A stretch of 64,000 nucleotides of DNA from an uncultured Bacilli bacterium (GTDB lineage: Bacteria > Bacillota_I > Bacilli_A > RF39 > UBA660): positions 520 through 64,519 of the forward strand of contig CANRHC010000001.1 in NCBI GenBank assembly GCA_947630305.1, given 5' to 3'. The stretch's first letter is position 1; each line of letters starts with the position of its first letter. Position numbers and translations under genes: made by a program. A model generated the notes under the pieces. It saw only the letters and a program-made list of their open reading frames with translations, had not been told where the DNA came from and did no database searches. Shown here in pieces: positions 1 through 64,000 of the stretch.

Positions 1-258
1 GAAAATTCTCCAGTTTAAAACTAGCAGGACTTAAATAAAAACTGGGAGGACTTAACTGAAAATTAGGAGGACTCACCTATAAATTAGGTGGTATTGTTTT
101 TGAAAACTAGATTAATTATATACTTAAACTCCTTTTTTACTATTCTAGGTTAGCTATAAAATAGGTGGTATAATTTCTGCCACCTATTGACTAACCTTAG
201 TAGAAAATTAGGAGGTATGTAATTTTTGATTATTTATAAATTTTGTTTAAAAATACCC

Positions 259-287
259 TTGACTAGCTAAAAACTAGGAGGTATAAT
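259..287 (+). promoter_or_regulatory. Sigma-A-type early promoter P1
   Basis: TTGACT(259-264)-17 nt-TATAAT(282-287). Spacer ends in AAAACTAGGAGG. RBS AAAGGAG and ATG at 317 lie downstream. Confidence 0.6.
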
Positions 288-316
288 TAATATAGAAATT
301 GAAAAGGAGATTAGTT

Positions 317-589
317 ATGACCTATTCTGAATTTGAACATAAATTATTTATACAAAATAATAGGTTAAGTAGTGATGTAATAGGTTGTTTTAGATTATGC
401 ACCTATCCCACTCAGAAAGTGTATGAAGTACCATTTGAGGATAAAAGAATGGTGGTAACATTCAGAAATTACTTTAACGATTTATCCGATTCTGTTATAG
501 CGGTCTATGATAAAAACGGTTACGGTTCTGAAATAACCTTTGATTTAGCTTGTGAAATTTTGAATAAATATTATAAAAATAATTTATAA
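317..589 (+). CDS. Early protein, unknown function (90 aa)
   Basis: ATG at 317 preceded by AAAGGAG. The ORF track's TTG start at 299 lies inside the RBS. Downstream of P1. Confidence 0.6.
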   Translation: MTYSEFEHKLFIQNNRLSSDVIGCFRLCTYPTQKVYEVPFEDKRMVVTFRNYFNDLSDSVIAVYDKNGYGSEITFDLACEILNKYYKNNL

Positions 590-595
590 AATACC

Positions 596-624
596 TTGAT
601 TAATGTTAAATTAGGAGGTATAAT
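596..624 (+). promoter_or_regulatory. Sigma-A-type early promoter P2
   Basis: TTGATT-17-TATAAT. Spacer ends AAATTAGGAGG. Confidence 0.55.
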
Positions 625-652
625 TAAATTGCAATAAGAAAAGGAGTTAAAA

Positions 653-952
653 ATGGAAATTACATCTGCTTTGGAATTAATACATAAATTAGAAATATTA
701 TTTAAAAACGGAAAAGCTGATAGAGAACTTATTGATAAAGATGGTTTGATATATATTTTAGAAGATAATAAAAATCAAATAATAGAATGTTATATTGCAC
801 CGAATTTTGATAAAACAATTCATTATGAGGATAGATTTATTATCAGACCGGCAATAAGAAATAACTGGGATTGTTATACTTATATTGATAATAACCAGTT
901 TATTGATTTAGTTAATGAGTTAGTAGAAAAATTAGTTGAAAAAAGAAGTTGA
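653..952 (+). CDS. Early protein, unknown function (99 aa)
   Basis: ATG at 653 with AAGGAG RBS, downstream of P2. Confidence 0.6.
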   Translation: MEITSALELIHKLEILFKNGKADRELIDKDGLIYILEDNKNQIIECYIAPNFDKTIHYEDRFIIRPAIRNNWDCYTYIDNNQFIDLVNELVEKLVEKRS

Positions 953-977
953 CAGCGTGAAAATCAAGAGGTATAAT
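949..977 (+). promoter_or_regulatory. Sigma-A-type early promoter P3
   Basis: TTGACA-17-TATAAT. The downstream UTR is nearly identical to that of P1 (ATAGAAATTGAAAAGGAG). Confidence 0.6.
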
Positions 978-1006
978 ATTTATAGAAATTGAAAAGGAGT
1001 TATAAA

Positions 1007-1510
1007 ATGAATAAAGAAAGATTTTTTGAAATTTACGAAGAGTACGGATTAGAAGGTGAGCCTGAAGGAGCTCAACCAGTTATTGAAAAATTATTTGATG
1101 AATGTGTCCCCAGTGTTGGTAAAGCGGACACAGTTTTTGGAGAAATCGTAAGGGCAATAAATCAAATTGGTTATAGATATTATAACGACGGCGACACGAT
1201 AGGATTTAATTATGGAGTAGAAACGGTCTCCCCCTCTGCTCGGTATTTACAATATCATACTAACGAAACAATAGCCTGTTTTATTAAAGGTATGGCAAAT
1301 TACGATTTTGAGGTTGATTATGAAGCCAAGGAATATGAACGTTTATTAGATACGTTAGTATGTTATATTTCAGATTTTCTTTTTGAAAATACCCAGTTAT
1401 TAGAAGTAGAAAATACCGAAAATTGTAGAAATTTTAAAGCTCAGGGCAAACCTTTTGATTTTGAAGATATTGATGAGGAAGCTGAGGAATACGAAGAAGA
1501 ATATTGGTAA
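1007..1510 (+). CDS. Early acidic protein, unknown function (167 aa, strongly acidic C-terminus)
   Basis: ATG at 1007 after AAAGGAG. C-terminus is FDFEDIDEEAEEYEEEYW. The track's start at 989 is a TTG inside the UTR. Confidence 0.6.
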   Translation: MNKERFFEIYEEYGLEGEPEGAQPVIEKLFDECVPSVGKADTVFGEIVRAINQIGYRYYNDGDTIGFNYGVETVSPSARYLQYHTNETIACFIKGMANYDFEVDYEAKEYERLLDTLVCYISDFLFENTQLLEVENTENCRNFKAQGKPFDFEDIDEEAEEYEEEYW

Positions 1511-1529
1511 ATTTAATTTAAAAAAGAAG

Positions 1530-1558
1530 TTGACAAGTTAAAGATCTTTTGATAAAAT
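1530..1558 (+). promoter_or_regulatory. Sigma-A-type early promoter P4 (cassette family B)
   Basis: AAAAAAGAAGTTGACAAGTTAAAGATCTTTTGATAAAAT: TTGACA-17-TAAAAT, followed by the conserved UTR ATAATTACAATAAAGA(A)AAGGAGTTA. Confidence 0.6.
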
Positions 1559-1590
1559 ATAATTACAATAAAGATAAAGGAGTTACGAAA

Positions 1591-1848
1591 ATGAAATCAT
1601 TAGAAAGACAATTAATTACAAACAATTTAAGTATGATTAAAGATTTAATTAATTCTTTACGTGAAAGTATAGACAATGAAAACAAGAAATATATTTATTC
1701 TGATATATTAAATTTAGAAAGAACCTTTGGCAATATAGAAGTCCAGTTAGATTTATTAAACGCTGACGCAGAATTAAAAGCTGATTATAATTATTTATTA
1801 AATAGATATTACGATTTATCAACGGATGCGGAAGAATTATTATTTTAA
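1591..1848 (+). CDS. Early protein, unknown function (85 aa)
   Basis: ATG at 1591 after AAAGGAG. The track's start at 1549 lies inside promoter P4. Confidence 0.55.
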   Translation: MKSLERQLITNNLSMIKDLINSLRESIDNENKKYIYSDILNLERTFGNIEVQLDLLNADAELKADYNYLLNRYYDLSTDAEELLF

Positions 1849-1866
1849 TTTTTGTTTAAATAATAC

Positions 1867-1895
1867 CTTGACAAGTTAAAGATCTTTTAATATAA
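1867..1895 (+). promoter_or_regulatory. Sigma-A-type early promoter P5 (cassette family B)
   Basis: TTGACAAGTTAAAGATCTTTTAATATAAT: TTGACA-17-TATAAT. Same cassette as P4 and P7. Confidence 0.6.
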
Positions 1896-1920
1896 TTACA
1901 ATAAGAAAAGGAGTTAGAAA

Positions 1921-2193
1921 ATGGATGAATTAAAAGAATATTTAAAAGATGGGAATTTAATATATGAATTAGATGTTATTAATGGATTTGTTGAACCACC
2001 TATAACTGCTTTAACTATTTATGATATTAAAAAACGAAAAGAAATTGATGCACTTATGGGATTTGCAGGTATGGATATTTCTGAAAATGGTATGGAAGAA
2101 TATATCAACATGGAAAATGTTGATATTTTAGGACAATTTAATTCAATAGAGGAATGTATTGGATATTTATATTTAAATCATAAAATTAGTTGA
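1921..2193 (+). CDS. Early protein, unknown function (90 aa)
   Basis: ATG at 1921 after AAAAGGAG. Own promoter P5. Confidence 0.6.
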   Translation: MDELKEYLKDGNLIYELDVINGFVEPPITALTIYDIKKRKEIDALMGFAGMDISENGMEEYINMENVDILGQFNSIEECIGYLYLNHKIS

Positions 2194-2203
2194 AAAAAAG
2201 TAT

Positions 2204-2231
2204 TGACATTTTAAATTAATGAGGTTAAAAT
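2204..2231 (+). promoter_or_regulatory. Sigma-A-type early promoter P6
   Basis: TTGACA-16-TAAAAT, followed by the family-B UTR ATAATTACAATAAAGAAAAGGAGTTAGAAAATG. Confidence 0.5.
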
Positions 2232-2261
2232 ATAATTACAATAAAGAAAAGGAGTTAGAAA

Positions 2262-2714
2262 ATGAACGGAAGACTTTATAGTTCAATAATGACAATTTAT
2301 GACAAGGAAACAGCGGATATTTTAAATGCGGTTGATTATAATATGTATGATATTACAGGTTTAGTTGATGAGGGATATTTAGATGCTTTAGCAAAGGGAA
2401 TTCGATACGGTATAATAGAAGACCGATATAAAGCACAGGATTTAATAAATACTGATACTAATAGTTATATAGCTGATGATTTTCCTGTAATACTAGGAGC
2501 TATTTTTTGGGATATTATAACATTCATGTCCCCTGAACGTTTTATTCAAGATGAAATTTTACCCAGTTTTAAAACACGTGAAAAATTAGATGAATACATG
2601 AAGGAAAACAATTTATCTAATAAAGAATTAATTAATAATTGGGAATGTAAAAATGAATATTTACAAGGTGTTTATCTTGATTATAGAGATGTAGTTTTAG
2701 TTGAAAAATTTTAA
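2262..2714 (+). CDS. Early protein, unknown function (150 aa)
   Basis: ATG at 2262 after AAAAGGAG. Own promoter P6. Confidence 0.6.
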   Translation: MNGRLYSSIMTIYDKETADILNAVDYNMYDITGLVDEGYLDALAKGIRYGIIEDRYKAQDLINTDTNSYIADDFPVILGAIFWDIITFMSPERFIQDEILPSFKTREKLDEYMKENNLSNKELINNWECKNEYLQGVYLDYRDVVLVEKF

Positions 2715-2733
2715 ATTTTGTTTAAAAAAGAAG

Positions 2734-2762
2734 TTGACAAGTTAAAGGTCTTTTGATAAAAT
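2734..2762 (+). promoter_or_regulatory. Sigma-A-type early promoter P7 (cassette family B)
   Basis: AAAAAAGAAGTTGACAAGTTAAAGGTCTTTTGATAAAAT. Near-identical to the P4 cassette. Confidence 0.6.
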
Positions 2763-2792
2763 ATAATTACAATAAAAACAAAGGAGTTAAAA

Positions 2793-3221
2793 ATGTTAAA
2801 ACCTGAATTAGATGAAGCTTTAGAATATTACTACTGTGATGATGTAACCTGTTTACTACATTATATTGACTGGTATTTATTTAGTTTTATTAATGATGAA
2901 GATTTTGTAATTACAACAATTAACCTGTTCAAACAGCATAAAATTTCAAGTGAAGATGTTGATAATATGTTTTATGAAATGGAGCCTGACCTATATTGTA
3001 CTACTGCTGATATTGACAACGGTTCTATTTATCTAATGGGACAAGATGAATTTATAGAAGAATTTATTTTACCTAATTATGAGGACGAGGAAGAAATGGA
3101 AAATAAGTTAGGTAATACAACTTATCAAATTGTATCTAATTATCTTGAACATGATTATAATTTTACTAGAGATATGGTATATCTAGATGATATAGAATCT
3201 GTTTTAATCGTTGAAAATTAG
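2793..3221 (+). CDS. Early acidic protein, unknown function (142 aa)
   Basis: ATG at 2793 after AAAGGAG. Own promoter P7. Confidence 0.6.
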   Translation: MLKPELDEALEYYYCDDVTCLLHYIDWYLFSFINDEDFVITTINLFKQHKISSEDVDNMFYEMEPDLYCTTADIDNGSIYLMGQDEFIEEFILPNYEDEEEMENKLGNTTYQIVSNYLEHDYNFTRDMVYLDDIESVLIVEN

Positions 3222-3234
3222 TTTAAAAAAGGAG

Positions 3235-3263
3235 TTGCCATTTTTTAAACTAAATGGTATAAT
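3235..3263 (+). promoter_or_regulatory. Sigma-A-type early promoter P8
   Basis: TTGCCA-17-TATAAT. Confidence 0.5.
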
Positions 3264-3293
3264 AAAAGTATAAATTAAAGGAGTTTTACGTTA

Positions 3294-3584
3294 ATGAATC
3301 CAAATAAAGACAGATTAAAAAGTTTAATGTTAAAAGTAGATTCTTTTGTTAATAAAGTTACTGATTTACAAAATAAGATTAATAATGATGAAATCGGTCT
3401 AGCTGAGTTATTGAGTATTCTAAGCGACCTCAATTTTAAGTCAGGTGAGATTGAGAATTTATTAAAATATAATAATTATTCTGATTATTTGTTTAATAGT
3501 TATTTTGATAAATGGATTGACTTTATGAGTATACAAGAAAGCGTTTTAAAATCTATCGGCAGAAAAAATGTAAAAATTATTTAA
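3294..3584 (+). CDS. Early protein, unknown function (96 aa)
   Basis: ATG at 3294 after AAAGGAG. Own promoter P8. Confidence 0.55.
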   Translation: MNPNKDRLKSLMLKVDSFVNKVTDLQNKINNDEIGLAELLSILSDLNFKSGEIENLLKYNNYSDYLFNSYFDKWIDFMSIQESVLKSIGRKNVKII

Positions 3585-3592
3585 ATAAAACC

Positions 3593-3621
3593 TTGACAAG
3601 TAATAAAAGACCATGTATAAT
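3593..3621 (+). promoter_or_regulatory. Sigma-A-type early promoter P9
   Basis: TTGACA-17-TATAAT, followed by a TATAAGTA...AAAGGAGTTA UTR related to family B. Confidence 0.6.
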
Positions 3622-3652
3622 ATAAGTATAAAATAAATTAAAGGAGTTACAA

Positions 3653-3934
3653 ATGATTAGTTACGATCAATTTAAACGTGAAATAAATCTAACTATAATA
3701 AAAATGGCAAATCTTAAAAACAGGTTTGAATTAGGAAATTACAAACATATTTATGAATTAGCTAGTAAAGTTAAAGAACAACAAGGTTATATGAATGGAA
3801 TTATTAGATGTGCTAATGGAATCTTTTATGGTGTTGACGGATATTCTGATTTAGAGCGTGCTTATAATATGGCTGAAAATGAGTTTGAATGGGTACACTA
3901 TAATATTATGGATTTTTTAGATAAAAGGAGCTAA
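3653..3934 (+). CDS. Early protein, unknown function (93 aa)
   Basis: ATG at 3653 after AAAGGAG. Own promoter P9. Confidence 0.55.
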   Translation: MISYDQFKREINLTIIKMANLKNRFELGNYKHIYELASKVKEQQGYMNGIIRCANGIFYGVDGYSDLERAYNMAENEFEWVHYNIMDFLDKRS

Positions 3935-3936
3935 AA

Positions 3937-4146
3937 ATGAACAAGGACGAGTACATGGAATATAAACTAAAATATCTTGAAACACTAAAGAAAGAATTAC
4001 AAGGTGTACTGGATAGAATGTATGATGATTATAATTTTACTGAAAAGAAATATAACGATTTATTAGTTAGTAAAGTTACTGAAATGTTTCACAGTTTAAA
4101 ATGTTTAGCATATTTTCCTGAGTTTGAATTACCTGCGGAAAATTAA
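3937..4146 (+). CDS. Early protein, unknown function (69 aa)
   Basis: ATG at 3937 two nt after the upstream stop, with AAAAGGAG RBS. Probably translationally coupled. Confidence 0.5.
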   Translation: MNKDEYMEYKLKYLETLKKELQGVLDRMYDDYNFTEKKYNDLLVSKVTEMFHSLKCLAYFPEFELPAEN

Positions 4147-4175
4147 AATTAATTAAAAAAAGTTTAAAAAAACAC

Positions 4176-4204
4176 TTGACAATATCATTTATAGATTATA
4201 TAAT
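4176..4204 (+). promoter_or_regulatory. Sigma-A-type early promoter P10
   Basis: TTGACA-17-TATAAT, followed by TATAAGTACAATAAAGAAAGGAATTAGAAAATG. Confidence 0.6.
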
Positions 4205-4233
4205 ATAAGTACAATAAAGAAAGGAATTAGAAA

Positions 4234-5430
4234 ATGAAAAAATTTAGTTTTAATGTAAAAGACATGTTAGAAGTATTAAACGGTATTAAATTAAATAAAG
4301 CAAAGAATGGTCACGTATTAACAATTAAAGATAAGAATATAGTTTTAACAGCTCACGGAAAAGACGGATTAAATACAATCTACACTTACTCATCCGATAT
4401 AGAATATAAAGACGAACAAATGGGAAATACAACCAGTTTTGACTTTTGGAAATTCTATGATGCTATAAAAGATTTATCAGATATTGGAGACCGTTGTAAA
4501 GTAGAGGTTGAAAATGAAACCGCCACTTTAACAGTTGATTATTTAGGTATTAAAATTGACGTTTTAGATTATGATTGTAATGTAGTAAATTCTGACATAG
4601 AGGATAAACTTTATGAAAACAATCTCTTTTATTTACCGATTGAAAATAAAAAACAATTAATCAACAATCTAGAAACATTAAAGAAGTTTACCGCAGTTAA
4701 TGAAAATCAAATACCTATTATAACAGGCGTTAAAGTTGAAGTGAAAGACAATACCTGCCGATTTATAGCAATAGATGGCTTTAGATTTATTACTATTGAT
4801 TATAAGATTGAACGACCAAATAGCAGTACTATCTCCCAAGAGGATTTTGAGTTTGTATTAAATAAAAGTCAACTTGAATCTTTAGTTAAAATTTTAAGAA
4901 ATAATAAAACAGCTAGTCAAATTGAGTTTACTTTAAACAAAGATAATTTAGTTGATATATTAGTATTTAAAGAATTAAATTTAGGTTGTAATTATATAGG
5001 TATTCAAAGTAACGCTTTAGAAGGTAACTTTTTTGACTATACAACTGTTATACCAAAAAAGAAAACTCACTCACTTAAACTTAATAAGAATAATCTAGTT
5101 AAAACTACTAAAGTTATCAATAAAGCGAAATCTGATGATTTAAGTTTAATAGTATTTAATAAAACGGATAATAGCTTATTACTAACTGATAAGAAAGATA
5201 AAATTAAATCAACCTTTTCTGATATTGATAACTTAAGTAACTATACGGACGTAAAATTTGGTATTAACTCAAGTTATCTGTTAAACAGTTTAGATAACAT
5301 AAATTCAAGTGAGGTAACACTAGACTTTAAAGCGGAAGATAATACACTTATTGAACCTTTAGTTATTAACGATAATAATAAATATAGCAATAACAATTAC
5401 TATATTTTACCAGTTAGAATGACTGCTTAA
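4234..5430 (+). CDS. dnaN: DNA polymerase sliding clamp (DnaN/beta-clamp-like), 398 aa
   Basis: Three-domain length. Central ...IPIITGVKVEVKDNTCRFIAIDGFRFITID... resembles the beta-clamp domain II start. C-terminus ...YYILPVRMTA resembles the bacterial beta-clamp C-terminus ...VVMPMRL. Own promoter P10. Confidence 0.55.
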   Translation: MKKFSFNVKDMLEVLNGIKLNKAKNGHVLTIKDKNIVLTAHGKDGLNTIYTYSSDIEYKDEQMGNTTSFDFWKFYDAIKDLSDIGDRCKVEVENETATLTVDYLGIKIDVLDYDCNVVNSDIEDKLYENNLFYLPIENKKQLINNLETLKKFTAVNENQIPIITGVKVEVKDNTCRFIAIDGFRFITIDYKIERPNSSTISQEDFEFVLNKSQLESLVKILRNNKTASQIEFTLNKDNLVDILVFKELNLGCNYIGIQSNALEGNFFDYTTVIPKKKTHSLKLNKNNLVKTTKVINKAKSDDLSLIVFNKTDNSLLLTDKKDKIKSTFSDIDNLSNYTDVKFGINSSYLLNSLDNINSSEVTLDFKAEDNTLIEPLVINDNNKYSNNNYYILPVRMTA

Positions 5431-5452
5431 ACATTTTAAATTCAAGATTAAA

Positions 5453-5478
5453 TAGGAGAATAAACTCCTATTTTTTCT
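5453..5478 (+). terminator. Rho-independent terminator after the clamp gene
   Basis: TAGGAGAATAAACTCCTA hairpin followed by TTTTTTCTG. Confidence 0.6.
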
Positions 5479-5498
5479 GTTTAATTAGGAGGAAAATC

Positions 5499-6323
5499 AT
5501 GTTAGATAAAATGAAAAAACTAGTTGAGAACAGAGGACTTTCAACTTATGAAATAGTACATAATACCGGCTGTGTTTCACGTACTAATATTTTAGAACCG
5601 GTTATAAACGGAGATAAAGAAATTACCAGTACTAACTTTAATAACTTATCAGCTTTTGCGCGTGGACTTGGTGTTACTATTGAGGATATTTTGGAGGATT
5701 ATGACTATGATGGAACAACAGCTCAAATACTTAATATTGAACGTACGGTTAAAAGATTTAAAAAGCATCAACAAAACGGTATAGTTTTAACAGAAAATGA
5801 GGACGGTGGCTATGTTATCGGTGCGAGATATGAGGTAAACAAATATGAAAATTTTCCTATTCTGAAAAAAGATTTTGAGATAATAGAAAAGAATAAATTC
5901 CATTCAGAACAATTAACAGAACCGATATATCTATTAAACAGAAGATGGTTAAATACCAGTAGTAAAAACACTTATTTAACTAAGAATAATACCCTTACTA
6001 ACCTCGCCCCAAAACTAAATAAATATTCTATGGCGTTCTTTATTTACTCACCTATTTATGATAATAACGATTTAATCGGTGGGGATTTTAAACTGGCTAT
6101 ATCTGTATTGAATAAAGAAGGCTTTTTTAGCTTTAGTGAGGTATATGGCTGTGAATGGCTTAAAACAGAAGAAACACGCCACATAGTTTATTATAAAGCA
6201 TACAATGAACATTTATACGTTACTCCTGAAAGAATAGAAGAATGGGAAAAAGAAGAAATTTCAGAACTTGAATATTGGAAAGCAATTTATACTCAATTCT
6301 TTAAATTTGGTATAAGTAAATAA
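5499..6323 (+). CDS. HTH (XRE-like) DNA-binding protein with a C-terminal domain of unknown function, 274 aa
   Basis: N-terminal LVENRGLSTYEIVHNTGCVSRTNI...LSAFARGLGVTIEDIL is a helix-turn-helix pattern. AGGAGG RBS. Confidence 0.5.
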   Translation: MLDKMKKLVENRGLSTYEIVHNTGCVSRTNILEPVINGDKEITSTNFNNLSAFARGLGVTIEDILEDYDYDGTTAQILNIERTVKRFKKHQQNGIVLTENEDGGYVIGARYEVNKYENFPILKKDFEIIEKNKFHSEQLTEPIYLLNRRWLNTSSKNTYLTKNNTLTNLAPKLNKYSMAFFIYSPIYDNNDLIGGDFKLAISVLNKEGFFSFSEVYGCEWLKTEETRHIVYYKAYNEHLYVTPERIEEWEKEEISELEYWKAIYTQFFKFGISK

Positions 6324-6328
6324 TCAAG

Positions 6329-6366
6329 AATTAACCTATATTAATTTATAGGTTAATTTTTTTTTG
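6329..6366 (+). terminator. Strong rho-independent terminator closing the early block
   Basis: AATTAACCTATA-TTAATTT-ATAGGTTAATT hairpin followed by a run of nine T. Confidence 0.75.
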
Positions 6367-6374
6367 CCCAATGC

Positions 6375-6590
6375 GTGAAAATGTAAACGTTTTATTTTAC
6401 ACGTATTTAATACTTTTTCTGTCTTTGTATGTTATTATACTTATTTAATCTATCCCCCATTATTTTGTAAATTAAAGCGTTTTATACCATAATTGCTAAT
6501 TATACACCTATTTGATATTATTAATGTTTAGTTTTACTTATTTTAGGTTATAAATGTAAACGTTTTATTTTAACCGTATTTAAAAGATTT
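6375..6590. repeat. Direct repeat AATGTAAACGTTTTATTTTA(c/a)ACCGTATTTAA, two copies
   Basis: Copies at about 6380-6412 and 6552-6584. The core AAACGTTT is palindromic. Confidence 0.7.
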
Positions 6591-6837
6591 TACCCTTACC
6601 TATATTAGAATACCTTTCAAAATTAATACCCTTTATTTTGCCGATTTGAGACTACACGATTTTAAGCTTTCCATTTGCAAATATCAGCTTTCTATGATAT
6701 ACTTATTATATCAAAATAGAATTACTATGAATAATAGGATAACTCTATTCAAGACCTTTGAAATTTTAAATCGAGAATTTTTAATTTTCTGATGGGAGAA
6801 TAAAAAATGTCAGATATTAATGCGTCTTTTTACACTG

Positions 6838-7062
6838 GTCAAAATTCAATTACGATTCGGTGGTCAAAATTCGTTTAACATCTGATGGTCAAAATTCAAT
6901 CGTCATGGTCTGTATTAAAAAATGGTAAAATTTTAAACACCACCACTCCGACCTTTGACTTTTGACAGCTGATAAAATTCTGCCAGTCCGTCCAATTGAG
7001 AGTTAATAAAATTCTGCCACTCCGTCTATTTGACAGCTAGGAATTTTCTGCCACTCTGCCCA
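6838..7062. repeat. Iteron arrays: 3x GGTCAAAATTC then 3x AATTCTGCCA(C/G)TC(C/T)G(T/C)C
   Basis: GGTCAAAATTC at about 6838, 6860 and 6886. AAAATTCTGCCAGTCCGTCC, AAAATTCTGCCACTCCGTCT and TTTTCTGCCACTCTGCCC at about 6974, 7007 and 7035. TTGAC(A/T) elements lie between them. Confidence 0.75.
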
Positions 7063-7196
7063 TCTGAAAGAAAAGAAAAAAAAAGAATAAAAAGAATATA
7101 CTACCAATGCGTTTAGTGTCATCAAAAGGTGATTGGTGACAAAATACCGCTATTTGGCACGAAAGAATCCACACTCACAAAATACCACCATGCGTG

Positions 7197-7231
7197 AAAA
7201 AAAAAGTCTGTACACATTTCTGCATACAGAC
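7197..7231 (-). terminator. Rho-independent terminator (minus strand) ending the leftward middle operon
   Basis: Minus strand reads GTCTGTATGCAGAAATGTGTACAGAC followed by a run of nine T. Confidence 0.55.
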
Positions 7232-7286
7232 CATATCTCAACTTCAAAATGTTTATTAATACCCTTTAAAGTTTATCCTTTCTTAT

Positions 7287-7625
7287 CTAATACCATTCTA
7301 ACGCTATCTTGTCTAATTCCGTCATATCCAGCAACTCAAGTCCGTACTGATGTGCTTCATACATTGTACTCTCACTCATTGGAAATTTTTTCAGTATTTC
7401 TTTAAACTGCATGCCCACAATGTATCTTGAAACCAGTACTGCCCTCTCCCTTGCAGGAAGTTTGTTGACCGCACGTTCAAACGCCTCTAACTCATTTAAA
7501 AGTTCCGTTGCCCTTTCATGCAAATAATCAACTAATTCTTGAGTTTCATCCATTACTTCTATCCACCGGTCATCAGGTCTTTTATGAATGTTCCCTGATG
7601 GCATCCCTGTTAGAATACTGGTCAA
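7287..7625 (-). CDS. ArpU-like / sigma-70 region-4-like transcriptional regulator (112 aa), candidate late-gene activator
   Basis: C-terminal ERAVLVSRYIVGMQFKEILKKFPMSESTMYEAHQYGLELL matches the sigma-70 region 4 HTH pattern. Size is typical of the ArpU/RinA-type phage late activators of Firmicutes. Confidence 0.5.
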   Translation of the reverse strand: MTSILTGMPSGNIHKRPDDRWIEVMDETQELVDYLHERATELLNELEAFERAVNKLPARERAVLVSRYIVGMQFKEILKKFPMSESTMYEAHQYGLELLDMTELDKIALEWY

Positions 7626-7837
7626 TTTGATTTTTGTTGATTGAAGTCTTTCAAGTTCTGTTACGTGAGAGTCAAAATCAATTTTAATATACCTGTATTC
7701 ATTTAACCGCTGTTTACGTCTTTCAAGTTCTTCTTTTGTAATTCCGTTATGTTCTATTCTTAACCTGCTTTCTATGAACAGAACATCTGATTGTATTAAA
7801 ATTTTGTCGGATTTAATACTGCATGACCTTAGATAAA

Positions 7838-7935
7838 AACTAGGAGGTGTTCGTTTTCCTCAGCTAAAAACTAGGTGGTATCCATTTTCCTCAGCTGTAA
7901 ACCAGGTGGTATATTTTTAACTCAGCTGAAAACTA
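7838..7935 (+). promoter_or_regulatory. Cluster of four AAAACTAGGAGGT-like motifs with a CCTCAGCT spacer repeat
   Basis: AAAACTAGGAGGTGTT, AAAACTAGGTGGTATCC, AAACCAGGTGGTATAT and AAAACTAGGAGGTCTAAT lie in the 300-bp intergenic region upstream of the regulator gene. Confidence 0.5.
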
Positions 7936-7941
7936 GGAGGT

Positions 7942-8463
7942 CTAATCTAACATGCTCTGGTCAAAAATATAATCATCTGAAAAATCTATTTTTATGTTTA
8001 CGTCATCATACAATCCTAATTTTTTGCACCGGTCAATAATAAAATTAACTATTGTAGGGTCGTGCCTAGTATGAAAGTAGCCGGTATAATCTATATCCAT
8101 ATCAATATTGTAGGTTTGATGTGGGGCAAGATAATAGTCCTCTAAAGCCTTCATAATAATTTTACGTCTTAAAACAGATAACAGAACCAGTTGATTACTG
8201 TTAGGTGGTTTAAGTTTTTCAGGTTTAATCTGCGCTTTATAGCTGGCTCTTTTCCTTTCATTCAAGAGGTCTCGGTGTTGAGTATTCCACATTTTCTTTT
8301 GAGCTGCTACCGCTTCCTTTTTACATTCCTCGCTACAATACTTTTTCTTGTAACCGTTAAAGTAGGTGGGTATTTTAAACTCTTTATGACACCAAGCGCA
8401 CCTTTTATAACCCTCTCGAACATTACTGTTGGGGTCAAATACAAAATAGGATGTTTTTTTCAT
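7942..8463 (-). CDS. Zinc-ribbon protein (CxxC...CxxxC), 173 aa
   Basis: N-terminal CAWCHKEF...YCSEECKK cysteine pairs. Confidence 0.4.
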   Translation of the reverse strand: MKKTSYFVFDPNSNVREGYKRCAWCHKEFKIPTYFNGYKKKYCSEECKKEAVAAQKKMWNTQHRDLLNERKRASYKAQIKPEKLKPPNSNQLVLLSVLRRKIIMKALEDYYLAPHQTYNIDMDIDYTGYFHTRHDPTIVNFIIDRCKKLGLYDDVNIKIDFSDDYIFDQSMLD

Positions 8464-8484
8464 ACGTGCGACCTCAGGTGTAAA

Positions 8485-8673
8485 CTAGGGGGTCTGCCAT
8501 TTTTTCCTCGCTGAATATAATTCTCTAATCGTATCTCCATCAACTGCTTCAAAAGAATTTTTACGATTAAGAAAATCATCTCTATCCGGAAGGTAAATAT
8601 CAAAGTGGTCAAGAATATAATCAACCGCTGTATTTACTGCTTCAACTTCTTTTTCTGTTAATTGTATTACCAT
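8485..8673 (-). CDS. Hypothetical protein (62 aa)
   Basis: ORF with GAGG RBS. Conserved upstream sequence GACCCCCTAGTTTAC(A/T)CCTGAGG is shared with the neighbouring gene. Confidence 0.4.
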   Translation of the reverse strand: MVIQLTEKEVEAVNTAVDYILDHFDIYLPDRDDFLNRKNSFEAVDGDTIRELYSARKKWQTP

Positions 8674-8700
8674 GTGAACCTCAGGAGTAAACTAGGGGGT

Positions 8701-8892
8701 CTATATTTTGTAGATTTTCTTATAACCTTTTTTGGATAATTTCAGAAGTGGTAAATCGTCAATACTTATCATATTATCCATGTTATCTAAAAAGATTAAA
8801 TCAACAGTATAATTATTAGAATAAAAGTCTAAATAGTCTTTTAATCGTTTAAATTCTTTTTTGTCTATTTCTACTTCTAATTGTAATTTCAT
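8701..8892 (-). CDS. Hypothetical protein (63 aa)
   Basis: ORF abutting its neighbours. Confidence 0.35.
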   Translation of the reverse strand: MKLQLEVEIDKKEFKRLKDYLDFYSNNYTVDLIFLDNMDNMISIDDLPLLKLSKKGYKKIYKI

Positions 8893-9366
8893 TTACACCT
8901 CTAAACTACCATACCTGCCTAACAGGGGGTAATTAAAACTAAATATCTTATCTCGGATTTCTTTAGCTTTTTCAAAATCTCGTATTCTGTAAAATTCAAA
9001 GGGCATCTCCTCGAACCATTTATCGTACTTGGAGATAGTAAAAATATAGGAGGTGTATTTTAAAATATCTTCTTCCTCAAGATACCCCATGATACCTTTA
9101 ACGATTGTATTTTTAATTACTGCTGCCTCCCAGTATCCCTCTGTACCACCATAAGTGGCTTTACCTTTAGCAAAAGATAATTTTGTTCTCGGTATGTATG
9201 ATGTATAATGATTTTGATAGGTGAGATTTAGGTGGTAAAGTATTTCATTATGAATTTTATGAGGGGTGAGAAAACCGACTTTTCTCAATTCTTCTTCGGT
9301 TTCCTCTGTTAAACCCTCGTAAATATAATCATTACCATCTAAGTCTTTATTTCTTAATGTAATCAA
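8893..9366 (-). CDS. Hypothetical protein (157 aa)
   Basis: ORF in a co-directional gene array. Confidence 0.45.
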   Translation of the reverse strand: MITLRNKDLDGNDYIYEGLTEETEEELRKVGFLTPHKIHNEILYHLNLTYQNHYTSYIPRTKLSFAKGKATYGGTEGYWEAAVIKNTIVKGIMGYLEEEDILKYTSYIFTISKYDKWFEEMPFEFYRIRDFEKAKEIRDKIFSFNYPLLGRYGSLEV

Positions 9367-9778
9367 TTAATCTGTCAATATAAGTCTTAGCTTTTTCTAA
9401 ATCCCCTGAGCTGTTACCTTTATACGGGTATCTCAGGAGGTATTTCATAATACAAAACAAATAACCTGCTTCCGTATTATCTATTCCGTCATTATGGTAT
9501 GCCTGAATAGTATCAATAATATCCCACGCCGCTAGACCATTATGGAAGTAGTAATTTCTTTGTTCATTTAGAAATCCATTGAAATCACCAAATTCGAAGT
9601 CTACACTAGGTGTTTTTTCTAATTTTTCTTTATAGGTGCCTAAATCATCTCCCTTATAACCTTTAAGAACAAGATAAACCTCACCGTCAGGTCTTTCTTT
9701 AATTTCCTCAATACTTAAATCATTTAATAAACTAAAATTAAACGCACCTGCATCTATATTTATCTTAATTTCACTCAC
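9347..9778 (-). CDS. DUF3310-like phage protein (143 aa)
   Basis: C-terminal YLLRYPYKGNSSGDLEKAKTYIDRLIDY resembles the conserved KG...DL.KA..Y...LI block of DUF3310. Confidence 0.4.
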   Translation of the reverse strand: MSEIKINIDAGAFNFSLLNDLSIEEIKERPDGEVYLVLKGYKGDDLGTYKEKLEKTPSVDFEFGDFNGFLNEQRNYYFHNGLAAWDIIDTIQAYHNDGIDNTEAGYLFCIMKYLLRYPYKGNSSGDLEKAKTYIDRLIDYIKK

Positions 9779-10178
9779 TAAACATTTCCTCTAGGTTTAT
9801 ATCTTTCATAATTTTATTCGTTATATTACTTAAATCGTATAACAGTTTAACCATTAAACCCTCGTCATCTATTAATTCATCTATTGTATCCGTTGATAAA
9901 GTGTAGAGTTTTCCAGTTACCTTATCTCTGATAGAAAATTCTTTTTCCTCAACAGGTTTATCATCTTCAACTTTCATTGAACCGTATTCCAAGAAGTCAA
10001 AGTATTTCCCCTCATGTAATAATAGTTCTGATACAATTTGTCCTATATCATGAAGATTTAAACTGTCTATCTGTTTACCGTCAACTACAAAATCAATAGG
10101 GTTACCATTCTGGTCGTTAAATTTAATTCTCATGTTATTCATTTTATTCCTTTCTTCTTTTTTAATTACAAAATTCAA
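9771..10178 (-). CDS. Hypothetical protein (135 aa)
   Basis: ORF in the co-directional array. Confidence 0.4.
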   Translation of the reverse strand: MNFVIKKEERNKMNNMRIKFNDQNGNPIDFVVDGKQIDSLNLHDIGQIVSELLLHEGKYFDFLEYGSMKVEDDKPVEEKEFSIRDKVTGKLYTLSTDTIDELIDDEGLMVKLLYDLSNITNKIMKDINLEEMFSE

Positions 10179-10344
10179 GTTTTATTGTTACTTCCTGTTC
10201 ATTCGTATAAGTGAAATCAGTTGTTTTAACACTCATTGAACAACATTCAAATCTTTCATAATACGCTTTGATACTTTTTATTATTTGATTAAGTTTTTCA
10301 TCTCCAAAATCAATATCAACGTCCATTTACTACCGCCTTTTCAT

Positions 10345-11223
10345 TTATCTTTCCCATACACTAATAAAAGTCCTTTTTGGATTTTCAGCTTTCTTAATGT
10401 ATCTTTTTTCTTTTTTTATTGCCTCGTAAATATCTTTTAGATACGGTACATTGTTTAACATATAATCAGAAAATGTCTGCCATTCAGAAAGCTTATGCCC
10501 TGCACGTTGATTGATTATATTCAGCAGGACTTCATAATTACCGCTCCATGTACGAGTTTGCATATAACTCTGTGGTAATAACTCGTTTATAGCGTGCCAG
10601 TATTTTCTGTCATTAGTTTTTAGGTAAAACACTCTAAGTGAATTTAGTAGATTAACAAAATATTCTTGAAAATATTCTTCGGGAGTCATACATTGTCCTT
10701 CATATTCCAAACCGCTGAACCACATATCATAATCTTCATATTCATTGCACTCAAGCCAGTTCGTCTCTTCACCGTCAATACTTAAGAAGTTATTCACACT
10801 AAAATCCTCTATCTTAAATGGTTCTTTTGTCATAGTATGCATTGTTGATTCCGCATTAGTAACCGTACCAATCTGATATTTATCCATTTGCTTCCACCAG
10901 AAAAGAGGTGCTTTAATATCCATAACTACTGGAAGTTGTCTGAGTACTTTTCTATGACTGGGGTCTCCTGCTTTACAGAGGTTGAGGAGTAGTTGTTTGT
11001 CTTTTTTACCGATTATTAAACCGCATAACTCTCCGCTCTTTTTATAGCATTTATTATCGCTATAATAAGAAGAGCAATTGTAACAATCTTCTCTAGTTAC
11101 TTCATAAGTGAGTTTATTTCCACTATCACTCTTATCCCAACTCTTAAACGCATTTCTCATACCGTGAATAACCACGTTAAACTGGTCCGGACTTGGTGTT
11201 ACTAAGTTAGACACCTCTAACAT
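10345..11223 (-). CDS. Cys-rich hypothetical protein (292 aa) flanking the nucleotide-metabolism cluster
   Basis: Long ORF carrying CYNCSS...CYKKSGELCG. No recognisable catalytic motif. Confidence 0.45.
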   Translation of the reverse strand: MLEVSNLVTPSPDQFNVVIHGMRNAFKSWDKSDSGNKLTYEVTREDCYNCSSYYSDNKCYKKSGELCGLIIGKKDKQLLLNLCKAGDPSHRKVLRQLPVVMDIKAPLFWWKQMDKYQIGTVTNAESTMHTMTKEPFKIEDFSVNNFLSIDGEETNWLECNEYEDYDMWFSGLEYEGQCMTPEEYFQEYFVNLLNSLRVFYLKTNDRKYWHAINELLPQSYMQTRTWSGNYEVLLNIINQRAGHKLSEWQTFSDYMLNNVPYLKDIYEAIKKEKRYIKKAENPKRTFISVWER

Positions 11224-11408
11224 TTCTTCTCACCTCCTTTTTCGATTCTGTTTATTAAATCGTAAATATTCATTTTGATAAAAATTATGTCATCTTCTGA
11301 ATATTGTTTTTTAGATGAATTAACTATCCATTTTGCGGATAAATCAATCATTAAATCGTCTATTGATTCCTGCGCTTTTATTTTCAGTATTTCTTCTATC
11401 ATCCTCAT
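11217..11408 (-). CDS. Hypothetical protein (63 aa)
   Basis: ORF overlapping the upstream stop. Confidence 0.3.
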   Translation of the reverse strand: MRMIEEILKIKAQESIDDLMIDLSAKWIVNSSKKQYSEDDIIFIKMNIYDLINRIEKGGEKKC

Positions 11409-11519
11409 CTTCCATCATAAATTCTATAACGTCTATCAGAAATTCTATTATGTATCCTGCACCGTAGAAAAACATCATAATGCCTGCCATGATAAGTATT
11501 ACTGTTGATAAAGTACTCA

Positions 11520-11846
11520 TTAATAAATCATCTCCAATGTATATGAATTATGTTTGTTTCTGTTAGTCTGAACGCATCTACACCGGTGACCTATTAGGAG
11601 GTCTCTGTTTTCATAATCAATATTGAATTTCTGCCAAAACTTATTTCTCAAGTAGTTGTCATCTTTTTCCAAGCGGTCTTCGTACTGGTCTTGAGTTATA
11701 TTTTCATTTTTTGCTCGATACCGACCCCAAAAGTTGCAATGGTACATCTTACCGTCAATATCAACATTAAATACAATTAAGCTTAAACTGGGTCGGTTGA
11801 TGTCTATTATTGTTCCAACTTTTCTACTCTTTACTACTGGGCGCAT
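11520..11846 (-). CDS. Hypothetical protein (108 aa), His/Cys-containing
   Basis: ORF carrying GHRCRC. Lies immediately downstream of the C5-methyltransferase gene. Confidence 0.35.
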   Translation of the reverse strand: MRPVVKSRKVGTIIDINRPSLSLIVFNVDIDGKMYHCNFWGRYRAKNENITQDQYEDRLEKDDNYLRNKFWQKFNIDYENRDLLIGHRCRCVQTNRNKHNSYTLEMIY

Positions 11847-11861
11847 TTTTTAATCCTTCCC

Positions 11862-12905
11862 TTAACAGGTTTCCATAATCAAATTACCGAGGTATTCTGC
11901 AATATTCACTGTTACTGCATTACCAGCCTGTTTATATAACTGCGTATTAGAATTAACTTTTTCAGCTTTCTCAAACTGTTCATCAGTAAATCCTTGTAGT
12001 CTAAAACATTCACGTGGAGTTAAACGTCTTATGTTGTATCTTTCACCTTCATAAACAAATACTCCAAACTGACTATTTTGTTCAGGGACTGTATAAAGTC
12101 CAGTTTTAGCACCTAATCCACCACTTAAACTTTTAAGCGCACAAGATAATTCATTGCTGTCATATACTCTATTTGCTTGAGCACCTGGAATTATCTGTTT
12201 AAGTCTTTTAGATTCGGGAATGGCTACATTTTGTGAACCTTTATAATCTCTAGACATTAAAGCTCTTGATATACTATCTTCTGTCAGTACAATATCCTGA
12301 CTATACTTGCCCTGAATTAATGTTTGTATTTCAGAGCCTTTTGAACAATTTTGTCTATCTGTTCCTGTGAGAGGTAAAACTTTTCGTCTACCTCTTTCTC
12401 TAAGATGTCCGATAATGAATACACGTTCTCTGTTTTGTGGTACACCAAAGTCTTTGGAATTAAGCAATACCCATTCTGTGTCGTACCCTGTTTCTGATAT
12501 TTCAGAGAGAACCTCGGTAAATGCTTCCCCTCCCTCAATTGACAACAGGTTCTTAACATTTTCAACGAGTAACCATTCGGGTCTATCTTTGGAGTCTTTG
12601 TTTTTGAGTAAGCTAATGATGTTGTAAAAGATTCCACTTCTTTCTCCAGTAAGTCCTTTGTGTTTTCCTGCAATTGAGATGTCTTGACATGGGAATCCAA
12701 AACACCATAGATCTGCTTTTGGTATTTCATTTGATTCAACTGTTCGGATGTCTGTTGCAGTCCATTCCCCTGTTGTGTCATACATTTCTTCATAGCTTTT
12801 TCTGACATATTCATCTATCTCCACATATCCAATACAGTTAAATCCAGCTTTTTCAAGCCCCGATCTAAATCCACCGATACCTGAACATATGTCAATAAAA
12901 TTCAA
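11862..12905 (-). CDS. DNA (cytosine-5)-methyltransferase
   Basis: Motif I DICSGIGGFRSG (FxGxGG). Motif IV GFPCQDIS (PCQ catalytic cysteine). Motif VI ENVKNL. Confidence 0.85.
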   Translation of the reverse strand: MNFIDICSGIGGFRSGLEKAGFNCIGYVEIDEYVRKSYEEMYDTTGEWTATDIRTVESNEIPKADLWCFGFPCQDISIAGKHKGLTGERSGIFYNIISLLKNKDSKDRPEWLLVENVKNLLSIEGGEAFTEVLSEISETGYDTEWVLLNSKDFGVPQNRERVFIIGHLRERGRRKVLPLTGTDRQNCSKGSEIQTLIQGKYSQDIVLTEDSISRALMSRDYKGSQNVAIPESKRLKQIIPGAQANRVYDSNELSCALKSLSGGLGAKTGLYTVPEQNSQFGVFVYEGERYNIRRLTPRECFRLQGFTDEQFEKAEKVNSNTQLYKQAGNAVTVNIAEYLGNLIMETC

Positions 12906-12914
12906 ATAATCTCC

Positions 12915-15900
12915 TTAACTACAACCTGAAGTATTTCCGCAGTCCAAACATAGCTCACAGGTTCCGTTCTGTACCATTCTTGTACCATGACAAACAGGAC
13001 ATTCTGAGCCGGTATAGATAACATCATGTGTACTATCAATAGGGTCTTGTATCTTAAATTCATCATCCATATCGGCTAAATCCTGATACAATTCCTTACG
13101 GTTTTCATTGAGTTTATCTACAACCTCTTTTACTTCATCTCTCATTTCATCTTTATTTTCAAAATCTAAATCAATACATTCTTCATTGATATAACAAGTA
13201 CCGTCATCATCAACGACCATTAGGGTCATTTCATTTTCATCTTTTAAATGTACGTGTTTGTAGAGTTCATGTTCAGTAGGTTTAATCTGACACCTGCTAA
13301 AATCCCATGTTTCATACTCAATAACTCTTGCTATAAAGTCTGAAATTGACGTACACATTTTGATATACGGATGACGTTCAACTACTCCCTGTGGCTCGTA
13401 TTGTTGATTACGTAACATTGTTGCAATATCTTTAGGGGGTATTCCGTACTGGAGCATATGAGAGATTGCTTTAGATAGACTGGACAGAAGACCTTTAATA
13501 GTCGTTCCCTCTTTATCGCTTGATACAAATATCTCGCATAACGATTCATCATCATAGTATGAAACCGTAACGTAAAGTTCTATATTACCTATCTTGGCAG
13601 TATGCGTTACACCTAGTCTTATACCGTCAGGCTTTTTACGTTCAAGCTTTTTACTAACAATTTCCTCGGGTACTGCTACATGAACCATCCTGTCAGTTAG
13701 TTCCGGTTCAATCTGCATATTAGATTTAAAACCGACCGTATCATCTAACCTACTGGCTTCTATTATCTGTCCATTTTGAATAGGTGTTGTATCATCTATA
13801 ACAGTAGCGGTTACATAATTTAAGTCATCACAATCTTTAAATTCTGCGTAGACTTCATTTTTTACCTTAATCGGTTTATCAGAAGATAAGTAAATATGTT
13901 CCTGACTTGAATGTATCTCGATATTCTGATTATCTGCCACATCTAATTCAATAGTCTGTGTTTCAAACTCAGGCTTTTCTAAACATTCCTGATAGTCATC
14001 GTATTTATCAATATGAACGCAGGATTCTTTTTCTTCATCATCTTTCTCAACATTAAGCGGTTGAGCATTTTTACTGCCATCTCTGTAAATGGATATTGAT
14101 TTACAACCACATTGATAAGCGTATTCATAAACATTCTTAATATCCTCAACTGTCGCATCATTAGGGAGATTAACTGTTTTAGAGATTGACCCTGTTATAA
14201 ATTTCTGTAATGCCCCCATCATTTCAACATGACCGGTAGGAGATATATCATTAGCTGTTTGAAGAATATCCTGTTGAAAATCTGCTAAATACGGTGCGCC
14301 CTTAAAGGTTAAATGCTCGTCAAAATAATTCAGTATTTCATCATAATCTTTTTGACAAATACCTGAAGAATTTTTAATAAATTCTAGATATTCTTTAGCT
14401 AATGGATTTACCATTTCCATAACCGACCCGTCAGAGCATTTTTTGTAAAATTTATGACTAAAGAAAGGCTCTATTCCTGTTGCCCCACAGTCCATAGCGA
14501 GTGAGATTGTTCCAGTAGGTGCTAGACAGGTTACCTGCATATTTCTGACACCGTAAAATCCGACCTGTTCAAGAGCCTTATCAAATAAATATTCCTCTTT
14601 TGAATTAGGGGGTGTTATCTCGCACCAGTTTTCTAAAACATTCATCATTTCGTCTTTATTTTCCTCATAACCCTCACAAGTACCTATTTCTTTTGCCATT
14701 TTAGATGACTGTATAAAACTTTCTGCTGTCAATACTCCTGCGAGTGTTTCTGCCATTTTTTTAGACCATTCGCTGTCGTAAGGTTTTCTGAATTTAAGCA
14801 GTAGGGATGCGAGGTTACAAAATCCTAAACCTGTTGCTCTGTATTTATAGGTATTTTCTGCTACCTCAGGGGTTGGGAATTGTCCCCAGTGAATTGATGC
14901 CTCTAGTACAAGTTGAATTAAATCTATTAAGTTTTTATAACTTTTAAAATCGAATCCGCCACCGTACTCGGTTTCAATGAAAAATTTTTCAAGATTAATG
15001 GAAGCTAGATTACATGCCGAGTTATCAATAAAAGCATATTCTGAACACGGGTTTGTAGCGTTGATTCTCCCTGCCTTTGGAGCGGTATGCCATTCATTGT
15101 AGACATCGTCAAATTGTATGGCAGGGTCTCCACATTCCCACGCTGCCTGAGCTATTTTGTCCCATATATCAAAAACATTAACTGTTCTGTTTTTAGACTT
15201 ATCCTTTCTCCCTGTGAGTTCAAACATAGGGTCGGGGTCAAGTTCTAAAATCTTATTCATAAACGCATCAGATACTCTTACAGAATTATTTGAGTTCTGC
15301 CCTGAGACTGTTTGATATGCCTCTCCATTAAGTGAGCCATCATAACCTAAACTGACTAAATCTCGAGCTTTCTTCTCCTCATGCGCTTTCCAGTCAATAA
15401 ACTCTTCAATATCAGGATGGTCAACATCAAGAATAACCATTTTAGCTGCCCGTCTTGTTGTACCACCGCTTTTAATAGCTCCTGCGTTACGGTCAAGTCC
15501 TAACAGAAAACTCATAACACCGCTTGAAACGCCACCGCTTGATAATTGTTCTCCCTCGGCACGTAAAGGGGAAAAGTTAGTACCAACTCCACTACCACCT
15601 TTGAATAATTTTGTTTCTGTTACAAAATGGTCGGTAATGGAATTTTTACCTAGTAAGTGGTCTGTAACTGGTATAATAAAACACGCACTAGTTTGCGACC
15701 TAGTGTATCTGTCCGGTGATTTATGTATTCCTGTTTGGTCGTAGTAGTACATATCATCGGATTCTCCTTTTATACCGTATGCCAGTTCAATTCCTGTATT
15801 AAAGTACTGGGGTGAATTAGGTGACCACATCTGTTTTATCAGAGTATAGACTATCTCATCATAAAATGTTTCCGCATCTGAACCGACTGAGTACCAGTTA

Positions 15901-16262
15901 CCATATGCACTTCTTTTACATGATGCGATATTCTCACCCTCAATTAATCCCTCATCAATTAATGCATCCGTCCAAAATGTTGCCATTCTGTGTACAACCT
16001 GTTTATATGAGGTCTCCGGCGTACCCTTACCGTCTATATTTCTGAAAAAGTATTTGGATGCGATAATCTCACAGGCTTGTTGACTAAAATGTTCAGGGAA
16101 TTCTAAGTCTTTACCCTCGAAAATAATCTCCCCTGTTGAGAAGTCTTTAATCTGAACGTCTACTTTTTTCCATTTAAAGTAGTCGTAAACCTCTTTACCA
16201 ATTCTGCGGTCAAACGCATCTGTTATTAAGTTATTAGAAAATTTTCTCTCGATTTTAAGCAT
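12915..16262 (-). CDS. nrdJ: Ribonucleotide reductase, class II (adenosylcobalamin-dependent, NrdJ-like), 1115 aa
   Basis: SACFIIPV, GGSGVGTNFSPLR and NPCSEY active-site blocks. TGTISLAMDCGATGIEP and SKTVNLP blocks. C-terminal zinc ribbon CPVCHG...CELCLDCG typical of NrdJ. No nrdB-like partner gene is present. Confidence 0.8.
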   Translation of the reverse strand: MLKIERKFSNNLITDAFDRRIGKEVYDYFKWKKVDVQIKDFSTGEIIFEGKDLEFPEHFSQQACEIIASKYFFRNIDGKGTPETSYKQVVHRMATFWTDALIDEGLIEGENIASCKRSAYGNWYSVGSDAETFYDEIVYTLIKQMWSPNSPQYFNTGIELAYGIKGESDDMYYYDQTGIHKSPDRYTRSQTSACFIIPVTDHLLGKNSITDHFVTETKLFKGGSGVGTNFSPLRAEGEQLSSGGVSSGVMSFLLGLDRNAGAIKSGGTTRRAAKMVILDVDHPDIEEFIDWKAHEEKKARDLVSLGYDGSLNGEAYQTVSGQNSNNSVRVSDAFMNKILELDPDPMFELTGRKDKSKNRTVNVFDIWDKIAQAAWECGDPAIQFDDVYNEWHTAPKAGRINATNPCSEYAFIDNSACNLASINLEKFFIETEYGGGFDFKSYKNLIDLIQLVLEASIHWGQFPTPEVAENTYKYRATGLGFCNLASLLLKFRKPYDSEWSKKMAETLAGVLTAESFIQSSKMAKEIGTCEGYEENKDEMMNVLENWCEITPPNSKEEYLFDKALEQVGFYGVRNMQVTCLAPTGTISLAMDCGATGIEPFFSHKFYKKCSDGSVMEMVNPLAKEYLEFIKNSSGICQKDYDEILNYFDEHLTFKGAPYLADFQQDILQTANDISPTGHVEMMGALQKFITGSISKTVNLPNDATVEDIKNVYEYAYQCGCKSISIYRDGSKNAQPLNVEKDDEEKESCVHIDKYDDYQECLEKPEFETQTIELDVADNQNIEIHSSQEHIYLSSDKPIKVKNEVYAEFKDCDDLNYVTATVIDDTTPIQNGQIIEASRLDDTVGFKSNMQIEPELTDRMVHVAVPEEIVSKKLERKKPDGIRLGVTHTAKIGNIELYVTVSYYDDESLCEIFVSSDKEGTTIKGLLSSLSKAISHMLQYGIPPKDIATMLRNQQYEPQGVVERHPYIKMCTSISDFIARVIEYETWDFSRCQIKPTEHELYKHVHLKDENEMTLMVVDDDGTCYINEECIDLDFENKDEMRDEVKEVVDKLNENRKELYQDLADMDDEFKIQDPIDSTHDVIYTGSECPVCHGTRMVQNGTCELCLDCGNTSGCS

Positions 16263-16479
16263 TTGTTATTCCTATCGTCTTAAGCTTTTTCGGCTCTTTT
16301 TCTTTTTGTTCTTCCTCTGCTTTTGCCAGTAAATATTCGATAATAATTTTTTGGTCTTTAACTAATTGGGTCAGAAGAGTGTTTGTATCGAATAAATACT
16401 GTTTGATACTATATTCATCGGGATTTATCGGTTGCATTGGATAATATCTTCCCTCAATCCCTGTGTTATTTTCACTCAT
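16255..16479 (-). CDS. Hypothetical protein (74 aa)
   Basis: ORF overlapping the nrdJ start. Confidence 0.35.
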   Translation of the reverse strand: MSENNTGIEGRYYPMQPINPDEYSIKQYLFDTNTLLTQLVKDQKIIIEYLLAKAEEEQKEKEPKKLKTIGITNA

Positions 16480-16907
16480 AATATTGCACTTTCTACAATA
16501 CCCTCGCTGTTCTGATAATGACCATCATATGAGCCTGTGTTACCACTAACCTCCATAATGATAAGTTGAGCGAAAGTATCTATTTTACTTAAATCTATAA
16601 TTTCACTACCTAGATTAAATAATCTAGCAGTAATATTTCCCTGATAGCCTGGGTCTATCCAACCGACCCCCATAAGTATGCCCATTCTGAAAAAACTACT
16701 TCTCTGTATAACTATTCCTGCTCTGTTTCTCGGTATATCAACCTTTTCTTTTGAACACACTAGAATAGATTCTTGAGGTCTTAAAATACGACTTTTACCT
16801 TCTTCTAATTCTCCAATCGTTAAATCGTAACTTGCAGGCTGTAGATTCTCTTGAATGAACGGGTCTATAATCCCACTAAACTTTATACAACTATTTCCTT
16901 TTATCAA
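16476..16907 (-). CDS. dCTP deaminase / dUTPase-family protein (143 aa)
   Basis: ASYDLTIG and GWIDPGYQG blocks are characteristic of the Dcd/Dut beta-barrel family. Confidence 0.7.
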   Translation of the reverse strand: MIKGNSCIKFSGIIDPFIQENLQPASYDLTIGELEEGKSRILRPQESILVCSKEKVDIPRNRAGIVIQRSSFFRMGILMGVGWIDPGYQGNITARLFNLGSEIIDLSKIDTFAQLIIMEVSGNTGSYDGHYQNSEGIVESAIL

Positions 16908-17090
16908 TGAACAACTCCTTACTTTTCTTTTTGAATGAATTTTATTAACTTAATCGTTTCCTCTGCTAAACCAACAAATTCCTCATTGGTCGTTTTTGAG
17001 CTTTTTAATCTTTCAATTAATCTAAAACTTAATTCATCAATTAAGTAACCTTGTTGTTCAAAAAAGTCCATGCTTTCAAATTCTTCTCTA

Positions 17091-18932
17091 CTATTCATTA
17101 ATTTCCTCCTTCACATAAACTTTTGCACTCATACCACCGTTGATATTCTTACGTTGCACCTGTTTGACAGTAAATCCTCTATCTAAAATAGCCTCTTTAA
17201 GTCTGCCTTTACGCTGTACTGTTTCCCCATTGGTATCGCACCAGTCCTGATACTGGTTATATATTTGAGGTGGTCTTTTAAACTCGATTTCATAATCATT
17301 TAACATTTCTAAAAACTCAATCGTACTGTCATTCTCTCTGTGGTATTCAGAAGTAAATTTATCCACAACCTCACATTGAATAAAATCTTTTTGCTTATAG
17401 ATATTCTTATAAGCATTTACTATGAGTGTAATCCAGTACTCAAGGGCTTCATCTGTTGTGAGTTTAGTTATAAAATCTGTTTCAATTCTCTCCGGTACAT
17501 AGTACATCGGACACCACCGAACCCGTCTTTTATAAGAATAATCCTTATCGAATGTTTTAACTTTATGATTTGAGGTAAATATAAGAGTAGGATTGATTCG
17601 GGCATTAAACGGATTTTCATATAACCGTCTAATCTGAATATTATCTCCACTCGATAGATTCTTGAGGACTTTCATTTGGCTTTTGTTGATTGCCTCGTTT
17701 TGAATATCGTCACCGAGATTGGCTAGTTTTCCCACTAAATTAGCGAGATACTTTTCATCTCCTAACTCTTGAATACTGGCGGTGGAAACATTTTTATCAT
17801 TTAATATTTTCGAGATAATCTGTAAAAGTGTTCCCTTACCATTACCGCCCCGACCTACAAATATGAAAAATTTACTTAATGCCCTTTTAAATTCTCTGTT
17901 GACTATTAGACTCGTTGCAATAATCTCTAGGATATATTCTCTATATTCAGGGTCGCCACCTGTCAGATTGTTTAAATAATCCTCAACTACCTGAACAGGT
18001 TCCATATCAGGCTTGTAACTCAAATTAATAAAGTACGGGGTAAAATCAGAATATCCATAGGGGTAAAACTCACCCTCGAAGAGATAACCATTTTGTAGTT
18101 TGATTTTAAATTCTGTTTCATCATCTACTAATGGCGCACGCATTTTCATTTGCTTTACAACCTCTTCAACAAACCTTGATTTCTGTCCTATACAGTATTC
18201 ATAAACCATTCTGTCTAAAACATTCTGGTCGTTTACGTATTGAATCCCGTCATAAAAGAATAGTGAATTATGATGCATGACCACCCTTTTATCTCTCATA
18301 ATAAGGTCTGCGATATAGGTTTCACCGTCTTTCTCAGGGATAATATCCTCTTCCCTCGAGACCGTTTCAAATTCTCGCTCATCTAAGGGTTCATCAAAAA
18401 TGTAGGTATTGATAAATTTAAGTAACTTTTTTGTCTGCCCCAGTTTAGCGATTAATCTTTTATGACTATGCAAAGCTTCATTTCTATGGTCGCCCTCACT
18501 CATTCCCATTAAATCCCGTTTAGTGGGAACAGCTTCTAGGTATTTTGGGAAGTTCTCCCTTATTCCAAAATTTTCAACCTCTCGAAGTTTTCCATAATTC
18601 TTTACTGTAATAGCGTAGCAGTTATCATAGTGTTTATACTCAAGAGGGAATCCTAAAGCGCATATACCTTTTGCCCGTTTATAGTTATTACGTTTTTTAA
18701 AGTAAAGGTGCGCTCCCCTGTCAGTCCAAACAATTTGAGTTTTAATATTAAAAAAATCAATCATATCCTGAATTGTTTCTTTATTCAGGTCGTCTATGTC
18801 AACTATGAAATCATCAGGCTCTAAAATATAGCCTGCGTCATCAAAATCATCCGGACTGTCGCATATAATCTGATTTTCAAGTTTTTTTCTTGTAAACTTC
18901 TGCCCAGGTTCAAATTCAACATATTTAGTCAA
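17091..18932 (-). CDS. DNA primase-polymerase / SF3 helicase (prim-pol N-terminus plus P-loop D5-like C-terminus), 613 aa
   Basis: N-terminal ...VWTDRGAHLYF... is prim-pol-like. Central Walker A GRGGNGKGT. Confidence 0.7.
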   Translation of the reverse strand: MTKYVEFEPGQKFTRKKLENQIICDSPDDFDDAGYILEPDDFIVDIDDLNKETIQDMIDFFNIKTQIVWTDRGAHLYFKKRNNYKRAKGICALGFPLEYKHYDNCYAITVKNYGKLREVENFGIRENFPKYLEAVPTKRDLMGMSEGDHRNEALHSHKRLIAKLGQTKKLLKFINTYIFDEPLDEREFETVSREEDIIPEKDGETYIADLIMRDKRVVMHHNSLFFYDGIQYVNDQNVLDRMVYEYCIGQKSRFVEEVVKQMKMRAPLVDDETEFKIKLQNGYLFEGEFYPYGYSDFTPYFINLSYKPDMEPVQVVEDYLNNLTGGDPEYREYILEIIATSLIVNREFKRALSKFFIFVGRGGNGKGTLLQIISKILNDKNVSTASIQELGDEKYLANLVGKLANLGDDIQNEAINKSQMKVLKNLSSGDNIQIRRLYENPFNARINPTLIFTSNHKVKTFDKDYSYKRRVRWCPMYYVPERIETDFITKLTTDEALEYWITLIVNAYKNIYKQKDFIQCEVVDKFTSEYHRENDSTIEFLEMLNDYEIEFKRPPQIYNQYQDWCDTNGETVQRKGRLKEAILDRGFTVKQVQRKNINGGMSAKVYVKEEINE

Positions 18933-19167
18933 AATATTTCACATCTCCTGCTCTTTTTCTTTTAACGTTCCACTCCTCTACTATGTCCTCGAAGTCAACG
19001 TTAAGAGCCTTGGCAAGTTTACCGGCAGTACTTTCTCTACAAGGATTGCCCCTCATAATTCTTTGTATTGTTCCGAGTGGTACGCCACTATTATCAACTA
19101 AATCCATTTTGTTCCACTCGTTAAGACCGATAAACTTCTGTAAGGCTTTTACGGATAAAAGAACCAT
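18925..19167 (-). CDS. XRE-family HTH protein (80 aa)
   Basis: LVDNSGVPLGTIQRIMRG...STAGKLAKAL helix-turn-helix. Confidence 0.5.
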   Translation of the reverse strand: MVLLSVKALQKFIGLNEWNKMDLVDNSGVPLGTIQRIMRGNPCRESTAGKLAKALNVDFEDIVEEWNVKRKRAGDVKYFD

Positions 19168-19186
19168 AGATACCTCCTTTTTAAAC

Positions 19187-20983
19187 TTAAATCCAAAGCT
19201 TTCGATATTTTTCCTCAGCTAGATTTACATAATAATCTACATCTATAACTTCTTTAAAATTTTTAAAATCCCGTAAATCACCGTTGTAAACGTACATAGA
19301 TTCCGGTGCGGTAGGAAAATACTGCGGATTGCCCTCAGCCTTTTTCTTCTTGAGCAGTACACCGTCTTTAGTAGCAAAAACTCGATTAACCTTTTGATAG
19401 AGGTTACCGTCCTCATCTACTGTTCCGATATACGTCCTGCCACATTGAAGTATGTACTGAAACAGAATAGGGTAATCTAGATGTCCTACAACCGTATCTA
19501 CAAAATCTATGTTGTAAACTATCTTATTTACAAGGCATTGACTGATAATTCCGTTCGTATTCGTACCCGTCCATGTAACACCTGCAAAAGTATTAAACGG
19601 GTCTGATACATAATCCACAGGGTCGTAATATTTGTTTAAATCACCACCCTTGACCTTGATTTTCTGATTATAGTCAATCGCTACATAGTTATTAACGTCC
19701 TTTTGATACCATTTTCTAAACTCTGATAATTCAAGTTCAAAACCATAATCCTCTTCCCATTGCTCTTTAATGACCTCAAAATCGGTTGATGCGCCTGTGA
19801 ACGCTACACCATCAGTATTGATGTTTATAAGCGTATAACCTGCGCTGTATAACCGACAGCATAGGTCGTATAGAGCAATCTGTCCGTAAAAACAGACACT
19901 CATAGCACCAAATGGGTTATAGAGTTTGGAGTACTCATTTTTCATAAGTCCATACGTTGAATTAATAATGAGTTTTAGAGCATTAGATAAAATAGGGTCG
20001 CTGTGTTTAATAGCCATGCGCTGATTGACAATTTCACGATATTTTGAGGTTGCATTTCCCAGTACATCTAATTTAAGTACGATATTAGGGTACAAAGAGG
20101 TAACATCTAGAAGAAATACGTTATTAAATTCCTTTGCACCATTTTCATTGATTCCATGAAGTCCGCCATAGGAAAATTCAATTTTACAGTCAAGCTCGTA
20201 AACAGAACATTTTTTAATCCCCATCTCAGGGTCTTTCCACATATCCCATACCTCCTGCGGTACGAGTGAGAGCATTTCCTCATCTTTTTCAGAATTGGGA
20301 GATACCCTCCAACTATCCCATCGCTTAATCGGTTTATTACCTGTTAAGATACTCGCTGTAATGGTCGTTGTATTCCATTTTAAAGCTTGGTATTTAACAT
20401 TTTCCGGTAACATATCAACCACCATTAGCTTTGGGATAAAATATGATTTCCACCTTAATTTGAAAGCATTTATTGTAGCCTGTACGTCCTGTTCACAATA
20501 CTTGACTGTTTCAAAATATTCTTCTTTAGTTAATGCTCTGTTAATATCAAAGGGTACGGTGGACTCATCTATTGAAAGTCCAATATTAGCTTCTATTTTC
20601 TTTAAACTTGAGTGTGCGACGTTAATCTGTTGAAAAACGTCAAGGGAGAAAATACTGTCATCAATGGTACAGTAGTAATCCTCACCTGCTATTATCTGGT
20701 CGTTAATAGCTTTAATAATCTTTAACTTGTCTGTGTTTTTATCGCTAATCCGTATCATGTTAGTTAGGATTAAATCATCATAATGATAATTGTTATATCC
20801 GACTAACACTTTACCCTTGATATAATCAGATAGACCTAAAAAGTTATTATGGTATATTCGCATGGTCTCGCCTGTTATGTCTTTAAAGACAATCATGGCG
20901 TCCTCTGCGAAAACCTCTATATCGTAAAACAGAAAATCCTTGAAACCATCATCTTCGGCTTTAAGCAATTTCTGAATATCCAT
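19187..20983 (-). CDS. Family B DNA polymerase with 3'-5' exonuclease domain (598 aa)
   Basis: ExoI FYDIEVF. Motif A LDVTSLYPNI (Dx2SLYP). Motif B KLIINSTYG (Kx3NSxYG). Motif C-like NINTDGV. Confidence 0.8.
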   Translation of the reverse strand: MDIQKLLKAEDDGFKDFLFYDIEVFAEDAMIVFKDITGETMRIYHNNFLGLSDYIKGKVLVGYNNYHYDDLILTNMIRISDKNTDKLKIIKAINDQIIAGEDYYCTIDDSIFSLDVFQQINVAHSSLKKIEANIGLSIDESTVPFDINRALTKEEYFETVKYCEQDVQATINAFKLRWKSYFIPKLMVVDMLPENVKYQALKWNTTTITASILTGNKPIKRWDSWRVSPNSEKDEEMLSLVPQEVWDMWKDPEMGIKKCSVYELDCKIEFSYGGLHGINENGAKEFNNVFLLDVTSLYPNIVLKLDVLGNATSKYREIVNQRMAIKHSDPILSNALKLIINSTYGLMKNEYSKLYNPFGAMSVCFYGQIALYDLCCRLYSAGYTLININTDGVAFTGASTDFEVIKEQWEEDYGFELELSEFRKWYQKDVNNYVAIDYNQKIKVKGGDLNKYYDPVDYVSDPFNTFAGVTWTGTNTNGIISQCLVNKIVYNIDFVDTVVGHLDYPILFQYILQCGRTYIGTVDEDGNLYQKVNRVFATKDGVLLKKKKAEGNPQYFPTAPESMYVYNGDLRDFKNFKEVIDVDYYVNLAEEKYRKLWI

Positions 20984-21574
20984 TTATTCTAAGTAAGTAA
21001 TATCTCCATAATAGCTATTGAAAGCTTTTTTGACGGTTACTTTTATTTTCTTGCCAATGAGTTTGTCTTTTTCTTCTACTGGCACACCGTATTTATCTTG
21101 AAAGTTTGCAAATTGCTTTTTCTTCTTTATAGGGTTTTGATAAAATTCATTTCCGACTTTAGTTGAGTAACCCATTCTTGAACGGTGTTTTTGTCCGTCA
21201 AATTTGTAATAAATGTAAATAGCATCTTCTGTAACGTCTATTTCATCTATTGTAGTTACTTCGTTTTTTCTGTTATCGTCTTTTGTAAATTTAACCTGTG
21301 ATTCCCACAGAGAGCAGTAGGTATCATAAGAGTATATGGGGCATACCGTGCCAATAGCATCCTTTAAATTGTCAACTGAACATTTAAAATAATTCTGCGC
21401 CCATTCTTCAACCTGAGCTTCCTTTTGTTCACTTTCTATAAATTGACCGAGCGTACTATCATATGCTTTTTTATTCCATCCAACTTCATATACTCTATCG
21501 TTTGCTAAAAACAGTAAGTTTATTTTTCCGTCTATTTCTGTTACGTCTACTAGTTTTCCTTCAAGTTTTTCCAT
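20984..21574 (-). CDS. Hypothetical replication-module protein (196 aa)
   Basis: ORF abutting the polymerase gene. Confidence 0.45.
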   Translation of the reverse strand: MEKLEGKLVDVTEIDGKINLLFLANDRVYEVGWNKKAYDSTLGQFIESEQKEAQVEEWAQNYFKCSVDNLKDAIGTVCPIYSYDTYCSLWESQVKFTKDDNRKNEVTTIDEIDVTEDAIYIYYKFDGQKHRSRMGYSTKVGNEFYQNPIKKKKQFANFQDKYGVPVEEKDKLIGKKIKVTVKKAFNSYYGDITYLE

Positions 21575-21583
21575 ATGTTTCCC

Positions 21584-21796
21584 TTAATAATCGAATCCTC
21601 TAAACTGCACCACCTCAAGCAGGGGTACACCAAAATAATCCGCTACTTCCTGTACTCTTCGTTGTGGCATATTGTACTGACCACATAGATATTTTTTTAA
21701 AACATCATAGGAGAAGTCTAAATCTTTAGCCATATCTCGAGCGGTTATTCCACGTTCTTTTAATAGCTGCTTTACTTTTCTATTGTGTAGTTTCAT
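21584..21796 (-). CDS. XRE-family HTH protein (70 aa)
   Basis: LKERGITARDMAKDLDFSYDVLKKYL helix-turn-helix. Confidence 0.5.
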   Translation of the reverse strand: MKLHNRKVKQLLKERGITARDMAKDLDFSYDVLKKYLCGQYNMPQRRVQEVADYFGVPLLEVVQFRGFDY

Positions 21797-22599
21797 TCAA
21801 GGTCTATTAATTCATATTCAACATTTCCTAACTTAAAGAGTTCTGTTACCTTTGCAAAATCGCTTTCTTTAATCTTTAAGTAAAGACAAGGTTCAGGGGG
21901 AGTTTCTGTTGGTCTAACCTTACTGCTGTCTAATGCTTTTTTAACCCCGTCTTTTTCTTTTTTAAGATTGTCAAAATAGGTTATGGTATCTGATACAGAA
22001 CCATTGTTTAAATACTCATTTACAACGGTATCTCGATTTAGGTTTGCTTTATCTGCAAAAACGACACAAGCTGAAATATCATCTCGTCTTTGTTCAAAAA
22101 ACTCAACCATCTCACCCTCAATTTTAGTAAGGGATTTACGCTTGTTCAGATATTCCTTTTTCATAAAGTCATCGAATGGATAAAGCTGTTCAACCTCTTT
22201 ACCACCGTATATCTTCAAGCGTTTATCGAATAACTCTTTAATCTGAGCTTTTTTATCAGCTCTTGTCTTATCTTCTAATTCTTTAACCTGTCGTCTTATA
22301 TGATATTCATAAGCACCTAAACGCCTATCAATTTCTTTAACCTGCGCATCAAGGGTTTCAAGAGGTTTCATATATTCTCTTTTAAAAGCCATTTTCTCTT
22401 CATGGATGTTTTTGAAGACTTTTCTGCATTGTGCGACAAGTTTTTTATTTTCCTTTACATTTTCATCCGTAACATCAACCGACAGGAGATAAGTACCAAG
22501 TTTATCAAGTTCTGCTAGAAGCTCATCATAATCAACTATACCGACTTTACGGTCATGTAGTTGAATTTCATGAGTTTCCGGTATAATTAATTCATACAT
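21793..22599 (-). CDS. Hypothetical coiled-coil protein (268 aa)
   Basis: Long ORF, Lys/Glu-rich in its centre. Confidence 0.45.
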   Translation of the reverse strand: MYELIIPETHEIQLHDRKVGIVDYDELLAELDKLGTYLLSVDVTDENVKENKKLVAQCRKVFKNIHEEKMAFKREYMKPLETLDAQVKEIDRRLGAYEYHIRRQVKELEDKTRADKKAQIKELFDKRLKIYGGKEVEQLYPFDDFMKKEYLNKRKSLTKIEGEMVEFFEQRRDDISACVVFADKANLNRDTVVNEYLNNGSVSDTITYFDNLKKEKDGVKKALDSSKVRPTETPPEPCLYLKIKESDFAKVTELFKLGNVEYELIDLE

Positions 22600-23405
22600 G
22601 GTATATTTGTAATGATGTATTCAGGAGCTGTCATCTTTTTGCCTTTTATAGATGAATGTAGCATCCTGAGTACATCAAGTTCTGTTATGTAATAATCTTT
22701 AAACAATTCATGAACCTCTTGATTTTGTTCGTGAGAAAGAATAACTATAACGTTTTTATTACTTAAGGTATCGCAGCAGTTTTTAAGTTTTTCCATATCC
22801 TCGAGTGTAAATTTATCCTTGTAATACCGACTAAAATCAGTATTCAGATAAGGTGGGTCAAGATAGCAAATATCACCGTCTTTAGCCTGTTCTAAGGTTT
22901 TCTCAAAAGACTGACAGTAAATTTTAGTATTCTTTAAGTGTTTGACAGCTTGACGTATATCATCTTTGTAATGGAGCATATCCCGTTCAGGGTGTCTAAA
23001 ATATGAAGTATTGACTTGTCCTTTTGAATTAAATCTACAAGACCCGTACCCTGTTACACAAAGATAAATATATCTCGCTGCTTTAAACGCTTTTGAATAA
23101 TTTTTGTAATACGGAGTTCTATCCATCTTTCTAATTTTGTAGTAATAGTCCTCAGTATTCGGCAGTCTCTCAAAATGCCATATAACCTCTTCGGCGTTGT
23201 ATTTTATCTGCTCCCACATATTAATTACCTCAGGATTGGTATCAGCAATAACAGAATTAGGGTAATTCAAGTCTAGAAATACCGCCCCTGCTCCGATAAA
23301 AGGTTCATAATAAGTTGTATTTTCTTTTAAGTTGCCTTTAATTATTGGTGTGATTAAATTTGTGATGGAACGTTTACCTCCATGATAGGGGATAAACGGT
23401 CTCAA
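22587..23405 (-). CDS. dam: DNA adenine (N6) methyltransferase, Dam/D12 class
   Basis: EPFIGAGAVFL (SAM-binding motif) and YLDPPYLNTDFSRYY (DPPY catalytic motif). Confidence 0.85.
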   Translation of the reverse strand: MRPFIPYHGGKRSITNLITPIIKGNLKENTTYYEPFIGAGAVFLDLNYPNSVIADTNPEVINMWEQIKYNAEEVIWHFERLPNTEDYYYKIRKMDRTPYYKNYSKAFKAARYIYLCVTGYGSCRFNSKGQVNTSYFRHPERDMLHYKDDIRQAVKHLKNTKIYCQSFEKTLEQAKDGDICYLDPPYLNTDFSRYYKDKFTLEDMEKLKNCCDTLSNKNVIVILSHEQNQEVHELFKDYYITELDVLRMLHSSIKGKKMTAPEYIITNIPCMN

Positions 23406-23407
23406 TA

Positions 23408-24118
23408 TCAGTTGCCTCCTGTATAAAATCGCTCTGACTTATGAAGTTCAATGAGTTCAGAATCCTCGTGTTTTCTGTGCATATAGTAAAATCCAAGGCA
23501 TTTTTGAGTTGAACAATGTCTGCCGGCATTTTTTACCACGTCATAGCCATACTTTTTTCTAGGATTTTTTATGGCGTTAATAATATTTTCATCATGATTA
23601 CTTTCTAAAAACATATAATCGTATTCCTTATCTGGTGCGTTACTGAAATCTCTACTGTCAGTACAGTAAATAATTTCATACTGCTCACCCTCTTTTTCTA
23701 TGCTAAAGACGTAACCTGAATTAACGACATCATGAATTGCTTCAAATGATTCAAACGTGTATTCACCGACTGTTTCACTCTCACCCCAGTCAATTACTAC
23801 ATCCACATCACCATTTAACTTTTGTGAAACCTGCCAGTTAGAAATTGTTGTAATGTTAGGAAAGAATTTACGTATCTTTTTATAAGTCGTATCCTTTAGA
23901 TGGTCTCCGTGTATATGCGTTATTATCAGATAGTCAACACCGTAAAGGTATTCCCGTATCTGTGTGTACGCAATGCCACAGTCAATCATTATATTTTCTA
24001 TTACAACGCAATTTCCGCTACTGCCTGACTTCACAACCTCGTACTCAAGCATATAATTCCTCTGTTTTTCATGGATGGAACATATGCTTAAAACGACTGC
24101 CCTTTTAAGAGCAGTCAA
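23408..24118 (-). CDS. Metallo-beta-lactamase-fold hydrolase (236 aa)
   Basis: IITHIHGDHL is the HxHxDH zinc-binding motif. Downstream D and H residues are present. Confidence 0.65.
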   Translation of the reverse strand: MTALKRAVVLSICSIHEKQRNYMLEYEVVKSGSSGNCVVIENIMIDCGIAYTQIREYLYGVDYLIITHIHGDHLKDTTYKKIRKFFPNITTISNWQVSQKLNGDVDVVIDWGESETVGEYTFESFEAIHDVVNSGYVFSIEKEGEQYEIIYCTDSRDFSNAPDKEYDYMFLESNHDENIINAIKNPRKKYGYDVVKNAGRHCSTQKCLGFYYMHRKHEDSELIELHKSERFYTGGN

Positions 24119-24197
24119 GAAAATAATTCAGAGATTTTAAAATGTTTTCTCTATCTACAATAACAGCTATATTCTCGGTACTTCCTCCTTTCTCGCT

Positions 24198-24494
24198 TTA
24201 GGGTCTGTGTTTTACAACAGCTTTTGCGTATCTCCCCATATCTACATCCTCGATTAAATCCTCCCATGGAATTTTTTTAGGGTCTTCAAAATCATAAGTA
24301 TTGAAAAATACCCTCATTGGATTACAGGGAAAATGCAAAAAATGTAACATGATTTCGATTTCATTACTGTTGAACACGCCCTTTCTAAGCTTTCTTCTAA
24401 AATCTTCTACAGACGTATCAAGTATCATAGCCACTTCCCTAGTTGAAAAATTATTGTACTTGATTATGTCGTATAACCGCTGACTATCTACCAT
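24198..24494 (-). CDS. Cro-like HTH regulator (98 aa), divergent from the repressor gene
   Basis: FSTREVAMILDTSVEDFRRKL helix-turn-helix. Transcribed divergently from the repressor across a 320-bp AT-rich region. Confidence 0.5.
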   Translation of the reverse strand: MVDSQRLYDIIKYNNFSTREVAMILDTSVEDFRRKLRKGVFNSNEIEIMLHFLHFPCNPMRVFFNTYDFEDPKKIPWEDLIEDVDMGRYAKAVVKHRP

Positions 24495-24814
24495 GACTTT
24501 ATAATATCACAGAAAAATTTAAATACAAGGAAATTTTTAAGAAATTTACAAATTATTTATTTGTATTTAATTATAATTATTCTGTTAATAATTATAGTAT
24601 GATAACTGGTGATTATACTTATTTCAAGTCCTTTTTCAATTTTTCTCGAATTTTTGAGTAAATTCAATTATGTAGTAATAATATGCTATAACTGCTCATT
24701 ATGTTATAAAGATTATCAATAAATGGTAATTATACGAGTATAAAAATCTTTAAATTTACGACCATTTCATTTATAATATATTTTAAGAAATACTCTTCAT
24801 ATGGGTGGTTTGAT

Positions 24815-25441
24815 ATGTACGGGAAGAGATTAAAGCAATTAAGAAAACAGAGAGGGTTAAAGCAGGTTGAGTTGTCTAGAATAAGTGGGGTATCTGTTAC
24901 CAATCTGACAAGATATGAGAATACAGAATACAACATTGTAAAATCCAATACAGTAGAAAAACTGGCAAAAGCCCTCGGTACAACCAGTGATTACCTTTTG
25001 GGGATAACTGATTTTGAAAATTTAGAGGTCGTTGAGTTAAACAAAACAGATACTCTGCCTGTGCCAGTTTATGGTACGATTCCTGCCGGACGTCCAATAG
25101 AGGCTCTTGAGGTTGATGGTGGTTATATCAATATAGACAAAAGTAATTTCCGTGGCGGCAAACAGTTTATCGGTCTGAAAGTCAAGGGTAATAGTATGTA
25201 CCCTTTTTATATAGATGGAGATACGGTTATTGTTGAAATTACCGCAGATGCTAAAAGTGGCGAGGATGTTGTAGCCTATATCGGTTATGACCATGAAGCA
25301 ACATTGAAACGTTTTCATATAAAAGACGACCACGTTGAATTAGAGCCATTAAACAGAGAATACCCTGTGCGCTCTTATTATAAAACAGATATTCCTGTTC
25401 GTATTTTAGGTGTTGTAAGGGAATTGAGGAGAAACATATGA
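24815..25441 (+). CDS. CI/LexA-like repressor (HTH plus S24 peptidase domain), 208 aa
   Basis: N-terminal LKQVELSRISGVSVTNLTRYE helix-turn-helix. C-terminal GNSMYP...LKRF carries the Ser/Lys dyad. Confidence 0.8.
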   Translation: MYGKRLKQLRKQRGLKQVELSRISGVSVTNLTRYENTEYNIVKSNTVEKLAKALGTTSDYLLGITDFENLEVVELNKTDTLPVPVYGTIPAGRPIEALEVDGGYINIDKSNFRGGKQFIGLKVKGNSMYPFYIDGDTVIVEITADAKSGEDVVAYIGYDHEATLKRFHIKDDHVELEPLNREYPVRSYYKTDIPVRILGVVRELRRNI

Positions 25442-26547
25442 AAATCAGTAAGGTAAAGGGTAAGGACTCCTATCGGGGGTATGTAAGAAAGCCTGACGGG
25501 GGTTATAAACAAATATACGGTAAAACTAAAAAAGAGGTTCGGGAAAAAGCCGAATCTCTATCTTTTGATATAAAGACTGGAAAATTTGTAGAAAATAATA
25601 AAATAAGTTTTGAGGACTGGTGTAATGAATGGGTTGATAATTATTTGATTAATGTAAGTTTACTCACCAAGAGAACCTACAAGAAACATATGAAAAACCA
25701 TATAATCAAAGAATTTAAAAATGTTAAATTACAGAATCTCACCCATAATCAAGTCCAACGTTTCATTCAGAAGTTAAGTCAAAATTATGCTCCTAAAACT
25801 GTCCGCAATATTTACCTTGTTCTCCACCGCTCATTATCTGATGCAGTAAAAAACGGTTTTATTTCCTTTAATCCCTCTGATGATATTATCCTGCCAAAAC
25901 TGGTTAAAGAAGAAATTAAAGTACTCGAGTTAGATGAAATAGATACCTTTATTAATCTAGCCTATGAATTAGTACCGGAGTATGCCGATTGTTTAGAATT
26001 TCTCCTGTTTACCGGTCTCCGTATTTCTGAATTTATCGGTCTAACCATTGATAACTATAATTCTGAAACCAAAACCCTTACAGTAAATAAACAGTATGAC
26101 AGAGTGGATAGAGTTTATATTCCGCCTAAATATGGTGCGACAAGGGAGTTTAGGTTATCAGAAAGTGCAGTTAAGATTGTAGAAAACAGAATAAGTAAAA
26201 TAAATAAAAGACGTGAAAAATTTCCAAACTACAATGATGAGAATATTTTGTTTTTAAACCCTGAATCAGAAAGAATTACACAACAGACTTTAAGAAAGAA
26301 ATTAAAGATAGTAACTGCTAAATTAGGTAAAGAAGATTTTAGATTGCATGACTTAAGACATACCTTTGCTACTCTCACAATAGCTAGTGGTACAGAAATA
26401 AAAACATTACAGAAGATATTAGGTCATACGGATGCCAGTTTTACAATGAATGTTTATGCACATTCTACTGAAATAATGAATAAAATTGCAGCTGAGAATT
26501 TAGAAAATTTTAGGAAAAATAGTTACAGAATAGTTATAGGTGATTAA
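25438..26547 (+). CDS. int: Tyrosine integrase/recombinase (369 aa)
   Basis: Catalytic residues: R in GLRISE, HDLRHTFAT, LGHTDASFTMNVYAH (His and Tyr). Start overlaps the repressor stop. Confidence 0.85.
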   Translation: MKISKVKGKDSYRGYVRKPDGGYKQIYGKTKKEVREKAESLSFDIKTGKFVENNKISFEDWCNEWVDNYLINVSLLTKRTYKKHMKNHIIKEFKNVKLQNLTHNQVQRFIQKLSQNYAPKTVRNIYLVLHRSLSDAVKNGFISFNPSDDIILPKLVKEEIKVLELDEIDTFINLAYELVPEYADCLEFLLFTGLRISEFIGLTIDNYNSETKTLTVNKQYDRVDRVYIPPKYGATREFRLSESAVKIVENRISKINKRREKFPNYNDENILFLNPESERITQQTLRKKLKIVTAKLGKEDFRLHDLRHTFATLTIASGTEIKTLQKILGHTDASFTMNVYAHSTEIMNKIAAENLENFRKNSYRIVIGD

Positions 26548-26777
26548 TTTTAGTGAGAAATGTAGATAAAATGGGAATAAAAATGGCGGAGAAGGAGAGA
26601 TTTGAAATATCTTTGCCGACTAAGCGTAACTAAGTAAAAGTAACAGAAGTACCGGTTCTACTACGCACTATAACTGAAGATTTTTAAGTTTTATTTTGGT
26701 AAAGTAAGTATCGTTAAAATATGGTAAAAATCAGATAATATTATTAAATTTTAGTTATTAATTAGTTATTTAAGTAT

Positions 26778-26814
26778 GGGGTCTTGCATGAATAAATATG
26801 CAAAACCCCTATTT
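26778..26814 (+). terminator. Hairpin downstream of int (weak terminator)
   Basis: GGGGTCTTGCAT-GAATAAAT-ATGCAAAACCCC followed by TATTT. Confidence 0.35.
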
Positions 26815-26835
26815 AAACCCTCAAATAATGAGAGG

Positions 26836-27009
26836 AACTCACACTTTTTGAGCTTGGTAAATATTAAGACCGTCCCTTACCTCATAGTCCATTATCTTGT
26901 AGTCTGTAAAATCAACCTCAATATAATCTCCCTTTTCATAGGTATTATCTTTTTCTGTTTCAGGTATAATATCTACAAAGCCATTGTAATATTTTCTTAT
27001 AATTTTCAT
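26836..27009 (-). CDS. Small ORF (57 aa) immediately downstream of the endolysin gene
   Basis: ATG four nt after the endolysin stop. Open for 57 codons (MKIIRKYYNGFVDIIPE...). Falls below the ORF-track length cut-off. Confidence 0.3.
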
Positions 27010-27013
27010 AAGC

Positions 27014-27907
27014 TTAAAATGGATTTACGTATCCTAGAATACCATAATCTCTATAAACTCTATAAACTCCGATACCTGAGCCTTGGTCAGTATTGCCTTC
27101 AATGCTTGTTACACAATCGCTAGCGTGTACTTCTTCTACTATACCTATATGGTCAGGCGTACCATTACCGTTAAAATCAAATAATACAAAATAGCCAGGT
27201 TGAGGATTGCCAGTCCATCTTCCGTTTTCTTCAGCCCAAGATTTCATTGTTGGCACATAACCGGTTACTGGAACGTTGAGTCCAGCATCTAATGCCCAAC
27301 ATACAACTGCGTAACAGCACCAATCACCAGCCATTTCACCGGCAATTCTGCGTCCAAAAACGGAATCTTCACTAGTACCAGTAATGTATCCTAAATCCTG
27401 TCTTGCTCTATCAAGGATATTAGGAGCGTTAGAAACAGGAGGATTTTGTGGGGTTAAATCTTTATAAGTGAAGTCAGAATCAACTTGAGGTGTAATGTTA
27501 TCAGACTTAGCATGAAATTGAATCTGTATAGCCTCTGCCTGAACATTACCACCGACAGTACCATTTAACTCACCATTTTTGCTCCACTCAAGCCATCCAA
27601 AATTAGCTAAATGTAATCTGTACCAAATATCAAACTTATCAGCATTTTCACCAATAAGTCCTATCTTGACTGCCTCTATGTGTTTGCCAAGACCAGTAGA
27701 GCCGACAGGTTCACCTAAAATATTTCCACTAGACCAACCGAGGTCTTGAACATGAGCAAAAGCCTGAACACCAACTCCTGCCTCTCCTAAATCGTCAATC
27801 TGAAAGGCTTCTAATGGAATACTCGCTCCTACTGTACCGGCAATCATATTATCGAAAACAGGTGGCATCCAACCGTAGTTACTGATATGTGCTTTGTAAC
27901 TAATCAT
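27014..27907 (-). CDS. Endolysin: N-terminal ChW (clostridial hydrophobic W) repeats plus C-terminal CHAP amidase/peptidase domain
   Basis: Repeated ...NYGW / DLGWSSG / NFGWLEW modules. C-terminal GDWCCYAVVCWALDAG...PDHIGIV gives a Cys...His pair. Confidence 0.65.
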   Translation of the reverse strand: MISYKAHISNYGWMPPVFDNMIAGTVGASIPLEAFQIDDLGEAGVGVQAFAHVQDLGWSSGNILGEPVGSTGLGKHIEAVKIGLIGENADKFDIWYRLHLANFGWLEWSKNGELNGTVGGNVQAEAIQIQFHAKSDNITPQVDSDFTYKDLTPQNPPVSNAPNILDRARQDLGYITGTSEDSVFGRRIAGEMAGDWCCYAVVCWALDAGLNVPVTGYVPTMKSWAEENGRWTGNPQPGYFVLFDFNGNGTPDHIGIVEEVHASDCVTSIEGNTDQGSGIGVYRVYRDYGILGYVNPF

Positions 27908-27959
27908 AATAAACCTCCTTGTAATCGTTTACATCAAAGGGTAAAAAAAGAGAACCTAA

Positions 27960-28211
27960 TTAAGCTTTAGGTTCTGTGTAATTAAGTGCCTGTTGACTAT
28001 CAGAAATGCCCTGTGTAGTAGGGTCTACAACAATTCCAAAAGTACATAACAGATTGACAGCCATCATGACATATTGAACAAGTTGGTCTTGACTAATCGG
28101 TGGTACAATATCAAAACATCCAAGTACTAAATAAACAAAAGTAATTGTACCGACTAGTAAAGTAACTAATGTAGTTTTGTTTTTAAGTCTAAGCTTCCAA
28201 TTTATTTTCAT
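27960..28211 (-). CDS. Holin (SPP1 / XhlB family), 83 aa
   Basis: Two TM segments plus GIVVDPTTQGISDS, the hallmark of the SPP1/XhlB holin family. Confidence 0.7.
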   Translation of the reverse strand: MKINWKLRLKNKTTLVTLLVGTITFVYLVLGCFDIVPPISQDQLVQYVMMAVNLLCTFGIVVDPTTQGISDSQQALNYTEPKA

Positions 28212-28614
28212 CTTCTACTCCAAAATTTTTGAAATCCTTCAGCGGTAAATTACAACATTCCTTGTATAATCTTTCCGCTGTACCATTACCATTTAACTTT
28301 TTGTACTCTCGATACAGAATTTCAAGATTCTCTAACTCAACCTCTGTAATAAAACCCTGTTTAATAGCAATTCGTGCAGTCTGAAATATTTCATGATGCA
28401 GGAGAGCGTGAGAAACCTTTTTTCGAGCCTCTATATCATCTTGTACACTCTGTAATTTACTTTCGATAGTAGTAAGCCTTGACTTTTCCCTGTCAAAAAC
28501 TTTTTGTATCGGTTTCCAAAAGACAGCTAAAATCAATGCCCATATTGGGGTCAAGTACACTATCCATTGGTAAATGTTTATTAGCCATGGTGGTACTTCA
28601 AACATAAATCTCAC
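28189..28614 (-). CDS. Lysis-associated membrane protein (N-terminal TM, 141 aa)
   Basis: N-terminal hydrophobic helix followed by a coiled-coil. Sits where PBSX carries xhlA. Confidence 0.4.
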   Translation of the reverse strand: MRFMFEVPPWLINIYQWIVYLTPIWALILAVFWKPIQKVFDREKSRLTTIESKLQSVQDDIEARKKVSHALLHHEIFQTARIAIKQGFITEVELENLEILYREYKKLNGNGTAERLYKECCNLPLKDFKNFGVEDENKLEA

Positions 28615-28833
28615 CTCTTTAAAATTAAACCGATACCCGTATAAATCAGAGAAATTAAAATACCTAAAGAAACATAAGTAATTAATGCTGTAAAATATGA
28701 GGTCATAATAATCTCCTGAATGTCAGATAACCTTTGAAACGGAGGAATAAAAAAAGAGCCATATTCACTTAAGAATACAACTCTTTTCCTTACAGAATCG
28801 TTTTAAAAAAGGAGTTAAAAACGATTGTAAATT

Positions 28834-28863
28834 TTGCATTGACTCAGTTAGACTGAGTATAAT
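28834..28863 (+). promoter_or_regulatory. Rightward promoter with embedded inverted repeat, pointing into a gene-free region
   Basis: TTGCAT-18-TATAAT. The spacer contains ACTCAG-TTAGA-CTGAGT. Confidence 0.45.
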
Positions 28864-28946
28864 AAAACAAAGATGCTCAAATAAAAATTTGAGCGAGTTT
28901 AAAATGATTTAATTATAATATCATAATATTAATAGCAAGTCAAATT

Positions 28947-28971
28947 GAAAAACCTGCTTCTCAGCAGGCTA
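28947..28971 (-). terminator. Rho-independent terminator (minus strand) after the tail-fibre genes
   Basis: Minus strand reads CCTGCTGAGAAGCAGG followed by TTTTTC. Confidence 0.55.
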
Positions 28972-29062
28972 CAATAAATTAAGGTTTTACGAAAATGAAA
29001 TTAACATTCACGTATTAATTAAAGTATAACAAAATTGACAATGCAAGTCAAATTATTATCAG

Positions 29063-29112
29063 AAAAAAAAGAAGACCTACTTGGTAGGTCGTAGAGTAAA
29101 ATTTTTTAAAAA
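29063..29112. terminator. Bidirectional terminator hairpin
   Basis: GACCTAC-TTG-GTAGGTC flanked by A8 upstream (a T-run on the minus strand) and TAAAATTTTTT downstream. Confidence 0.55.
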
Positions 29113-29450
29113 AAGAAAAATTCCTTTGAACATAATTAAGTCTCGAATTTAATGGTGATAGTTAGGGTCATTCTAGACTTTTTTGAAAGGGTTTCTTTAT
29201 GCTTGTATTATACTGCTCTAGTGAAGTATTGTCAAGAGCAAATTTTAAATTTTACACCATTTTTTCTAATATTTCAACAGAGGGATACCGAAAAACACCC
29301 ACAGCCAAGTTTTACACCTTTATTTTTATCCATAATACCCTCTCGTCTTTTTGGATATTATACAATAAAAAAAGACCCACCAAAGTGAGTCCGGTTTAAT
29401 TGATATAGTTATTAAATATGTTTAGATTATACGCTAATTGAGGTGAGTGG

Positions 29451-30344
29451 TCAAATAGAGTTACTGTATTCCTGCTCTTTACTGGCGATGTAATCTTCAA
29501 TTTCGCTTTGTGTTTTGTTCTGCTGTATCATTTCGTCTATGTGGTTGAATATTTCGTCTATTTGAGATTCTGTCATGTCGGTGGTGTTGACGGCGTAGAT
29601 ACTAGATTTTGTTTCAACTTCTTGATTAACTGGCGGTTCATCACCGATTGAGGGTTGGTCGAGGTTGTTTGGGTCATGTATATATCCGTTTCTCGAAGTA
29701 TTTATGCTAAAAGAAATAGAATATTCTTTATTATCTGTTACTGATATATATTTATTAAGTTCATGAGCCTTACTCCAAAATTGAGCATGAATATAAAGTC
29801 TATATCGACCGAACGTTGATAAGGAATAAGTTTGATTATATTCATAAGGATATTGTGTATTAATAGTGGTTTTAATTTTTTCAGAACCATCGGGATTAAA
29901 TAATTGATAATAATTATCAATCATTGCACCACCATCAGTAGAATAAGAAACTTTAAGCGTTGCACTACAAGTACACGTCAAGCTCCCCTCAAACGTATCA
30001 AGAACAGTAACACTCGTTATACTACTAGCAGTATTACTACTCTTAATATTCCACACCCCTGCCTCGGGTACTTCAAGCTTACATTGCTGATTTTCAATGT
30101 TACCAGTAACGCTTAATTCACCTTTAGTGGCTGTTATCTTACCACCGACATAACCGGAGTTAGAATCAGTTTTAACTAGAATGTAATATCCACCACCAGA
30201 CTTAATCGAATCAATATACGTACTCACTTCGCTAAATTTGGCAACAGAACCCCCCCCGATCTCGCAACCTTTGGAAATTAGAGAGGTTGTAATATCCTGC
30301 TGACTTTGTTTGAGTTTTTGCGTTACTTCGTCAAATCTGCCCAT
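29451..30344 (-). CDS. Tail fibre / receptor-binding protein, paralogue B (297 aa)
   Basis: Paralogous to 30331-31230 at both termini. Divergent centre. C-terminal ...TESQIDEIF...EIEDYIASKEQEY. Confidence 0.5.
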   Translation of the reverse strand: MGRFDEVTQKLKQSQQDITTSLISKGCEIGGGSVAKFSEVSTYIDSIKSGGGYYILVKTDSNSGYVGGKITATKGELSVTGNIENQQCKLEVPEAGVWNIKSSNTASSITSVTVLDTFEGSLTCTCSATLKVSYSTDGGAMIDNYYQLFNPDGSEKIKTTINTQYPYEYNQTYSLSTFGRYRLYIHAQFWSKAHELNKYISVTDNKEYSISFSINTSRNGYIHDPNNLDQPSIGDEPPVNQEVETKSSIYAVNTTDMTESQIDEIFNHIDEMIQQNKTQSEIEDYIASKEQEYSNSI

Positions 30345-31230
30345 ATTCAGCCTCCTTGCTTGAGATATAAGCGTTGATTTCTTCGTCAGATTTAGCCTCT
30401 TCGACCATATTGTTAATTTCGGTAAAGATTTCTTCCTGCTGTTGTTCAGTCATACTGGTGGCATCAACTGCATAAACTGTTAAATTAGATAAAATTTCTG
30501 AATCTGTTAATGTTTCTTGACCACTAAAACCAGGTTGTTCGGGTAGGCTAGGATCCGAAACAACTTGTTCGTAATTTGTAATATAAAAATCAAGTTGATA
30601 TGTTTTATTATTTTCAATTATATTGATTTTTTTTGTACATATTGTTCTTCCAGCATTGTTATTAACAAATTCTACCGAATATTCTCCTCTTGAAGTGATT
30701 GTATGAGTTCCTGTATAAGTACCCGGACTATAGTTTGGCCAATCGCTTTCACGAAAAGCATGTGTAAAAACAACTTGATCTAAAGGATTTTTAACATTAT
30801 ATGTTAGATAACCATTGTAGTGCTGAGTACTACTTGTACAAACTATATTTAAAGTTGCCTGTTGAAACTCATACAAATCTCGTACAGTATCAAAAGTAAA
30901 CTTAAACTGTTCCTTTGTCAGACTATTACTAACCGTCCACTCACCGTCTTTAGGTATTTCGATAACCGCTGTTAAACTATCAATAACCTTAGTTACCGTT
31001 GTACCGTCCGTATGCCTAGCGGTTAGTGTCTGACCGAGGAATGCTTCATCCTTACAGTTAATAGTAATGGCATTCCCCGAGTGTCCGACCTCGATACCGT
31101 CAATTAGAGCAGGAACGTTTCTTAGTTTCGTCTCCTCTGGAACCTCAACGCCTTTAGCAGTCAACGCCTCTTTACTTTCCGTCAGACAATTTCTTAACGT
31201 TGTTTCATAACTTTCGAATCTATCCGACAC
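30331..31230 (-). CDS. Tail fibre / receptor-binding protein, paralogue A (299 aa)
   Basis: N-terminus MSDRFESYETTLRN... and C-terminus ...TEQQQEEIF...EINAYISSKEAEY parallel its neighbour. Confidence 0.5.
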   Translation of the reverse strand: MSDRFESYETTLRNCLTESKEALTAKGVEVPEETKLRNVPALIDGIEVGHSGNAITINCKDEAFLGQTLTARHTDGTTVTKVIDSLTAVIEIPKDGEWTVSNSLTKEQFKFTFDTVRDLYEFQQATLNIVCTSSTQHYNGYLTYNVKNPLDQVVFTHAFRESDWPNYSPGTYTGTHTITSRGEYSVEFVNNNAGRTICTKKINIIENNKTYQLDFYITNYEQVVSDPSLPEQPGFSGQETLTDSEILSNLTVYAVDATSMTEQQQEEIFTEINNMVEEAKSDEEINAYISSKEAEYGQI

Positions 31231-31520
31231 TAGACCACCTCCTCAAGTACGGTAAGCAGTCCGTCTAAATCGCTCTCGATTGAGCCGACACGGGTCTGTA
31301 AGTCCTCGATATTTGTTTTATTCGTCGTAATCTGCGTAACGTCCGTAGGGCTTATTAAGGTTTTATCACCGTCTTTTAGGACGTAACCGGACAGGTCGAC
31401 GCTGGTTATTGCTTGTTGAACATCTTCACTAGTCGCAAAATTAGCTTTAATAATACTTGCGACCTCTTTCATTCCATTTAAAGTTATTAAAGGACTATCA
31501 AATATATACGGTTTTGACAT
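31230..31520 (-). CDS. Tail-associated hypothetical protein (96 aa)
   Basis: ORF coupled within the tail-fibre cluster. Confidence 0.4.
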   Translation of the reverse strand: MSKPYIFDSPLITLNGMKEVASIIKANFATSEDVQQAITSVDLSGYVLKDGDKTLISPTDVTQITTNKTNIEDLQTRVGSIESDLDGLLTVLEEVV

Positions 31521-31575
31521 TATTTACTCCTTTAAACAAAAAAGGAGATGATTTTACTCATCCCCTTATAAAATT

Positions 31576-32334
31576 TTATTCCTCAAATAAAGCATCAATA
31601 TCTGTATTATCAGCTTCCGTTAAGCTTTCAACCTTAGATTTAACATCAGTATATTCTGATACTTTAACATAAGTAGTATCTGCTACTGAGCTTTGGAGGT
31701 ATCCGCTTAAATCAACTGTTTCAGAGAGTTTATCCCATCCTGATTCGTCATCACCTTGTCCTTCACCAACATAGACATAATTTGCTCCAGTATCAGTAGC
31801 ATTGTAAACGTCACCTTCTGTTGGGGTTTCTACAGCTTTGATAGCTTCAAGATTTTCTTTACTTCCCTTTGGTCTGTAAACTGAACCTACAACCCCTTTA
31901 ACCTTGTCATCAAAGCCTTCATTTTTAACATAGGTTGTTCCGGCATCAGCACTCTTTAAATAAGTAGATTCTGCTGTTTCACTCTTGAGATATGTTGATT
32001 CAGCGTCAGTACTTTTTAGATAAGGTGTTAATTGTTCTGTTAATTCAGAATCCTGTACATATCCTTCTAAATCCGGTGCTAAATCTTTTGCGGTTATATT
32101 AACTACTTTACTTTCAACGTCAGGCACTAAATCAGTACCGTTTATCTGAATACCTTCGACTTTGTTAACTTGAGCCTTTTCTTCAATAGCATCTAATTTT
32201 GTTACCTTTTCGGTTTCAATTAGACCCTTACCGGCTTCCTGTCCTACAAACTGCGTTTTATTATACGCATCTTCTTTTTCTTTGTAGTATTGTAGCTTTG
32301 GAACGGTTACGACTTTATCTGTTATATTAGCCAT
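31576..32334 (-). CDS. Tail fibre-like structural protein with internal STYLKS repeats (252 aa)
   Basis: AESTYLKSETAESTYLKSADAGTTYVK repeats. C-terminal DIDALFEE motif shared with its neighbours. Confidence 0.45.
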   Translation of the reverse strand: MANITDKVVTVPKLQYYKEKEDAYNKTQFVGQEAGKGLIETEKVTKLDAIEEKAQVNKVEGIQINGTDLVPDVESKVVNITAKDLAPDLEGYVQDSELTEQLTPYLKSTDAESTYLKSETAESTYLKSADAGTTYVKNEGFDDKVKGVVGSVYRPKGSKENLEAIKAVETPTEGDVYNATDTGANYVYVGEGQGDDESGWDKLSETVDLSGYLQSSVADTTYVKVSEYTDVKSKVESLTEADNTDIDALFEE

Positions 32335-32394
32335 AATATCTCTCCTTTATTTTATTTTAGGTTTCATAATGCCAAAACCTTTTATATAAACCCC

Positions 32395-33069
32395 TTAAGC
32401 AAAAAGGGAGTCTATATCATCATTACTAGCTTCCACCCAGTCTTCCGGATAAGACGGTTCACCTCCGCCACCTTCCATTTCAAAGACCTCATCTATTTCC
32501 TCATCAGTAGCCTCTGTAAAATCTTCTTGACTGGGGTAATTTTCTATATTAAATTCATTTTCAACTGTTTCAATAAGTTCCGTAAATTCAGTTTTTGTCT
32601 GCTCAACCAGTCTATCTACTCGCTCATACTCAGGAGATAAGACCTTAACATCAATCTTTTCTGCATCCCCGTTTTCGAGTTTAATCCAGTTATCATACTG
32701 AATTTTAAAACCGCCGCCACTTACGCTTTGCTCTTTAACCCTCTGTTGTACAACACCGTAAATGATTAAATTATCATCATTATCTTTATAGCCGACCTCA
32801 TTAATCGTCCCTGTTACCTCGTCCGGTACAACGGTTCGGATATAAAGTGAGTAAGGGTCGTTTTCATCAACCTGATAGGTGTCTGTGTCAGGCGTTAAAG
32901 TCTTTTCGTAAAACTGATTCTTTAGGGCGGTAATTCCATATTCTCTATCTAATTCATGGTCGCCACCGCTACCAAAACAAGCTTTAGTAATTTCTACCTT
33001 TTGCTCATTCGGTATAGCTTTATCAATTAGCTCTCTACCTTTATCCGTTATGTAAAATCCGTAAGGCAT
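32395..33069 (-). CDS. Baseplate/tail protein (224 aa)
   Basis: Position between baseplate J and the fibres. Acidic EEIDEVF and DDIDSLFA motifs. Confidence 0.4.
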   Translation of the reverse strand: MPYGFYITDKGRELIDKAIPNEQKVEITKACFGSGGDHELDREYGITALKNQFYEKTLTPDTDTYQVDENDPYSLYIRTVVPDEVTGTINEVGYKDNDDNLIIYGVVQQRVKEQSVSGGGFKIQYDNWIKLENGDAEKIDVKVLSPEYERVDRLVEQTKTEFTELIETVENEFNIENYPSQEDFTEATDEEIDEVFEMEGGGGEPSYPEDWVEASNDDIDSLFA

Positions 33070-33071
33070 AA

Positions 33072-33683
33072 CTAGTCACCTCTTGTTACAACTATTTCTG
33101 TCTGAATACTACCGTTTTGGAGATAAACCATTGATATTCGCTCCCCTGTTTCAGTTATACGTGTTTCAATGATTTCTTTTTCCTGACCACCGATTCCAAA
33201 TTCAAGGGTATCTGTTTCGTTGACATGATTTAAAATTACGTCAAAATACAAATTCAGAGGTAATACCCTGTCTAACATTCGATATACTGAAATCCCTTTA
33301 TCACCAACAGTAGGGTCAAGCAAAACCTGCACATAAGCACCGGTTCGTTTATATGTAAAATGACCCCACCCACAGATTGCTGCCAGCATTTTTTGCAGTC
33401 GTATTTCTGTATAGGGTAGGGTCTCATTTAGTTTTGCCAGTATATTCCCTTTACGTTCATCAAGTGTAAGGTAAGGATTGCTTGGAATATTGAGCCATTT
33501 TTCATAAATTTCAACGCCATGCTCCTCGGCACTTAGTGGTAATAGGTTATTTTCAAGAGATGTAAGACGTTTATACAAAAGATTAAATTCAGGATTCTGT
33601 GCATCCGTTATTGCCTTGTACTCATACACCTCCTGCAAAAACTCAGGATAGTATTCAATAAGATTTACTATTTTATCCGACAT
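33072..33683 (-). CDS. Baseplate protein (XkdU-like position), 203 aa
   Basis: Follows baseplate J. Overlapping start and stop with neighbours. Confidence 0.4.
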   Translation of the reverse strand: MSDKIVNLIEYYPEFLQEVYEYKAITDAQNPEFNLLYKRLTSLENNLLPLSAEEHGVEIYEKWLNIPSNPYLTLDERKGNILAKLNETLPYTEIRLQKMLAAICGWGHFTYKRTGAYVQVLLDPTVGDKGISVYRMLDRVLPLNLYFDVILNHVNETDTLEFGIGGQEKEIIETRITETGERISMVYLQNGSIQTEIVVTRGD

Positions 33684-34824
33684 TTTTTACCGTCCTGAAT
33701 GAATTATTATCATCTTTCGTTAATTCACCTAAAACCGCTATCTCGTATGAACCCAGTTGCAGGTTGGCACGTTCTCCATTGATTAAGGTATCGTAAATGT
33801 CCTCTACCCCTTTAATATCCAAAATGGCTGATTCAATTCCACTTACCCTTACAGTCAAATATTCCTGTTCATCCCACCGCTTGTTTAAGCTGTCAAGATA
33901 ACCGGTTATTTTTTCTTTAATGGTATTTTCTATTTCACCATATCTTGTAGTAGAGTCTAAATCTAAATGCAGGGTAATATTTACGGGTATCTCATCTACT
34001 GTCATAACCTTGGGTACATGACCGATTGCGACCTCACCCTCACCGCTGTTATTAATAACGGGTTCTGAATAGTCAGGGAGTATAGGGAGTAAGGTTTCCT
34101 GAACAAGATTGATTAATTCCTCACTCGCTTTACGGTATGTTGTATCTATAATATAGACACCGACCCACCAGTCTTTTTCCTCAAAGTGTCGCAGGAATTT
34201 ACAACCACCGACCCCTTGAATTTTACTGACTTCCTGTTTATAAGTAGCAAGATTCCAACCATAGGACTTATCTTGAAAGTTTGCTTTAAAACGCTCTCTT
34301 AAGCTTTCATCACTTTCAATATCTGTGCCTGGGATTTCAAGACCTATAATAGATGCGCTAATTAAGCCTGGGATATTTAAAATCGGTATTATTCTGCCAT
34401 AAGCGGTATTACCAATCTCACCTGCTGTTTCACATTGAACAGAGTATTCATTCTCCGCATCATTTTTCGATATTACCGTAAAGTTTAAATCGCTATCCTG
34501 TGAAAATCTTGAGCCTATCGGACATTCAAAACCCTCTGCCATAACAATTCTCGCTTTATGAATTGCATAAGTAGCCTGCAAAGGTGTAATACTAAATGTC
34601 CTACACCATGCCTCTAAATGACTTCTATCGGCTGTATCTGGTGAATGTTGTTCATCTATAAAATTCAGTTCTTGGTAAAGTTTAGCCAGTTCAATAGCTG
34701 TAGCTGCGAGGGTGGTTTGGATAATCTGTCCGGTTCGTTTATCGTAAACAGTACCATCGATCCGGTCTAACATTCTGTTTTCAATGTTTATCGCTGTTTC
34801 ATCTTCATACATATTAACCCTCAC
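33673..34824 (-). CDS. Baseplate J-like protein (383 aa)
   Basis: N-terminal AINIENRMLDRIDGTVYDKRTGQIIQT... matches the Baseplate_J family pattern. Confidence 0.6.
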   Translation of the reverse strand: MRVNMYEDETAINIENRMLDRIDGTVYDKRTGQIIQTTLAATAIELAKLYQELNFIDEQHSPDTADRSHLEAWCRTFSITPLQATYAIHKARIVMAEGFECPIGSRFSQDSDLNFTVISKNDAENEYSVQCETAGEIGNTAYGRIIPILNIPGLISASIIGLEIPGTDIESDESLRERFKANFQDKSYGWNLATYKQEVSKIQGVGGCKFLRHFEEKDWWVGVYIIDTTYRKASEELINLVQETLLPILPDYSEPVINNSGEGEVAIGHVPKVMTVDEIPVNITLHLDLDSTTRYGEIENTIKEKITGYLDSLNKRWDEQEYLTVRVSGIESAILDIKGVEDIYDTLINGERANLQLGSYEIAVLGELTKDDNNSFRTVKNVG

Positions 34825-35228
34825 ACTTCATACTCTACCTCGGTATTGATTTCTCCATAAATACTTTGTACGGTAAACCTACAAACACATCTTGACCCCT
34901 CAAATTCCATTGTTATATCTCCGACTCTCTGAATCCTCGCATCGGTTAATAAACATTCTTCAATTATGGCAGGGAGTCTAACCTTTACTAAATCTCTCGG
35001 TTTACCATATAATTCGTTTAATTCAATACCATACCATTCGGGGTATATCTCGTATTTACCTCTTTCTGTTCTGAGCATCAAGTAAATTGCCTGTGCGACA
35101 GAATCCGCACCATCAACCCATCCTGCTATTTTGTTTTTGGTCGGGTCTAAACGCCATCCATAAGACGGGCTAAGTTGAGGTGAGGAATATTCCTCAATAT
35201 CAAGTCCATTGTTTGGTAATATACTCAT
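34821..35228 (-). CDS. Baseplate wedge protein (gp25/W-like), 135 aa
   Basis: Size and position upstream of baseplate J, as in PBSX and P2 modules. Confidence 0.4.
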   Translation of the reverse strand: MSILPNNGLDIEEYSSPQLSPSYGWRLDPTKNKIAGWVDGADSVAQAIYLMLRTERGKYEIYPEWYGIELNELYGKPRDLVKVRLPAIIEECLLTDARIQRVGDITMEFEGSRCVCRFTVQSIYGEINTEVEYEV

Positions 35229-35231
35229 ACA

Positions 35232-35561
35232 CTACTCCGATACTTTATCCATAATCAAATATTTTTGACCTTGCTGACATTTTAAAATTATTACTTTATC
35301 TCCGACGTGAAGGGCAGGTTCTATGGTAAGTGTTCCCTCATGGACTCCTGTTTCATCAGAAAATGAAGCCTTAACCGTTTTACCGACCATGCTCTCGGGT
35401 ACAATAAACATTCTTGACGGGATATACTCACTCCTGCCATCTATTTCAACCTGAATAGGAGATAAACTGATAATTGTACCGTTTATAATATCAGAGGGAT
35501 TATAAGCACCGATTATATCTTGTACGATTCCTTTAATATCGTTATAAATCTGTAAACTCAT
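35232..35561 (-). CDS. Baseplate/tail hypothetical protein (XkdR position), 109 aa
   Basis: ORF in a conserved-order array. Confidence 0.35.
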   Translation of the reverse strand: MSLQIYNDIKGIVQDIIGAYNPSDIINGTIISLSPIQVEIDGRSEYIPSRMFIVPESMVGKTVKASFSDETGVHEGTLTIEPALHVGDKVIILKCQQGQKYLIMDKVSE

Positions 35562-35570
35562 ATCTCCTCC

Positions 35571-36632
35571 TTATGGCAGGTAACCCACAGGGTATGAATA
35601 GTAGTTAGGGTCGTTATTATCCCATTCATTGAGATTGACTAATTCTGTACACTCAATATCCATGGTATGAAGTCCGTTTTCTATTGTATGGGTTACTGTA
35701 TCTACACAGTACCAACCTCTGATAAACTCACGTCTTTCTCCTGTGAAGAAGTCAACTAAAATAGGTGTTCCCCCTCGTACCGTTATCTCCCCTTGTACGC
35801 CGGACAGAGATAATGATGTTCCAACGGGTAAACTGTTTTCTAAAAGTTGGTCTGCTTTTGCTTGAGCGTTTTCCCCATCATCCGCATTTTGGATATCTTC
35901 AAGATAACCCCACCTGTCCGCAGCATATTTATTCCATGCTATGGCGGTTTCAATAGAGCCTTGTTGACTATCCCCTGCGACCTGTTTTTCAACCCTTACC
36001 GCAGTCCATTGATTCTCTAGTGTTTCTGTATAAGTGTAGTTTTCAATAAAAGCAGCGGTTATCCATACATTAGACTGGGATGCGAGGTCGCCATCATGAG
36101 ATACAGTAATTGAGCCATAGTCATCCCATATGTAGTATCTGTATCCTGTGTTCTGAAAGGTTAAATCAAGGGCGGTTGTAATAATTGTTAAGTCTGATAC
36201 GTTCTCCTCAACCCTTGCAGGAATTATGTATTTTGTATCAGCAAAGTTTGGTGGGTCAATGATAGAATACGGTCTATCTCTACAAATACGGTCTGTGAGT
36301 TGAGCAGCGGTTAAATCGGCATATGCCATTCTTCGCTTATTTCTGTTCATGTAGTAAAGTTGGTCGTATGCCTCCACCTCACACCATTGACCGGATTTTT
36401 TTGTTGTAACGATATACCCTTTAAACTGATAATGCTGTTCGTCCAAAATAAAAGCGAGCGTGTTACCAACTTCTGCGGTTATGGTATCCCTCAGAATTGA
36501 ACATGATAACTTGCTCGCTGCGTTTTTCTCTCTTGTAATTGTTATTCTATCCTTGACGACCACGTCAAATACTCGTCCGTCCTGAACCAGTAACAGCCTG
36601 TATCTTGTTTGTCCTGTTTCAAATAAAGCCAT
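35571..36632 (-). CDS. Baseplate hub / late-control-D-like protein (XkdQ position), 353 aa
   Basis: Size and position downstream of the tape measure. Confidence 0.4.
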   Translation of the reverse strand: MALFETGQTRYRLLLVQDGRVFDVVVKDRITITREKNAASKLSCSILRDTITAEVGNTLAFILDEQHYQFKGYIVTTKKSGQWCEVEAYDQLYYMNRNKRRMAYADLTAAQLTDRICRDRPYSIIDPPNFADTKYIIPARVEENVSDLTIITTALDLTFQNTGYRYYIWDDYGSITVSHDGDLASQSNVWITAAFIENYTYTETLENQWTAVRVEKQVAGDSQQGSIETAIAWNKYAADRWGYLEDIQNADDGENAQAKADQLLENSLPVGTSLSLSGVQGEITVRGGTPILVDFFTGERREFIRGWYCVDTVTHTIENGLHTMDIECTELVNLNEWDNNDPNYYSYPVGYLP

Positions 36633-37228
36633 TACTGCGACCTCTTAGCTGCCCATCCACGTGCCACTCTATTCTGTATTAAATGATGTTCAACGGAGGC
36701 ATCTGTTTCAAGATTCATTTGTGGGCAATATTCTATTAGGTTGACAGAAATTGTTAAATCCGAACGGTCTTCGGCATCCTCAACAAAATTCCAGTCCGTC
36801 AGAAGTACTTTCATTGATACATTAATCGTTGAAATCTTTCTCTGTACATCAAAACGTATCGGCTTTCTGTTGACCTTGATATACCATAATTTGTCCGTCC
36901 ATGATTCCCTTATCGGGTCTGCCCCATCAGAATAACCCCACGTAAAAGGGTATTCATCATAAGTAGCCTTAAACTCAAAAGAAATCTTTATTGGGCTGTC
37001 GTATTTAGCTACTGTGAAATTACCCTCATTAGCCAGTCTGATAATTTCTGTATTATCAGGGTATTCATATGTAATTTTTGCAGGAGTTTGTGGTATAAGT
37101 TCTCCGTCTAACCATACCTTATGCGCTCCCTCTAACGAATATTTTTGTGGCATAATTAAACTCCTATCTTGGTACACCAACTCGTTTACCGTCTTGTAGC
37201 AGTCTGTGAAGCATAGATTCCATTTCAC
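36632..37228 (-). CDS. Distal tail protein (XkdP position), 198 aa
   Basis: Immediately follows the tape-measure gene. Confidence 0.35.
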   Translation of the reverse strand: MKWNLCFTDCYKTVNELVYQDRSLIMPQKYSLEGAHKVWLDGELIPQTPAKITYEYPDNTEIIRLANEGNFTVAKYDSPIKISFEFKATYDEYPFTWGYSDGADPIRESWTDKLWYIKVNRKPIRFDVQRKISTINVSMKVLLTDWNFVEDAEDRSDLTISVNLIEYCPQMNLETDASVEHHLIQNRVARGWAAKRSQ

Positions 37229-40200
37229 TAATACTTCTATCGCTGTCTACATCGCTTGAGTTAGTTATATTAAATGTATTATTTAAATTATTATTGGTCG
37301 TACTGTTATTGGTATTTCCACTAGTCATACCTGAGGTGTCAAAACTTAAAGCGTTAAGACCGTCCCCGTTCATAGCATTAGCTATTAAGTCACCGAGGTA
37401 ATCTCCTCCACTATTACTGTATGGATTCTGACTTGCAGGAATTATTGCTTCTCCTTGGTGGATGATTGCCGGCATATCGAATGGTACGTATCTTGTACCA
37501 ACTGCATAACCATACCAACCTCTTGGAGAGTTCATTCGAGGAACAACAACCTGTTCAATCCCACCGTAACGCTGAATCATATAATTCAAGCCGGCGTAAA
37601 TGTTAGCGAGTGGGTCGGTTAAACTGTTAGCTAAATTTGGATTTCTGTATGCTGCGAACGTTGATGGAATCGTTTGCAATAAACCTTGTGATGGATGACC
37701 GGCAGCAGCATTGCTATCTGTCAGATTTATAGCATTTGGATTACCACTAGACTCTCTTTCGATTGCATATAAAACATAATTTAAAAGACTGGCAGGCTGT
37801 CCTAACATGGCAAGAGCCTGCAATACTACACTGCTCCACTGGGCTGCACCTGCGCTCGGATTGTACATAACATTACTGCCTGTTATGATTCCATGCTTTT
37901 TGTTATATGCCATCTGTAATAAAGCGGCTAGGGTATTTCCAACGCCTGATACTGCCGCCCCACCTAAATACGGTGCAGGGTCAAACGGGTCACCATTGTT
38001 TCTCATTTCAAAGTGCAGGTGAGGTCCAGTTGAGTTACCTGTACTACCGACTAAACCTATCTGTTGACCTTTTTGTACAACCTGTCCGACAGAAGATAAG
38101 ACCTGCGACATATGACCGTAAACAATGGATAATCCATTACCACTATCTACAACTACTGCATTACCGTAACCACCGTACCATCCTGCGGTTGTAACAGTAC
38201 CGGCAAGGGCGGATGCTATCGGTGTTCCAGTACCTGCGGCTATATCCATACCTGCGTGATTAGTTGAACCAATTCCACCTGGGCTAGAACGTCTACCAAA
38301 AGGTGATGAGATACTTCCCATAGTTCCAATAAGTGGGTATGCTATCTGCTGTGGATTCATATCTTTGGTATCGACTTTTGAAACACGACCGATTAAGTCT
38401 AACGTCCCTTGGTCTGATAAGAAATTAACCGCCTCATCTGCATTTGGTGCTTGGTATTTACCGTTATTAAAAGCATTTTGCATATCTCCAACAACGCTAT
38501 CAATAAACTTCTGTACCGCCTCCGGTGACATACCGTTCATAAGACCTGCTAGTAACATTTGACCTAACCAGTATGTATATCTTGACGGTGAGTGAACGCC
38601 TAAACCTTTTTCAAAAGTTTCTTTAAGTTTTTTGACTAAATCACTCGCTACATCTAGCACCTTTTGCATATTGGAAGATATACCATTAGCCATTTCAGTC
38701 ATCATGTCTTTACCAGTCTGTAATGAATGTCTGACTAGGTCGTCCATTTTACCTTTTAACTGGTCGCAAAAACTCTGATAATCAGCTAGAATGTAACCCT
38801 CATAAGTTTGCATATTAGACTGGAACGTTGCCATATGTTCAGTACTAAATGTGGTCTGTGCGGATTCAATCGCTCCTAACTTCTCGATAACCCCTGCTCT
38901 AAGTTCTTCATAACGGGCATAAACATCTGTTTTCATCTGTTCAAGAGATGCATTAACAGAGGTTGTAGCAGCTAAAAAGTTATTCTGAATAGCAGTTGAT
39001 AATTGTTGAGTGGCTACATCGGCTTCTGTTTTCGCTGCTGTTAAATTATTCTTAACGTTCGTACAGATTTCCTGCACTTTCATATTGACAGAATCTACAA
39101 CAGCGGTCATAGCTACTGAAATCGCATTTGGTATATCCTCAGGAAGTGCCTGAAAACTTGCAGCTAAAGTAATCATTGAATTATTAGCCATACTTGCCAT
39201 AGCCATTGCTACATCAAGAGAGCGTTCATTAATGATACGAGTTAAAGTATCTATCAGACCTCCTGCTGCCTGTTGAACCTGTTCACCATTAAAGTTTACG
39301 GTGAGTTGAGCCATACCCTCTGAACCAACAGAGGATAAAGCGGTATCAACATTACCTGAGGAGTCTGAAACCCCTTGAGTTATACCGTCTACATAATTTG
39401 TTCCAGTATCAACACCTGCCTGACTAGCATCTACTGCGGTATCCGCCATAGCTTGGTCTACACCTTGGGTAACGTTCTGCCCCATTTGTTGACCTGCATT
39501 GGCAGCATCCGCATTTGCTTGGTCTATGTTTGCCTGTTGAAAAGCGTTCTGTAAATCAATACCTTTTGTCTGTAAAGCAGTATTAGCACCATTAACAGCG
39601 TTTTCTGCTGCTTCTTTACCTTTTTCTATCGCTCCCTCAGGTCGTTGCAGTTGCAGGACATCTTCTAAAAATCCTGAGATACCGAGTATATCCGCTGCTT
39701 TCCAAAGCCCTTCGTTTAGGGCGTTTAGAATAGACATACAAGCATTCCATATAGCCTCTCCGACCTGTTCAGGATGACTAACTAAATAATTCCAACCGTC
39801 CGATACAAGTCTGATAACCGCATCACCGACCTGTCCGACCATTGAACCGATACCTGAAATTAAACTCCATACAAGCTTGATACCGCTTGCAATAATAATC
39901 GGAAGGTTGTATAAAATACCGGTAACGATTGTTTGCAGTAACTCCCATCCTGCTGCGAGTACATTAGGTAAATTCTGAATAATACCTGCAATAAACTGAC
40001 CTATCGCACTAAAGCCTTGTTGTACTAGGTCGGGTAATACTTGAGCGATACCGCCTATGAGTGCGAATAGAACACTTACTCCGACTGTCAGGAGTTTAGG
40101 TATTCCAGTCATGATACCGTTTACAAGTGAGAGTAATAAATTAACCCCCTGAGATACTAACTGTGGGAGGTTCTTTATAAGTCCATCAACGAACGATTGA

Positions 40201-42644
40201 ATAAGTGTAGGAGCGTTCTGAGCAAAGGTTGAACACCATTCAAAGAATGTATCAAAGAATGAATTGATACTATCGGATAACACGTTGCCTGGGTTAAATA
40301 CGCCTAGACCTGCTGCGAGTGCTCCAATCGCTGCGGTGGCGAGTACAATGGATGTAACCCCACCTGCTGTGGTCGTAAAGAATGTTGCAATACCTTTTGC
40401 TGCGGAAGCTATCTGTGTTTTAAAAGTAGTAATAACTCCTTTAATACCCTCAAAAGCTTTACTCAGGATACCGACTTTTTCACTCGCTCCTGAGGTGTCT
40501 ATTAAATCACCGACATTTTCTTTTTTACCACCAAGACCTTTAAAGCCTTTAAGCATAGTGCCAAAGAAATTACCAATACCACTACCAAGACCCTTACCGA
40601 CAGCCTTTGTACCACCGGTTACTCTTTGCTTAGCTATCTGTGCATCATTAATTAACCAGTTACCTGCCCTCTGTAATAAAGTAGGTTTTTGAGTTTTCTT
40701 GTCAGGGTACATCAAGCTTGTTATTCTTGAATAATTAGTATTGGTATTCGGTGTTAAGTCTACTCGCTTGTAATTGTTAGCCAGTCTGTTCTGTGCTTTT
40801 TTGAGAGATTTATTTCTTTTAACAGATTGTGCGACAGAGGAGTCGTAGGATTTACCTGCGCCGAGTTCTAAATCAACAAGTGGTAATTCTTTAGATGTTG
40901 GACTCAGTACTCGTTTTACTTTGTTACTGGACTTTTTAACTCGATTGGTATTTGTAGAAGAAGTAAGTTCAGGGAGTTGAATAACTCTATTTGCTTTATT
41001 AGTCAGATTGGCAGTATTTAATTCTTTTTCAAGGGTAACCGCCTCTCTAAGACCTGAGAGTTGACTATTCTTTATACCAAAAGCTAAATTCTCAAAAGTT
41101 GGTATCTGTAATTTCCCTCTGGTGAAAAAAGCTAAAGTACTGTTTAAAGCTTTAAGTTTATCGTTAAAACTGACTAACACACCTTGTAGGGTCTGTAATA
41201 TTCCAAGACCTAACATGGCTTTAATCATAGCTTTAACCGCTGTAACCACCCCGTCTTTATGGTCTATTAGCCAGTTAAGTACGCCCTCTAACTTATCGAA
41301 AAAGTCAGGAAGCTTTAAGTTAAGCCAGTTACCAAAAGCTATACCTAAATCTTCTACACTAGTAATTGTCTGACCTAGATAAGTTCCGAGTAATCGTCCG
41401 AGTGGGTCGGATATTTGATTGATACCTTTGGAGAAAACTAGACTTACACTAGACCACGTATCCCTTAAATCAAGGAATTTTTCAACGATAGTAACCAGTT
41501 GAGGATTGATGGCATTAAAGAAACCCTCTCTAAATGCCCCACCAGCTTCAACAAAGTTATCGGTCATGTATTTTCTGTTTAGGGCGACCCTTTGGTCTAC
41601 TGCATTAAAGGTTCTCTCATTCTCACTTCTTAACTGACTATAAACCTTTTGGAACCCACCGACTGTTAAACCGATACCATCTCCGATACCGCTTAATAAG
41701 CTTTCAGTAGATGAACCAAAATCGGCTACAACGCCTTTTAGACCTTTATCGTTAAAGAGGGATGCGACTTTATCAATACCGTTTACGACCTCAAGAATAC
41801 CTCTTGCAATAGCAATACTCATATTCTGCATAGTAGCAGTCCATGTTGTAGCAAGTCTTTTAGCATTGCCTTGAAGTTGTAAAGCACCGTTCGTACCCTC
41901 TCGCATAGCCTTTTCAACGGTATCCAAGAAGTCTTTAGCGGTTATATCTTTATTTGTTAAAGCGGTTTGGACGTCCTCGGCAGCCTGTCCTGTGGCAGTA
42001 GCGTATATTTGAACAGGATTGATACCGGCAGCAAAGAGTCTGTTTAAGTACCGCATTTCAACCGTACCCTTTGTTCTCATCTTTGCTATGGCATCCATGA
42101 CAGATTCAAACTGTTCATTCGTACCCTTACCATACGTTGATACAGCGTCCATCCATATCTTAACGGAGTCAACCGCCTCTCCTGCCTGCATGCCACGTAA
42201 AACAAAATTCTGAACACCTTTAGCTGCCACATCAAGGGCATAAGGTGTTCCCTTAGTAGCGGTCTTTAATTCTTCTAACGACCTGCTCGCAGCGTTCGTA
42301 TCATTCGTTATGAGTTCCATTTTCTGCGAGAACAAGTCCATTGTATCGGCACGTTGGATGGCTCTGTCTAAATTAGAGGTAAACAGATTTAAAATACTGT
42401 TGACTAATTTAAAGCCACCAAAGATACCGATTGTAGTTCTAACAGTCCGACCTAAACTGCCAAAAACTGTATTTGATGATGATACATTACGGTTTAAACT
42501 GTTCAGATAAGCACTCGTTGAATTAGTGTTATTACCTAAACTGTTTAAACCATTTTTTAAGGAGTTCACTTGTTTTTGTAAGGCGTTCATAGCAGTACTG
42601 GCAGCGTTACGTGCGGTAATGCTAAAACTTAATTGATTAGCCAT
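37164..42644 (-). CDS. Tail tape-measure protein with C-terminal M23 peptidase and lytic transglycosylase (SLT) domains, 1826 aa
   Basis: Long Ala/Gly-rich repetitive helical core. HAGMDIAAGTGTP...GSTGNSTGPHLHFE gives the M23 HxxxD...HxH. ...GNPNAINLTDSNAAAGHPSQGLLQ... is SLT-like. AGGAGG RBS. Confidence 0.8.
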   Translation of the reverse strand: MANQLSFSITARNAASTAMNALQKQVNSLKNGLNSLGNNTNSTSAYLNSLNRNVSSSNTVFGSLGRTVRTTIGIFGGFKLVNSILNLFTSNLDRAIQRADTMDLFSQKMELITNDTNAASRSLEELKTATKGTPYALDVAAKGVQNFVLRGMQAGEAVDSVKIWMDAVSTYGKGTNEQFESVMDAIAKMRTKGTVEMRYLNRLFAAGINPVQIYATATGQAAEDVQTALTNKDITAKDFLDTVEKAMREGTNGALQLQGNAKRLATTWTATMQNMSIAIARGILEVVNGIDKVASLFNDKGLKGVVADFGSSTESLLSGIGDGIGLTVGGFQKVYSQLRSENERTFNAVDQRVALNRKYMTDNFVEAGGAFREGFFNAINPQLVTIVEKFLDLRDTWSSVSLVFSKGINQISDPLGRLLGTYLGQTITSVEDLGIAFGNWLNLKLPDFFDKLEGVLNWLIDHKDGVVTAVKAMIKAMLGLGILQTLQGVLVSFNDKLKALNSTLAFFTRGKLQIPTFENLAFGIKNSQLSGLREAVTLEKELNTANLTNKANRVIQLPELTSSTNTNRVKKSSNKVKRVLSPTSKELPLVDLELGAGKSYDSSVAQSVKRNKSLKKAQNRLANNYKRVDLTPNTNTNYSRITSLMYPDKKTQKPTLLQRAGNWLINDAQIAKQRVTGGTKAVGKGLGSGIGNFFGTMLKGFKGLGGKKENVGDLIDTSGASEKVGILSKAFEGIKGVITTFKTQIASAAKGIATFFTTTAGGVTSIVLATAAIGALAAGLGVFNPGNVLSDSINSFFDTFFEWCSTFAQNAPTLIQSFVDGLIKNLPQLVSQGVNLLLSLVNGIMTGIPKLLTVGVSVLFALIGGIAQVLPDLVQQGFSAIGQFIAGIIQNLPNVLAAGWELLQTIVTGILYNLPIIIASGIKLVWSLISGIGSMVGQVGDAVIRLVSDGWNYLVSHPEQVGEAIWNACMSILNALNEGLWKAADILGISGFLEDVLQLQRPEGAIEKGKEAAENAVNGANTALQTKGIDLQNAFQQANIDQANADAANAGQQMGQNVTQGVDQAMADTAVDASQAGVDTGTNYVDGITQGVSDSSGNVDTALSSVGSEGMAQLTVNFNGEQVQQAAGGLIDTLTRIINERSLDVAMAMASMANNSMITLAASFQALPEDIPNAISVAMTAVVDSVNMKVQEICTNVKNNLTAAKTEADVATQQLSTAIQNNFLAATTSVNASLEQMKTDVYARYEELRAGVIEKLGAIESAQTTFSTEHMATFQSNMQTYEGYILADYQSFCDQLKGKMDDLVRHSLQTGKDMMTEMANGISSNMQKVLDVASDLVKKLKETFEKGLGVHSPSRYTYWLGQMLLAGLMNGMSPEAVQKFIDSVVGDMQNAFNNGKYQAPNADEAVNFLSDQGTLDLIGRVSKVDTKDMNPQQIAYPLIGTMGSISSPFGRRSSPGGIGSTNHAGMDIAAGTGTPIASALAGTVTTAGWYGGYGNAVVVDSGNGLSIVYGHMSQVLSSVGQVVQKGQQIGLVGSTGNSTGPHLHFEMRNNGDPFDPAPYLGGAAVSGVGNTLAALLQMAYNKKHGIITGSNVMYNPSAGAAQWSSVVLQALAMLGQPASLLNYVLYAIERESSGNPNAINLTDSNAAAGHPSQGLLQTIPSTFAAYRNPNLANSLTDPLANIYAGLNYMIQRYGGIEQVVVPRMNSPRGWYGYAVGTRYVPFDMPAIIHQGEAIIPASQNPYSNSGGDYLGDLIANAMNGDGLNALSFDTSGMTSGNTNNSTTNNNLNNTFNITNSSDVDSDRSISEMESMLHRLLQDGKRVGVPR

Positions 42645-42663
42645 AAACTCCTCCTATATTTAA

Positions 42664-43310
42664 AAGCTATTTCTTATTAGCTTGTTTTTCTTTTTCGCTA
42701 AAATATTCAATAGCTGATAACATAACCATCTTATCTGTGGTATTTACTTTTTTTCTATACTCGGATGGCAGTATTCCATGTCTGTAAAAACACCACCCCA
42801 TGAGCATTAAATCTGTATTGTTACCAGCCTTTAGTTGTTTTTTAACAATTCAGACTTTCTCTGATTGTCATTCATAGCCCCTTCTATATCATCAAGACCT
42901 GATACCTCAATAACCTTGAGTGCGAGTGCTTGTAACTCACCTGCGTTTAACATTTTTCTTAAAAGCTTTGTTTCACTTCTAACGCCATAAGTGTTTTGAA
43001 GTCCGCTGTCTTTTAAGTTAGGAAATACAACGCCACGTGCGGTAATTCCAAGTAAATATTTATTGTCATCAAAGATTTCATTAATAACGCCTGTACGTCT
43101 ATTTTCTTTAGTATCAGTACAGGATTCTCTGATTAACGCATCCTCATCGGCACTTAAAGGTTTAATCGTCCATTCAATCGGGTTTCCGTCCCCGTCTGTA
43201 AAATTATCAGAGGCTACATACTGTACGGTTTCACTTTCCTTTTTGTTTTCTTTATAGAAAAATGAAATATCTATTACATCTTTTCTTTCGTCTATATTTT
43301 TTACTGACAT
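42664..43310 (-). CDS. Tail assembly chaperone, predicted -1 frameshift extension product (about 218 aa)
   Basis: Slippery A_AAA_AAC at 42843-42837 (minus strand). The -1 frame stays open 60 codons (KQLKAGNNTDLMLMGWCFYRHGILPSEYRKKVNTTDKMVMLSAIEYFSEKEKQANKK) to a TAG at 42666-42664, 20 nt before the tape-measure ATG. Confidence 0.5.
42831..43310 (-). CDS. Tail assembly chaperone (XkdN-like), 159 aa, zero-frame product
   Basis: Lies between the tube gene and the tape-measure gene. Ends ...LLKNN* on the heptamer A_AAA_AAC. Confidence 0.55.
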   Translation of the reverse strand: MSVKNIDERKDVIDISFFYKENKKESETVQYVASDNFTDGDGNPIEWTIKPLSADEDALIRESCTDTKENRRTGVINEIFDDNKYLLGITARGVVFPNLKDSGLQNTYGVRSETKLLRKMLNAGELQALALKVIEVSGLDDIEGAMNDNQRKSELLKNN

Positions 43311-43340
43311 AATTTTGAGTTCCTTTCATTATTAAATTTC

Positions 43341-43372
43341 GAGAAAATAAAAAGACACCCGTTAAGAGTGCC
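43341..43372 (-). terminator. Intercistronic hairpin plus U-tract (minus strand) upstream of the chaperone gene
   Basis: Minus strand reads GGCACTCTTAACGGGTGTC followed by TTTTTATTTTCTCGAA. Confidence 0.45.
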
Positions 43373-43377
43373 TGAAA

Positions 43378-43860
43378 TTAATCTTCAAATAGACCGTCTA
43401 ATTCTCTAAATTCTGTATCAACGATATAATCTTCAAAAGTGAAAGACACATCTTCTTCAAGGATTGAAGAATCAGCATCTAATTTTGCTAAAATCATTTC
43501 ATCAAAGTTACAATCACGTAAAACAATAATTTGTTTACCAGTATGGGTTGTTTTATCTTCGTTGGTGATTGTCATATCAAAGTAAAAATCTTCACCGGTA
43601 TCTTTATATTGTTCAGCCAGTTTTCTGAATGTACTGTCTACATAATAAAGAGTCATAGTACCGGAATATGTTTCACCAGTTTTACGGTTACCCTTACCAC
43701 GTTTACCAAGAATTGGAACCTGCTCCTTTTCAAAAGAGATGGTGGTTTCAATATTCTTAGCGTGCATAACGGTCATAACCCGACCATCAGGAAGGGTAGC
43801 CTTTATCATCCCCTGCTCACCGGATAATATATCCCGTGCATCTAAAATTGATTGTGCCAT
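43378..43860 (-). CDS. Tail tube protein (XkdM-like), 160 aa
   Basis: Size and position directly downstream of the sheath gene. AGGAGG RBS. Confidence 0.55.
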   Translation of the reverse strand: MAQSILDARDILSGEQGMIKATLPDGRVMTVMHAKNIETTISFEKEQVPILGKRGKGNRKTGETYSGTMTLYYVDSTFRKLAEQYKDTGEDFYFDMTITNEDKTTHTGKQIIVLRDCNFDEMILAKLDADSSILEEDVSFTFEDYIVDTEFRELDGLFED

Positions 43861-43878
43861 GTTCTCCTCCTATTTTGA

Positions 43879-43909
43879 GAAATAAAAAAAGCACCCGTTA
43901 TGGATGCTT
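43879..43909 (-). terminator. Intercistronic hairpin plus U-tract (minus strand) between sheath and tube
   Basis: Minus strand reads AGCATCCATAACGGGTGCT followed by TTTTTTATTTCTCAAAATAGGAGG. Confidence 0.45.
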
Positions 43910-43922
43910 GATTAAACGTTTT

Positions 43923-45632
43923 CTAAACATTCTGATAAGTAATTTGGAAGTAGAGGGTATCCATAGCTTGTAACGGTCTGATACCATCTTGTCCGATTAC
44001 TTCATTAAGTTTCTGACCCTGCATGACAACTAATTCAGTAGAATCGTAATCTTCAATAGCGTTTATCTGTTCGTAGTGTTCTCTGATTTTGAGTAACTGA
44101 TTCTTAAGTTCAGCACGTCCTGTATCATTGTTTGGACGTTTACCTAAGAAGTAATTGTTAAAGACATTAGCAGTTTCAGTTGAGATACCGTCGATAACAC
44201 GTATAACCTGATTGTTGGCAAAGTCTAATGATTTACTTCCGATATCCTCAGCAGAGATGTTAGTTAAAGTATTAATATCTTTAAGTATTACAGCATCATC
44301 TCCTACGTTATGGAAAAGGATTTGACCGCTGTTAATAGCTTTAGACTGGTCGGCTCTAGTAACCTTAGCTGAAACATTAAATACTCCATCATAGACTTTA
44401 GCGGTACAAGAGTTCTGTACTTTACATCCTGCTTCCGCCCCTGCGAGCCAGTAACAAAGGTCTGTCTGTTCGTCAACGATTGGATTATCAACCCTATTGA
44501 CGTATTCGATAACGCCCTCATAATTAATTGGTTGTGGTCTTGCTATTGCAGGTAAAACGATTTGGAATTTGCAACCGTCTTCTCTTAAGTCTTTAACATA
44601 CTGAATGTATCTGTTCTGTTCTTCTAAATCAGTAGTTGGTACAGCAAGAATGTTAAAGTCAATATTTTCGAAAATATCTCTGGCAGCTTGATGTGCCTGT
44701 TCATTGACAGTCTTTTCTCCACCGCCTTTGAATGTGTCTCCACCGTTTTCTTCAAACAGTTCTTTTTCCTTTTTGAATATTACAAAGTCGTTATCTACTA
44801 ATTGAGTTGCGTCAGCTCCAACAATAGCATCATCATTTACCTGACAGGTATAGGTATGAGATTTAAGTACGGTTGCTTTATCTTTTGTCAGTACAGCCTC
44901 TACCGTCATTTCTCCGTTAGTTGGTGCGCCCTCAGAATAGGTGATGATATGTTTATTACCACCAGATAATTCCATATCTTCTAGTCGGCCAGGTGTGAAA
45001 GCTAGAATACCAACTTTTCCTCTAATTCTTACTGACGGTTTATAGCCCTCCGGTACATTAGAAAAGGTTACGGTAATTTTATTGTCAGCAAAATCAAAAG
45101 TAGCTGATGCGGTTTCAACAGCTGTTCCCTCTTTTTCTGTTCCTTTTGTTAAAGTAATTGTATCTTCCCCAACTTTTGGTACAACCTGATTATCAACCTC
45201 AACATTATCAACATAGGTAATAACGTTGTAGAAGTCCTGTAATTGAGGATTTGCTTCAACTACAACAGATATTTTATTTCCAAGTGTCCCTGAACAACGG
45301 GCAGTTCCTAAAGCACCTTTAGCTTTACCACCGCCACCGTTTAGTCTGTACAGATATAATGTAGAAGCATTTTTTAACATTTCTTCTACAAAGGTAAGTT
45401 CAGGTGAGCCTTGATTGTAACCAAAAATTTTAAAAGCGTTTAATGGGTATTCTTCAGCGGTTACTTTAATAACATCCTCGTCAGTTCCCCATGGAAGTTC
45501 GATTGGGCATGCTAAATAACCTCTGTCAGACCCATTAACGTAAGTTGAATTGTTTACTTTAATGTTTATATAGGTGCCTGGTATTTCTTTATTGTAGACA
45601 CCCTTTACATATGTTCCTGCTCCCCAAGGCAT
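43923..45632 (-). CDS. Contractile tail sheath protein (XkdK-like), 569 aa
   Basis: Size and position (neck genes - sheath - tube - chaperone - tape measure). Confidence 0.6.
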   Translation of the reverse strand: MPWGAGTYVKGVYNKEIPGTYINIKVNNSTYVNGSDRGYLACPIELPWGTDEDVIKVTAEEYPLNAFKIFGYNQGSPELTFVEEMLKNASTLYLYRLNGGGGKAKGALGTARCSGTLGNKISVVVEANPQLQDFYNVITYVDNVEVDNQVVPKVGEDTITLTKGTEKEGTAVETASATFDFADNKITVTFSNVPEGYKPSVRIRGKVGILAFTPGRLEDMELSGGNKHIITYSEGAPTNGEMTVEAVLTKDKATVLKSHTYTCQVNDDAIVGADATQLVDNDFVIFKKEKELFEENGGDTFKGGGEKTVNEQAHQAARDIFENIDFNILAVPTTDLEEQNRYIQYVKDLREDGCKFQIVLPAIARPQPINYEGVIEYVNRVDNPIVDEQTDLCYWLAGAEAGCKVQNSCTAKVYDGVFNVSAKVTRADQSKAINSGQILFHNVGDDAVILKDINTLTNISAEDIGSKSLDFANNQVIRVIDGISTETANVFNNYFLGKRPNNDTGRAELKNQLLKIREHYEQINAIEDYDSTELVVMQGQKLNEVIGQDGIRPLQAMDTLYFQITYQNV

Positions 45633-45650
45633 ATGTTTTCCTCCTTATTG

Positions 45651-45690
45651 AGAAATAAAAAATACCGACAATCTTTTAAACCATCGGTAT
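45651..45690 (-). terminator. Intercistronic hairpin plus U-tract (minus strand) upstream of the sheath gene
   Basis: Minus strand reads ATACCGA...TCGGTAT followed by TTTTTTATTTCTCAATAAGGAGG. Confidence 0.45.
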
Positions 45691-45692
45691 TG

Positions 45693-46121
45693 TTAATTAA
45701 CGTATTCGTTGAAATCTAAGTCATTCATTTTTGTTAAAGGTTTATCGTTCACGTAAGGTGTGGTGCGGATATTAAAGGTAAGTGAAAAGTGCTGTTCGGT
45801 TATAGCCATCATGGTATTCTTGTTATAGCAGCGATATAAGTCACCGTTATCAACCTCAATGGTATCAAGCAAAACTCTTAACTCATACTCAACCCTTAAT
45901 AACTCGTTGACATCCAATGAATAAAACTCAATCGTAAACCTCTCAATCGAAAGTCCTCTTAAAACCTGTGCCTGTCTTATTCTCCGTCTTAAATTACCCC
46001 CTGTTGTTCTGACAATAAAACATGGCAGTTCCATTTCCTCAGGGTAATTATTGTAGACAGGATACTCAGGGTAATGCTCCCTTAAGTATTTACTCATCGC
46101 TTTCATAAGTTGAGGTATCAT
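45693..46121 (-). CDS. Tail completion / neck protein (142 aa)
   Basis: Position between the head-tail joining genes and the sheath. Confidence 0.4.
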   Translation of the reverse strand: MIPQLMKAMSKYLREHYPEYPVYNNYPEEMELPCFIVRTTGGNLRRRIRQAQVLRGLSIERFTIEFYSLDVNELLRVEYELRVLLDTIEVDNGDLYRCYNKNTMMAITEQHFSLTFNIRTTPYVNDKPLTKMNDLDFNEYVN

Positions 46122-46623
46122 TTAATTCCTCTCCTTTGCGGTCATAATAATCGGTTCGGGTACTATCCCATACTCTTAATATCTCAGGTCGGATTATGGA
46201 TTCAAATTTTATCTCCGCTCTGTCAAGGGATGATTCAAGCGCATAAGTCCCAGGAACCCAGTCATGAACAAGGCGTGCGTTAATGGCTGGTACGTAAAGT
46301 CCCACCTGTTGATGGTGACCATAATTACTAGCCATGCCATAGTCCACGCTGTTTGTAACTGTTGCGGTTACAGAATAAGCACCTTTAGTGTATTTTGGAG
46401 CCTGCCATGACCGTTTCATTTGTCCGCTATGCTCATCTTCCTCAGGGTCACCCACAGGCGTACCCTCAATGACAATCTCCCTTGCATGTTTGACAAATTT
46501 TTGAAGTCCGCTGTCAATAAAGGTCGTACCCTTCATCTGTTCAAGCTTATTCATAAATTCATCAAAGCCATCAAAAGTAACATCAACATTAAGCATAGTT
46601 GGCGTTATCCTTATCAAATTCAT
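46090..46623 (-). CDS. Head-tail joining / tail terminator protein (177 aa)
   Basis: Position in the neck-gene array. Confidence 0.4.
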   Translation of the reverse strand: MNLIRITPTMLNVDVTFDGFDEFMNKLEQMKGTTFIDSGLQKFVKHAREIVIEGTPVGDPEEDEHSGQMKRSWQAPKYTKGAYSVTATVTNSVDYGMASNYGHHQQVGLYVPAINARLVHDWVPGTYALESSLDRAEIKFESIIRPEILRVWDSTRTDYYDRKGEELNDTSTYESDE

Positions 46624-46984
46624 TCATAATCAAAACCTGATGGTCTGAATAATGACGAGCAGATGATACGTGTCCGAAGTCCTGCACTTTATCGTTATAG
46701 AATGTAACGACCACGTGCGCACCGATTGGTATATCGAGTTCAGGGGCGCAATGTATCCTTAAGCGTTTATCAAATTCTTTTGGATTACCTATTGTAGGAT
46801 TTGATAACTGCGTTGAGCCACGACAGGGTTCGTTTTTATAAAGGATAATCTCTTGAGGTTCGTTAAAGCCAGTATCTTTATTGAGAACGTTTTCATGATG
46901 ATAAACTGTCATTCTATGATGGTAAATGCTCTCAAGTACTTCTCGCTTTAAGGCTATGAGTTCAGGTGTTATCCAAGATTCCAT
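46589..46984 (-). CDS. Head-tail adaptor / head closure protein (131 aa)
   Basis: Position downstream of the capsid gene. Confidence 0.4.
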   Translation of the reverse strand: MESWITPELIALKREVLESIYHHRMTVYHHENVLNKDTGFNEPQEIILYKNEPCRGSTQLSNPTIGNPKEFDKRLRIHCAPELDIPIGAHVVVTFYNDKVQDFGHVSSARHYSDHQVLIMNEFDKDNANYA

Positions 46985-47379
46985 TACCAGTGTAATCTCC
47001 TGTAATGTTCTAGGATATAGGGATTGCCATGACGCTGTTTATTAACCCATTCATTAAAAATGGTCTCATCATCTTTACCTGCCATATTAGCGGACAGGTT
47101 GGTGTCACCCTCTGTAAACTGTCTGACGATATTTTTAAATCCGATACCGTCCTCGCTGTCTAAATTACCTGTTGACTTCTTGATAAACAAAAACTCTCCG
47201 ATAGCCATGTTAATTGCTTCATACTTAAGTTCAAGCGGAAGAACCGTCTGATTGGTATAAGCATGAAGTCTTACGATAACCCGTTCAATGGCGTGCCGGA
47301 TAATTATGTTATCGCTGTCTTTTGGGGTATAACCATAAGCGAGTAAGTATTCACGTACTGACTGAACATCAACAATCAT
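46984..47379 (-). CDS. Head-tail connector (gp6-like) protein (131 aa)
   Basis: Position directly downstream of the major capsid gene. Confidence 0.4.
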   Translation of the reverse strand: MIVDVQSVREYLLAYGYTPKDSDNIIIRHAIERVIVRLHAYTNQTVLPLELKYEAINMAIGEFLFIKKSTGNLDSEDGIGFKNIVRQFTEGDTNLSANMAGKDDETIFNEWVNKQRHGNPYILEHYRRLHW

Positions 47380-47380
47380 T

Positions 47381-48418
47381 CTATTCTTCTTTCAAAGTAC
47401 CCACGTAAACTTGGTCAGCGTACGGGAATGTAACCATAGCTGTTGTAGTACCTTTAACGTATTCTGCGACTGGGTCAACTTCACCATAATGAGTGAGTGT
47501 GATTTCTCCACTTTCAACAGTAGCAATATGATTAATTAAGTTTGATTCACGTTCAGGTGTAGAACCTCTTAACGTTTCTCCTAAAGCTCCATCAGGTAAT
47601 GCGACAAAAGTATCCTCAGGCAGGTAACGTACATTTTCACGTACCAGTTTTCCTTTAACGACTTTTTCTGTTGCATACTGTGTTTCATTAATAGAGAATG
47701 TCGGCAGTCCAAAACTGGCAAGCGCAGCGTTCATTTCTGCCGGTGTAATAAATTTAGATTTATTATTATCTCCGTTGTATGCTAAATGAAGTGCTGAGTT
47801 TTTAGTCAGTTTGTATAACCATTTTCTACTGGTTAAGATATGGGTAATTTCAAAACCGGTATCTTCTCTGATTTTTTCTTGAATGTTAAAGAGGTCTTCT
47901 AGGAAATCAGCATCATCATTCCACGTAAACTCTTTCTTATGGTCTTTTGGCATACCGAAGTCAACTTTAGTACTAAAGCCATTTTCTTCTTCGATATTGA
48001 TTTCACCTGTTATGAGTGCTTCCCATCTTAACTGTTCAATACGTGTTTCTATTCTCTGTCTAACCTTTTCAACATCATTGTAGATATTTCTGATAATATA
48101 CTGAGCCTCTGCATCGGTTCTTGGATTAGCAAGATTCATTATTTCTCTTTCATCAAGTTTCATTTTTTCCTTGATTAATCCAAGAGACTGACTACCACGC
48201 TCGTATCCTTCTCTTTGACCGATTTTGGTCGGTGTATCAAAGGCATAGAATTGAGCAGCGGTTGGCAGGTTGTATGCTCCCTTAATGATGTCTGCATCGA
48301 AACCCTCTATTTTTCTTGTAGGGAAAAGATTACCTAAACCCTCTGTCGGTATCGGATGCTTTTTTGTATAAGCTATAAGATTTTCAGGACTTAAAAGTTC
48401 ATCTATTCTAATAGTCAT
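47381..48418 (-). CDS. Major capsid protein (345 aa)
   Basis: Size and position after the scaffold gene. GGAGG RBS. Confidence 0.65.
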   Translation of the reverse strand: MTIRIDELLSPENLIAYTKKHPIPTEGLGNLFPTRKIEGFDADIIKGAYNLPTAAQFYAFDTPTKIGQREGYERGSQSLGLIKEKMKLDEREIMNLANPRTDAEAQYIIRNIYNDVEKVRQRIETRIEQLRWEALITGEINIEEENGFSTKVDFGMPKDHKKEFTWNDDADFLEDLFNIQEKIREDTGFEITHILTSRKWLYKLTKNSALHLAYNGDNNKSKFITPAEMNAALASFGLPTFSINETQYATEKVVKGKLVRENVRYLPEDTFVALPDGALGETLRGSTPERESNLINHIATVESGEITLTHYGEVDPVAEYVKGTTTAMVTFPYADQVYVGTLKEE

Positions 48419-48429
48419 TGTCTACCTCC

Positions 48430-49065
48430 TTACTCTGCTTTCTGTGCGCCGAGGTTAGTAACAGCGGTGTCTTTATCTGAAGCACCAGTACCACCCTTAG
48501 TAATTGGCAGCGGTTGTGATTCAAGTAATGCGTCTAAAGCTTCACTAGCTGATGTTGCTCCAGTACCACCCTTGTCGATTCCTAATGTTCCAGTAGCCTT
48601 GGATAAATCGAAGTTGACAGTACTTGATGATGAAGAACCACTTGATGCAGGAATACCGGTAACGAGGTTTCCTTTTTTGTCCGTAAAATCAATGTTCGGG
48701 AGTTTAGCGTGTACAGCCTCTCCCAGTTTTACGTTCCATTCTTGGTCGCCCCAGTCCATGTAGTCACCCTGAACAATGCCTTTGTACATGATTGCGCCAT
48801 CAGCATTTCCATAGGTAACATCCACATTTGAAAATAAAATTCCGATAGGGTCAGAATCGAATGTAACGCTGTCTTCTGTGAATGTAGGTTTTAAAACTTT
48901 ACCGTCTTTATCAATGTATGAACCTTTTACAGCGATTTTGTGTCCGAGTTCATTAGGCTCTATCCCGTCCGGTACGATTGTGTGTGAGATGGTGACAAGC
49001 CCTTTCTCGTGCGCTAAAAATTCAATAGTCGGTTCAACCTGATAATTTGGATGTATATAGTGCAT
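48430..49065 (-). CDS. Head protein (possible decoration protein) with C-terminal GGTGA(T/S) repeats, 211 aa
   Basis: Sits between scaffold and major capsid genes. ...DKGGTGATSASE...TKGGTGASDKD repeats. Confidence 0.4.
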   Translation of the reverse strand: MHYIHPNYQVEPTIEFLAHEKGLVTISHTIVPDGIEPNELGHKIAVKGSYIDKDGKVLKPTFTEDSVTFDSDPIGILFSNVDVTYGNADGAIMYKGIVQGDYMDWGDQEWNVKLGEAVHAKLPNIDFTDKKGNLVTGIPASSGSSSSSTVNFDLSKATGTLGIDKGGTGATSASEALDALLESQPLPITKGGTGASDKDTAVTNLGAQKAE

Positions 49066-49089
49066 ATAAACCCTCCTAAGAATTTTTAA

Positions 49090-49103
49090 TGTAAACGTTT
49101 ACA
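49090..49103. promoter_or_regulatory. Perfect 14-bp palindrome TGTAAACGTTTACA
   Basis: Shares the AATGTAAACGTTT core with the two repeats at 6375-6590. Lies between a hairpin and the RBS of the head-protein gene. Confidence 0.5.
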
Positions 49104-49111
49104 ATAAAGCG

Positions 49112-49141
49112 TAAAAAAATAGGTGATTAAACACCACCTAT
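49112..49141 (-). terminator. Intercistronic hairpin plus U-tract (minus strand) after the scaffold gene
   Basis: Minus strand reads ATAGGTGGTGTTTAATCACCTAT followed by TTTTTTTACGC. Confidence 0.45.
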
Positions 49142-49792
49142 ACTGACAGAATCCCAGAACGCCTGTGCATTAGCTTGATTTTCCTGCACCTTTGCTTCCG
49201 CCTCTTGACCGATAATAGCACCAATTAACTGGCTTTCGGTATCAGTAGGTTTCGGCTCAGGTATATCTGTAACGCCTGCTGAATTAGGGTCGTAACCACC
49301 TCTGTCAACCTCAGGAGTTACCGGTTCTGTTACGGGTTCTGTTTGTATGTTTCTAAGATAATCGTATTTACTGTTATTGATAATTGCATCTATCTGTTCG
49401 GTAAGACCGCTGTATGTACCATCATTTGCTTTAACGACTTTTTCCGAATCAATCAGATTGACCACAAGGTCAGGGTCTATAAAATCGTTTTTCTGTAACT
49501 CATTTAAGATAGCGTTGTTTTTGCGTTCGAGTTCAAACTCGGTCTGCATTTGGGTCATTTTGTTTTTATATTCTTCTATCTTCTTTTGCAGACCCTCGTT
49601 ATCTTTATTTGAGTTCTTTAAACTGTTGATGGTTGAATTAGCTGTTGTAATCTCACCGTTTAGTTTTTCAACCTGTGCCTGTAACGAATTTATCTCATTA
49701 ACTTTTTTTCCTATATCTTTACTGTGTTCGTTTAATATAGAATCGATTTGATTTTTCTCTAAACCGAAACTTTCCAAAAATGTACGTTCCAT
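49127..49792 (-). CDS. Capsid scaffolding protein (221 aa)
   Basis: Coiled-coil, Glu/Lys-rich. Position between portal/minor head and capsid genes. Confidence 0.55.
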   Translation of the reverse strand: MERTFLESFGLEKNQIDSILNEHSKDIGKKVNEINSLQAQVEKLNGEITTANSTINSLKNSNKDNEGLQKKIEEYKNKMTQMQTEFELERKNNAILNELQKNDFIDPDLVVNLIDSEKVVKANDGTYSGLTEQIDAIINNSKYDYLRNIQTEPVTEPVTPEVDRGGYDPNSAGVTDIPEPKPTDTESQLIGAIIGQEAEAKVQENQANAQAFWDSVSIGGV

Positions 49793-49797
49793 AATTT

Positions 49798-50181
49798 TTA
49801 CTCCTCTTCAGTCAGAACATTAATACGTCCAAAAACTCTAAGTGTCAGCAAAGCTTTTTCATGACCTATTCCGTCCGTTTCAATCTCAATGGAATTGACT
49901 CCATTAAGTGGAATACCGTTAAAGAATACCGTTTTATAATTCCCCTTACTGTCATAGACAATTTCATAATTATCCTGAATAAACGGGTCGGTTAATTTAT
50001 CCTCTTCTCTTCTTTGCTCAACCTTTTTTTGAATGGCTTTTTGTTCAATAGAGTTGAGTGAATCCTCTAAACTTTGGATTCTTTGAAGAGTTTCCTCATT
50101 CTTCCACTTTTCGTACTCTGCTTTCTGTTTGCGTATTGCTTTTCTGTGAATGAATCGTTGTAAAAATTTTGGTTTTTTCAT
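49798..50181 (-). CDS. Hypothetical head-module protein (127 aa)
   Basis: ORF. Basic N-terminus. Confidence 0.4.
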   Translation of the reverse strand: MKKPKFLQRFIHRKAIRKQKAEYEKWKNEETLQRIQSLEDSLNSIEQKAIQKKVEQRREEDKLTDPFIQDNYEIVYDSKGNYKTVFFNGIPLNGVNSIEIETDGIGHEKALLTLRVFGRINVLTEEE

Positions 50182-50439
50182 ATGTTGTAATACTCCTTCG
50201 TTTTGTTATCGCAGTTCACATCTGCATGGAAAGGGTGCTTTTATCGTCATCCCAAGACAATATTTAAATGTTGAGTTCAGAAATAGGAAGCTCGAGAAAA
50301 TTTTCATTAAAAGCCTGAACCACATACTCTTTAGGAAGAGTGAAATGGTAAACATTGTATATAGCATTTTCTCCAAGCATCCACATCTCAACGTCAACAA
50401 ATTTATCAGGGTGTAATACGTTTTTAGTAACTTTAATTT

Positions 50440-51279
50440 TCATTTTCTAACGTGTACTAAATACTCGTTTCGTTTTCCATCTCCGCCCTTACCTGTCATA
50501 ATGGTATGGTCTGTATCAGAAAACCAAAGATGGATATCATCTAAATCACCATGAAAGTAAATATAATCGCTCGGCAGGCAGTTAAGATACTGAATGAGTT
50601 CCATACTCTGTCCCTCATCAAAGGTATTCTTATACTGTCTTTGTTCAGATTTCGGATAGGGCGGGTCAACGATAATCAGACTTTTACTGTCAAAATTGGC
50701 AGAGTGTTTTATCAGAAAGTCCATATAGTCTAAATTTTCAAGCGTTATCTGTTTTAGTACGTCAATGTATTTTCTTTGTTTATCTGTTTTTAAGTATCTG
50801 CTGAATGTAGCAAAATCAGATAATCGTATTTTGTCATGTGTTGATACGCCTGAGAATGTAAAGTTAGAGCCTAAAGCAAAATAACGCCAGTACTTTTCAG
50901 GGACGTTATCTTTTATAATAGTCTGTAAGGTTTTACGCTCTTTGTCTTTTAACATAATCGAATCAACATTGACTTTGCTCCCGTCCTCTAAAAACATGAC
51001 AGCTTGATTACCATTATAGGTTGTACGTTTTAAGCCTGCCTTATACCCCAGTTCAACGACCTTATCTTTTAAGTCAAGATAGGTTTCATAGTCATCAAAA
51101 AAGTGGTCGTAATCATTTGCGACAGCCTTTTCAACCAGACCGTCATTGTACAGATTTACCGATAGTACACAGCTTCCACCAAAGGGTTCGTACGCCGAAT
51201 CGTACCGGTAATCTTTAACAATACCTGCCACCTTTTTATAAGCGTTACGTTTACTTCCACTAAAGGGAATAATTATCAT
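50440..51279 (-). CDS. DNA adenine (N6) methyltransferase, Dam/D12-class, paralogue 2
   Basis: IIPFSGSKRNAYKK, YEPFGGSCVLSVNL and IVDPPYPKSE (DPPY). Confidence 0.75.
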   Translation of the reverse strand: MIIIPFSGSKRNAYKKVAGIVKDYRYDSAYEPFGGSCVLSVNLYNDGLVEKAVANDYDHFFDDYETYLDLKDKVVELGYKAGLKRTTYNGNQAVMFLEDGSKVNVDSIMLKDKERKTLQTIIKDNVPEKYWRYFALGSNFTFSGVSTHDKIRLSDFATFSRYLKTDKQRKYIDVLKQITLENLDYMDFLIKHSANFDSKSLIIVDPPYPKSEQRQYKNTFDEGQSMELIQYLNCLPSDYIYFHGDLDDIHLWFSDTDHTIMTGKGGDGKRNEYLVHVRK

Positions 51280-51302
51280 ATTCGAGAAATAAATAAGACG
51301 TC

Positions 51303-52184
51303 CTAAGACGCCTTGTGTACATAAATTAAATATTCTTCTGCGCTGTGAGTAAAAAACTTTGTTCTCCTCATTCCGGTTCGTTTTATCTCACAGTCTATCC
51401 CATCAAACCATTTATTTATTCTGTCTAAATCCCTGTTAAAGAATATATAATCACAGGGAAGTTTTTGCAGTTCATCAATCAGTCTTAACGTGTCCTGCTC
51501 GTCAAATTTACCTTTATACTGTCCTTGGTCGGTATTAACATAAGGTGGGTCGGCTATTATTAAACAGTCTTTATCAAACTCATCTCGGTATTTATTCAGA
51601 AAGTCTAAATAATCAAGATGCTCAATCTCACATCTTTTTAGAACATCAAGATAAGCTCTCTGTTTATCAGTCTTTAAATAACTGCTGAACATGGTAAAGT
51701 CTTTTATCCGGATTACGTCATGTTGAGCCACAGTACTAAAGCAAAAATTATTACCAAGAGTAAAGTAACGCCAAAATTTCTCCGGTACGTTTTCAGCAAT
51801 TATTCTCTGAATCGTTTCCCTGTCTTTACCATGTAATACTCTACTTTTTAAGGGTACGATATTGTTATTTTCATCTCGGTAATAAGCATGATATTTAGAA
51901 CAATGAGATGTCTTTTTAAGTCCTGCTTTATAACCTAAGTCAACGACCTTATCTTTTAAGTCAAGGTATTCCTCATAGTCATCAAAGAACCTGTCATAGT
52001 CATTGACGACCGCTCTACTGACCAAACCATCATTAAGAAGATTAACTGATAAGACACCTGAGCCACCAAAGGGTTCATAGACTGTTTTATAATTTTCTGT
52101 TTCTATGTAAGGCTTGATGTACTTGTAACTATATTTCTTACTTCCACTAAATGGAATACTAATCATAAACAATAAAAAAGACAC
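51303..52184 (-). CDS. DNA adenine (N6) methyltransferase, Dam/D12-class, paralogue 1
   Basis: SIPFSGSKKYSYKY, YEPFGGSGVLSVNL and IIADPPYVNTDQGQY. Colinear with 50440-51279. Confidence 0.75.
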   Translation of the reverse strand: MSFLLFMISIPFSGSKKYSYKYIKPYIETENYKTVYEPFGGSGVLSVNLLNDGLVSRAVVNDYDRFFDDYEEYLDLKDKVVDLGYKAGLKKTSHCSKYHAYYRDENNNIVPLKSRVLHGKDRETIQRIIAENVPEKFWRYFTLGNNFCFSTVAQHDVIRIKDFTMFSSYLKTDKQRAYLDVLKRCEIEHLDYLDFLNKYRDEFDKDCLIIADPPYVNTDQGQYKGKFDEQDTLRLIDELQKLPCDYIFFNRDLDRINKWFDGIDCEIKRTGMRRTKFFTHSAEEYLIYVHKAS

Positions 52185-52208
52185 CCATTACTGAGTGTCT
52201 GTTAATTA

Positions 52209-52391
52209 CTAAATAACTTCTACTGAGGTGACCGGTATGGATGTTTTAACGGACATACAACCTAAATCATCTATTATAATCTCAGGTAAAGTTGTTCCAC
52301 AAATATTACATACCTCTTTACCGGTATCCTCATCTATAAAATGCAAATCAAATCTTTCGTCAAAGCCTTGCTGTTCAAATAAAAGTTTCAT
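52209..52391 (-). CDS. Small zinc-ribbon protein (60 aa)
   Basis: CNICG...C motif. Confidence 0.35.
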   Translation of the reverse strand: MKLLFEQQGFDERFDLHFIDEDTGKEVCNICGTTLPEIIIDDLGCMSVKTSIPVTSVEVI

Positions 52392-52511
52392 TTAAAATCA
52401 TCTACTGTAACTGTATAAACAGGATAATCGTACTTTATCTTTATCGAATTACCCTTGTTATCTGTTTCTACTATCACATACTTATCTGAATGAAAATTAA
52501 AATCTTCATCC

Positions 52512-52742
52512 TTAGAAGTCCAACTTTTCCACTTGAACATCATTTTTAAAAGCTAATAATCTAATGGTCATCATTGTGGCATTACCGTATTCTTTTAGAA
52601 TGTCATTACTTTCCTCGTTTAAAGAATATTTTTTACCATCGTATTCAACCTCATACATGGTCGGTAATAACTCACAAACAGAATCACCATACTCGTCCTC
52701 TATGTCAAATAAACTATTGTCGTTAAATAATACTATCTTCAT
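52512..52742 (-). CDS. Hypothetical protein (76 aa)
   Basis: ORF. Confidence 0.35.
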   Translation of the reverse strand: MKIVLFNDNSLFDIEDEYGDSVCELLPTMYEVEYDGKKYSLNEESNDILKEYGNATMMTIRLLAFKNDVQVEKLDF

Positions 52743-52920
52743 CTAATTTAAAATTTTTGTAGAAATCTACATTTTCTTTATCTTTTTGAACATTAACTAA
52801 TTTAGCTCTTCTCTTAAAACGTTTTCTTGCGTCTTTATTAAATAAAGGACGTTTAAGATTATAATGTTCAAATTCAGATTTTTTCATTTTATTCAATATG
52901 TTCTGAATACCATATGTCAT
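52723..52920 (-). CDS. Hypothetical basic protein (65 aa)
   Basis: ORF overlapping its neighbours. Confidence 0.3.
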   Translation of the reverse strand: MTYGIQNILNKMKKSEFEHYNLKRPLFNKDARKRFKRRAKLVNVQKDKENVDFYKNFKLDEDSII

Positions 52921-53941
52921 AGGTATTCTCTATCTCGTACACATCTCCTGTCAGCCAGTTAATAGCGGTTATAATCGGTGTCAGTACACACCTACAATGA
53001 TGATGAATTGGGGGTGCGTTCTCCCAAGGAATAACGTCCTCAACGGGTATTACGTTACCGTCTAATTCTCCGCAGGTCTCACAGGTTTTTTCATCAAGTA
53101 TCGCTGTATAAATACATTCAAGTATCTCAAGGGTCGTATAATTCTCCTGTGTACCCCTTGTACCAAAATAAGTCGAATCGGTAATTATCGAACGTCTTAA
53201 CTCATTTCGTTTAGTCTTAAACATTCGCTCAAGCTCTAACGCCACCGTTTGCGAGTCTGTACGCTCCATACTAACTAACCGTCCAACTAAATTGTTTAAC
53301 TCACCTGCAAAAGAACGTCCGTAACGCCATACCGCATCATCAAAAGTTTCACCTGTTGACCGCCATGTTTCAGAAAGGATTGTAGCGAGGGTTAGTAGTT
53401 TTAAGTCCTCATCATCTTTACCATAACCGGCAGCTTTAAAGACCTCGTATTGACTTCTGTAATACGCATCATCTACTGTTTCCTCCATTAAGTCGTAAAC
53501 GTGTTTGTTTAGGACACTATATAAATAGAAGATTTTAGTTCGTATTCGAAGTTTAAGTCCGTCAATTCTGCGTGTACGGGTATTTAAGTTTTCAATCTGA
53601 TTTTGTATATCCTTATCAAACTCAAGTCCCTCAACCTCAAGCTGTAATTGGATAGTGTTTATATCGTTTTTAATCTCTGAAATTTCTTGTTTTGTTAGTG
53701 CAATCAGATTGGCGTAAAAGTCCATTTGACCATCAACACCATATCTTGCGACATAACTGTCAACAAGGGTTTGTATCTGCTCTTGTATTAAAGAGAACAG
53801 ATAGATAATCTCATTGTTTAAATCATCAACCAGTTCATCTCTATGCTGTTGAATTTTAGTAAACTGTTTCTCCCAGTATTCAGGGGTTAATTCTTTTATC
53901 TTATTAAGTATGTTTTCCTTTTCTTTTTTACTTAATCTCAT
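52889..53941 (-). CDS. Minor head / head morphogenesis protein (Mu F / SPP1 gp7-like), 350 aa
   Basis: Follows the portal gene. C-terminal CETCGELDG...HHHCRCVL is typical of this family. Confidence 0.6.
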   Translation of the reverse strand: MRLSKKEKENILNKIKELTPEYWEKQFTKIQQHRDELVDDLNNEIIYLFSLIQEQIQTLVDSYVARYGVDGQMDFYANLIALTKQEISEIKNDINTIQLQLEVEGLEFDKDIQNQIENLNTRTRRIDGLKLRIRTKIFYLYSVLNKHVYDLMEETVDDAYYRSQYEVFKAAGYGKDDEDLKLLTLATILSETWRSTGETFDDAVWRYGRSFAGELNNLVGRLVSMERTDSQTVALELERMFKTKRNELRRSIITDSTYFGTRGTQENYTTLEILECIYTAILDEKTCETCGELDGNVIPVEDVIPWENAPPIHHHCRCVLTPIITAINWLTGDVYEIENTYDIWYSEHIE

Positions 53942-55602
53942 TTCTTAACCTGTGTAGAATTAGTTACCTTTTTAGACTGGGTATATTTTTCCGGTTGTTT
54001 TGATTTAATCTCACTAGATGACCTGTTTATCTGATAGTCAGGTTGACGGGTGTCAGAAGTACTTCTATTATAATTAGAATATCTGTACCGGTAATTTGAG
54101 CCATAGTAGTTAGACCTGTTGGTACTCATAGCCGGCACCTCCATTTTCATTTCCTCCTGTTTTTCCTTTTCAATCCGCTTGATTTCATCATCAACGTCAT
54201 AGACTAACGGATTATTTTCAAGGGCGGTTCGTAAAGAGGTAAAGCCTAAACAGAGTCTAGCGTTATTTACCATGTCGGTCATATTCTTAACCTTACCGTC
54301 ATTCCATTGTATCTCTATTAGGGTTTCATCTATTTCTTTACCTAAATGTTTTGCGACCTCACGTATTAAAATAACAAAGCCTTTTTCAAACTGGGTACGT
54401 GTGGCAGCACATTTTAAGTCAAGGAGTGAGTATCTAAACTCAATAGCTTCCGCATTGGAGTAATTGAGATTATCATCATTTATATCAAGTCCCATACCCT
54501 GTTCATAAATAGCCTTTCTTGTTGACTCCAAGGATTCCTTATAAGCATCTACTGGAATTTCAACAGCTAATGTTTCAAGGGATGGTTGAATTTTTTCATC
54601 AGGATATCCGCTCTCAAGCTTAACCAGTTTTTTACGTTTAAGATTTTCCATAAAGTCCTCGGCAGGTTCTGCACCATAGCCTGAGAGAATAAATATCATC
54701 TTTTGGAAATCTTCCTCGTCATTGATAAACTGTGAATTAACAAGGTCGTATGCATCTATTAATTCCTTTATCGGGTCTAAGTCAGAGCGTTCCAGTTCAT
54801 TATTTCTAAAACAGATAAAGGGTACTCTGTCAAATCCATGCTTGTAAACATGGGTCTTTTCATACTTACCTGTATCAGAGGCATAATAGAAAAATCTAGG
54901 ATATTCTTTTAGACCATACTGTACCGTTGACTTTTCCTTTTTACGGTAACAGTAGCAAAAGGTATCATCCCAGTACTCCCATACCTCATAGAGTTCCCCG
55001 TCGGTCGGGTCTCGGTATTTGTAATGTCTGAGTAGCCATAGTAGTTCTCGGTTGACCGTATTACCCCATTCAGCTATGATTTCTTTAGGATTAATGGAAG
55101 CATACTTAAACTCTCCCTTGTCATCATCCTCACCTAAATGGGAGCCTGTTTTCCAGTAGTGTAACCATCCAACACCTGTGTTACTGGCATTAATAGACAG
55201 GGAGCGAACCTCACTATAAAAGTAGTTACCGAGAGTTTTCTTTATTTCCTTGTCAAGAAGTTTACCCTCATCTTTTTCTGTATGCTTATGCTCCGTTGAG
55301 TTATAATGTACAACGTCCTCATCTGCTACATCTTTTTCTTTATAGTGAGTTAAGAATTTAATTCCATTTTTGAAGTTATAAGCGTATTTCTGTTCCACAA
55401 GTAATGGGTACAGACCTGAGGGGATTCTTCTATTAGCGTTTCTAGGACTTTCTTTATCCTCTTGTGGTAAAGTAATATTTTTAATATCGTTATCAGAACG
55501 GTAATAGCGTTCCCCAATTTCAGCGTGGTCGACGAATTTCTGATGTTCTAATTCGTTCGCACTAATCAGCTTCTTTATAGCTTGTATCTTCAATGTACTC
55601 AT
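53938..55602 (-). CDS. Portal protein (554 aa)
   Basis: Size and position immediately after the terminase. Acidic/basic C-terminal tail. Confidence 0.65.
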   Translation of the reverse strand: MSTLKIQAIKKLISANELEHQKFVDHAEIGERYYRSDNDIKNITLPQEDKESPRNANRRIPSGLYPLLVEQKYAYNFKNGIKFLTHYKEKDVADEDVVHYNSTEHKHTEKDEGKLLDKEIKKTLGNYFYSEVRSLSINASNTGVGWLHYWKTGSHLGEDDDKGEFKYASINPKEIIAEWGNTVNRELLWLLRHYKYRDPTDGELYEVWEYWDDTFCYCYRKKEKSTVQYGLKEYPRFFYYASDTGKYEKTHVYKHGFDRVPFICFRNNELERSDLDPIKELIDAYDLVNSQFINDEEDFQKMIFILSGYGAEPAEDFMENLKRKKLVKLESGYPDEKIQPSLETLAVEIPVDAYKESLESTRKAIYEQGMGLDINDDNLNYSNAEAIEFRYSLLDLKCAATRTQFEKGFVILIREVAKHLGKEIDETLIEIQWNDGKVKNMTDMVNNARLCLGFTSLRTALENNPLVYDVDDEIKRIEKEKQEEMKMEVPAMSTNRSNYYGSNYRYRYSNYNRSTSDTRQPDYQINRSSSEIKSKQPEKYTQSKKVTNSTQVKK

Positions 55603-55716
55603 TGTATGCCTCTATTGCTTGTGGGGATAAATACTCGAGCCAGTCTAATCGGCTGACAAACTCATCCTCGGTTAGTTCAGAATACGTGTATCTATAATCG
55701 TCATCATACTTATTCA

Positions 55717-57420
55717 TTATCCTACTGTTATCTTGTTCATCCGTCTACTTAACTGTTCACAGGCATAACGGGTCGCATCTATTGTATGATTGTTTTCGTC
55801 AGGGTAACCGCTGATTACCTCACCCTCGTCATCCCGTTCGTATTCATAATTGGTAAACTCCTGAAACGCTATGGGGGTTCTGTCTTTATCAATAACGATA
55901 CGTTTTAATGATGCAAGCCATTTAACACCGTATTCAATAGAGCCATTACCTTTTATTGCTCCTCGAGCCTTAATACCACAGTTAATAAAGTCTGCCACGG
56001 ATTTAGGTTCTGCGCTATCGCATATAACAAAATCGTTATCAGTAATACCATGCTGTTTTAATTTTTCAGCGTTCTCTTCATTCTTGACTTTGTTATTTAC
56101 GATTTCATCAAAGATAATTAACTCCTGCTGCGCCTTGTTAAACTGACAGCGAACAAACGCAAATGGGTCAGGATACCAACCCCAGTCAACACCGTTTACA
56201 ACATTGTCGTAAGTCTGTATCTCCTCATCCGATATATCACGCAGTACCACGTTCTCAAATACGTTACCACCATGACCGTTTGCCTCGCCCATATACTCAT
56301 TGGCGTATGCGTCAGGGTTGACATCTCTAAGAAATTCTGCTTCGTCAATAAACGGTTTACCAAGCCAGTCCTTGGGTACATCAAGATAAGTAGAATTTAC
56401 GACCAGTCGGTTCGGTTTCTCATACATGATTTCCTTGTTTGCCCAGTTAAGTTTACTTCTTGGTGGGTTAAAGGATTTAAAGATGTATTTGTTATCATCA
56501 CCTCTGATAACAGATTGCTCGATTTTACGGATAGATTCCTGACCCTCAAACTGGTCTAATTCTTCGAACCACAGAATACCGATATGTCCGAATGGTACAG
56601 CAATAGACTTAATCTTCATAGGGTCGTCTGCCCCACGGAAGTAGATATGCTGTTCTGTTGATTTCTTTATAATCTCAAGCGGTGTTGTAGTGCATTTATA
56701 TTCAGCAGTAAGACCGAGTTTATCTATTGCCCATTTCATCTGATTGTAGACAGAGTTACGCATAGTATCTCCGACTTTACGACAGATAACAGCATGGAAA
56801 TTAGGGTTACGCTCAATTAAGTTTATAATCTCTAAACTGATAACAGAGGATTTTGTACTACCACGTCCGCCTGGCAATACGTATTCTAGATGATTATGTT
56901 CTCTTATATCATGATGTAATCCGATAAATGCCGGAGCGATATTGTCAGCGGATATGCCATGATAAGTTTCCATTTCATTGGCATAAGATTGTCTTTGCAT
57001 CTCCTCAATCTTTAACCGCTTAATCTGATTATCGAGTTCCATGGATTCAACGGTCACATCATCTGCACGTGTTTTACCACCCCATTTTTCAGGCTCTCTG
57101 TTTTTTAACCAGTACTGCATGGAAGCAGGGTGTCCGTCTACCGCTTTATCGAAAAGAGCATTCTCAACTAGGGCATCAGCCACTTCAGCACCCATATTGA
57201 CAGCATCCCGTATCTTCGGTGTACTAGCCATCCAACGCTCAAAGGTTCGTTCTGTTATACCGATACGTTTAGCTATTTCCTTAATACCGCATCCACTCAT
57301 TGCCCATGTACGGAGCGTGATTAATCTTTCCTTGGTCGTCCAGTTTTCCTTACGTGTGCTTTTAATCTCGTCATAAAAACTCTCGGGTATTTTCTTGGAA
57401 GTGTTTTTATCCTTTGCCAT
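55717..57420 (-). CDS. Terminase large subunit (PBSX/XtmB Terminase_3-like) with an N-terminal HTH extension, 567 aa
   Basis: Walker-A-like GGRGSTKS. C-terminal nuclease-region acidic residues. N-terminal 150 aa carries TWAMSGCGIKEIAKRIGITERTFERWM, a helix-turn-helix. Confidence 0.8.
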   Translation of the reverse strand: MAKDKNTSKKIPESFYDEIKSTRKENWTTKERLITLRTWAMSGCGIKEIAKRIGITERTFERWMASTPKIRDAVNMGAEVADALVENALFDKAVDGHPASMQYWLKNREPEKWGGKTRADDVTVESMELDNQIKRLKIEEMQRQSYANEMETYHGISADNIAPAFIGLHHDIREHNHLEYVLPGGRGSTKSSVISLEIINLIERNPNFHAVICRKVGDTMRNSVYNQMKWAIDKLGLTAEYKCTTTPLEIIKKSTEQHIYFRGADDPMKIKSIAVPFGHIGILWFEELDQFEGQESIRKIEQSVIRGDDNKYIFKSFNPPRSKLNWANKEIMYEKPNRLVVNSTYLDVPKDWLGKPFIDEAEFLRDVNPDAYANEYMGEANGHGGNVFENVVLRDISDEEIQTYDNVVNGVDWGWYPDPFAFVRCQFNKAQQELIIFDEIVNNKVKNEENAEKLKQHGITDNDFVICDSAEPKSVADFINCGIKARGAIKGNGSIEYGVKWLASLKRIVIDKDRTPIAFQEFTNYEYERDDEGEVISGYPDENNHTIDATRYACEQLSRRMNKITVG

Positions 57421-57620
57421 AGCTTTCTCCTTTCTTTTAGATTTCAGATATATTTTTATCCGATATTATTCTTAGTCAAAAAAAAATGACTATGTATATG
57501 TCGGTCAGGATTCCCATAGTCAAAAAATCCGTCTGCCCCTCATTCCCCCATGATGGAATCGAACCACCGGCTTCCGTATAAAACAGATTTCTACCGCTGA
57601 ATTAATGGGGTACTTCTTTA

Positions 57621-57989
57621 TCAATCATTTAAAAAGTTAATTATCTTTTCTTCAAGTTCTTCCTCAATCTCAATATTAAGATTGACTTCTGAACCAGTAA
57701 CATTTAAGTTGTAATTTTCTAGGTGAGCAGTAAAATTAATAAGACCAAAATCAAGTTCTATATATCTTCTACCACCAACATAATTAGTATCAGTATAAAT
57801 TCTAATGTTTGTTGGAGAGAGTACAGTTTCATTACCGTTTAAAGTAAGATTAACTCTGTATGCTTCGTTAATGTCTAGTTTCATATCTAATAAATCTGAA
57901 AACATTTTATCTACATCCATATAAGGTTCAGACCATTCCTCATTTTCGAGTTCTTCCTCAATATGCTCAGGTAATTCTTTATCAAACAT
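57621..57989 (-). CDS. Acidic hypothetical protein (122 aa from the internal ATG)
   Basis: The track ORF 57621-58109 begins inside the terminator hairpin. The first plausible start is MFDKELPEHIEE at 57989. Confidence 0.4.
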   Translation of the reverse strand: MFDKELPEHIEEELENEEWSEPYMDVDKMFSDLLDMKLDINEAYRVNLTLNGNETVLSPTNIRIYTDTNYVGGRRYIELDFGLINFTAHLENYNLNVTGSEVNLNIEIEEELEEKIINFLND

Positions 57990-57990
57990 A

Positions 57991-58019
57991 ATAAAAAACC
58001 ACCCGTATTTCAGGGTGGA
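57991..58019 (-). terminator. Hairpin plus U-tract (minus strand)
   Basis: Minus strand reads CCACCCTGAAATACGGGTGG followed by TTTTTTATT and then ATG. Confidence 0.5.
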
Positions 58020-58313
58020 AAAGAAGTTAAAAAAGTTAATTAAAAGGAATTTAATGAAAAAAGAATTAAATCTGTATTTCAAAATAAATGCACTATACCT
58101 GCCTGACATCTTACATACTATAATGACGTTGTACTTTTACAACATAACTAATAGTCAATGAAGTATATCGGCGTATGATAGTGCTGTACAAAATAATTAT
58201 CCCGTATCAGAGTAGTTACCACTGATATATTAACTGACAGTATGTGATGAGAACGACCCACCTACATAGCCTGCCAACGGATTTATACAATTAATGACTA
58301 ATGTCAGAGTTGC

Positions 58314-58535
58314 CTAAAAAATTAAACTGCCAAAAAAATGTTTCTCATATGGATTCATAATCTTACGAGCGAGTGATTTTATGTTTTCTACTTCCCATTC
58401 TTCTAAATAATCGCTACTATCGTTATTGTAATAGTATCCGTGTTTAGAATTGTAATCATCATATTCTTCTAATAAATCCATAATCATCAATTTGATAGTT
58501 GCGAGTTCATCATCAGATAAAATAAGTTCAGTCAT
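58314..58535 (-). CDS. Hypothetical acidic protein (73 aa)
   Basis: ORF. Confidence 0.35.
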   Translation of the reverse strand: MTELILSDDELATIKLMIMDLLEEYDDYNSKHGYYYNNDSSDYLEEWEVENIKSLARKIMNPYEKHFFGSLIF

Positions 58536-58729
58536 TTCTTTAAATTAACCTTACAAACAGGAAATGTAAATTCGATAGTTGTATAGAGTTCATTGTCCTC
58601 TACAACATTTTCTAAACTTACTTCAACAGAATCATCTAATGAGAGTTTACTTAACTTTTTACCTGTTTTAACAACAATTTCTGAAAGCTTTTTAGAGGTT
58701 TTCTTTATTTTCTTTTTAAGTTTTTTCAT
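58532..58729 (-). CDS. Hypothetical basic protein (65 aa)
   Basis: ORF overlapping its neighbour. Confidence 0.3.
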   Translation of the reverse strand: MKKLKKKIKKTSKKLSEIVVKTGKKLSKLSLDDSVEVSLENVVEDNELYTTIEFTFPVCKVNLKK

Positions 58730-58742
58730 ATCAAAATAATTT

Positions 58743-58988
58743 TTAATCTATAATAATATCAGGTATAAACTCTCGTATTTCACAGGCATATTCAATAGAG
58801 TTATATAGTAAATCCAGTTCCTCATAAGTAAAACTCATTATGATTTTCGGTTCACAATACATACGTTCTATTAAATTTTCTAGTAATTTTTCCTCTTCTT
58901 CATCATGAGGAAAATCGTTTAAATAATCTCTAAGATACCATGCGAAATAAATTCGAAGTGCAAAGCATATTCGTATTTTTCTCATCAT
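58743..58988 (-). CDS. Hypothetical protein (81 aa)
   Basis: ORF. Confidence 0.3.
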   Translation of the reverse strand: MMRKIRICFALRIYFAWYLRDYLNDFPHDEEEEKLLENLIERMYCEPKIIMSFTYEELDLLYNSIEYACEIREFIPDIIID

Positions 58989-58995
58989 CTTAAAA

Positions 58996-59073
58996 TGGTG
59001 ACGGTGCAGGGATTCGAACCCATGGAATACTACATTGAAAGCGTAGTGTCTTAAGCCTCTTGACTACACCGCC
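58996..59073 (-). tRNA. tRNA, probable anticodon TTC (Glu), CCA encoded
   Basis: Minus strand reads GGCGGTGTAGTCAAGAGGC...CTACG-CTTTCAA-TGTAG...GGGTTCGAATCCC...CACCGTCACCA. Acceptor stem 7 bp with one G-U. The T-stem has two mismatches. Confidence 0.5.
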
Positions 59074-59093
59074 ATAATCACTCAATTAATATC

Positions 59094-59164
59094 CGGCGGT
59101 GGAAGGAATCGAACCTACACCTCATGATTAACTGTCATGTGTTCGTACCAGTAACTACACCGCC
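59094..59164 (-). tRNA. tRNA-Asn (GTT)
   Basis: GGCGGTG acceptor stem. CATGA-CAGTTAA-TCATG anticodon arm. GTAGGTTCGATTCCTTC T-arm. CACCGCC-G 3' end. Confidence 0.75.
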
Positions 59165-59300
59165 ATAATCACTCAATTAATATCAAAGGCTCTTTTGAAC
59201 AGAGAGCTAACTGTACAAAAAAGAAGTTAATAAGTCGTCCTGTGTCCTATCCTTGTATCAATTTCATTTGCCCTTTTGAAAAGAGGACTAACTTTTCATT

Positions 59301-59391
59301 TGGCAGGAGAAGTAGGATTCGAACCCACGCATCATGTTACTGACCTATCTGTTTTCAAAACAGACCTCTTAAACCACTTGAGTATTCTCCT
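59301..59391 (-). tRNA. tRNA-Ser (TGA), type II with long variable arm, CCA encoded
   Basis: AGGAGAA/TTCTCCT acceptor. CTGTT-TTTGAAA-AACAG anticodon arm. Long extra arm. GGGTTCGAATCC T-loop. Confidence 0.75.
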
Positions 59392-59412
59392 ATATAAATA
59401 AGAAAGGAATTT

Positions 59413-59501
59413 TGGTACTGGAGATGGGATTCGAACCCATATGACAAATTAATATCAGAGAATTTTAAGTCCTCTATGTATTCCAGTTCCATCACTCCAG
59501 T
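59413..59501 (-). tRNA. tRNA-Leu (TAA), type II, CCA encoded
   Basis: ACTGGAG/CTCCAGT acceptor. GAGGA-CTTAAAA-TTCTC anticodon arm. Long variable arm. GGGTTCGAATCCC T-loop. Confidence 0.7.
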
Positions 59502-59639
59502 ATGAATAGAAATAAAACCCTTAAACCTAGTAAACTTAAGTTGTTATAAGTAACCGTTCGTTTAAGGGTATTTAAAGAAGTTTATTTAAAAAGGAGGTAT
59601 AAAATGCCCAATCTCCTTACTGTATTTCAAATTTTCTTT

Positions 59640-59855
59640 TTACTCTAACAGACCTATTATTTGTTTTAACTCAGCTAAACTTATTCCACAAGGCAGGAAA
59701 TCAGACAGTAAAGCTGAATGAATTACATAACCTGATGCTGTTTCTTTTTTATAATCAAAGTAAATATCAACCAATTCACCATTTTCCCTGACAGGTTGAT
59801 AACTTATAATGTTGCCCATATAAAACAAATATTTCCTGCAAAACACAAAAAGCAT
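59640..59855 (-). CDS. Hypothetical small protein (71 aa)
   Basis: ORF. Confidence 0.3.
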   Translation of the reverse strand: MLFVFCRKYLFYMGNIISYQPVRENGELVDIYFDYKKETASGYVIHSALLSDFLPCGISLAELKQIIGLLE

Positions 59856-59986
59856 ATAATGGTAAACAGAGTTGTAAGATTATTACCATCTACACTTACT
59901 TGAAAACCCTCGCTGAATACACTAATGATAAACACAAGATTAAAAAGGGTAAGCAGGATTTTGAGTACTAAAATAAAATATTCCAT
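59804..59986 (-). CDS. Small membrane protein (60 aa)
   Basis: Two predicted TM helices. Confidence 0.3.
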   Translation of the reverse strand: MEYFILVLKILLTLFNLVFIISVFSEGFQVSVDGNNLTTLFTIICFLCFAGNICFIWATL

Positions 59987-60183
59987 TTAAATATAATCCC
60001 TGCAAAAACTACTACTGCAATAATAGTAACAAATAACCAAGACAAGTTAGACTTGACAAACATATCATCATCTTCTTTAATACTGTTTAAGGTAATCAAT
60101 GTTGCAGTCATCCAAGTTACAATTACTATTATCGCTAATATCGCTATCATCCAGTACTTCATATTCCACTCTGTCAATAACAT
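59968..60183 (-). CDS. Small membrane protein (71 aa)
   Basis: Two hydrophobic helices (WMIAILAIIVIVTWM, WLFVTIIAVVVFAGII). Confidence 0.4.
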   Translation of the reverse strand: MLLTEWNMKYWMIAILAIIVIVTWMTATLITLNSIKEDDDMFVKSNLSWLFVTIIAVVVFAGIIFKWNILF

Positions 60184-60246
60184 TAAATCCCATGGAACGT
60201 AAACTGACTATCTTATTTAAATAGTTAATATCATCAAATATCATGT

Positions 60247-60564
60247 TCAGTCCTCAAAAATTTCACCCCATGGCATAGACCAATGATGGTCTTCTTCCTC
60301 ATTAATTTCTTCCCATTCATCTAAAAGTTTTGAAATGTTTTCAGTACTATTCTTAATTAGCTTGTTAGTCAGAAAATGTATGAGTAAGTGGAAAGCAAAA
60401 TTGACGGTCAGAATAAACAGAATGAGCCATATGGTCGGTAATGATATAAACTTGTCTATTCCTAAAAAGTCATAGCCGAATACAAAAATTAAACCGTCTA
60501 TTAAGAGTAGAATAACCTTAGCTATGTAGGTAAAAAAGATTTCAGTATAAGTTACCGGTTTCAT
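60247..60564 (-). CDS. Small membrane protein (105 aa)
   Basis: Two TM helices followed by an acidic tail. Confidence 0.4.
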   Translation of the reverse strand: MKPVTYTEIFFTYIAKVILLLIDGLIFVFGYDFLGIDKFISLPTIWLILFILTVNFAFHLLIHFLTNKLIKNSTENISKLLDEWEEINEEEDHHWSMPWGEIFED

Positions 60565-60857
60565 GTAAAATTAATTCTATCTTCTATAATACAATCATCT
60601 ATAAAATAAATAGATTCCAATAAGTCCTCACGAGATGCAGGGTCTTTTCCAAGCTCATCCGCTGCCAGTTCAGCATAGTACATGACTACTCCCAAGGACT
60701 GGAAAAATTCCTTTTCATCATCTAAACGCTTCCTTACTAAATCAGTATTAGTTGTATTGATGTCCTGTTTCATTACAAAAAGAGAAACTGCCCCACCGAT
60801 TACAACAATGATACTGATAACTCCAAGAATATCTCCAATTATACTTAAGACTTGCAT
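60561..60857 (-). CDS. Small membrane protein (98 aa, N-terminal TM)
   Basis: VLSIIGDILGVISIIVVIGGAVSLFVM transmembrane segment. Confidence 0.4.
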   Translation of the reverse strand: MQVLSIIGDILGVISIIVVIGGAVSLFVMKQDINTTNTDLVRKRLDDEKEFFQSLGVVMYYAELAADELGKDPASREDLLESIYFIDDCIIEDRINFT

Positions 60858-61201
60858 TTACACTCCTTACATTCCTTATCAGGGAAATGTCCGAAGTTTG
60901 TCCAGTACGATATTTCCCTCGGGGTCGGCATAGTCGATTCCTCTTCTATATAAGGAAGCTTTAATTTTTCATTTAACTCATTAACCGTTTCAGAAAGCTT
61001 ATCAATCTTATCTCGGCTCTCATCTAACTTCTCATAAATGTTTACGTTTTGCTCCTCAAGCTCAAAAATCTCCTCCCATACCTCAAAGATTTTTTCCTGT
61101 ATTTGGATTGTCTTATCAAAAATAAACTCAATCATATCTTTGGTATAAGAAGTATTTTCAAGATTGGATGCTGACTTTAAATCTTCCAAAATACCTCGCA
61201 A
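60845..61201 (-). CDS. Coiled-coil protein with C-terminal Cys cluster (118 aa)
   Basis: Ends KECKECKCKS. First gene after the 61323-61359 terminator. Confidence 0.4.
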   Translation of the reverse strand: MRGILEDLKSASNLENTSYTKDMIEFIFDKTIQIQEKIFEVWEEIFELEEQNVNIYEKLDESRDKIDKLSETVNELNEKLKLPYIEEESTMPTPREISYWTNFGHFPDKECKECKCKS

Positions 61202-61322
61202 AATAAATGTGTATGGTAAACATCAGATAGTTGCATAAATTAAAGTTGTCAAAATCAGATAGTTGCATATTTATAATATGGTGACCACCCATCCGAGCAT
61301 AGTTGAAAAATTGGAAAACTCT

Positions 61323-61359
61323 TAAAATAAATAAAGGCTGTTTCAATTTAAAAACAGCC
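61323..61359 (-). terminator. Rho-independent terminator (minus strand)
   Basis: Minus strand reads GGCTGTTTTTAAATTGAAACAGCC followed by TTTATTTATTTT. Confidence 0.55.
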
Positions 61360-63706
61360 AGTCCGACAACTTAATTTTCAATCAGATGTTCCATCCACTT
61401 GATTTAATCGCGTATTTATAAGAAAAAGATGTTTAAAACGTTTCAGAAAAGGGTATGTTAAAATGTAGAAAACAAGGGTAACAATGCCCGTTTCTGCAAT
61501 TCCTTATAAATAACCGATTATTATACTAGCACATCTTCAACTCCAATGTCCTTTGTTTTTAGTTATAACATTATGATATACTGATATTCTTTCCTTACCA
61601 CATCCCCACCAATTACGAAGTATTATGACACTAAAATATAAGTTTAACTCTTAAAATATGGGGTTTATTTTATGAAATATCAGAAATTCTCTTAAAAAGT
61701 AAGGTCAAAAGGATTAGACATTTAGAAATCTATCTAAATACACTTCCGAAAGGAAGGGAGATTTCAAAACGGTTAGTGTTCAAAACGGAATTGAGAAATG
61801 CGGGAAAAAGCTATCAGAAATTTCTATCTTGTTACAATTGAAACTAAGTATCGTAAGGTCTTAACAATTTTAGCTAAGTATCGTAGAGGGTATTTCCATT
61901 TGGGAACGGATAATTTAAACTTATATGTTACAAATTTGTTACAGAATTTTAAAGCTTAAACTTATGGATTTTTCAAAAATAATTTTTTAACGTCAAAATC
62001 GAGGAATTATAGTTGAGAGAATCGAAGTCAAAATTAAATTGAGAAAGCAGCATAACTTCGTCCCCACTCCTAACTTTTCAGAAAATCCAGTAACAATCCC
62101 CGACAAAAAAGGTTAGAATTTGGAAGTTCAAAAATCCGCACCGTTATCAACAATATTTATATAAAATAATAAATTTTTTTTCTTTCTTCCCTTTCTTTCT
62201 CCAAGAAGAAGAAAAGTATTAAAAAAAGGTTTTCCTTTTTTTAAAAGTAAGTATAAATAAGTATTATAAAAACGATAACCATTTTTACATAAGTAGTAGG
62301 GAAAAAAAGAAAGAAAGGTTAGACTCCAAAAAAGAGGTTAGAATTTCCTCTTAATCTTCCCCTCTCCCTCCTGAGTGGCTTGTTGTGGGTTGCTGTTTAA
62401 AAAGAGGGGGTACGAGGTGAGCGGAACAACCTTACGTGTCTGCGTGTCAATGCTATTGACCTCATATTGATACCTGTTGTTTGCACGTGAGGTGCATGGT
62501 ATCGGTAAACACAATGAGAAGCAAAAGCATATGAACGCATGAACGTATGGACTTATGCATCTATACCTATATATTGTACTTAAGTACATGGTCTAGGTAT
62601 ATAGCAGCATCTCAAACATAAGGAAACCCCCACAGAACGCCCTCAGATAACTCAGAATCAATTTTTTTCTTTTTCATGATAAATTAATCATAAAATCAAC
62701 AAAAATTCAAATACGATTAAATTAAGGGCAAATAAAGGCAATTGAGGTTTAATTCTACTTCAACCATTTCTAACGAAAAGACACGATTCATTTCATACTC
62801 ATTTCCCTACCCTTTCTGATACCCATTCTGATTCCTGCCAAACACTTCCCCTCTAATTTTTCCTGTTTACCATTCTGTTTACCATTACTCCATTCTGTTT
62901 ACCATTACTAACGTAAAGACACGATTTACCACATGCTGTTTCTGGTGGCTCCCTGTATACAATAGTGGGGTTTCTGCTTCCCCTGCCAATTCCCCTTGCT
63001 GTTCTACCTGTTCTTCTGATATTCACTTGCTGTCCTGCCTATTCTTCTGATATAATATCTGCTGCATAGATGGGTATCATTCTGAAAGATGGGTACTCTG
63101 TCTTACAGATGGTTATATCAGTTGTACCGGCATAATGCAAAGGTCTTCTGATAACTACTGAAGTTTTTTGCCGATACCGCCAGCTCTGAAAATCGAGTTT
63201 TGAAAATTCGGTTCGCTCAGAAATCCGGTCGAAGGCACGTTTTCCAGGTCGCCGATTTTTAAATAGGGGGTCATTTACCTACCAGTCAGGTTGGTATTTA
63301 AGTTGCGGATATAAGTTTAAGTTTTAAAGTCGTATAATCGGTGTTATACGACATTACCCTTGAAACCGGTTACATCTTGCGTGATATGCGCCAGTTATAT
63401 TCCCTAGCGATTGCGTAGAATGTTGCTTAAATTGCGTGCTAGTTGTATCTCCATGTGATACAAGTTGAAACCGTTTTCATACTTTCTAGCTTTCGTTCGA
63501 TATCATTTTCCGCCCATTTCGGTTTCGTTCGAAAGCAATTCGAAACCATAAAATAACATTAAAATATAACGTATAACATACATGAAACCGCTTACACGTA
63601 ATAATTTTAACCTAAATTATACCCATTTATTGCGCTATTATTTGCAATTTCATGCAGATTCAAGCGCGTTATAATCGTAAACTATTGCAATCCTATTATA
63701 GTATTA

Positions 63707-64000
63707 TAATGATATATAATGTTATACACCGATATATAATGTTATATAACACTTAATAATATCGTAATTTATTGCATATAATAACATTATACTATTGCAT
63801 ATAATAACACTACTACTATTGCTATACCTTGCATATTATAACGTATAATAATTGCATATAACTACTATATTAATATAGTACATTCCTGCATATAATAACG
63901 TTTTATATATGCATATAATAGCAAGCCTAAAATAGTACTATCCTGCATATAATACCCTTTACTATATGCTACTATTGGCAATTATAACGGATGCATAATA
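63707..64000. repeat. Array of at least 8 TGCATATAATA(AC) repeats plus 2x GATATATAATGTTATA, running to the window edge
   Basis: Copies at about 63773, 63796, 63829, 63853, 63889, 63911, 63944 and 63989. Each resembles an extended -10 element. Confidence 0.7.

Follow-up and report, generated by a model that had tools for sequence, protein, structure and literature searches.

Genomic setting of a gene-free region

The 64,000-nt stretch of DNA analysed here (the window) comprises most of the roughly 69-kb genome of a temperate Clostridia myophage, as indicated by its CI repressor, integrase and ChW endolysin. The host is probably a member of the Clostridia. Positions 61190–64000 carry no genes, and an identical contig (L081) prolongs the gene-free DNA to at least position 64449. 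The gene-free stretch totals at least 3.3 kb, or about 5% of the genome, and its right boundary was not reached. Since phage genomes are normally more than 90% coding, a gene-free block of this size is unusual.

The region separates two divergent modules. The rightward early module is AT-rich and carries one near-consensus sigma-A promoter per gene, with 10 plus-strand promoters that each score 10–12 out of 12. The leftward operon contains small genes, tRNAs, the terminase and the structural genes; this minus-strand block starts at 61189, and the gene at this edge (60845–61189, minus strand) has a TTG start and a GAGG ribosome-binding site. The large terminase subunit (TerL) is of the PBSX/Terminase_3 type with a fused TerS-like HTH, and its neighbours are an SPP1-type portal and a MuF protein, a set that usually goes with headful packaging. 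About 5 kb is missing between positions 64000 and 1, comprising at least 449 nt more of non-coding DNA and further early genes; early genes lie upstream of position 1, on which side L083 extends the sequence (−629 to 0). This gap could not be bridged, as the contigs of the low-coverage strain all break between 64449 and −262 to −629; two further contigs (L102 and L103) end short of the gene-free region. A second non-coding region at 6323–7287 adjoins replication and clamp genes and contains three 25-nt iterons, 34-nt repeats and an A-tract. Our results support the view that the region starting at 61190 is the largest non-coding, repeat-dense region of cis elements in the genome.

A reading made earlier from the sequence alone had found no credible ORFs here. 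This is borne out for 61190–64000, apart from one ORF at the left edge that had been overlooked. Only two ORFs reach 60 aa, at 62338–62589 (83 aa) and at 61158–61346 (62 aa, TTG start, overlapping the left edge). Every one of the six frames contains 9–39 stops of each of the three kinds, so no stop-codon reassignment rescues any frame. We also rejected protein coding under an alternative genetic code, where the longest rescued frame (190 codons) showed no conservation. The small ORFs have no Pfam or PHROG match, and no peptide of the region is conserved in the relatives described below. Small conserved ORFs were likewise rejected, including a 39-aa ORF that lies exactly over the conserved core: at its position the relatives lack the start codon or contain stops, and the differences in spacer length are not multiples of three.

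Repeats and palindromes in the region

Direct 10-mers recurring within 150 nt number 83, against 1.3 ± 1.4 in shuffled sequences and 1–5 in coding controls, and 7-nt inverted repeats with loops of up to 60 nt number 66, against 24 ± 6.7 in shuffles. The repeat families of the sequence-only reading do exist, with coordinates shifted by about 1 nt. Nucleotide similarity searches with the region returned nothing from near or distant phages or from distant plasmids, and an exact-pattern scan of IMG/VR gave no match. A single pattern match in a JGI metagenome (L088) was discarded as a chance 22-mer in a high-GC contig. Neither DnaA boxes (20 against 22.4 expected, with no cluster) nor CodY boxes (19 against 13.7 expected) are enriched, and the CI operators ATAAnTGnTnATTAT of the 24.5–24.8 kb switch do not recur within the gene-free region. 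The main features are listed in Table 1.

Table 1 Features of the gene-free region, in window coordinates
Feature	Position	Strand	Basis or remark
Gene-free control region (NCR1)	61190..64000	none	Runs on to at least 64449 on identical contig L081
Minus-strand operon entry	61222..61269	−	16-nt direct repeats ATCAGATAGTTGCATA at 61222–37 and 61254–69; 32-nt period
Terminator-like hairpin GGCTGTTTTTAAATTGAAACAGCC with T-run	61336..61359	−	Sequence
Dispersed family-wide motifs	61630..62045	none	12-mers common to relatives
Polypyrimidine-then-polypurine inverted tracts with AAAGGTTAGA ×3	62170..62342	none	Repeats, folding
Nested palindrome GATACC..TGCAC-GTGAG-GTGCA..GGTATC	62469..62503	none	In a strongly structured segment
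Conserved palindrome CATGATAAATTAATCATA, then one AAAATTCAA(A/T)TACGATT iteron	62675..62718	none	Comparison of relatives
Direct-repeat block	62763..63116	+	Five direct-repeat families
Conserved core	63185..63272	+	Profile comparison of four phages
Palindrome/hairpin GTCGTATAA-N6-TTATACGAC	63329..63352	none	Conserved right arm
cre-type palindrome 1, TGAAACCGGTTACA	63361..63374	none	Perfect match to TGWAANCGNTNWCA
cre-type palindrome 2, TGAAACCGTTTTCA	63466..63479	none	Identical 14-mer at equivalent position in L096
TTTCGTTCGA ×2, second copy reading TTTCGTTCGAAAG	63491..63535	none	TTCGAA-centred palindrome, common with L089
cre-type palindrome 3, TGAAACCGCTTACA	63583..63596	none	L089 equivalent TGAAACCGCTATAA, one mismatch
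AT-rich array of TGCATATAATA units	63690..64000	+	Repeat and promoter scans

At the left edge, the 16-nt repeats bracket a TTGACA −35 box (minus strand, 61252–61247) that is followed by a weak −10 element, TATCTG, forming a candidate activator-dependent promoter. The heptamer TTGCATA is common to these repeats and to the AT-rich array. Leftward transcripts that start within the region would be halted at the terminator-like hairpin, short of the first gene, and an analogous hairpin with a T-run lies directly upstream of the first late gene in the related phage L096.

Further inward, the palindrome TTTAAAGCTTAAACTTAT (61948–65) has partial copies at 61634 (inverted), 61915 and 63309 (inverted) and is also found in L096 and L157, while GTCAAAATTAAATTGAGA (62027–44) has two inverted copies in L097. 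CTAAGTATCGTA occurs twice (61844 and 61874), and AAAAAAGGTTAGAATTT at 62105 is followed by a third, partial copy at 62311 and a one-mismatch copy at 62330. The 26-nt arms of the inverted tracts (62175–200 and 62308–333) are 77% complementary, the segment 62150–62269 folds with z = −3.3, and L097 carries a comparable CT-run/GA-run inverted repeat. The CCCCTCT/AGAGGGG pair (62359–65 and 62403–09), previously taken for a long-range stem, amounts to 7 nt only in a segment that folds like its shuffles (z = −0.4). The nested palindrome is not conserved in the relatives; the palindrome CATGATAAATTAATCATA is also present in L089 and L097, and the iteron next to it has three copies in the second non-coding region (6836–6900). 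The direct-repeat block holds a 37-nt pair (62763 and 62901), a 31-nt pair (62995 and 63026), TACCCATTCTGA twice, CTGTTTACCATT three times (62863–62909) and AGATGG(G/T)TA three times. A further repeat of the earlier reading, TGTTCTTCTGATAT plus TATTCTTCTGATAT, was also confirmed in the region. The relatives possess their own species-specific iterons elsewhere in the region, such as GTTACC in L089 and TGTAAC in L157.

A conserved core and cre-type palindromes

The segment 63130–63600, described earlier as a GC-rich island, has a GC content of only 0.40–0.45, equal to the coding level. This GC-richer island contains a conserved core and three modules of about 110 nt, each closing with a perfect cre palindrome. 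The core comprises GAAAATCG-type direct repeats (63188, 63202 and 63220), CTCAGAAAT, a GC-rich spacer and TTTTTAAATAGGGGGTC. The spacer varies in sequence and is constant in length, with 30–32 nt in four phages. A core profile built from these same four sequences (window/L081, L089, L096 and L097) matches them at E = 1e-19 to 1e-22 with nhmmer and finds nothing significant elsewhere in 155 loci (2.3 Mb). Searches for TerL-based loci in IMG/VR and GTDB genomes yielded only relatives of at most 63% identity, none of them with the core. Next to the core, the right arm GTTATAYGAC(A/T)T of the palindrome at 63329–63352 is kept in L096, L089 and L097. L097 shows one compensatory T-A to C-G change in this palindrome, a change that a DNA operator would explain equally well.

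Three perfect matches to the cre consensus TGWAANCGNTNWCA (CcpA/LacI type, as quoted in PMC5263246) lie within 235 nt of the island and differ from each other only at degenerate consensus positions. The window as a whole contains seven perfect sites, against 0.11 expected (maximum of two in 200 shuffles) and a rate of 0.16 per 64 kb in unrelated Clostridia phage and prophage loci (2.05 Mb), an over-representation of about 40- to 60-fold. The strict cre palindrome ranks at the top of all 2,520 permutations of its half-sites. Two of the sites directly precede the ribosome-binding sites of the endolysin gene and of a head gene, and the cre-type position in the intergenic gap of the head module is conserved in at least four relatives. 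No perfect site is found at the CI switch (24.1–24.8 kb). Cre-type sites are also present in the islands of the relatives, where perfect sites are fewer, with one in L096 and one-mismatch sites in others; the gene-free stretch of L157 has no cre site. The cre consensus fits LacI/GalR-type operators in general, so a host or phage protein other than CcpA might be what binds here.

An AT-rich array facing the early genes

The TGCATATAATA units of the array, all on the plus strand, start at 63773, 63796, 63830, 63853, 63887, 63910 and 63944, with a degenerate copy at 63992. Their alternating 23/34-nt spacing yields a super-period of 57 nt, and GC content falls to 0.18–0.25 (63690–64000). At least eight units continuing to the window edge had been reported; we count five exact, one one-mismatch and two degenerate copies within 63773–64000, compared with five one-mismatch copies only in the other 63.6 kb. 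The array ends near 64000, a different repeat (GGTATTTAA, five copies) follows beyond it, and the array is not continued into position 1.

Every unit bears TATAAT without a canonical TGn or −35 element, the units reading TGCATATAAT with the TG one base out of register, so that promoter activity of TGCATATAATA is conjecture. Our promoter scan of the readable part of the region gave a best score of 10 out of 12 and a total of 11 hits, fewer than the 16 expected from shuffles. At the position of the array, L089 has three promoter-like units with TG-extended −10 elements, followed by four perfect TTGACA-17-TATAAT promoters (12 out of 12) that recur about every 100 nt and point toward the early genes. 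Tandem perfect promoters were seen in L089 only; the right end of the region was not recovered for the window phage.

Position and architecture are kept among relatives

We compared the region with its counterparts in phages of 54–80% TerL identity. A gene-free region is present at the same place in L089 (3.19 kb), L096 (at least 2.2 kb), L097 (at least 1.67 kb) and L157 (3.15 kb), and in the two relatives where it is complete it measures about 3.2 kb each. Coding sequence replaces it in none of them; this was the finding that the sequence-only reading had named as speaking against itself, and the objection fails because the relatives keep the region gene-free. Structural genes of the relatives are 70–80% identical, while blastn between the regions detects almost no identity. 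The order of elements is nevertheless equal, running from iterons and palindromes through the GC-richer island and the AT-rich array to the early promoters. Nine 12-mers are found in at least three of the five regions, compared with 0.3 expected.

Possible functions of the region

We tentatively interpret the region as a large cis-acting hub of transcription control that consists of DNA sites rather than genes or structured RNAs and that may double as an origin or pac site. We prefer a regulatory hub to a proven genome end or an RNA gene because the region is packed with repeats of a protein-binding type, including the three perfect cre matches. Its left edge has a terminator-like hairpin and then a promoter with a −35 box and a weak −10, bracketed by 16-nt repeats, and its centre has iteron and palindrome families, some of them common to the relatives and the second non-coding region. 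Host CcpA-type and phage DNA-binding proteins would occupy these sites and would set the firing strength of the early promoter array and of the opposite operon, thereby coupling the lytic programme to host carbon status. In addition, the iterons might attract proteins of replication or packaging. Several points weigh against the hub: promoter scores in the readable part are low, tandem perfect promoters are confined to L089, perfect cre sites are fewer in the relatives and their consensus is generic, the fast sequence turnover could mean weakly constrained, duplication-prone DNA, and iterons, AT-rich arrays and a strand switch fit an origin equally well.

A more specific proposal, which motif matches suggest and which we regard as rather unlikely, is that this temperate Clostridia myophage family wires its lytic programme to host carbon catabolite control via cre operators. 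Depending on sugar supply, CcpA-HPr(Ser-P) would then gate early take-over transcription and would roadblock the capsid and lysis genes. The 3.3-kb region would serve as the platform of a nutrient-sensing nucleoprotein complex, with the cre cluster, phased at about 110 nt, sitting just upstream of the early promoter array.

Among the alternatives, an origin of lytic replication is possible, if not especially likely. A phage initiator (e.g., a primase-helicase) would bind the iterons, and the AT-rich array and polypurine/polypyrimidine tracts would unwind, possibly activated by nearby transcription. Several iteron families and dyads are consistent with this, as is the combination of clustered direct repeats (five families, 62763–63116) with an AT-rich tract (63690–64000) looked for in iteron-type origins. 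The relatives carry species-specific variants of a GTWAC-type iteron, and the region is located at the strand-switch point of the map. It also has motifs of at least 13 nt in common with the second non-coding region (6323–7287), recalling two-part origins such as P4 ori/crr. A precedent is the V. cholerae PLE satellite, whose 2.7-kb non-coding region holds its origin (PMC7145576). However, DnaA boxes form no cluster, fine-scale GC/AT skew shows no clean switch in the region (gene orientation confounds the skew), and typical phage origins are far smaller than 3.3 kb. The second non-coding region, moreover, looks at least as origin-like.

A packaging site or genome terminus (pac, cos or a terminal-repeat boundary) is quite unlikely. 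The TerS-like HTH carried by TerL itself would bind the GAAAATCG repeats, and the terminase would cut the GC-rich spacer of the core; the arrangement of terminase-proximal direct repeats, a spacer of constant length and a conserved flank agrees with this, but the spacer sequence is not conserved. Canonical temperate Firmicutes phages have their packaging site upstream of the late operon, but the core is separated from TerL by 5.8 kb and about 10 genes. The lone IMG/VR match to a degenerate pattern derived from the core (L101) falls in an HNH–TerS intergenic region of cos type, in the same orientation. We judged it probably a chance match, given about 0.3–0.9 matches expected (our own estimate), an unrelated terminase type and a profile E-value of 0.06–0.1. 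Several low-coverage contigs terminate inside the region, but such breaks have scattered positions, and repeats together with a coverage of roughly 4–5× account for them. Two high-coverage assemblies of the relative with 80% TerL identity (69,319 and 69,320 nt) have different, arbitrary breakpoints, which points to a circular or permuted map. The types of TerL, portal and MuF suggest a headful mode without fixed ends, and a temperate lifestyle speaks against direct terminal repeats (DTRs) like those of T7 or T5. The extensions at the two window ends (L081, 64001–64449, and L083, −629 to 0) have nothing in common in which a terminal repeat could be recognized. The claim of a terminus or DTR boundary in the sequence-only reading finds no support in the lifestyle, the terminase set, the circular relative or the window ends.

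It is also very doubtful that the region is mostly non-functional, duplication-prone spacer, composed of decayed promoter copies and tandem duplications between two transcription units. The near absence of identity between relatives with similar structural genes would agree with this, as would the build-up of the units from degenerate tandem copies with lengths of 57, about 100 and about 110 nt, and motifs such as TAATACCCTT that resemble the upstream part of early promoters. On the other hand, four relatives have the gene-free region at this position, and its length is 3.15–3.3 kb wherever it was recovered completely or for the most part, although phage genomes are under pressure to stay compact. 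Specific motifs, the core and the cre palindromes also show conservation or enrichment far above what chance would give.

Structured non-coding RNAs, previously suggested at 62300–62650 and 63130–63600, are highly improbable: phage ncRNAs often lie near tRNA genes, the minus-strand terminator (61336–61359) implies that some leftward transcript ends there, and the segment 62430–62549 folds unusually well (z = −3.3/−4.9), but this sole strong fold is not conserved, having no 10-mers in common with the relatives except an inverted GGTAAACACA (62504) in L097, the core is no more stably folded than its shuffles (z about +0.7), the conserved blocks are short palindromes and direct repeats in both orientations, as is typical of DNA sites, and no Rfam family matches even at E ≤ 10 beyond low-complexity noise. 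Across the window, Rfam 15 (including GOLLD and ROOL) gave only four tRNAs at the gathering threshold, and none credible in 61000–64000.

Comparison with known phage regions

A transcription-control hub of this kind has partial counterparts in well-studied phages. Lactococcal phage c2 has a divergent early/late intergenic control region of about 0.6 kb that also holds its ori. In both phages, the divergent early and late blocks are separated by non-coding DNA that contains early promoters as well as repeats in direct and inverted orientation. The present region differs in its size (at least 3.3 kb), its temperate phage, its many more repeat families, its cre-type operators and its long TATAAT array. 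Phage T7 carries the tandem strong early promoters A1–A3 at the leading end of its genome. L089 resembles this with four perfect tandem promoters before the first early gene and no ORFs between them, while the present phage, which is temperate with a circular map and gives no sign of a fixed end, lacks such tandem promoters in the readable part.

In the left terminal repeat of T5, the injection stop signal region is untranslated, of kilobase scale and equipped with DnaA boxes (bioRxiv 10.1101/866236). Like the present region, it is an untranslated block near early genes of a pre-early-like kind, with nested direct and inverted repeats, palindromes and fixed spacer lengths; the boxes for a host global DNA-binding protein are DnaA boxes in T5 and predicted cre-type sites here. 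The T5 regions are highly conserved among T5-like phages and belong to the 10-kb terminal repeat of a virulent siphovirus (bioRxiv 10.1101/866236). In contrast, the present region shows fast sequence turnover, lies in a temperate phage and has neither DnaA box clusters nor evidence of a terminal repeat. The origin-bearing region of the PLE satellite includes four repeat families and is served by a RepA_N initiator and semi-palindromic iterons (PMC7145576). Both regions are non-coding over several kilobases, lie between opposite gene clusters and have one iteron sub-region. The initiator–iteron pair has been identified for PLE, while the present region, from another host lineage, has candidate iterons. 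In the S. aureus prophage PhiSa3XN, CcpA binds one imperfect cre site in the cI promoter (PMC12607152). Both temperate phages have a host catabolite-control operator, predicted in our case, in their regulatory DNA; PhiSa3XN has one bound site at cI, whereas the present phage has seven perfect consensus sites and none at the CI switch.

In this region a new, uncultured family of temperate Clostridia phages gathers its cis-regulatory logic; the conserved core, the cre operators and the arrays of −10 elements offer testable handles. If it is an origin or pac site, such elements would be defined for a phage group without a cultured member. To our knowledge, the link between CcpA and prophages has so far consisted of single sites in a few prophages only. 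If the cre sites are real CcpA targets, this phage would read the nutritional state of its host at several points in the lytic cycle.

A gene-free region between divergent early and late genes

No credible gene lies between 61190 and the window end. The last minus-strand gene before this stretch (60845-61189, TTG start, GAGG ribosome-binding site upstream) is annotated in an ENA assembly, with a product of 114 aa. The absence of credible ORFs, proposed from the sequence alone, was borne out by ORF, stop-codon, Pfam/PHROGs and peptide-conservation checks, although the single ORF of at least 60 aa then admitted (62338-62589, 83 aa) is joined by a second, 61158-61346 (62 aa), with a TTG start and an overlap with the preceding gene. 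Each stop codon occurs 9-39 times in every frame, so that reassignment opens none and an alternative genetic code is ruled out. The small ORFs have no Pfam or PHROGs match, and comparison with homologous regions of relatives yielded no conserved peptide in any frame (best E = 0.007, in a tiny database). An ENA-called 53-aa ORF spanning both CTAAGTATCGTA repeats (61798-61959, plus strand) is probably no gene: its ribosome-binding site is weak, its PHROG match only marginal (E = 0.03), and relatives have no counterpart.

Two contigs extend the window. L081 (ENA ERZ27249395), 100% identical to 59449-64000, reaches 449 nt beyond it; this extension is also gene-free and carries a different repeat, GGTATTTAA, five times, with no further TGCATATAATA units. 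L083 reaches 629 nt upstream of position 1 and adds one further early gene in full, behind a promoter of its own, preceded by the end of another gene. The TGCATATAATA array therefore does not run into position 1. By analogy with the 69.3-kb circular map of a relative, about 5 kb is absent between the window ends, and all contigs of the strain (~4-5x coverage) break within this missing part.

The window covers the greater part of the genome of a temperate myophage. A Clostridia host is indicated by ChW repeats, sigma-A type promoters, AGGAGG ribosome-binding sites and the occurrence of TerL relatives in genomes of Lachnospiraceae and Ruminococcus. With a plus-strand early module on one side and a minus-strand block of small genes, four tRNAs, terminase and structural genes on the other, the region is the point of divergence between them. 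The early module (1-6323) is distinct in composition, being AT-rich (GC 0.25-0.28, GC skew ~+0.3), and holds small genes and a beta-clamp. Each of its ten small genes stands behind its own near-consensus TTGACA-17-TATAAT promoter (10-12/12, spacer always 17 nt), often with TAGGAGG directly 5' of the -10. Together with L083 1-630, it resembles the host-takeover modules of virulent phages, which is unusual in a temperate phage. The motif preceding the early-promoter -10, AAAACTAGGAGG(T), is also contained in 31-nt and 21-nt tandem repeats at 7827-7941 and 17-88; the 7827-7941 copies lie between two minus-strand genes, point the opposite way and could be antisense or decoy promoters.

Features of the phage genome and its non-coding regions
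Feature	Position	Strand	Context
Early beta-clamp homologue	4234-5430		early module
GGTCAAAATTC iterons x3	6836-6900		second non-coding region; 25-nt period
34-nt repeat x2.8	6962-7056		second non-coding region
A-tract + ATGTAAACGTTTTATTTTA x2			second non-coding region
ArpU/DUF1492 sigma-region-4-like late regulator	7287-7625
cro-like small gene	within 24118-26547	minus	lysogeny switch
Three putative operators, ATAA(C/A)TG(G/C)T(G/C/A)ATTAT	24602, 24688, 24719		lysogeny switch
CI-type repressor (HTH + S24-peptidase)	24815-25441	plus	lysogeny module
Tyrosine integrase	25438-26547	plus	lysogeny module
Endolysin (ChW + CHAP)	27014-27907
cre-type site	27920-27933		short intergenic gap, late operon; 13 nt before endolysin ribosome-binding site
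cre-type sites	40112, 46882		both inside genes
cre-type site	49090-49103		short intergenic gap, late operon; between scaffold gene and next head gene
TerL	55717-57420	minus
SPP1-type portal, MuF-like protein, lambda-E-type capsid protein, sheath		minus
DNA polymerase, primase-helicase, RNR		minus
Terminator-like hairpin	61336-61359	minus	left edge; precedes TTGACA -35 box
Conserved core	63185-63272		alignment of four phages
Island cre-type sites	63361, 63466, 63583		spacing 105 and 117 nt

Repeat content and conserved architecture

The region is statistically exceptional in its repeats. It holds 83 direct 10-mer pairs at most 150 nt apart, where dinucleotide shuffles give 1.3 ± 1.4 and five coding controls 1-5. 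Inverted repeats of 7 nt with loops of no more than 60 nt number 66, compared with 24 ± 6.7 for shuffles. All the repeat families listed in the sequence-only reading are present, with offsets of ~1 nt and a few imperfect copies. Two of its items are weaker than described: the CCCCTCT/AGAGGGG long-range stem has arms of 7 nt and the segment around it folds no better than shuffles, and the GC content of the island (0.40-0.45) only equals that of this genome's coding DNA.

Searches of phage and plasmid databases gave no nucleotide match to the region, and neither IMG/VR nor GTDB genomes contain a close TerL. A large protein collection yielded TerL relatives at 92, 80, 79, 68, 62, 60, 59 and 54% identity. 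The relative at 80%, L089, assembles as contigs of 69,320 and 69,319 nt with differing breakpoints in two assemblies, which indicates a circular map; a gap of 3,192 nt, free of genes, separates its divergent early and late genes at the equivalent place. Gene-free stretches of at least 2.2 kb in L096 (68%) and at least 1.67 kb in L097 (60%) reach the contig ends, and L157 (54%) has one of 3.15 kb upstream of the terminase. In four samples (ERZ27249386/389/395/684) at least three related phages occur together: the window phage (~5x), the 92%-TerL variant (~4x) and the 80%-TerL phage (~50x). Some of their small proteins are identical, such as the 90-aa product of 317-589, also encoded on a 50-200 kb contig, which suggests recent module exchange; this co-occurrence and sharing account for the fragmented assemblies.

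Although structural genes are 69-80% identical, blastn among these regions found a single match of 31 nt. What they have in common is the order of elements: an AT-rich part, the palindrome CATGATAAATTAATCATA, a GC-richer island, an AT-rich array and the early side. The first part carries dispersed palindromes and species-specific iterons (CTGTTTACC in the window phage, GTTACC in L089, TGTAAC in L157), and array units also vary, being TGCATATAATA in the window, TGATATAAT with a period of ~99 nt in L089 and GGATC-containing over ~2 kb in L157. Nine 12-mers are common to at least three of the five regions, against 0.3 expected, a shared motif vocabulary far beyond chance. In L157, the most distant relative, the array (300-2330) comprises dozens of GGATC(T/C)-containing units and many TGTAAC iterons. 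GATC is a Dam-type site, and phages of the family encode D12-class adenine methyltransferases, so methylation-sensitive binding there is conceivable.

The L089 TGATATAAT units score as TG-extended -10 promoters and are followed by four perfect TTGACA-17-TATAAT promoters (period ~100 nt), all toward the first early gene. A promoter array is thereby shown for L089; the window units contain TATAAT without a canonical TGn or -35 element (best sites 10/12), so for the window phage we only infer it. At the left edge, the TTGACA box has a weak -10 only and is flanked by two 16-nt direct repeats 32 nt apart, whose TTGCATA heptamer reappears in the array in unchanged orientation (6 of 15 window copies lie in the region). 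The terminator-like hairpin of this edge has a counterpart in L096, directly before the first late gene.

The island contains a core with 2-3 GAAAATCG-type direct repeats, CTCAaAA, a GC-rich spacer and TTTTTAAAnnGGGGGTC, in that order; across four phages the spacer varies in sequence and keeps a length of 30-32 nt. A core profile scores E = 1e-19 to 1e-22 only in the four sequences used to build it, and a search of 155 loci (2.3 Mb) found nothing significant elsewhere. RNA structure was rejected for the core (z ~+0.7), as was a 39-aa minus-strand ORF over it, since relatives lack the start codon or have stops and spacers vary by 1-2 nt. Downstream lies the palindrome GTCGTATAA-N6-TTATACGAC, its right arm kept in three relatives.

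A cluster of cre-type sites

The TGAAACCG repeat of the island is made up of three sites that fit the consensus of the cre operator of CcpA, TGWAANCGNTNWCA (PMC5263246), without a mismatch. Each closes one degenerate module of ~110 nt, and the copies differ at degenerate consensus positions only. The window has seven perfect sites against 0.11 expected (maximum 2 in 200 shuffles), while unrelated Clostridia phage and prophage loci (2.05 Mb) average 0.16 per 64 kb. Among all 2,520 half-site permutations the strict palindrome is the commonest, with five matches against a mean of 0.026.

The two intergenic late-operon sites, 27920-27933 and 49090-49103, read TGTAATCGTTTACA and TGTAAACGTTTACA, both preceded by a shared TTTTTTTAC(C/G)CTTT. 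At the latter position L092, L089 and L156 carry sites that are perfect or deviate at one base; L157 has a perfect one a gene further along, directly in front of the major capsid gene. In the island, L096 repeats the 14-mer unchanged at the corresponding place, where L089, L097 and L156 have one-mismatch sites. Binding of CcpA to a cre site has a precedent in the cI promoter of a prophage (PMC12607152); here the binder may be CcpA, a different LacI-type factor of the host or a protein of the phage.

Origin, terminus or structured RNA

That the region is a replication origin is possible. Iterons, the AT-rich array and the strand switch speak for it, as do motifs common to it and a second non-coding region (6323-7287), whereas it has no DnaA box clusters, skew is uninformative and the second region looks at least as origin-like. 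That second region, ~960 nt long, occupies the junction where the early module and the minus-strand block converge. Several motifs, each 13 nt or longer, recur between the two regions, often inverted, and the second could be the true origin itself or a partner site.

A fixed terminus or direct terminal repeat, proposed earlier, is not supported: nothing speaks for it, the phage is temperate, L089 assembles as a circle, and TerL is of the Terminase_3/PBSX type with a fused TerS-like HTH, beside an SPP1-type portal and MuF protein. This N-terminal HTH (56911-57420, minus strand, residues ~20-120; ...IKEIAKRIGITERTFERW...WLKNREPEKWG) matches PHROG 309 at E = 2e-24, and no separate small terminase was recognised among the nine small proteins upstream of TerL. 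In IMG/VR a core-derived pattern had a single match, in the HNH-cos-TerS gap of an unrelated phage, which is intriguing but equals chance expectation and is insignificant by profile. Directly upstream of TerL we also observed a tRNA-like remnant (~57515-57600, minus strand) with a GGTTCGATTCC T-arm and CCCCAT/ATGGGG ends, uncalled by ARAGORN and Rfam; the equivalent spot of L089 (9613-9865) has three intact tRNAs (Ile, Trp, Gln). Next come a hairpin with a T-run and a TTTTGACT box, directly in front of TerL.

Structured non-coding RNAs found no support, with no Rfam family in the region even at E <= 10 and the only strongly folding segment, a nested palindrome at 62430-62549, lacking conservation in the relatives.

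A proposed control hub at the early/late divergence

The region is real, statistically exceptional, conserved in position and non-coding. [quoted passage not shown] The c2-type region combines an origin and promoters. The 2.7-kb PLE region contains its ori (PMC7145576), and from it, as from the c2-type and T5 regions (bioRxiv 10.1101/866236), the region of this phage differs in size, sequence turnover and cre cluster. The reading we favour is a cis-acting control hub made up of operators (the cre-type sites among them), iterons and arrays of promoters or -10 elements; it may double as an origin or pac site, and it lies where early and late genes diverge in a new family of temperate Clostridia myophages.
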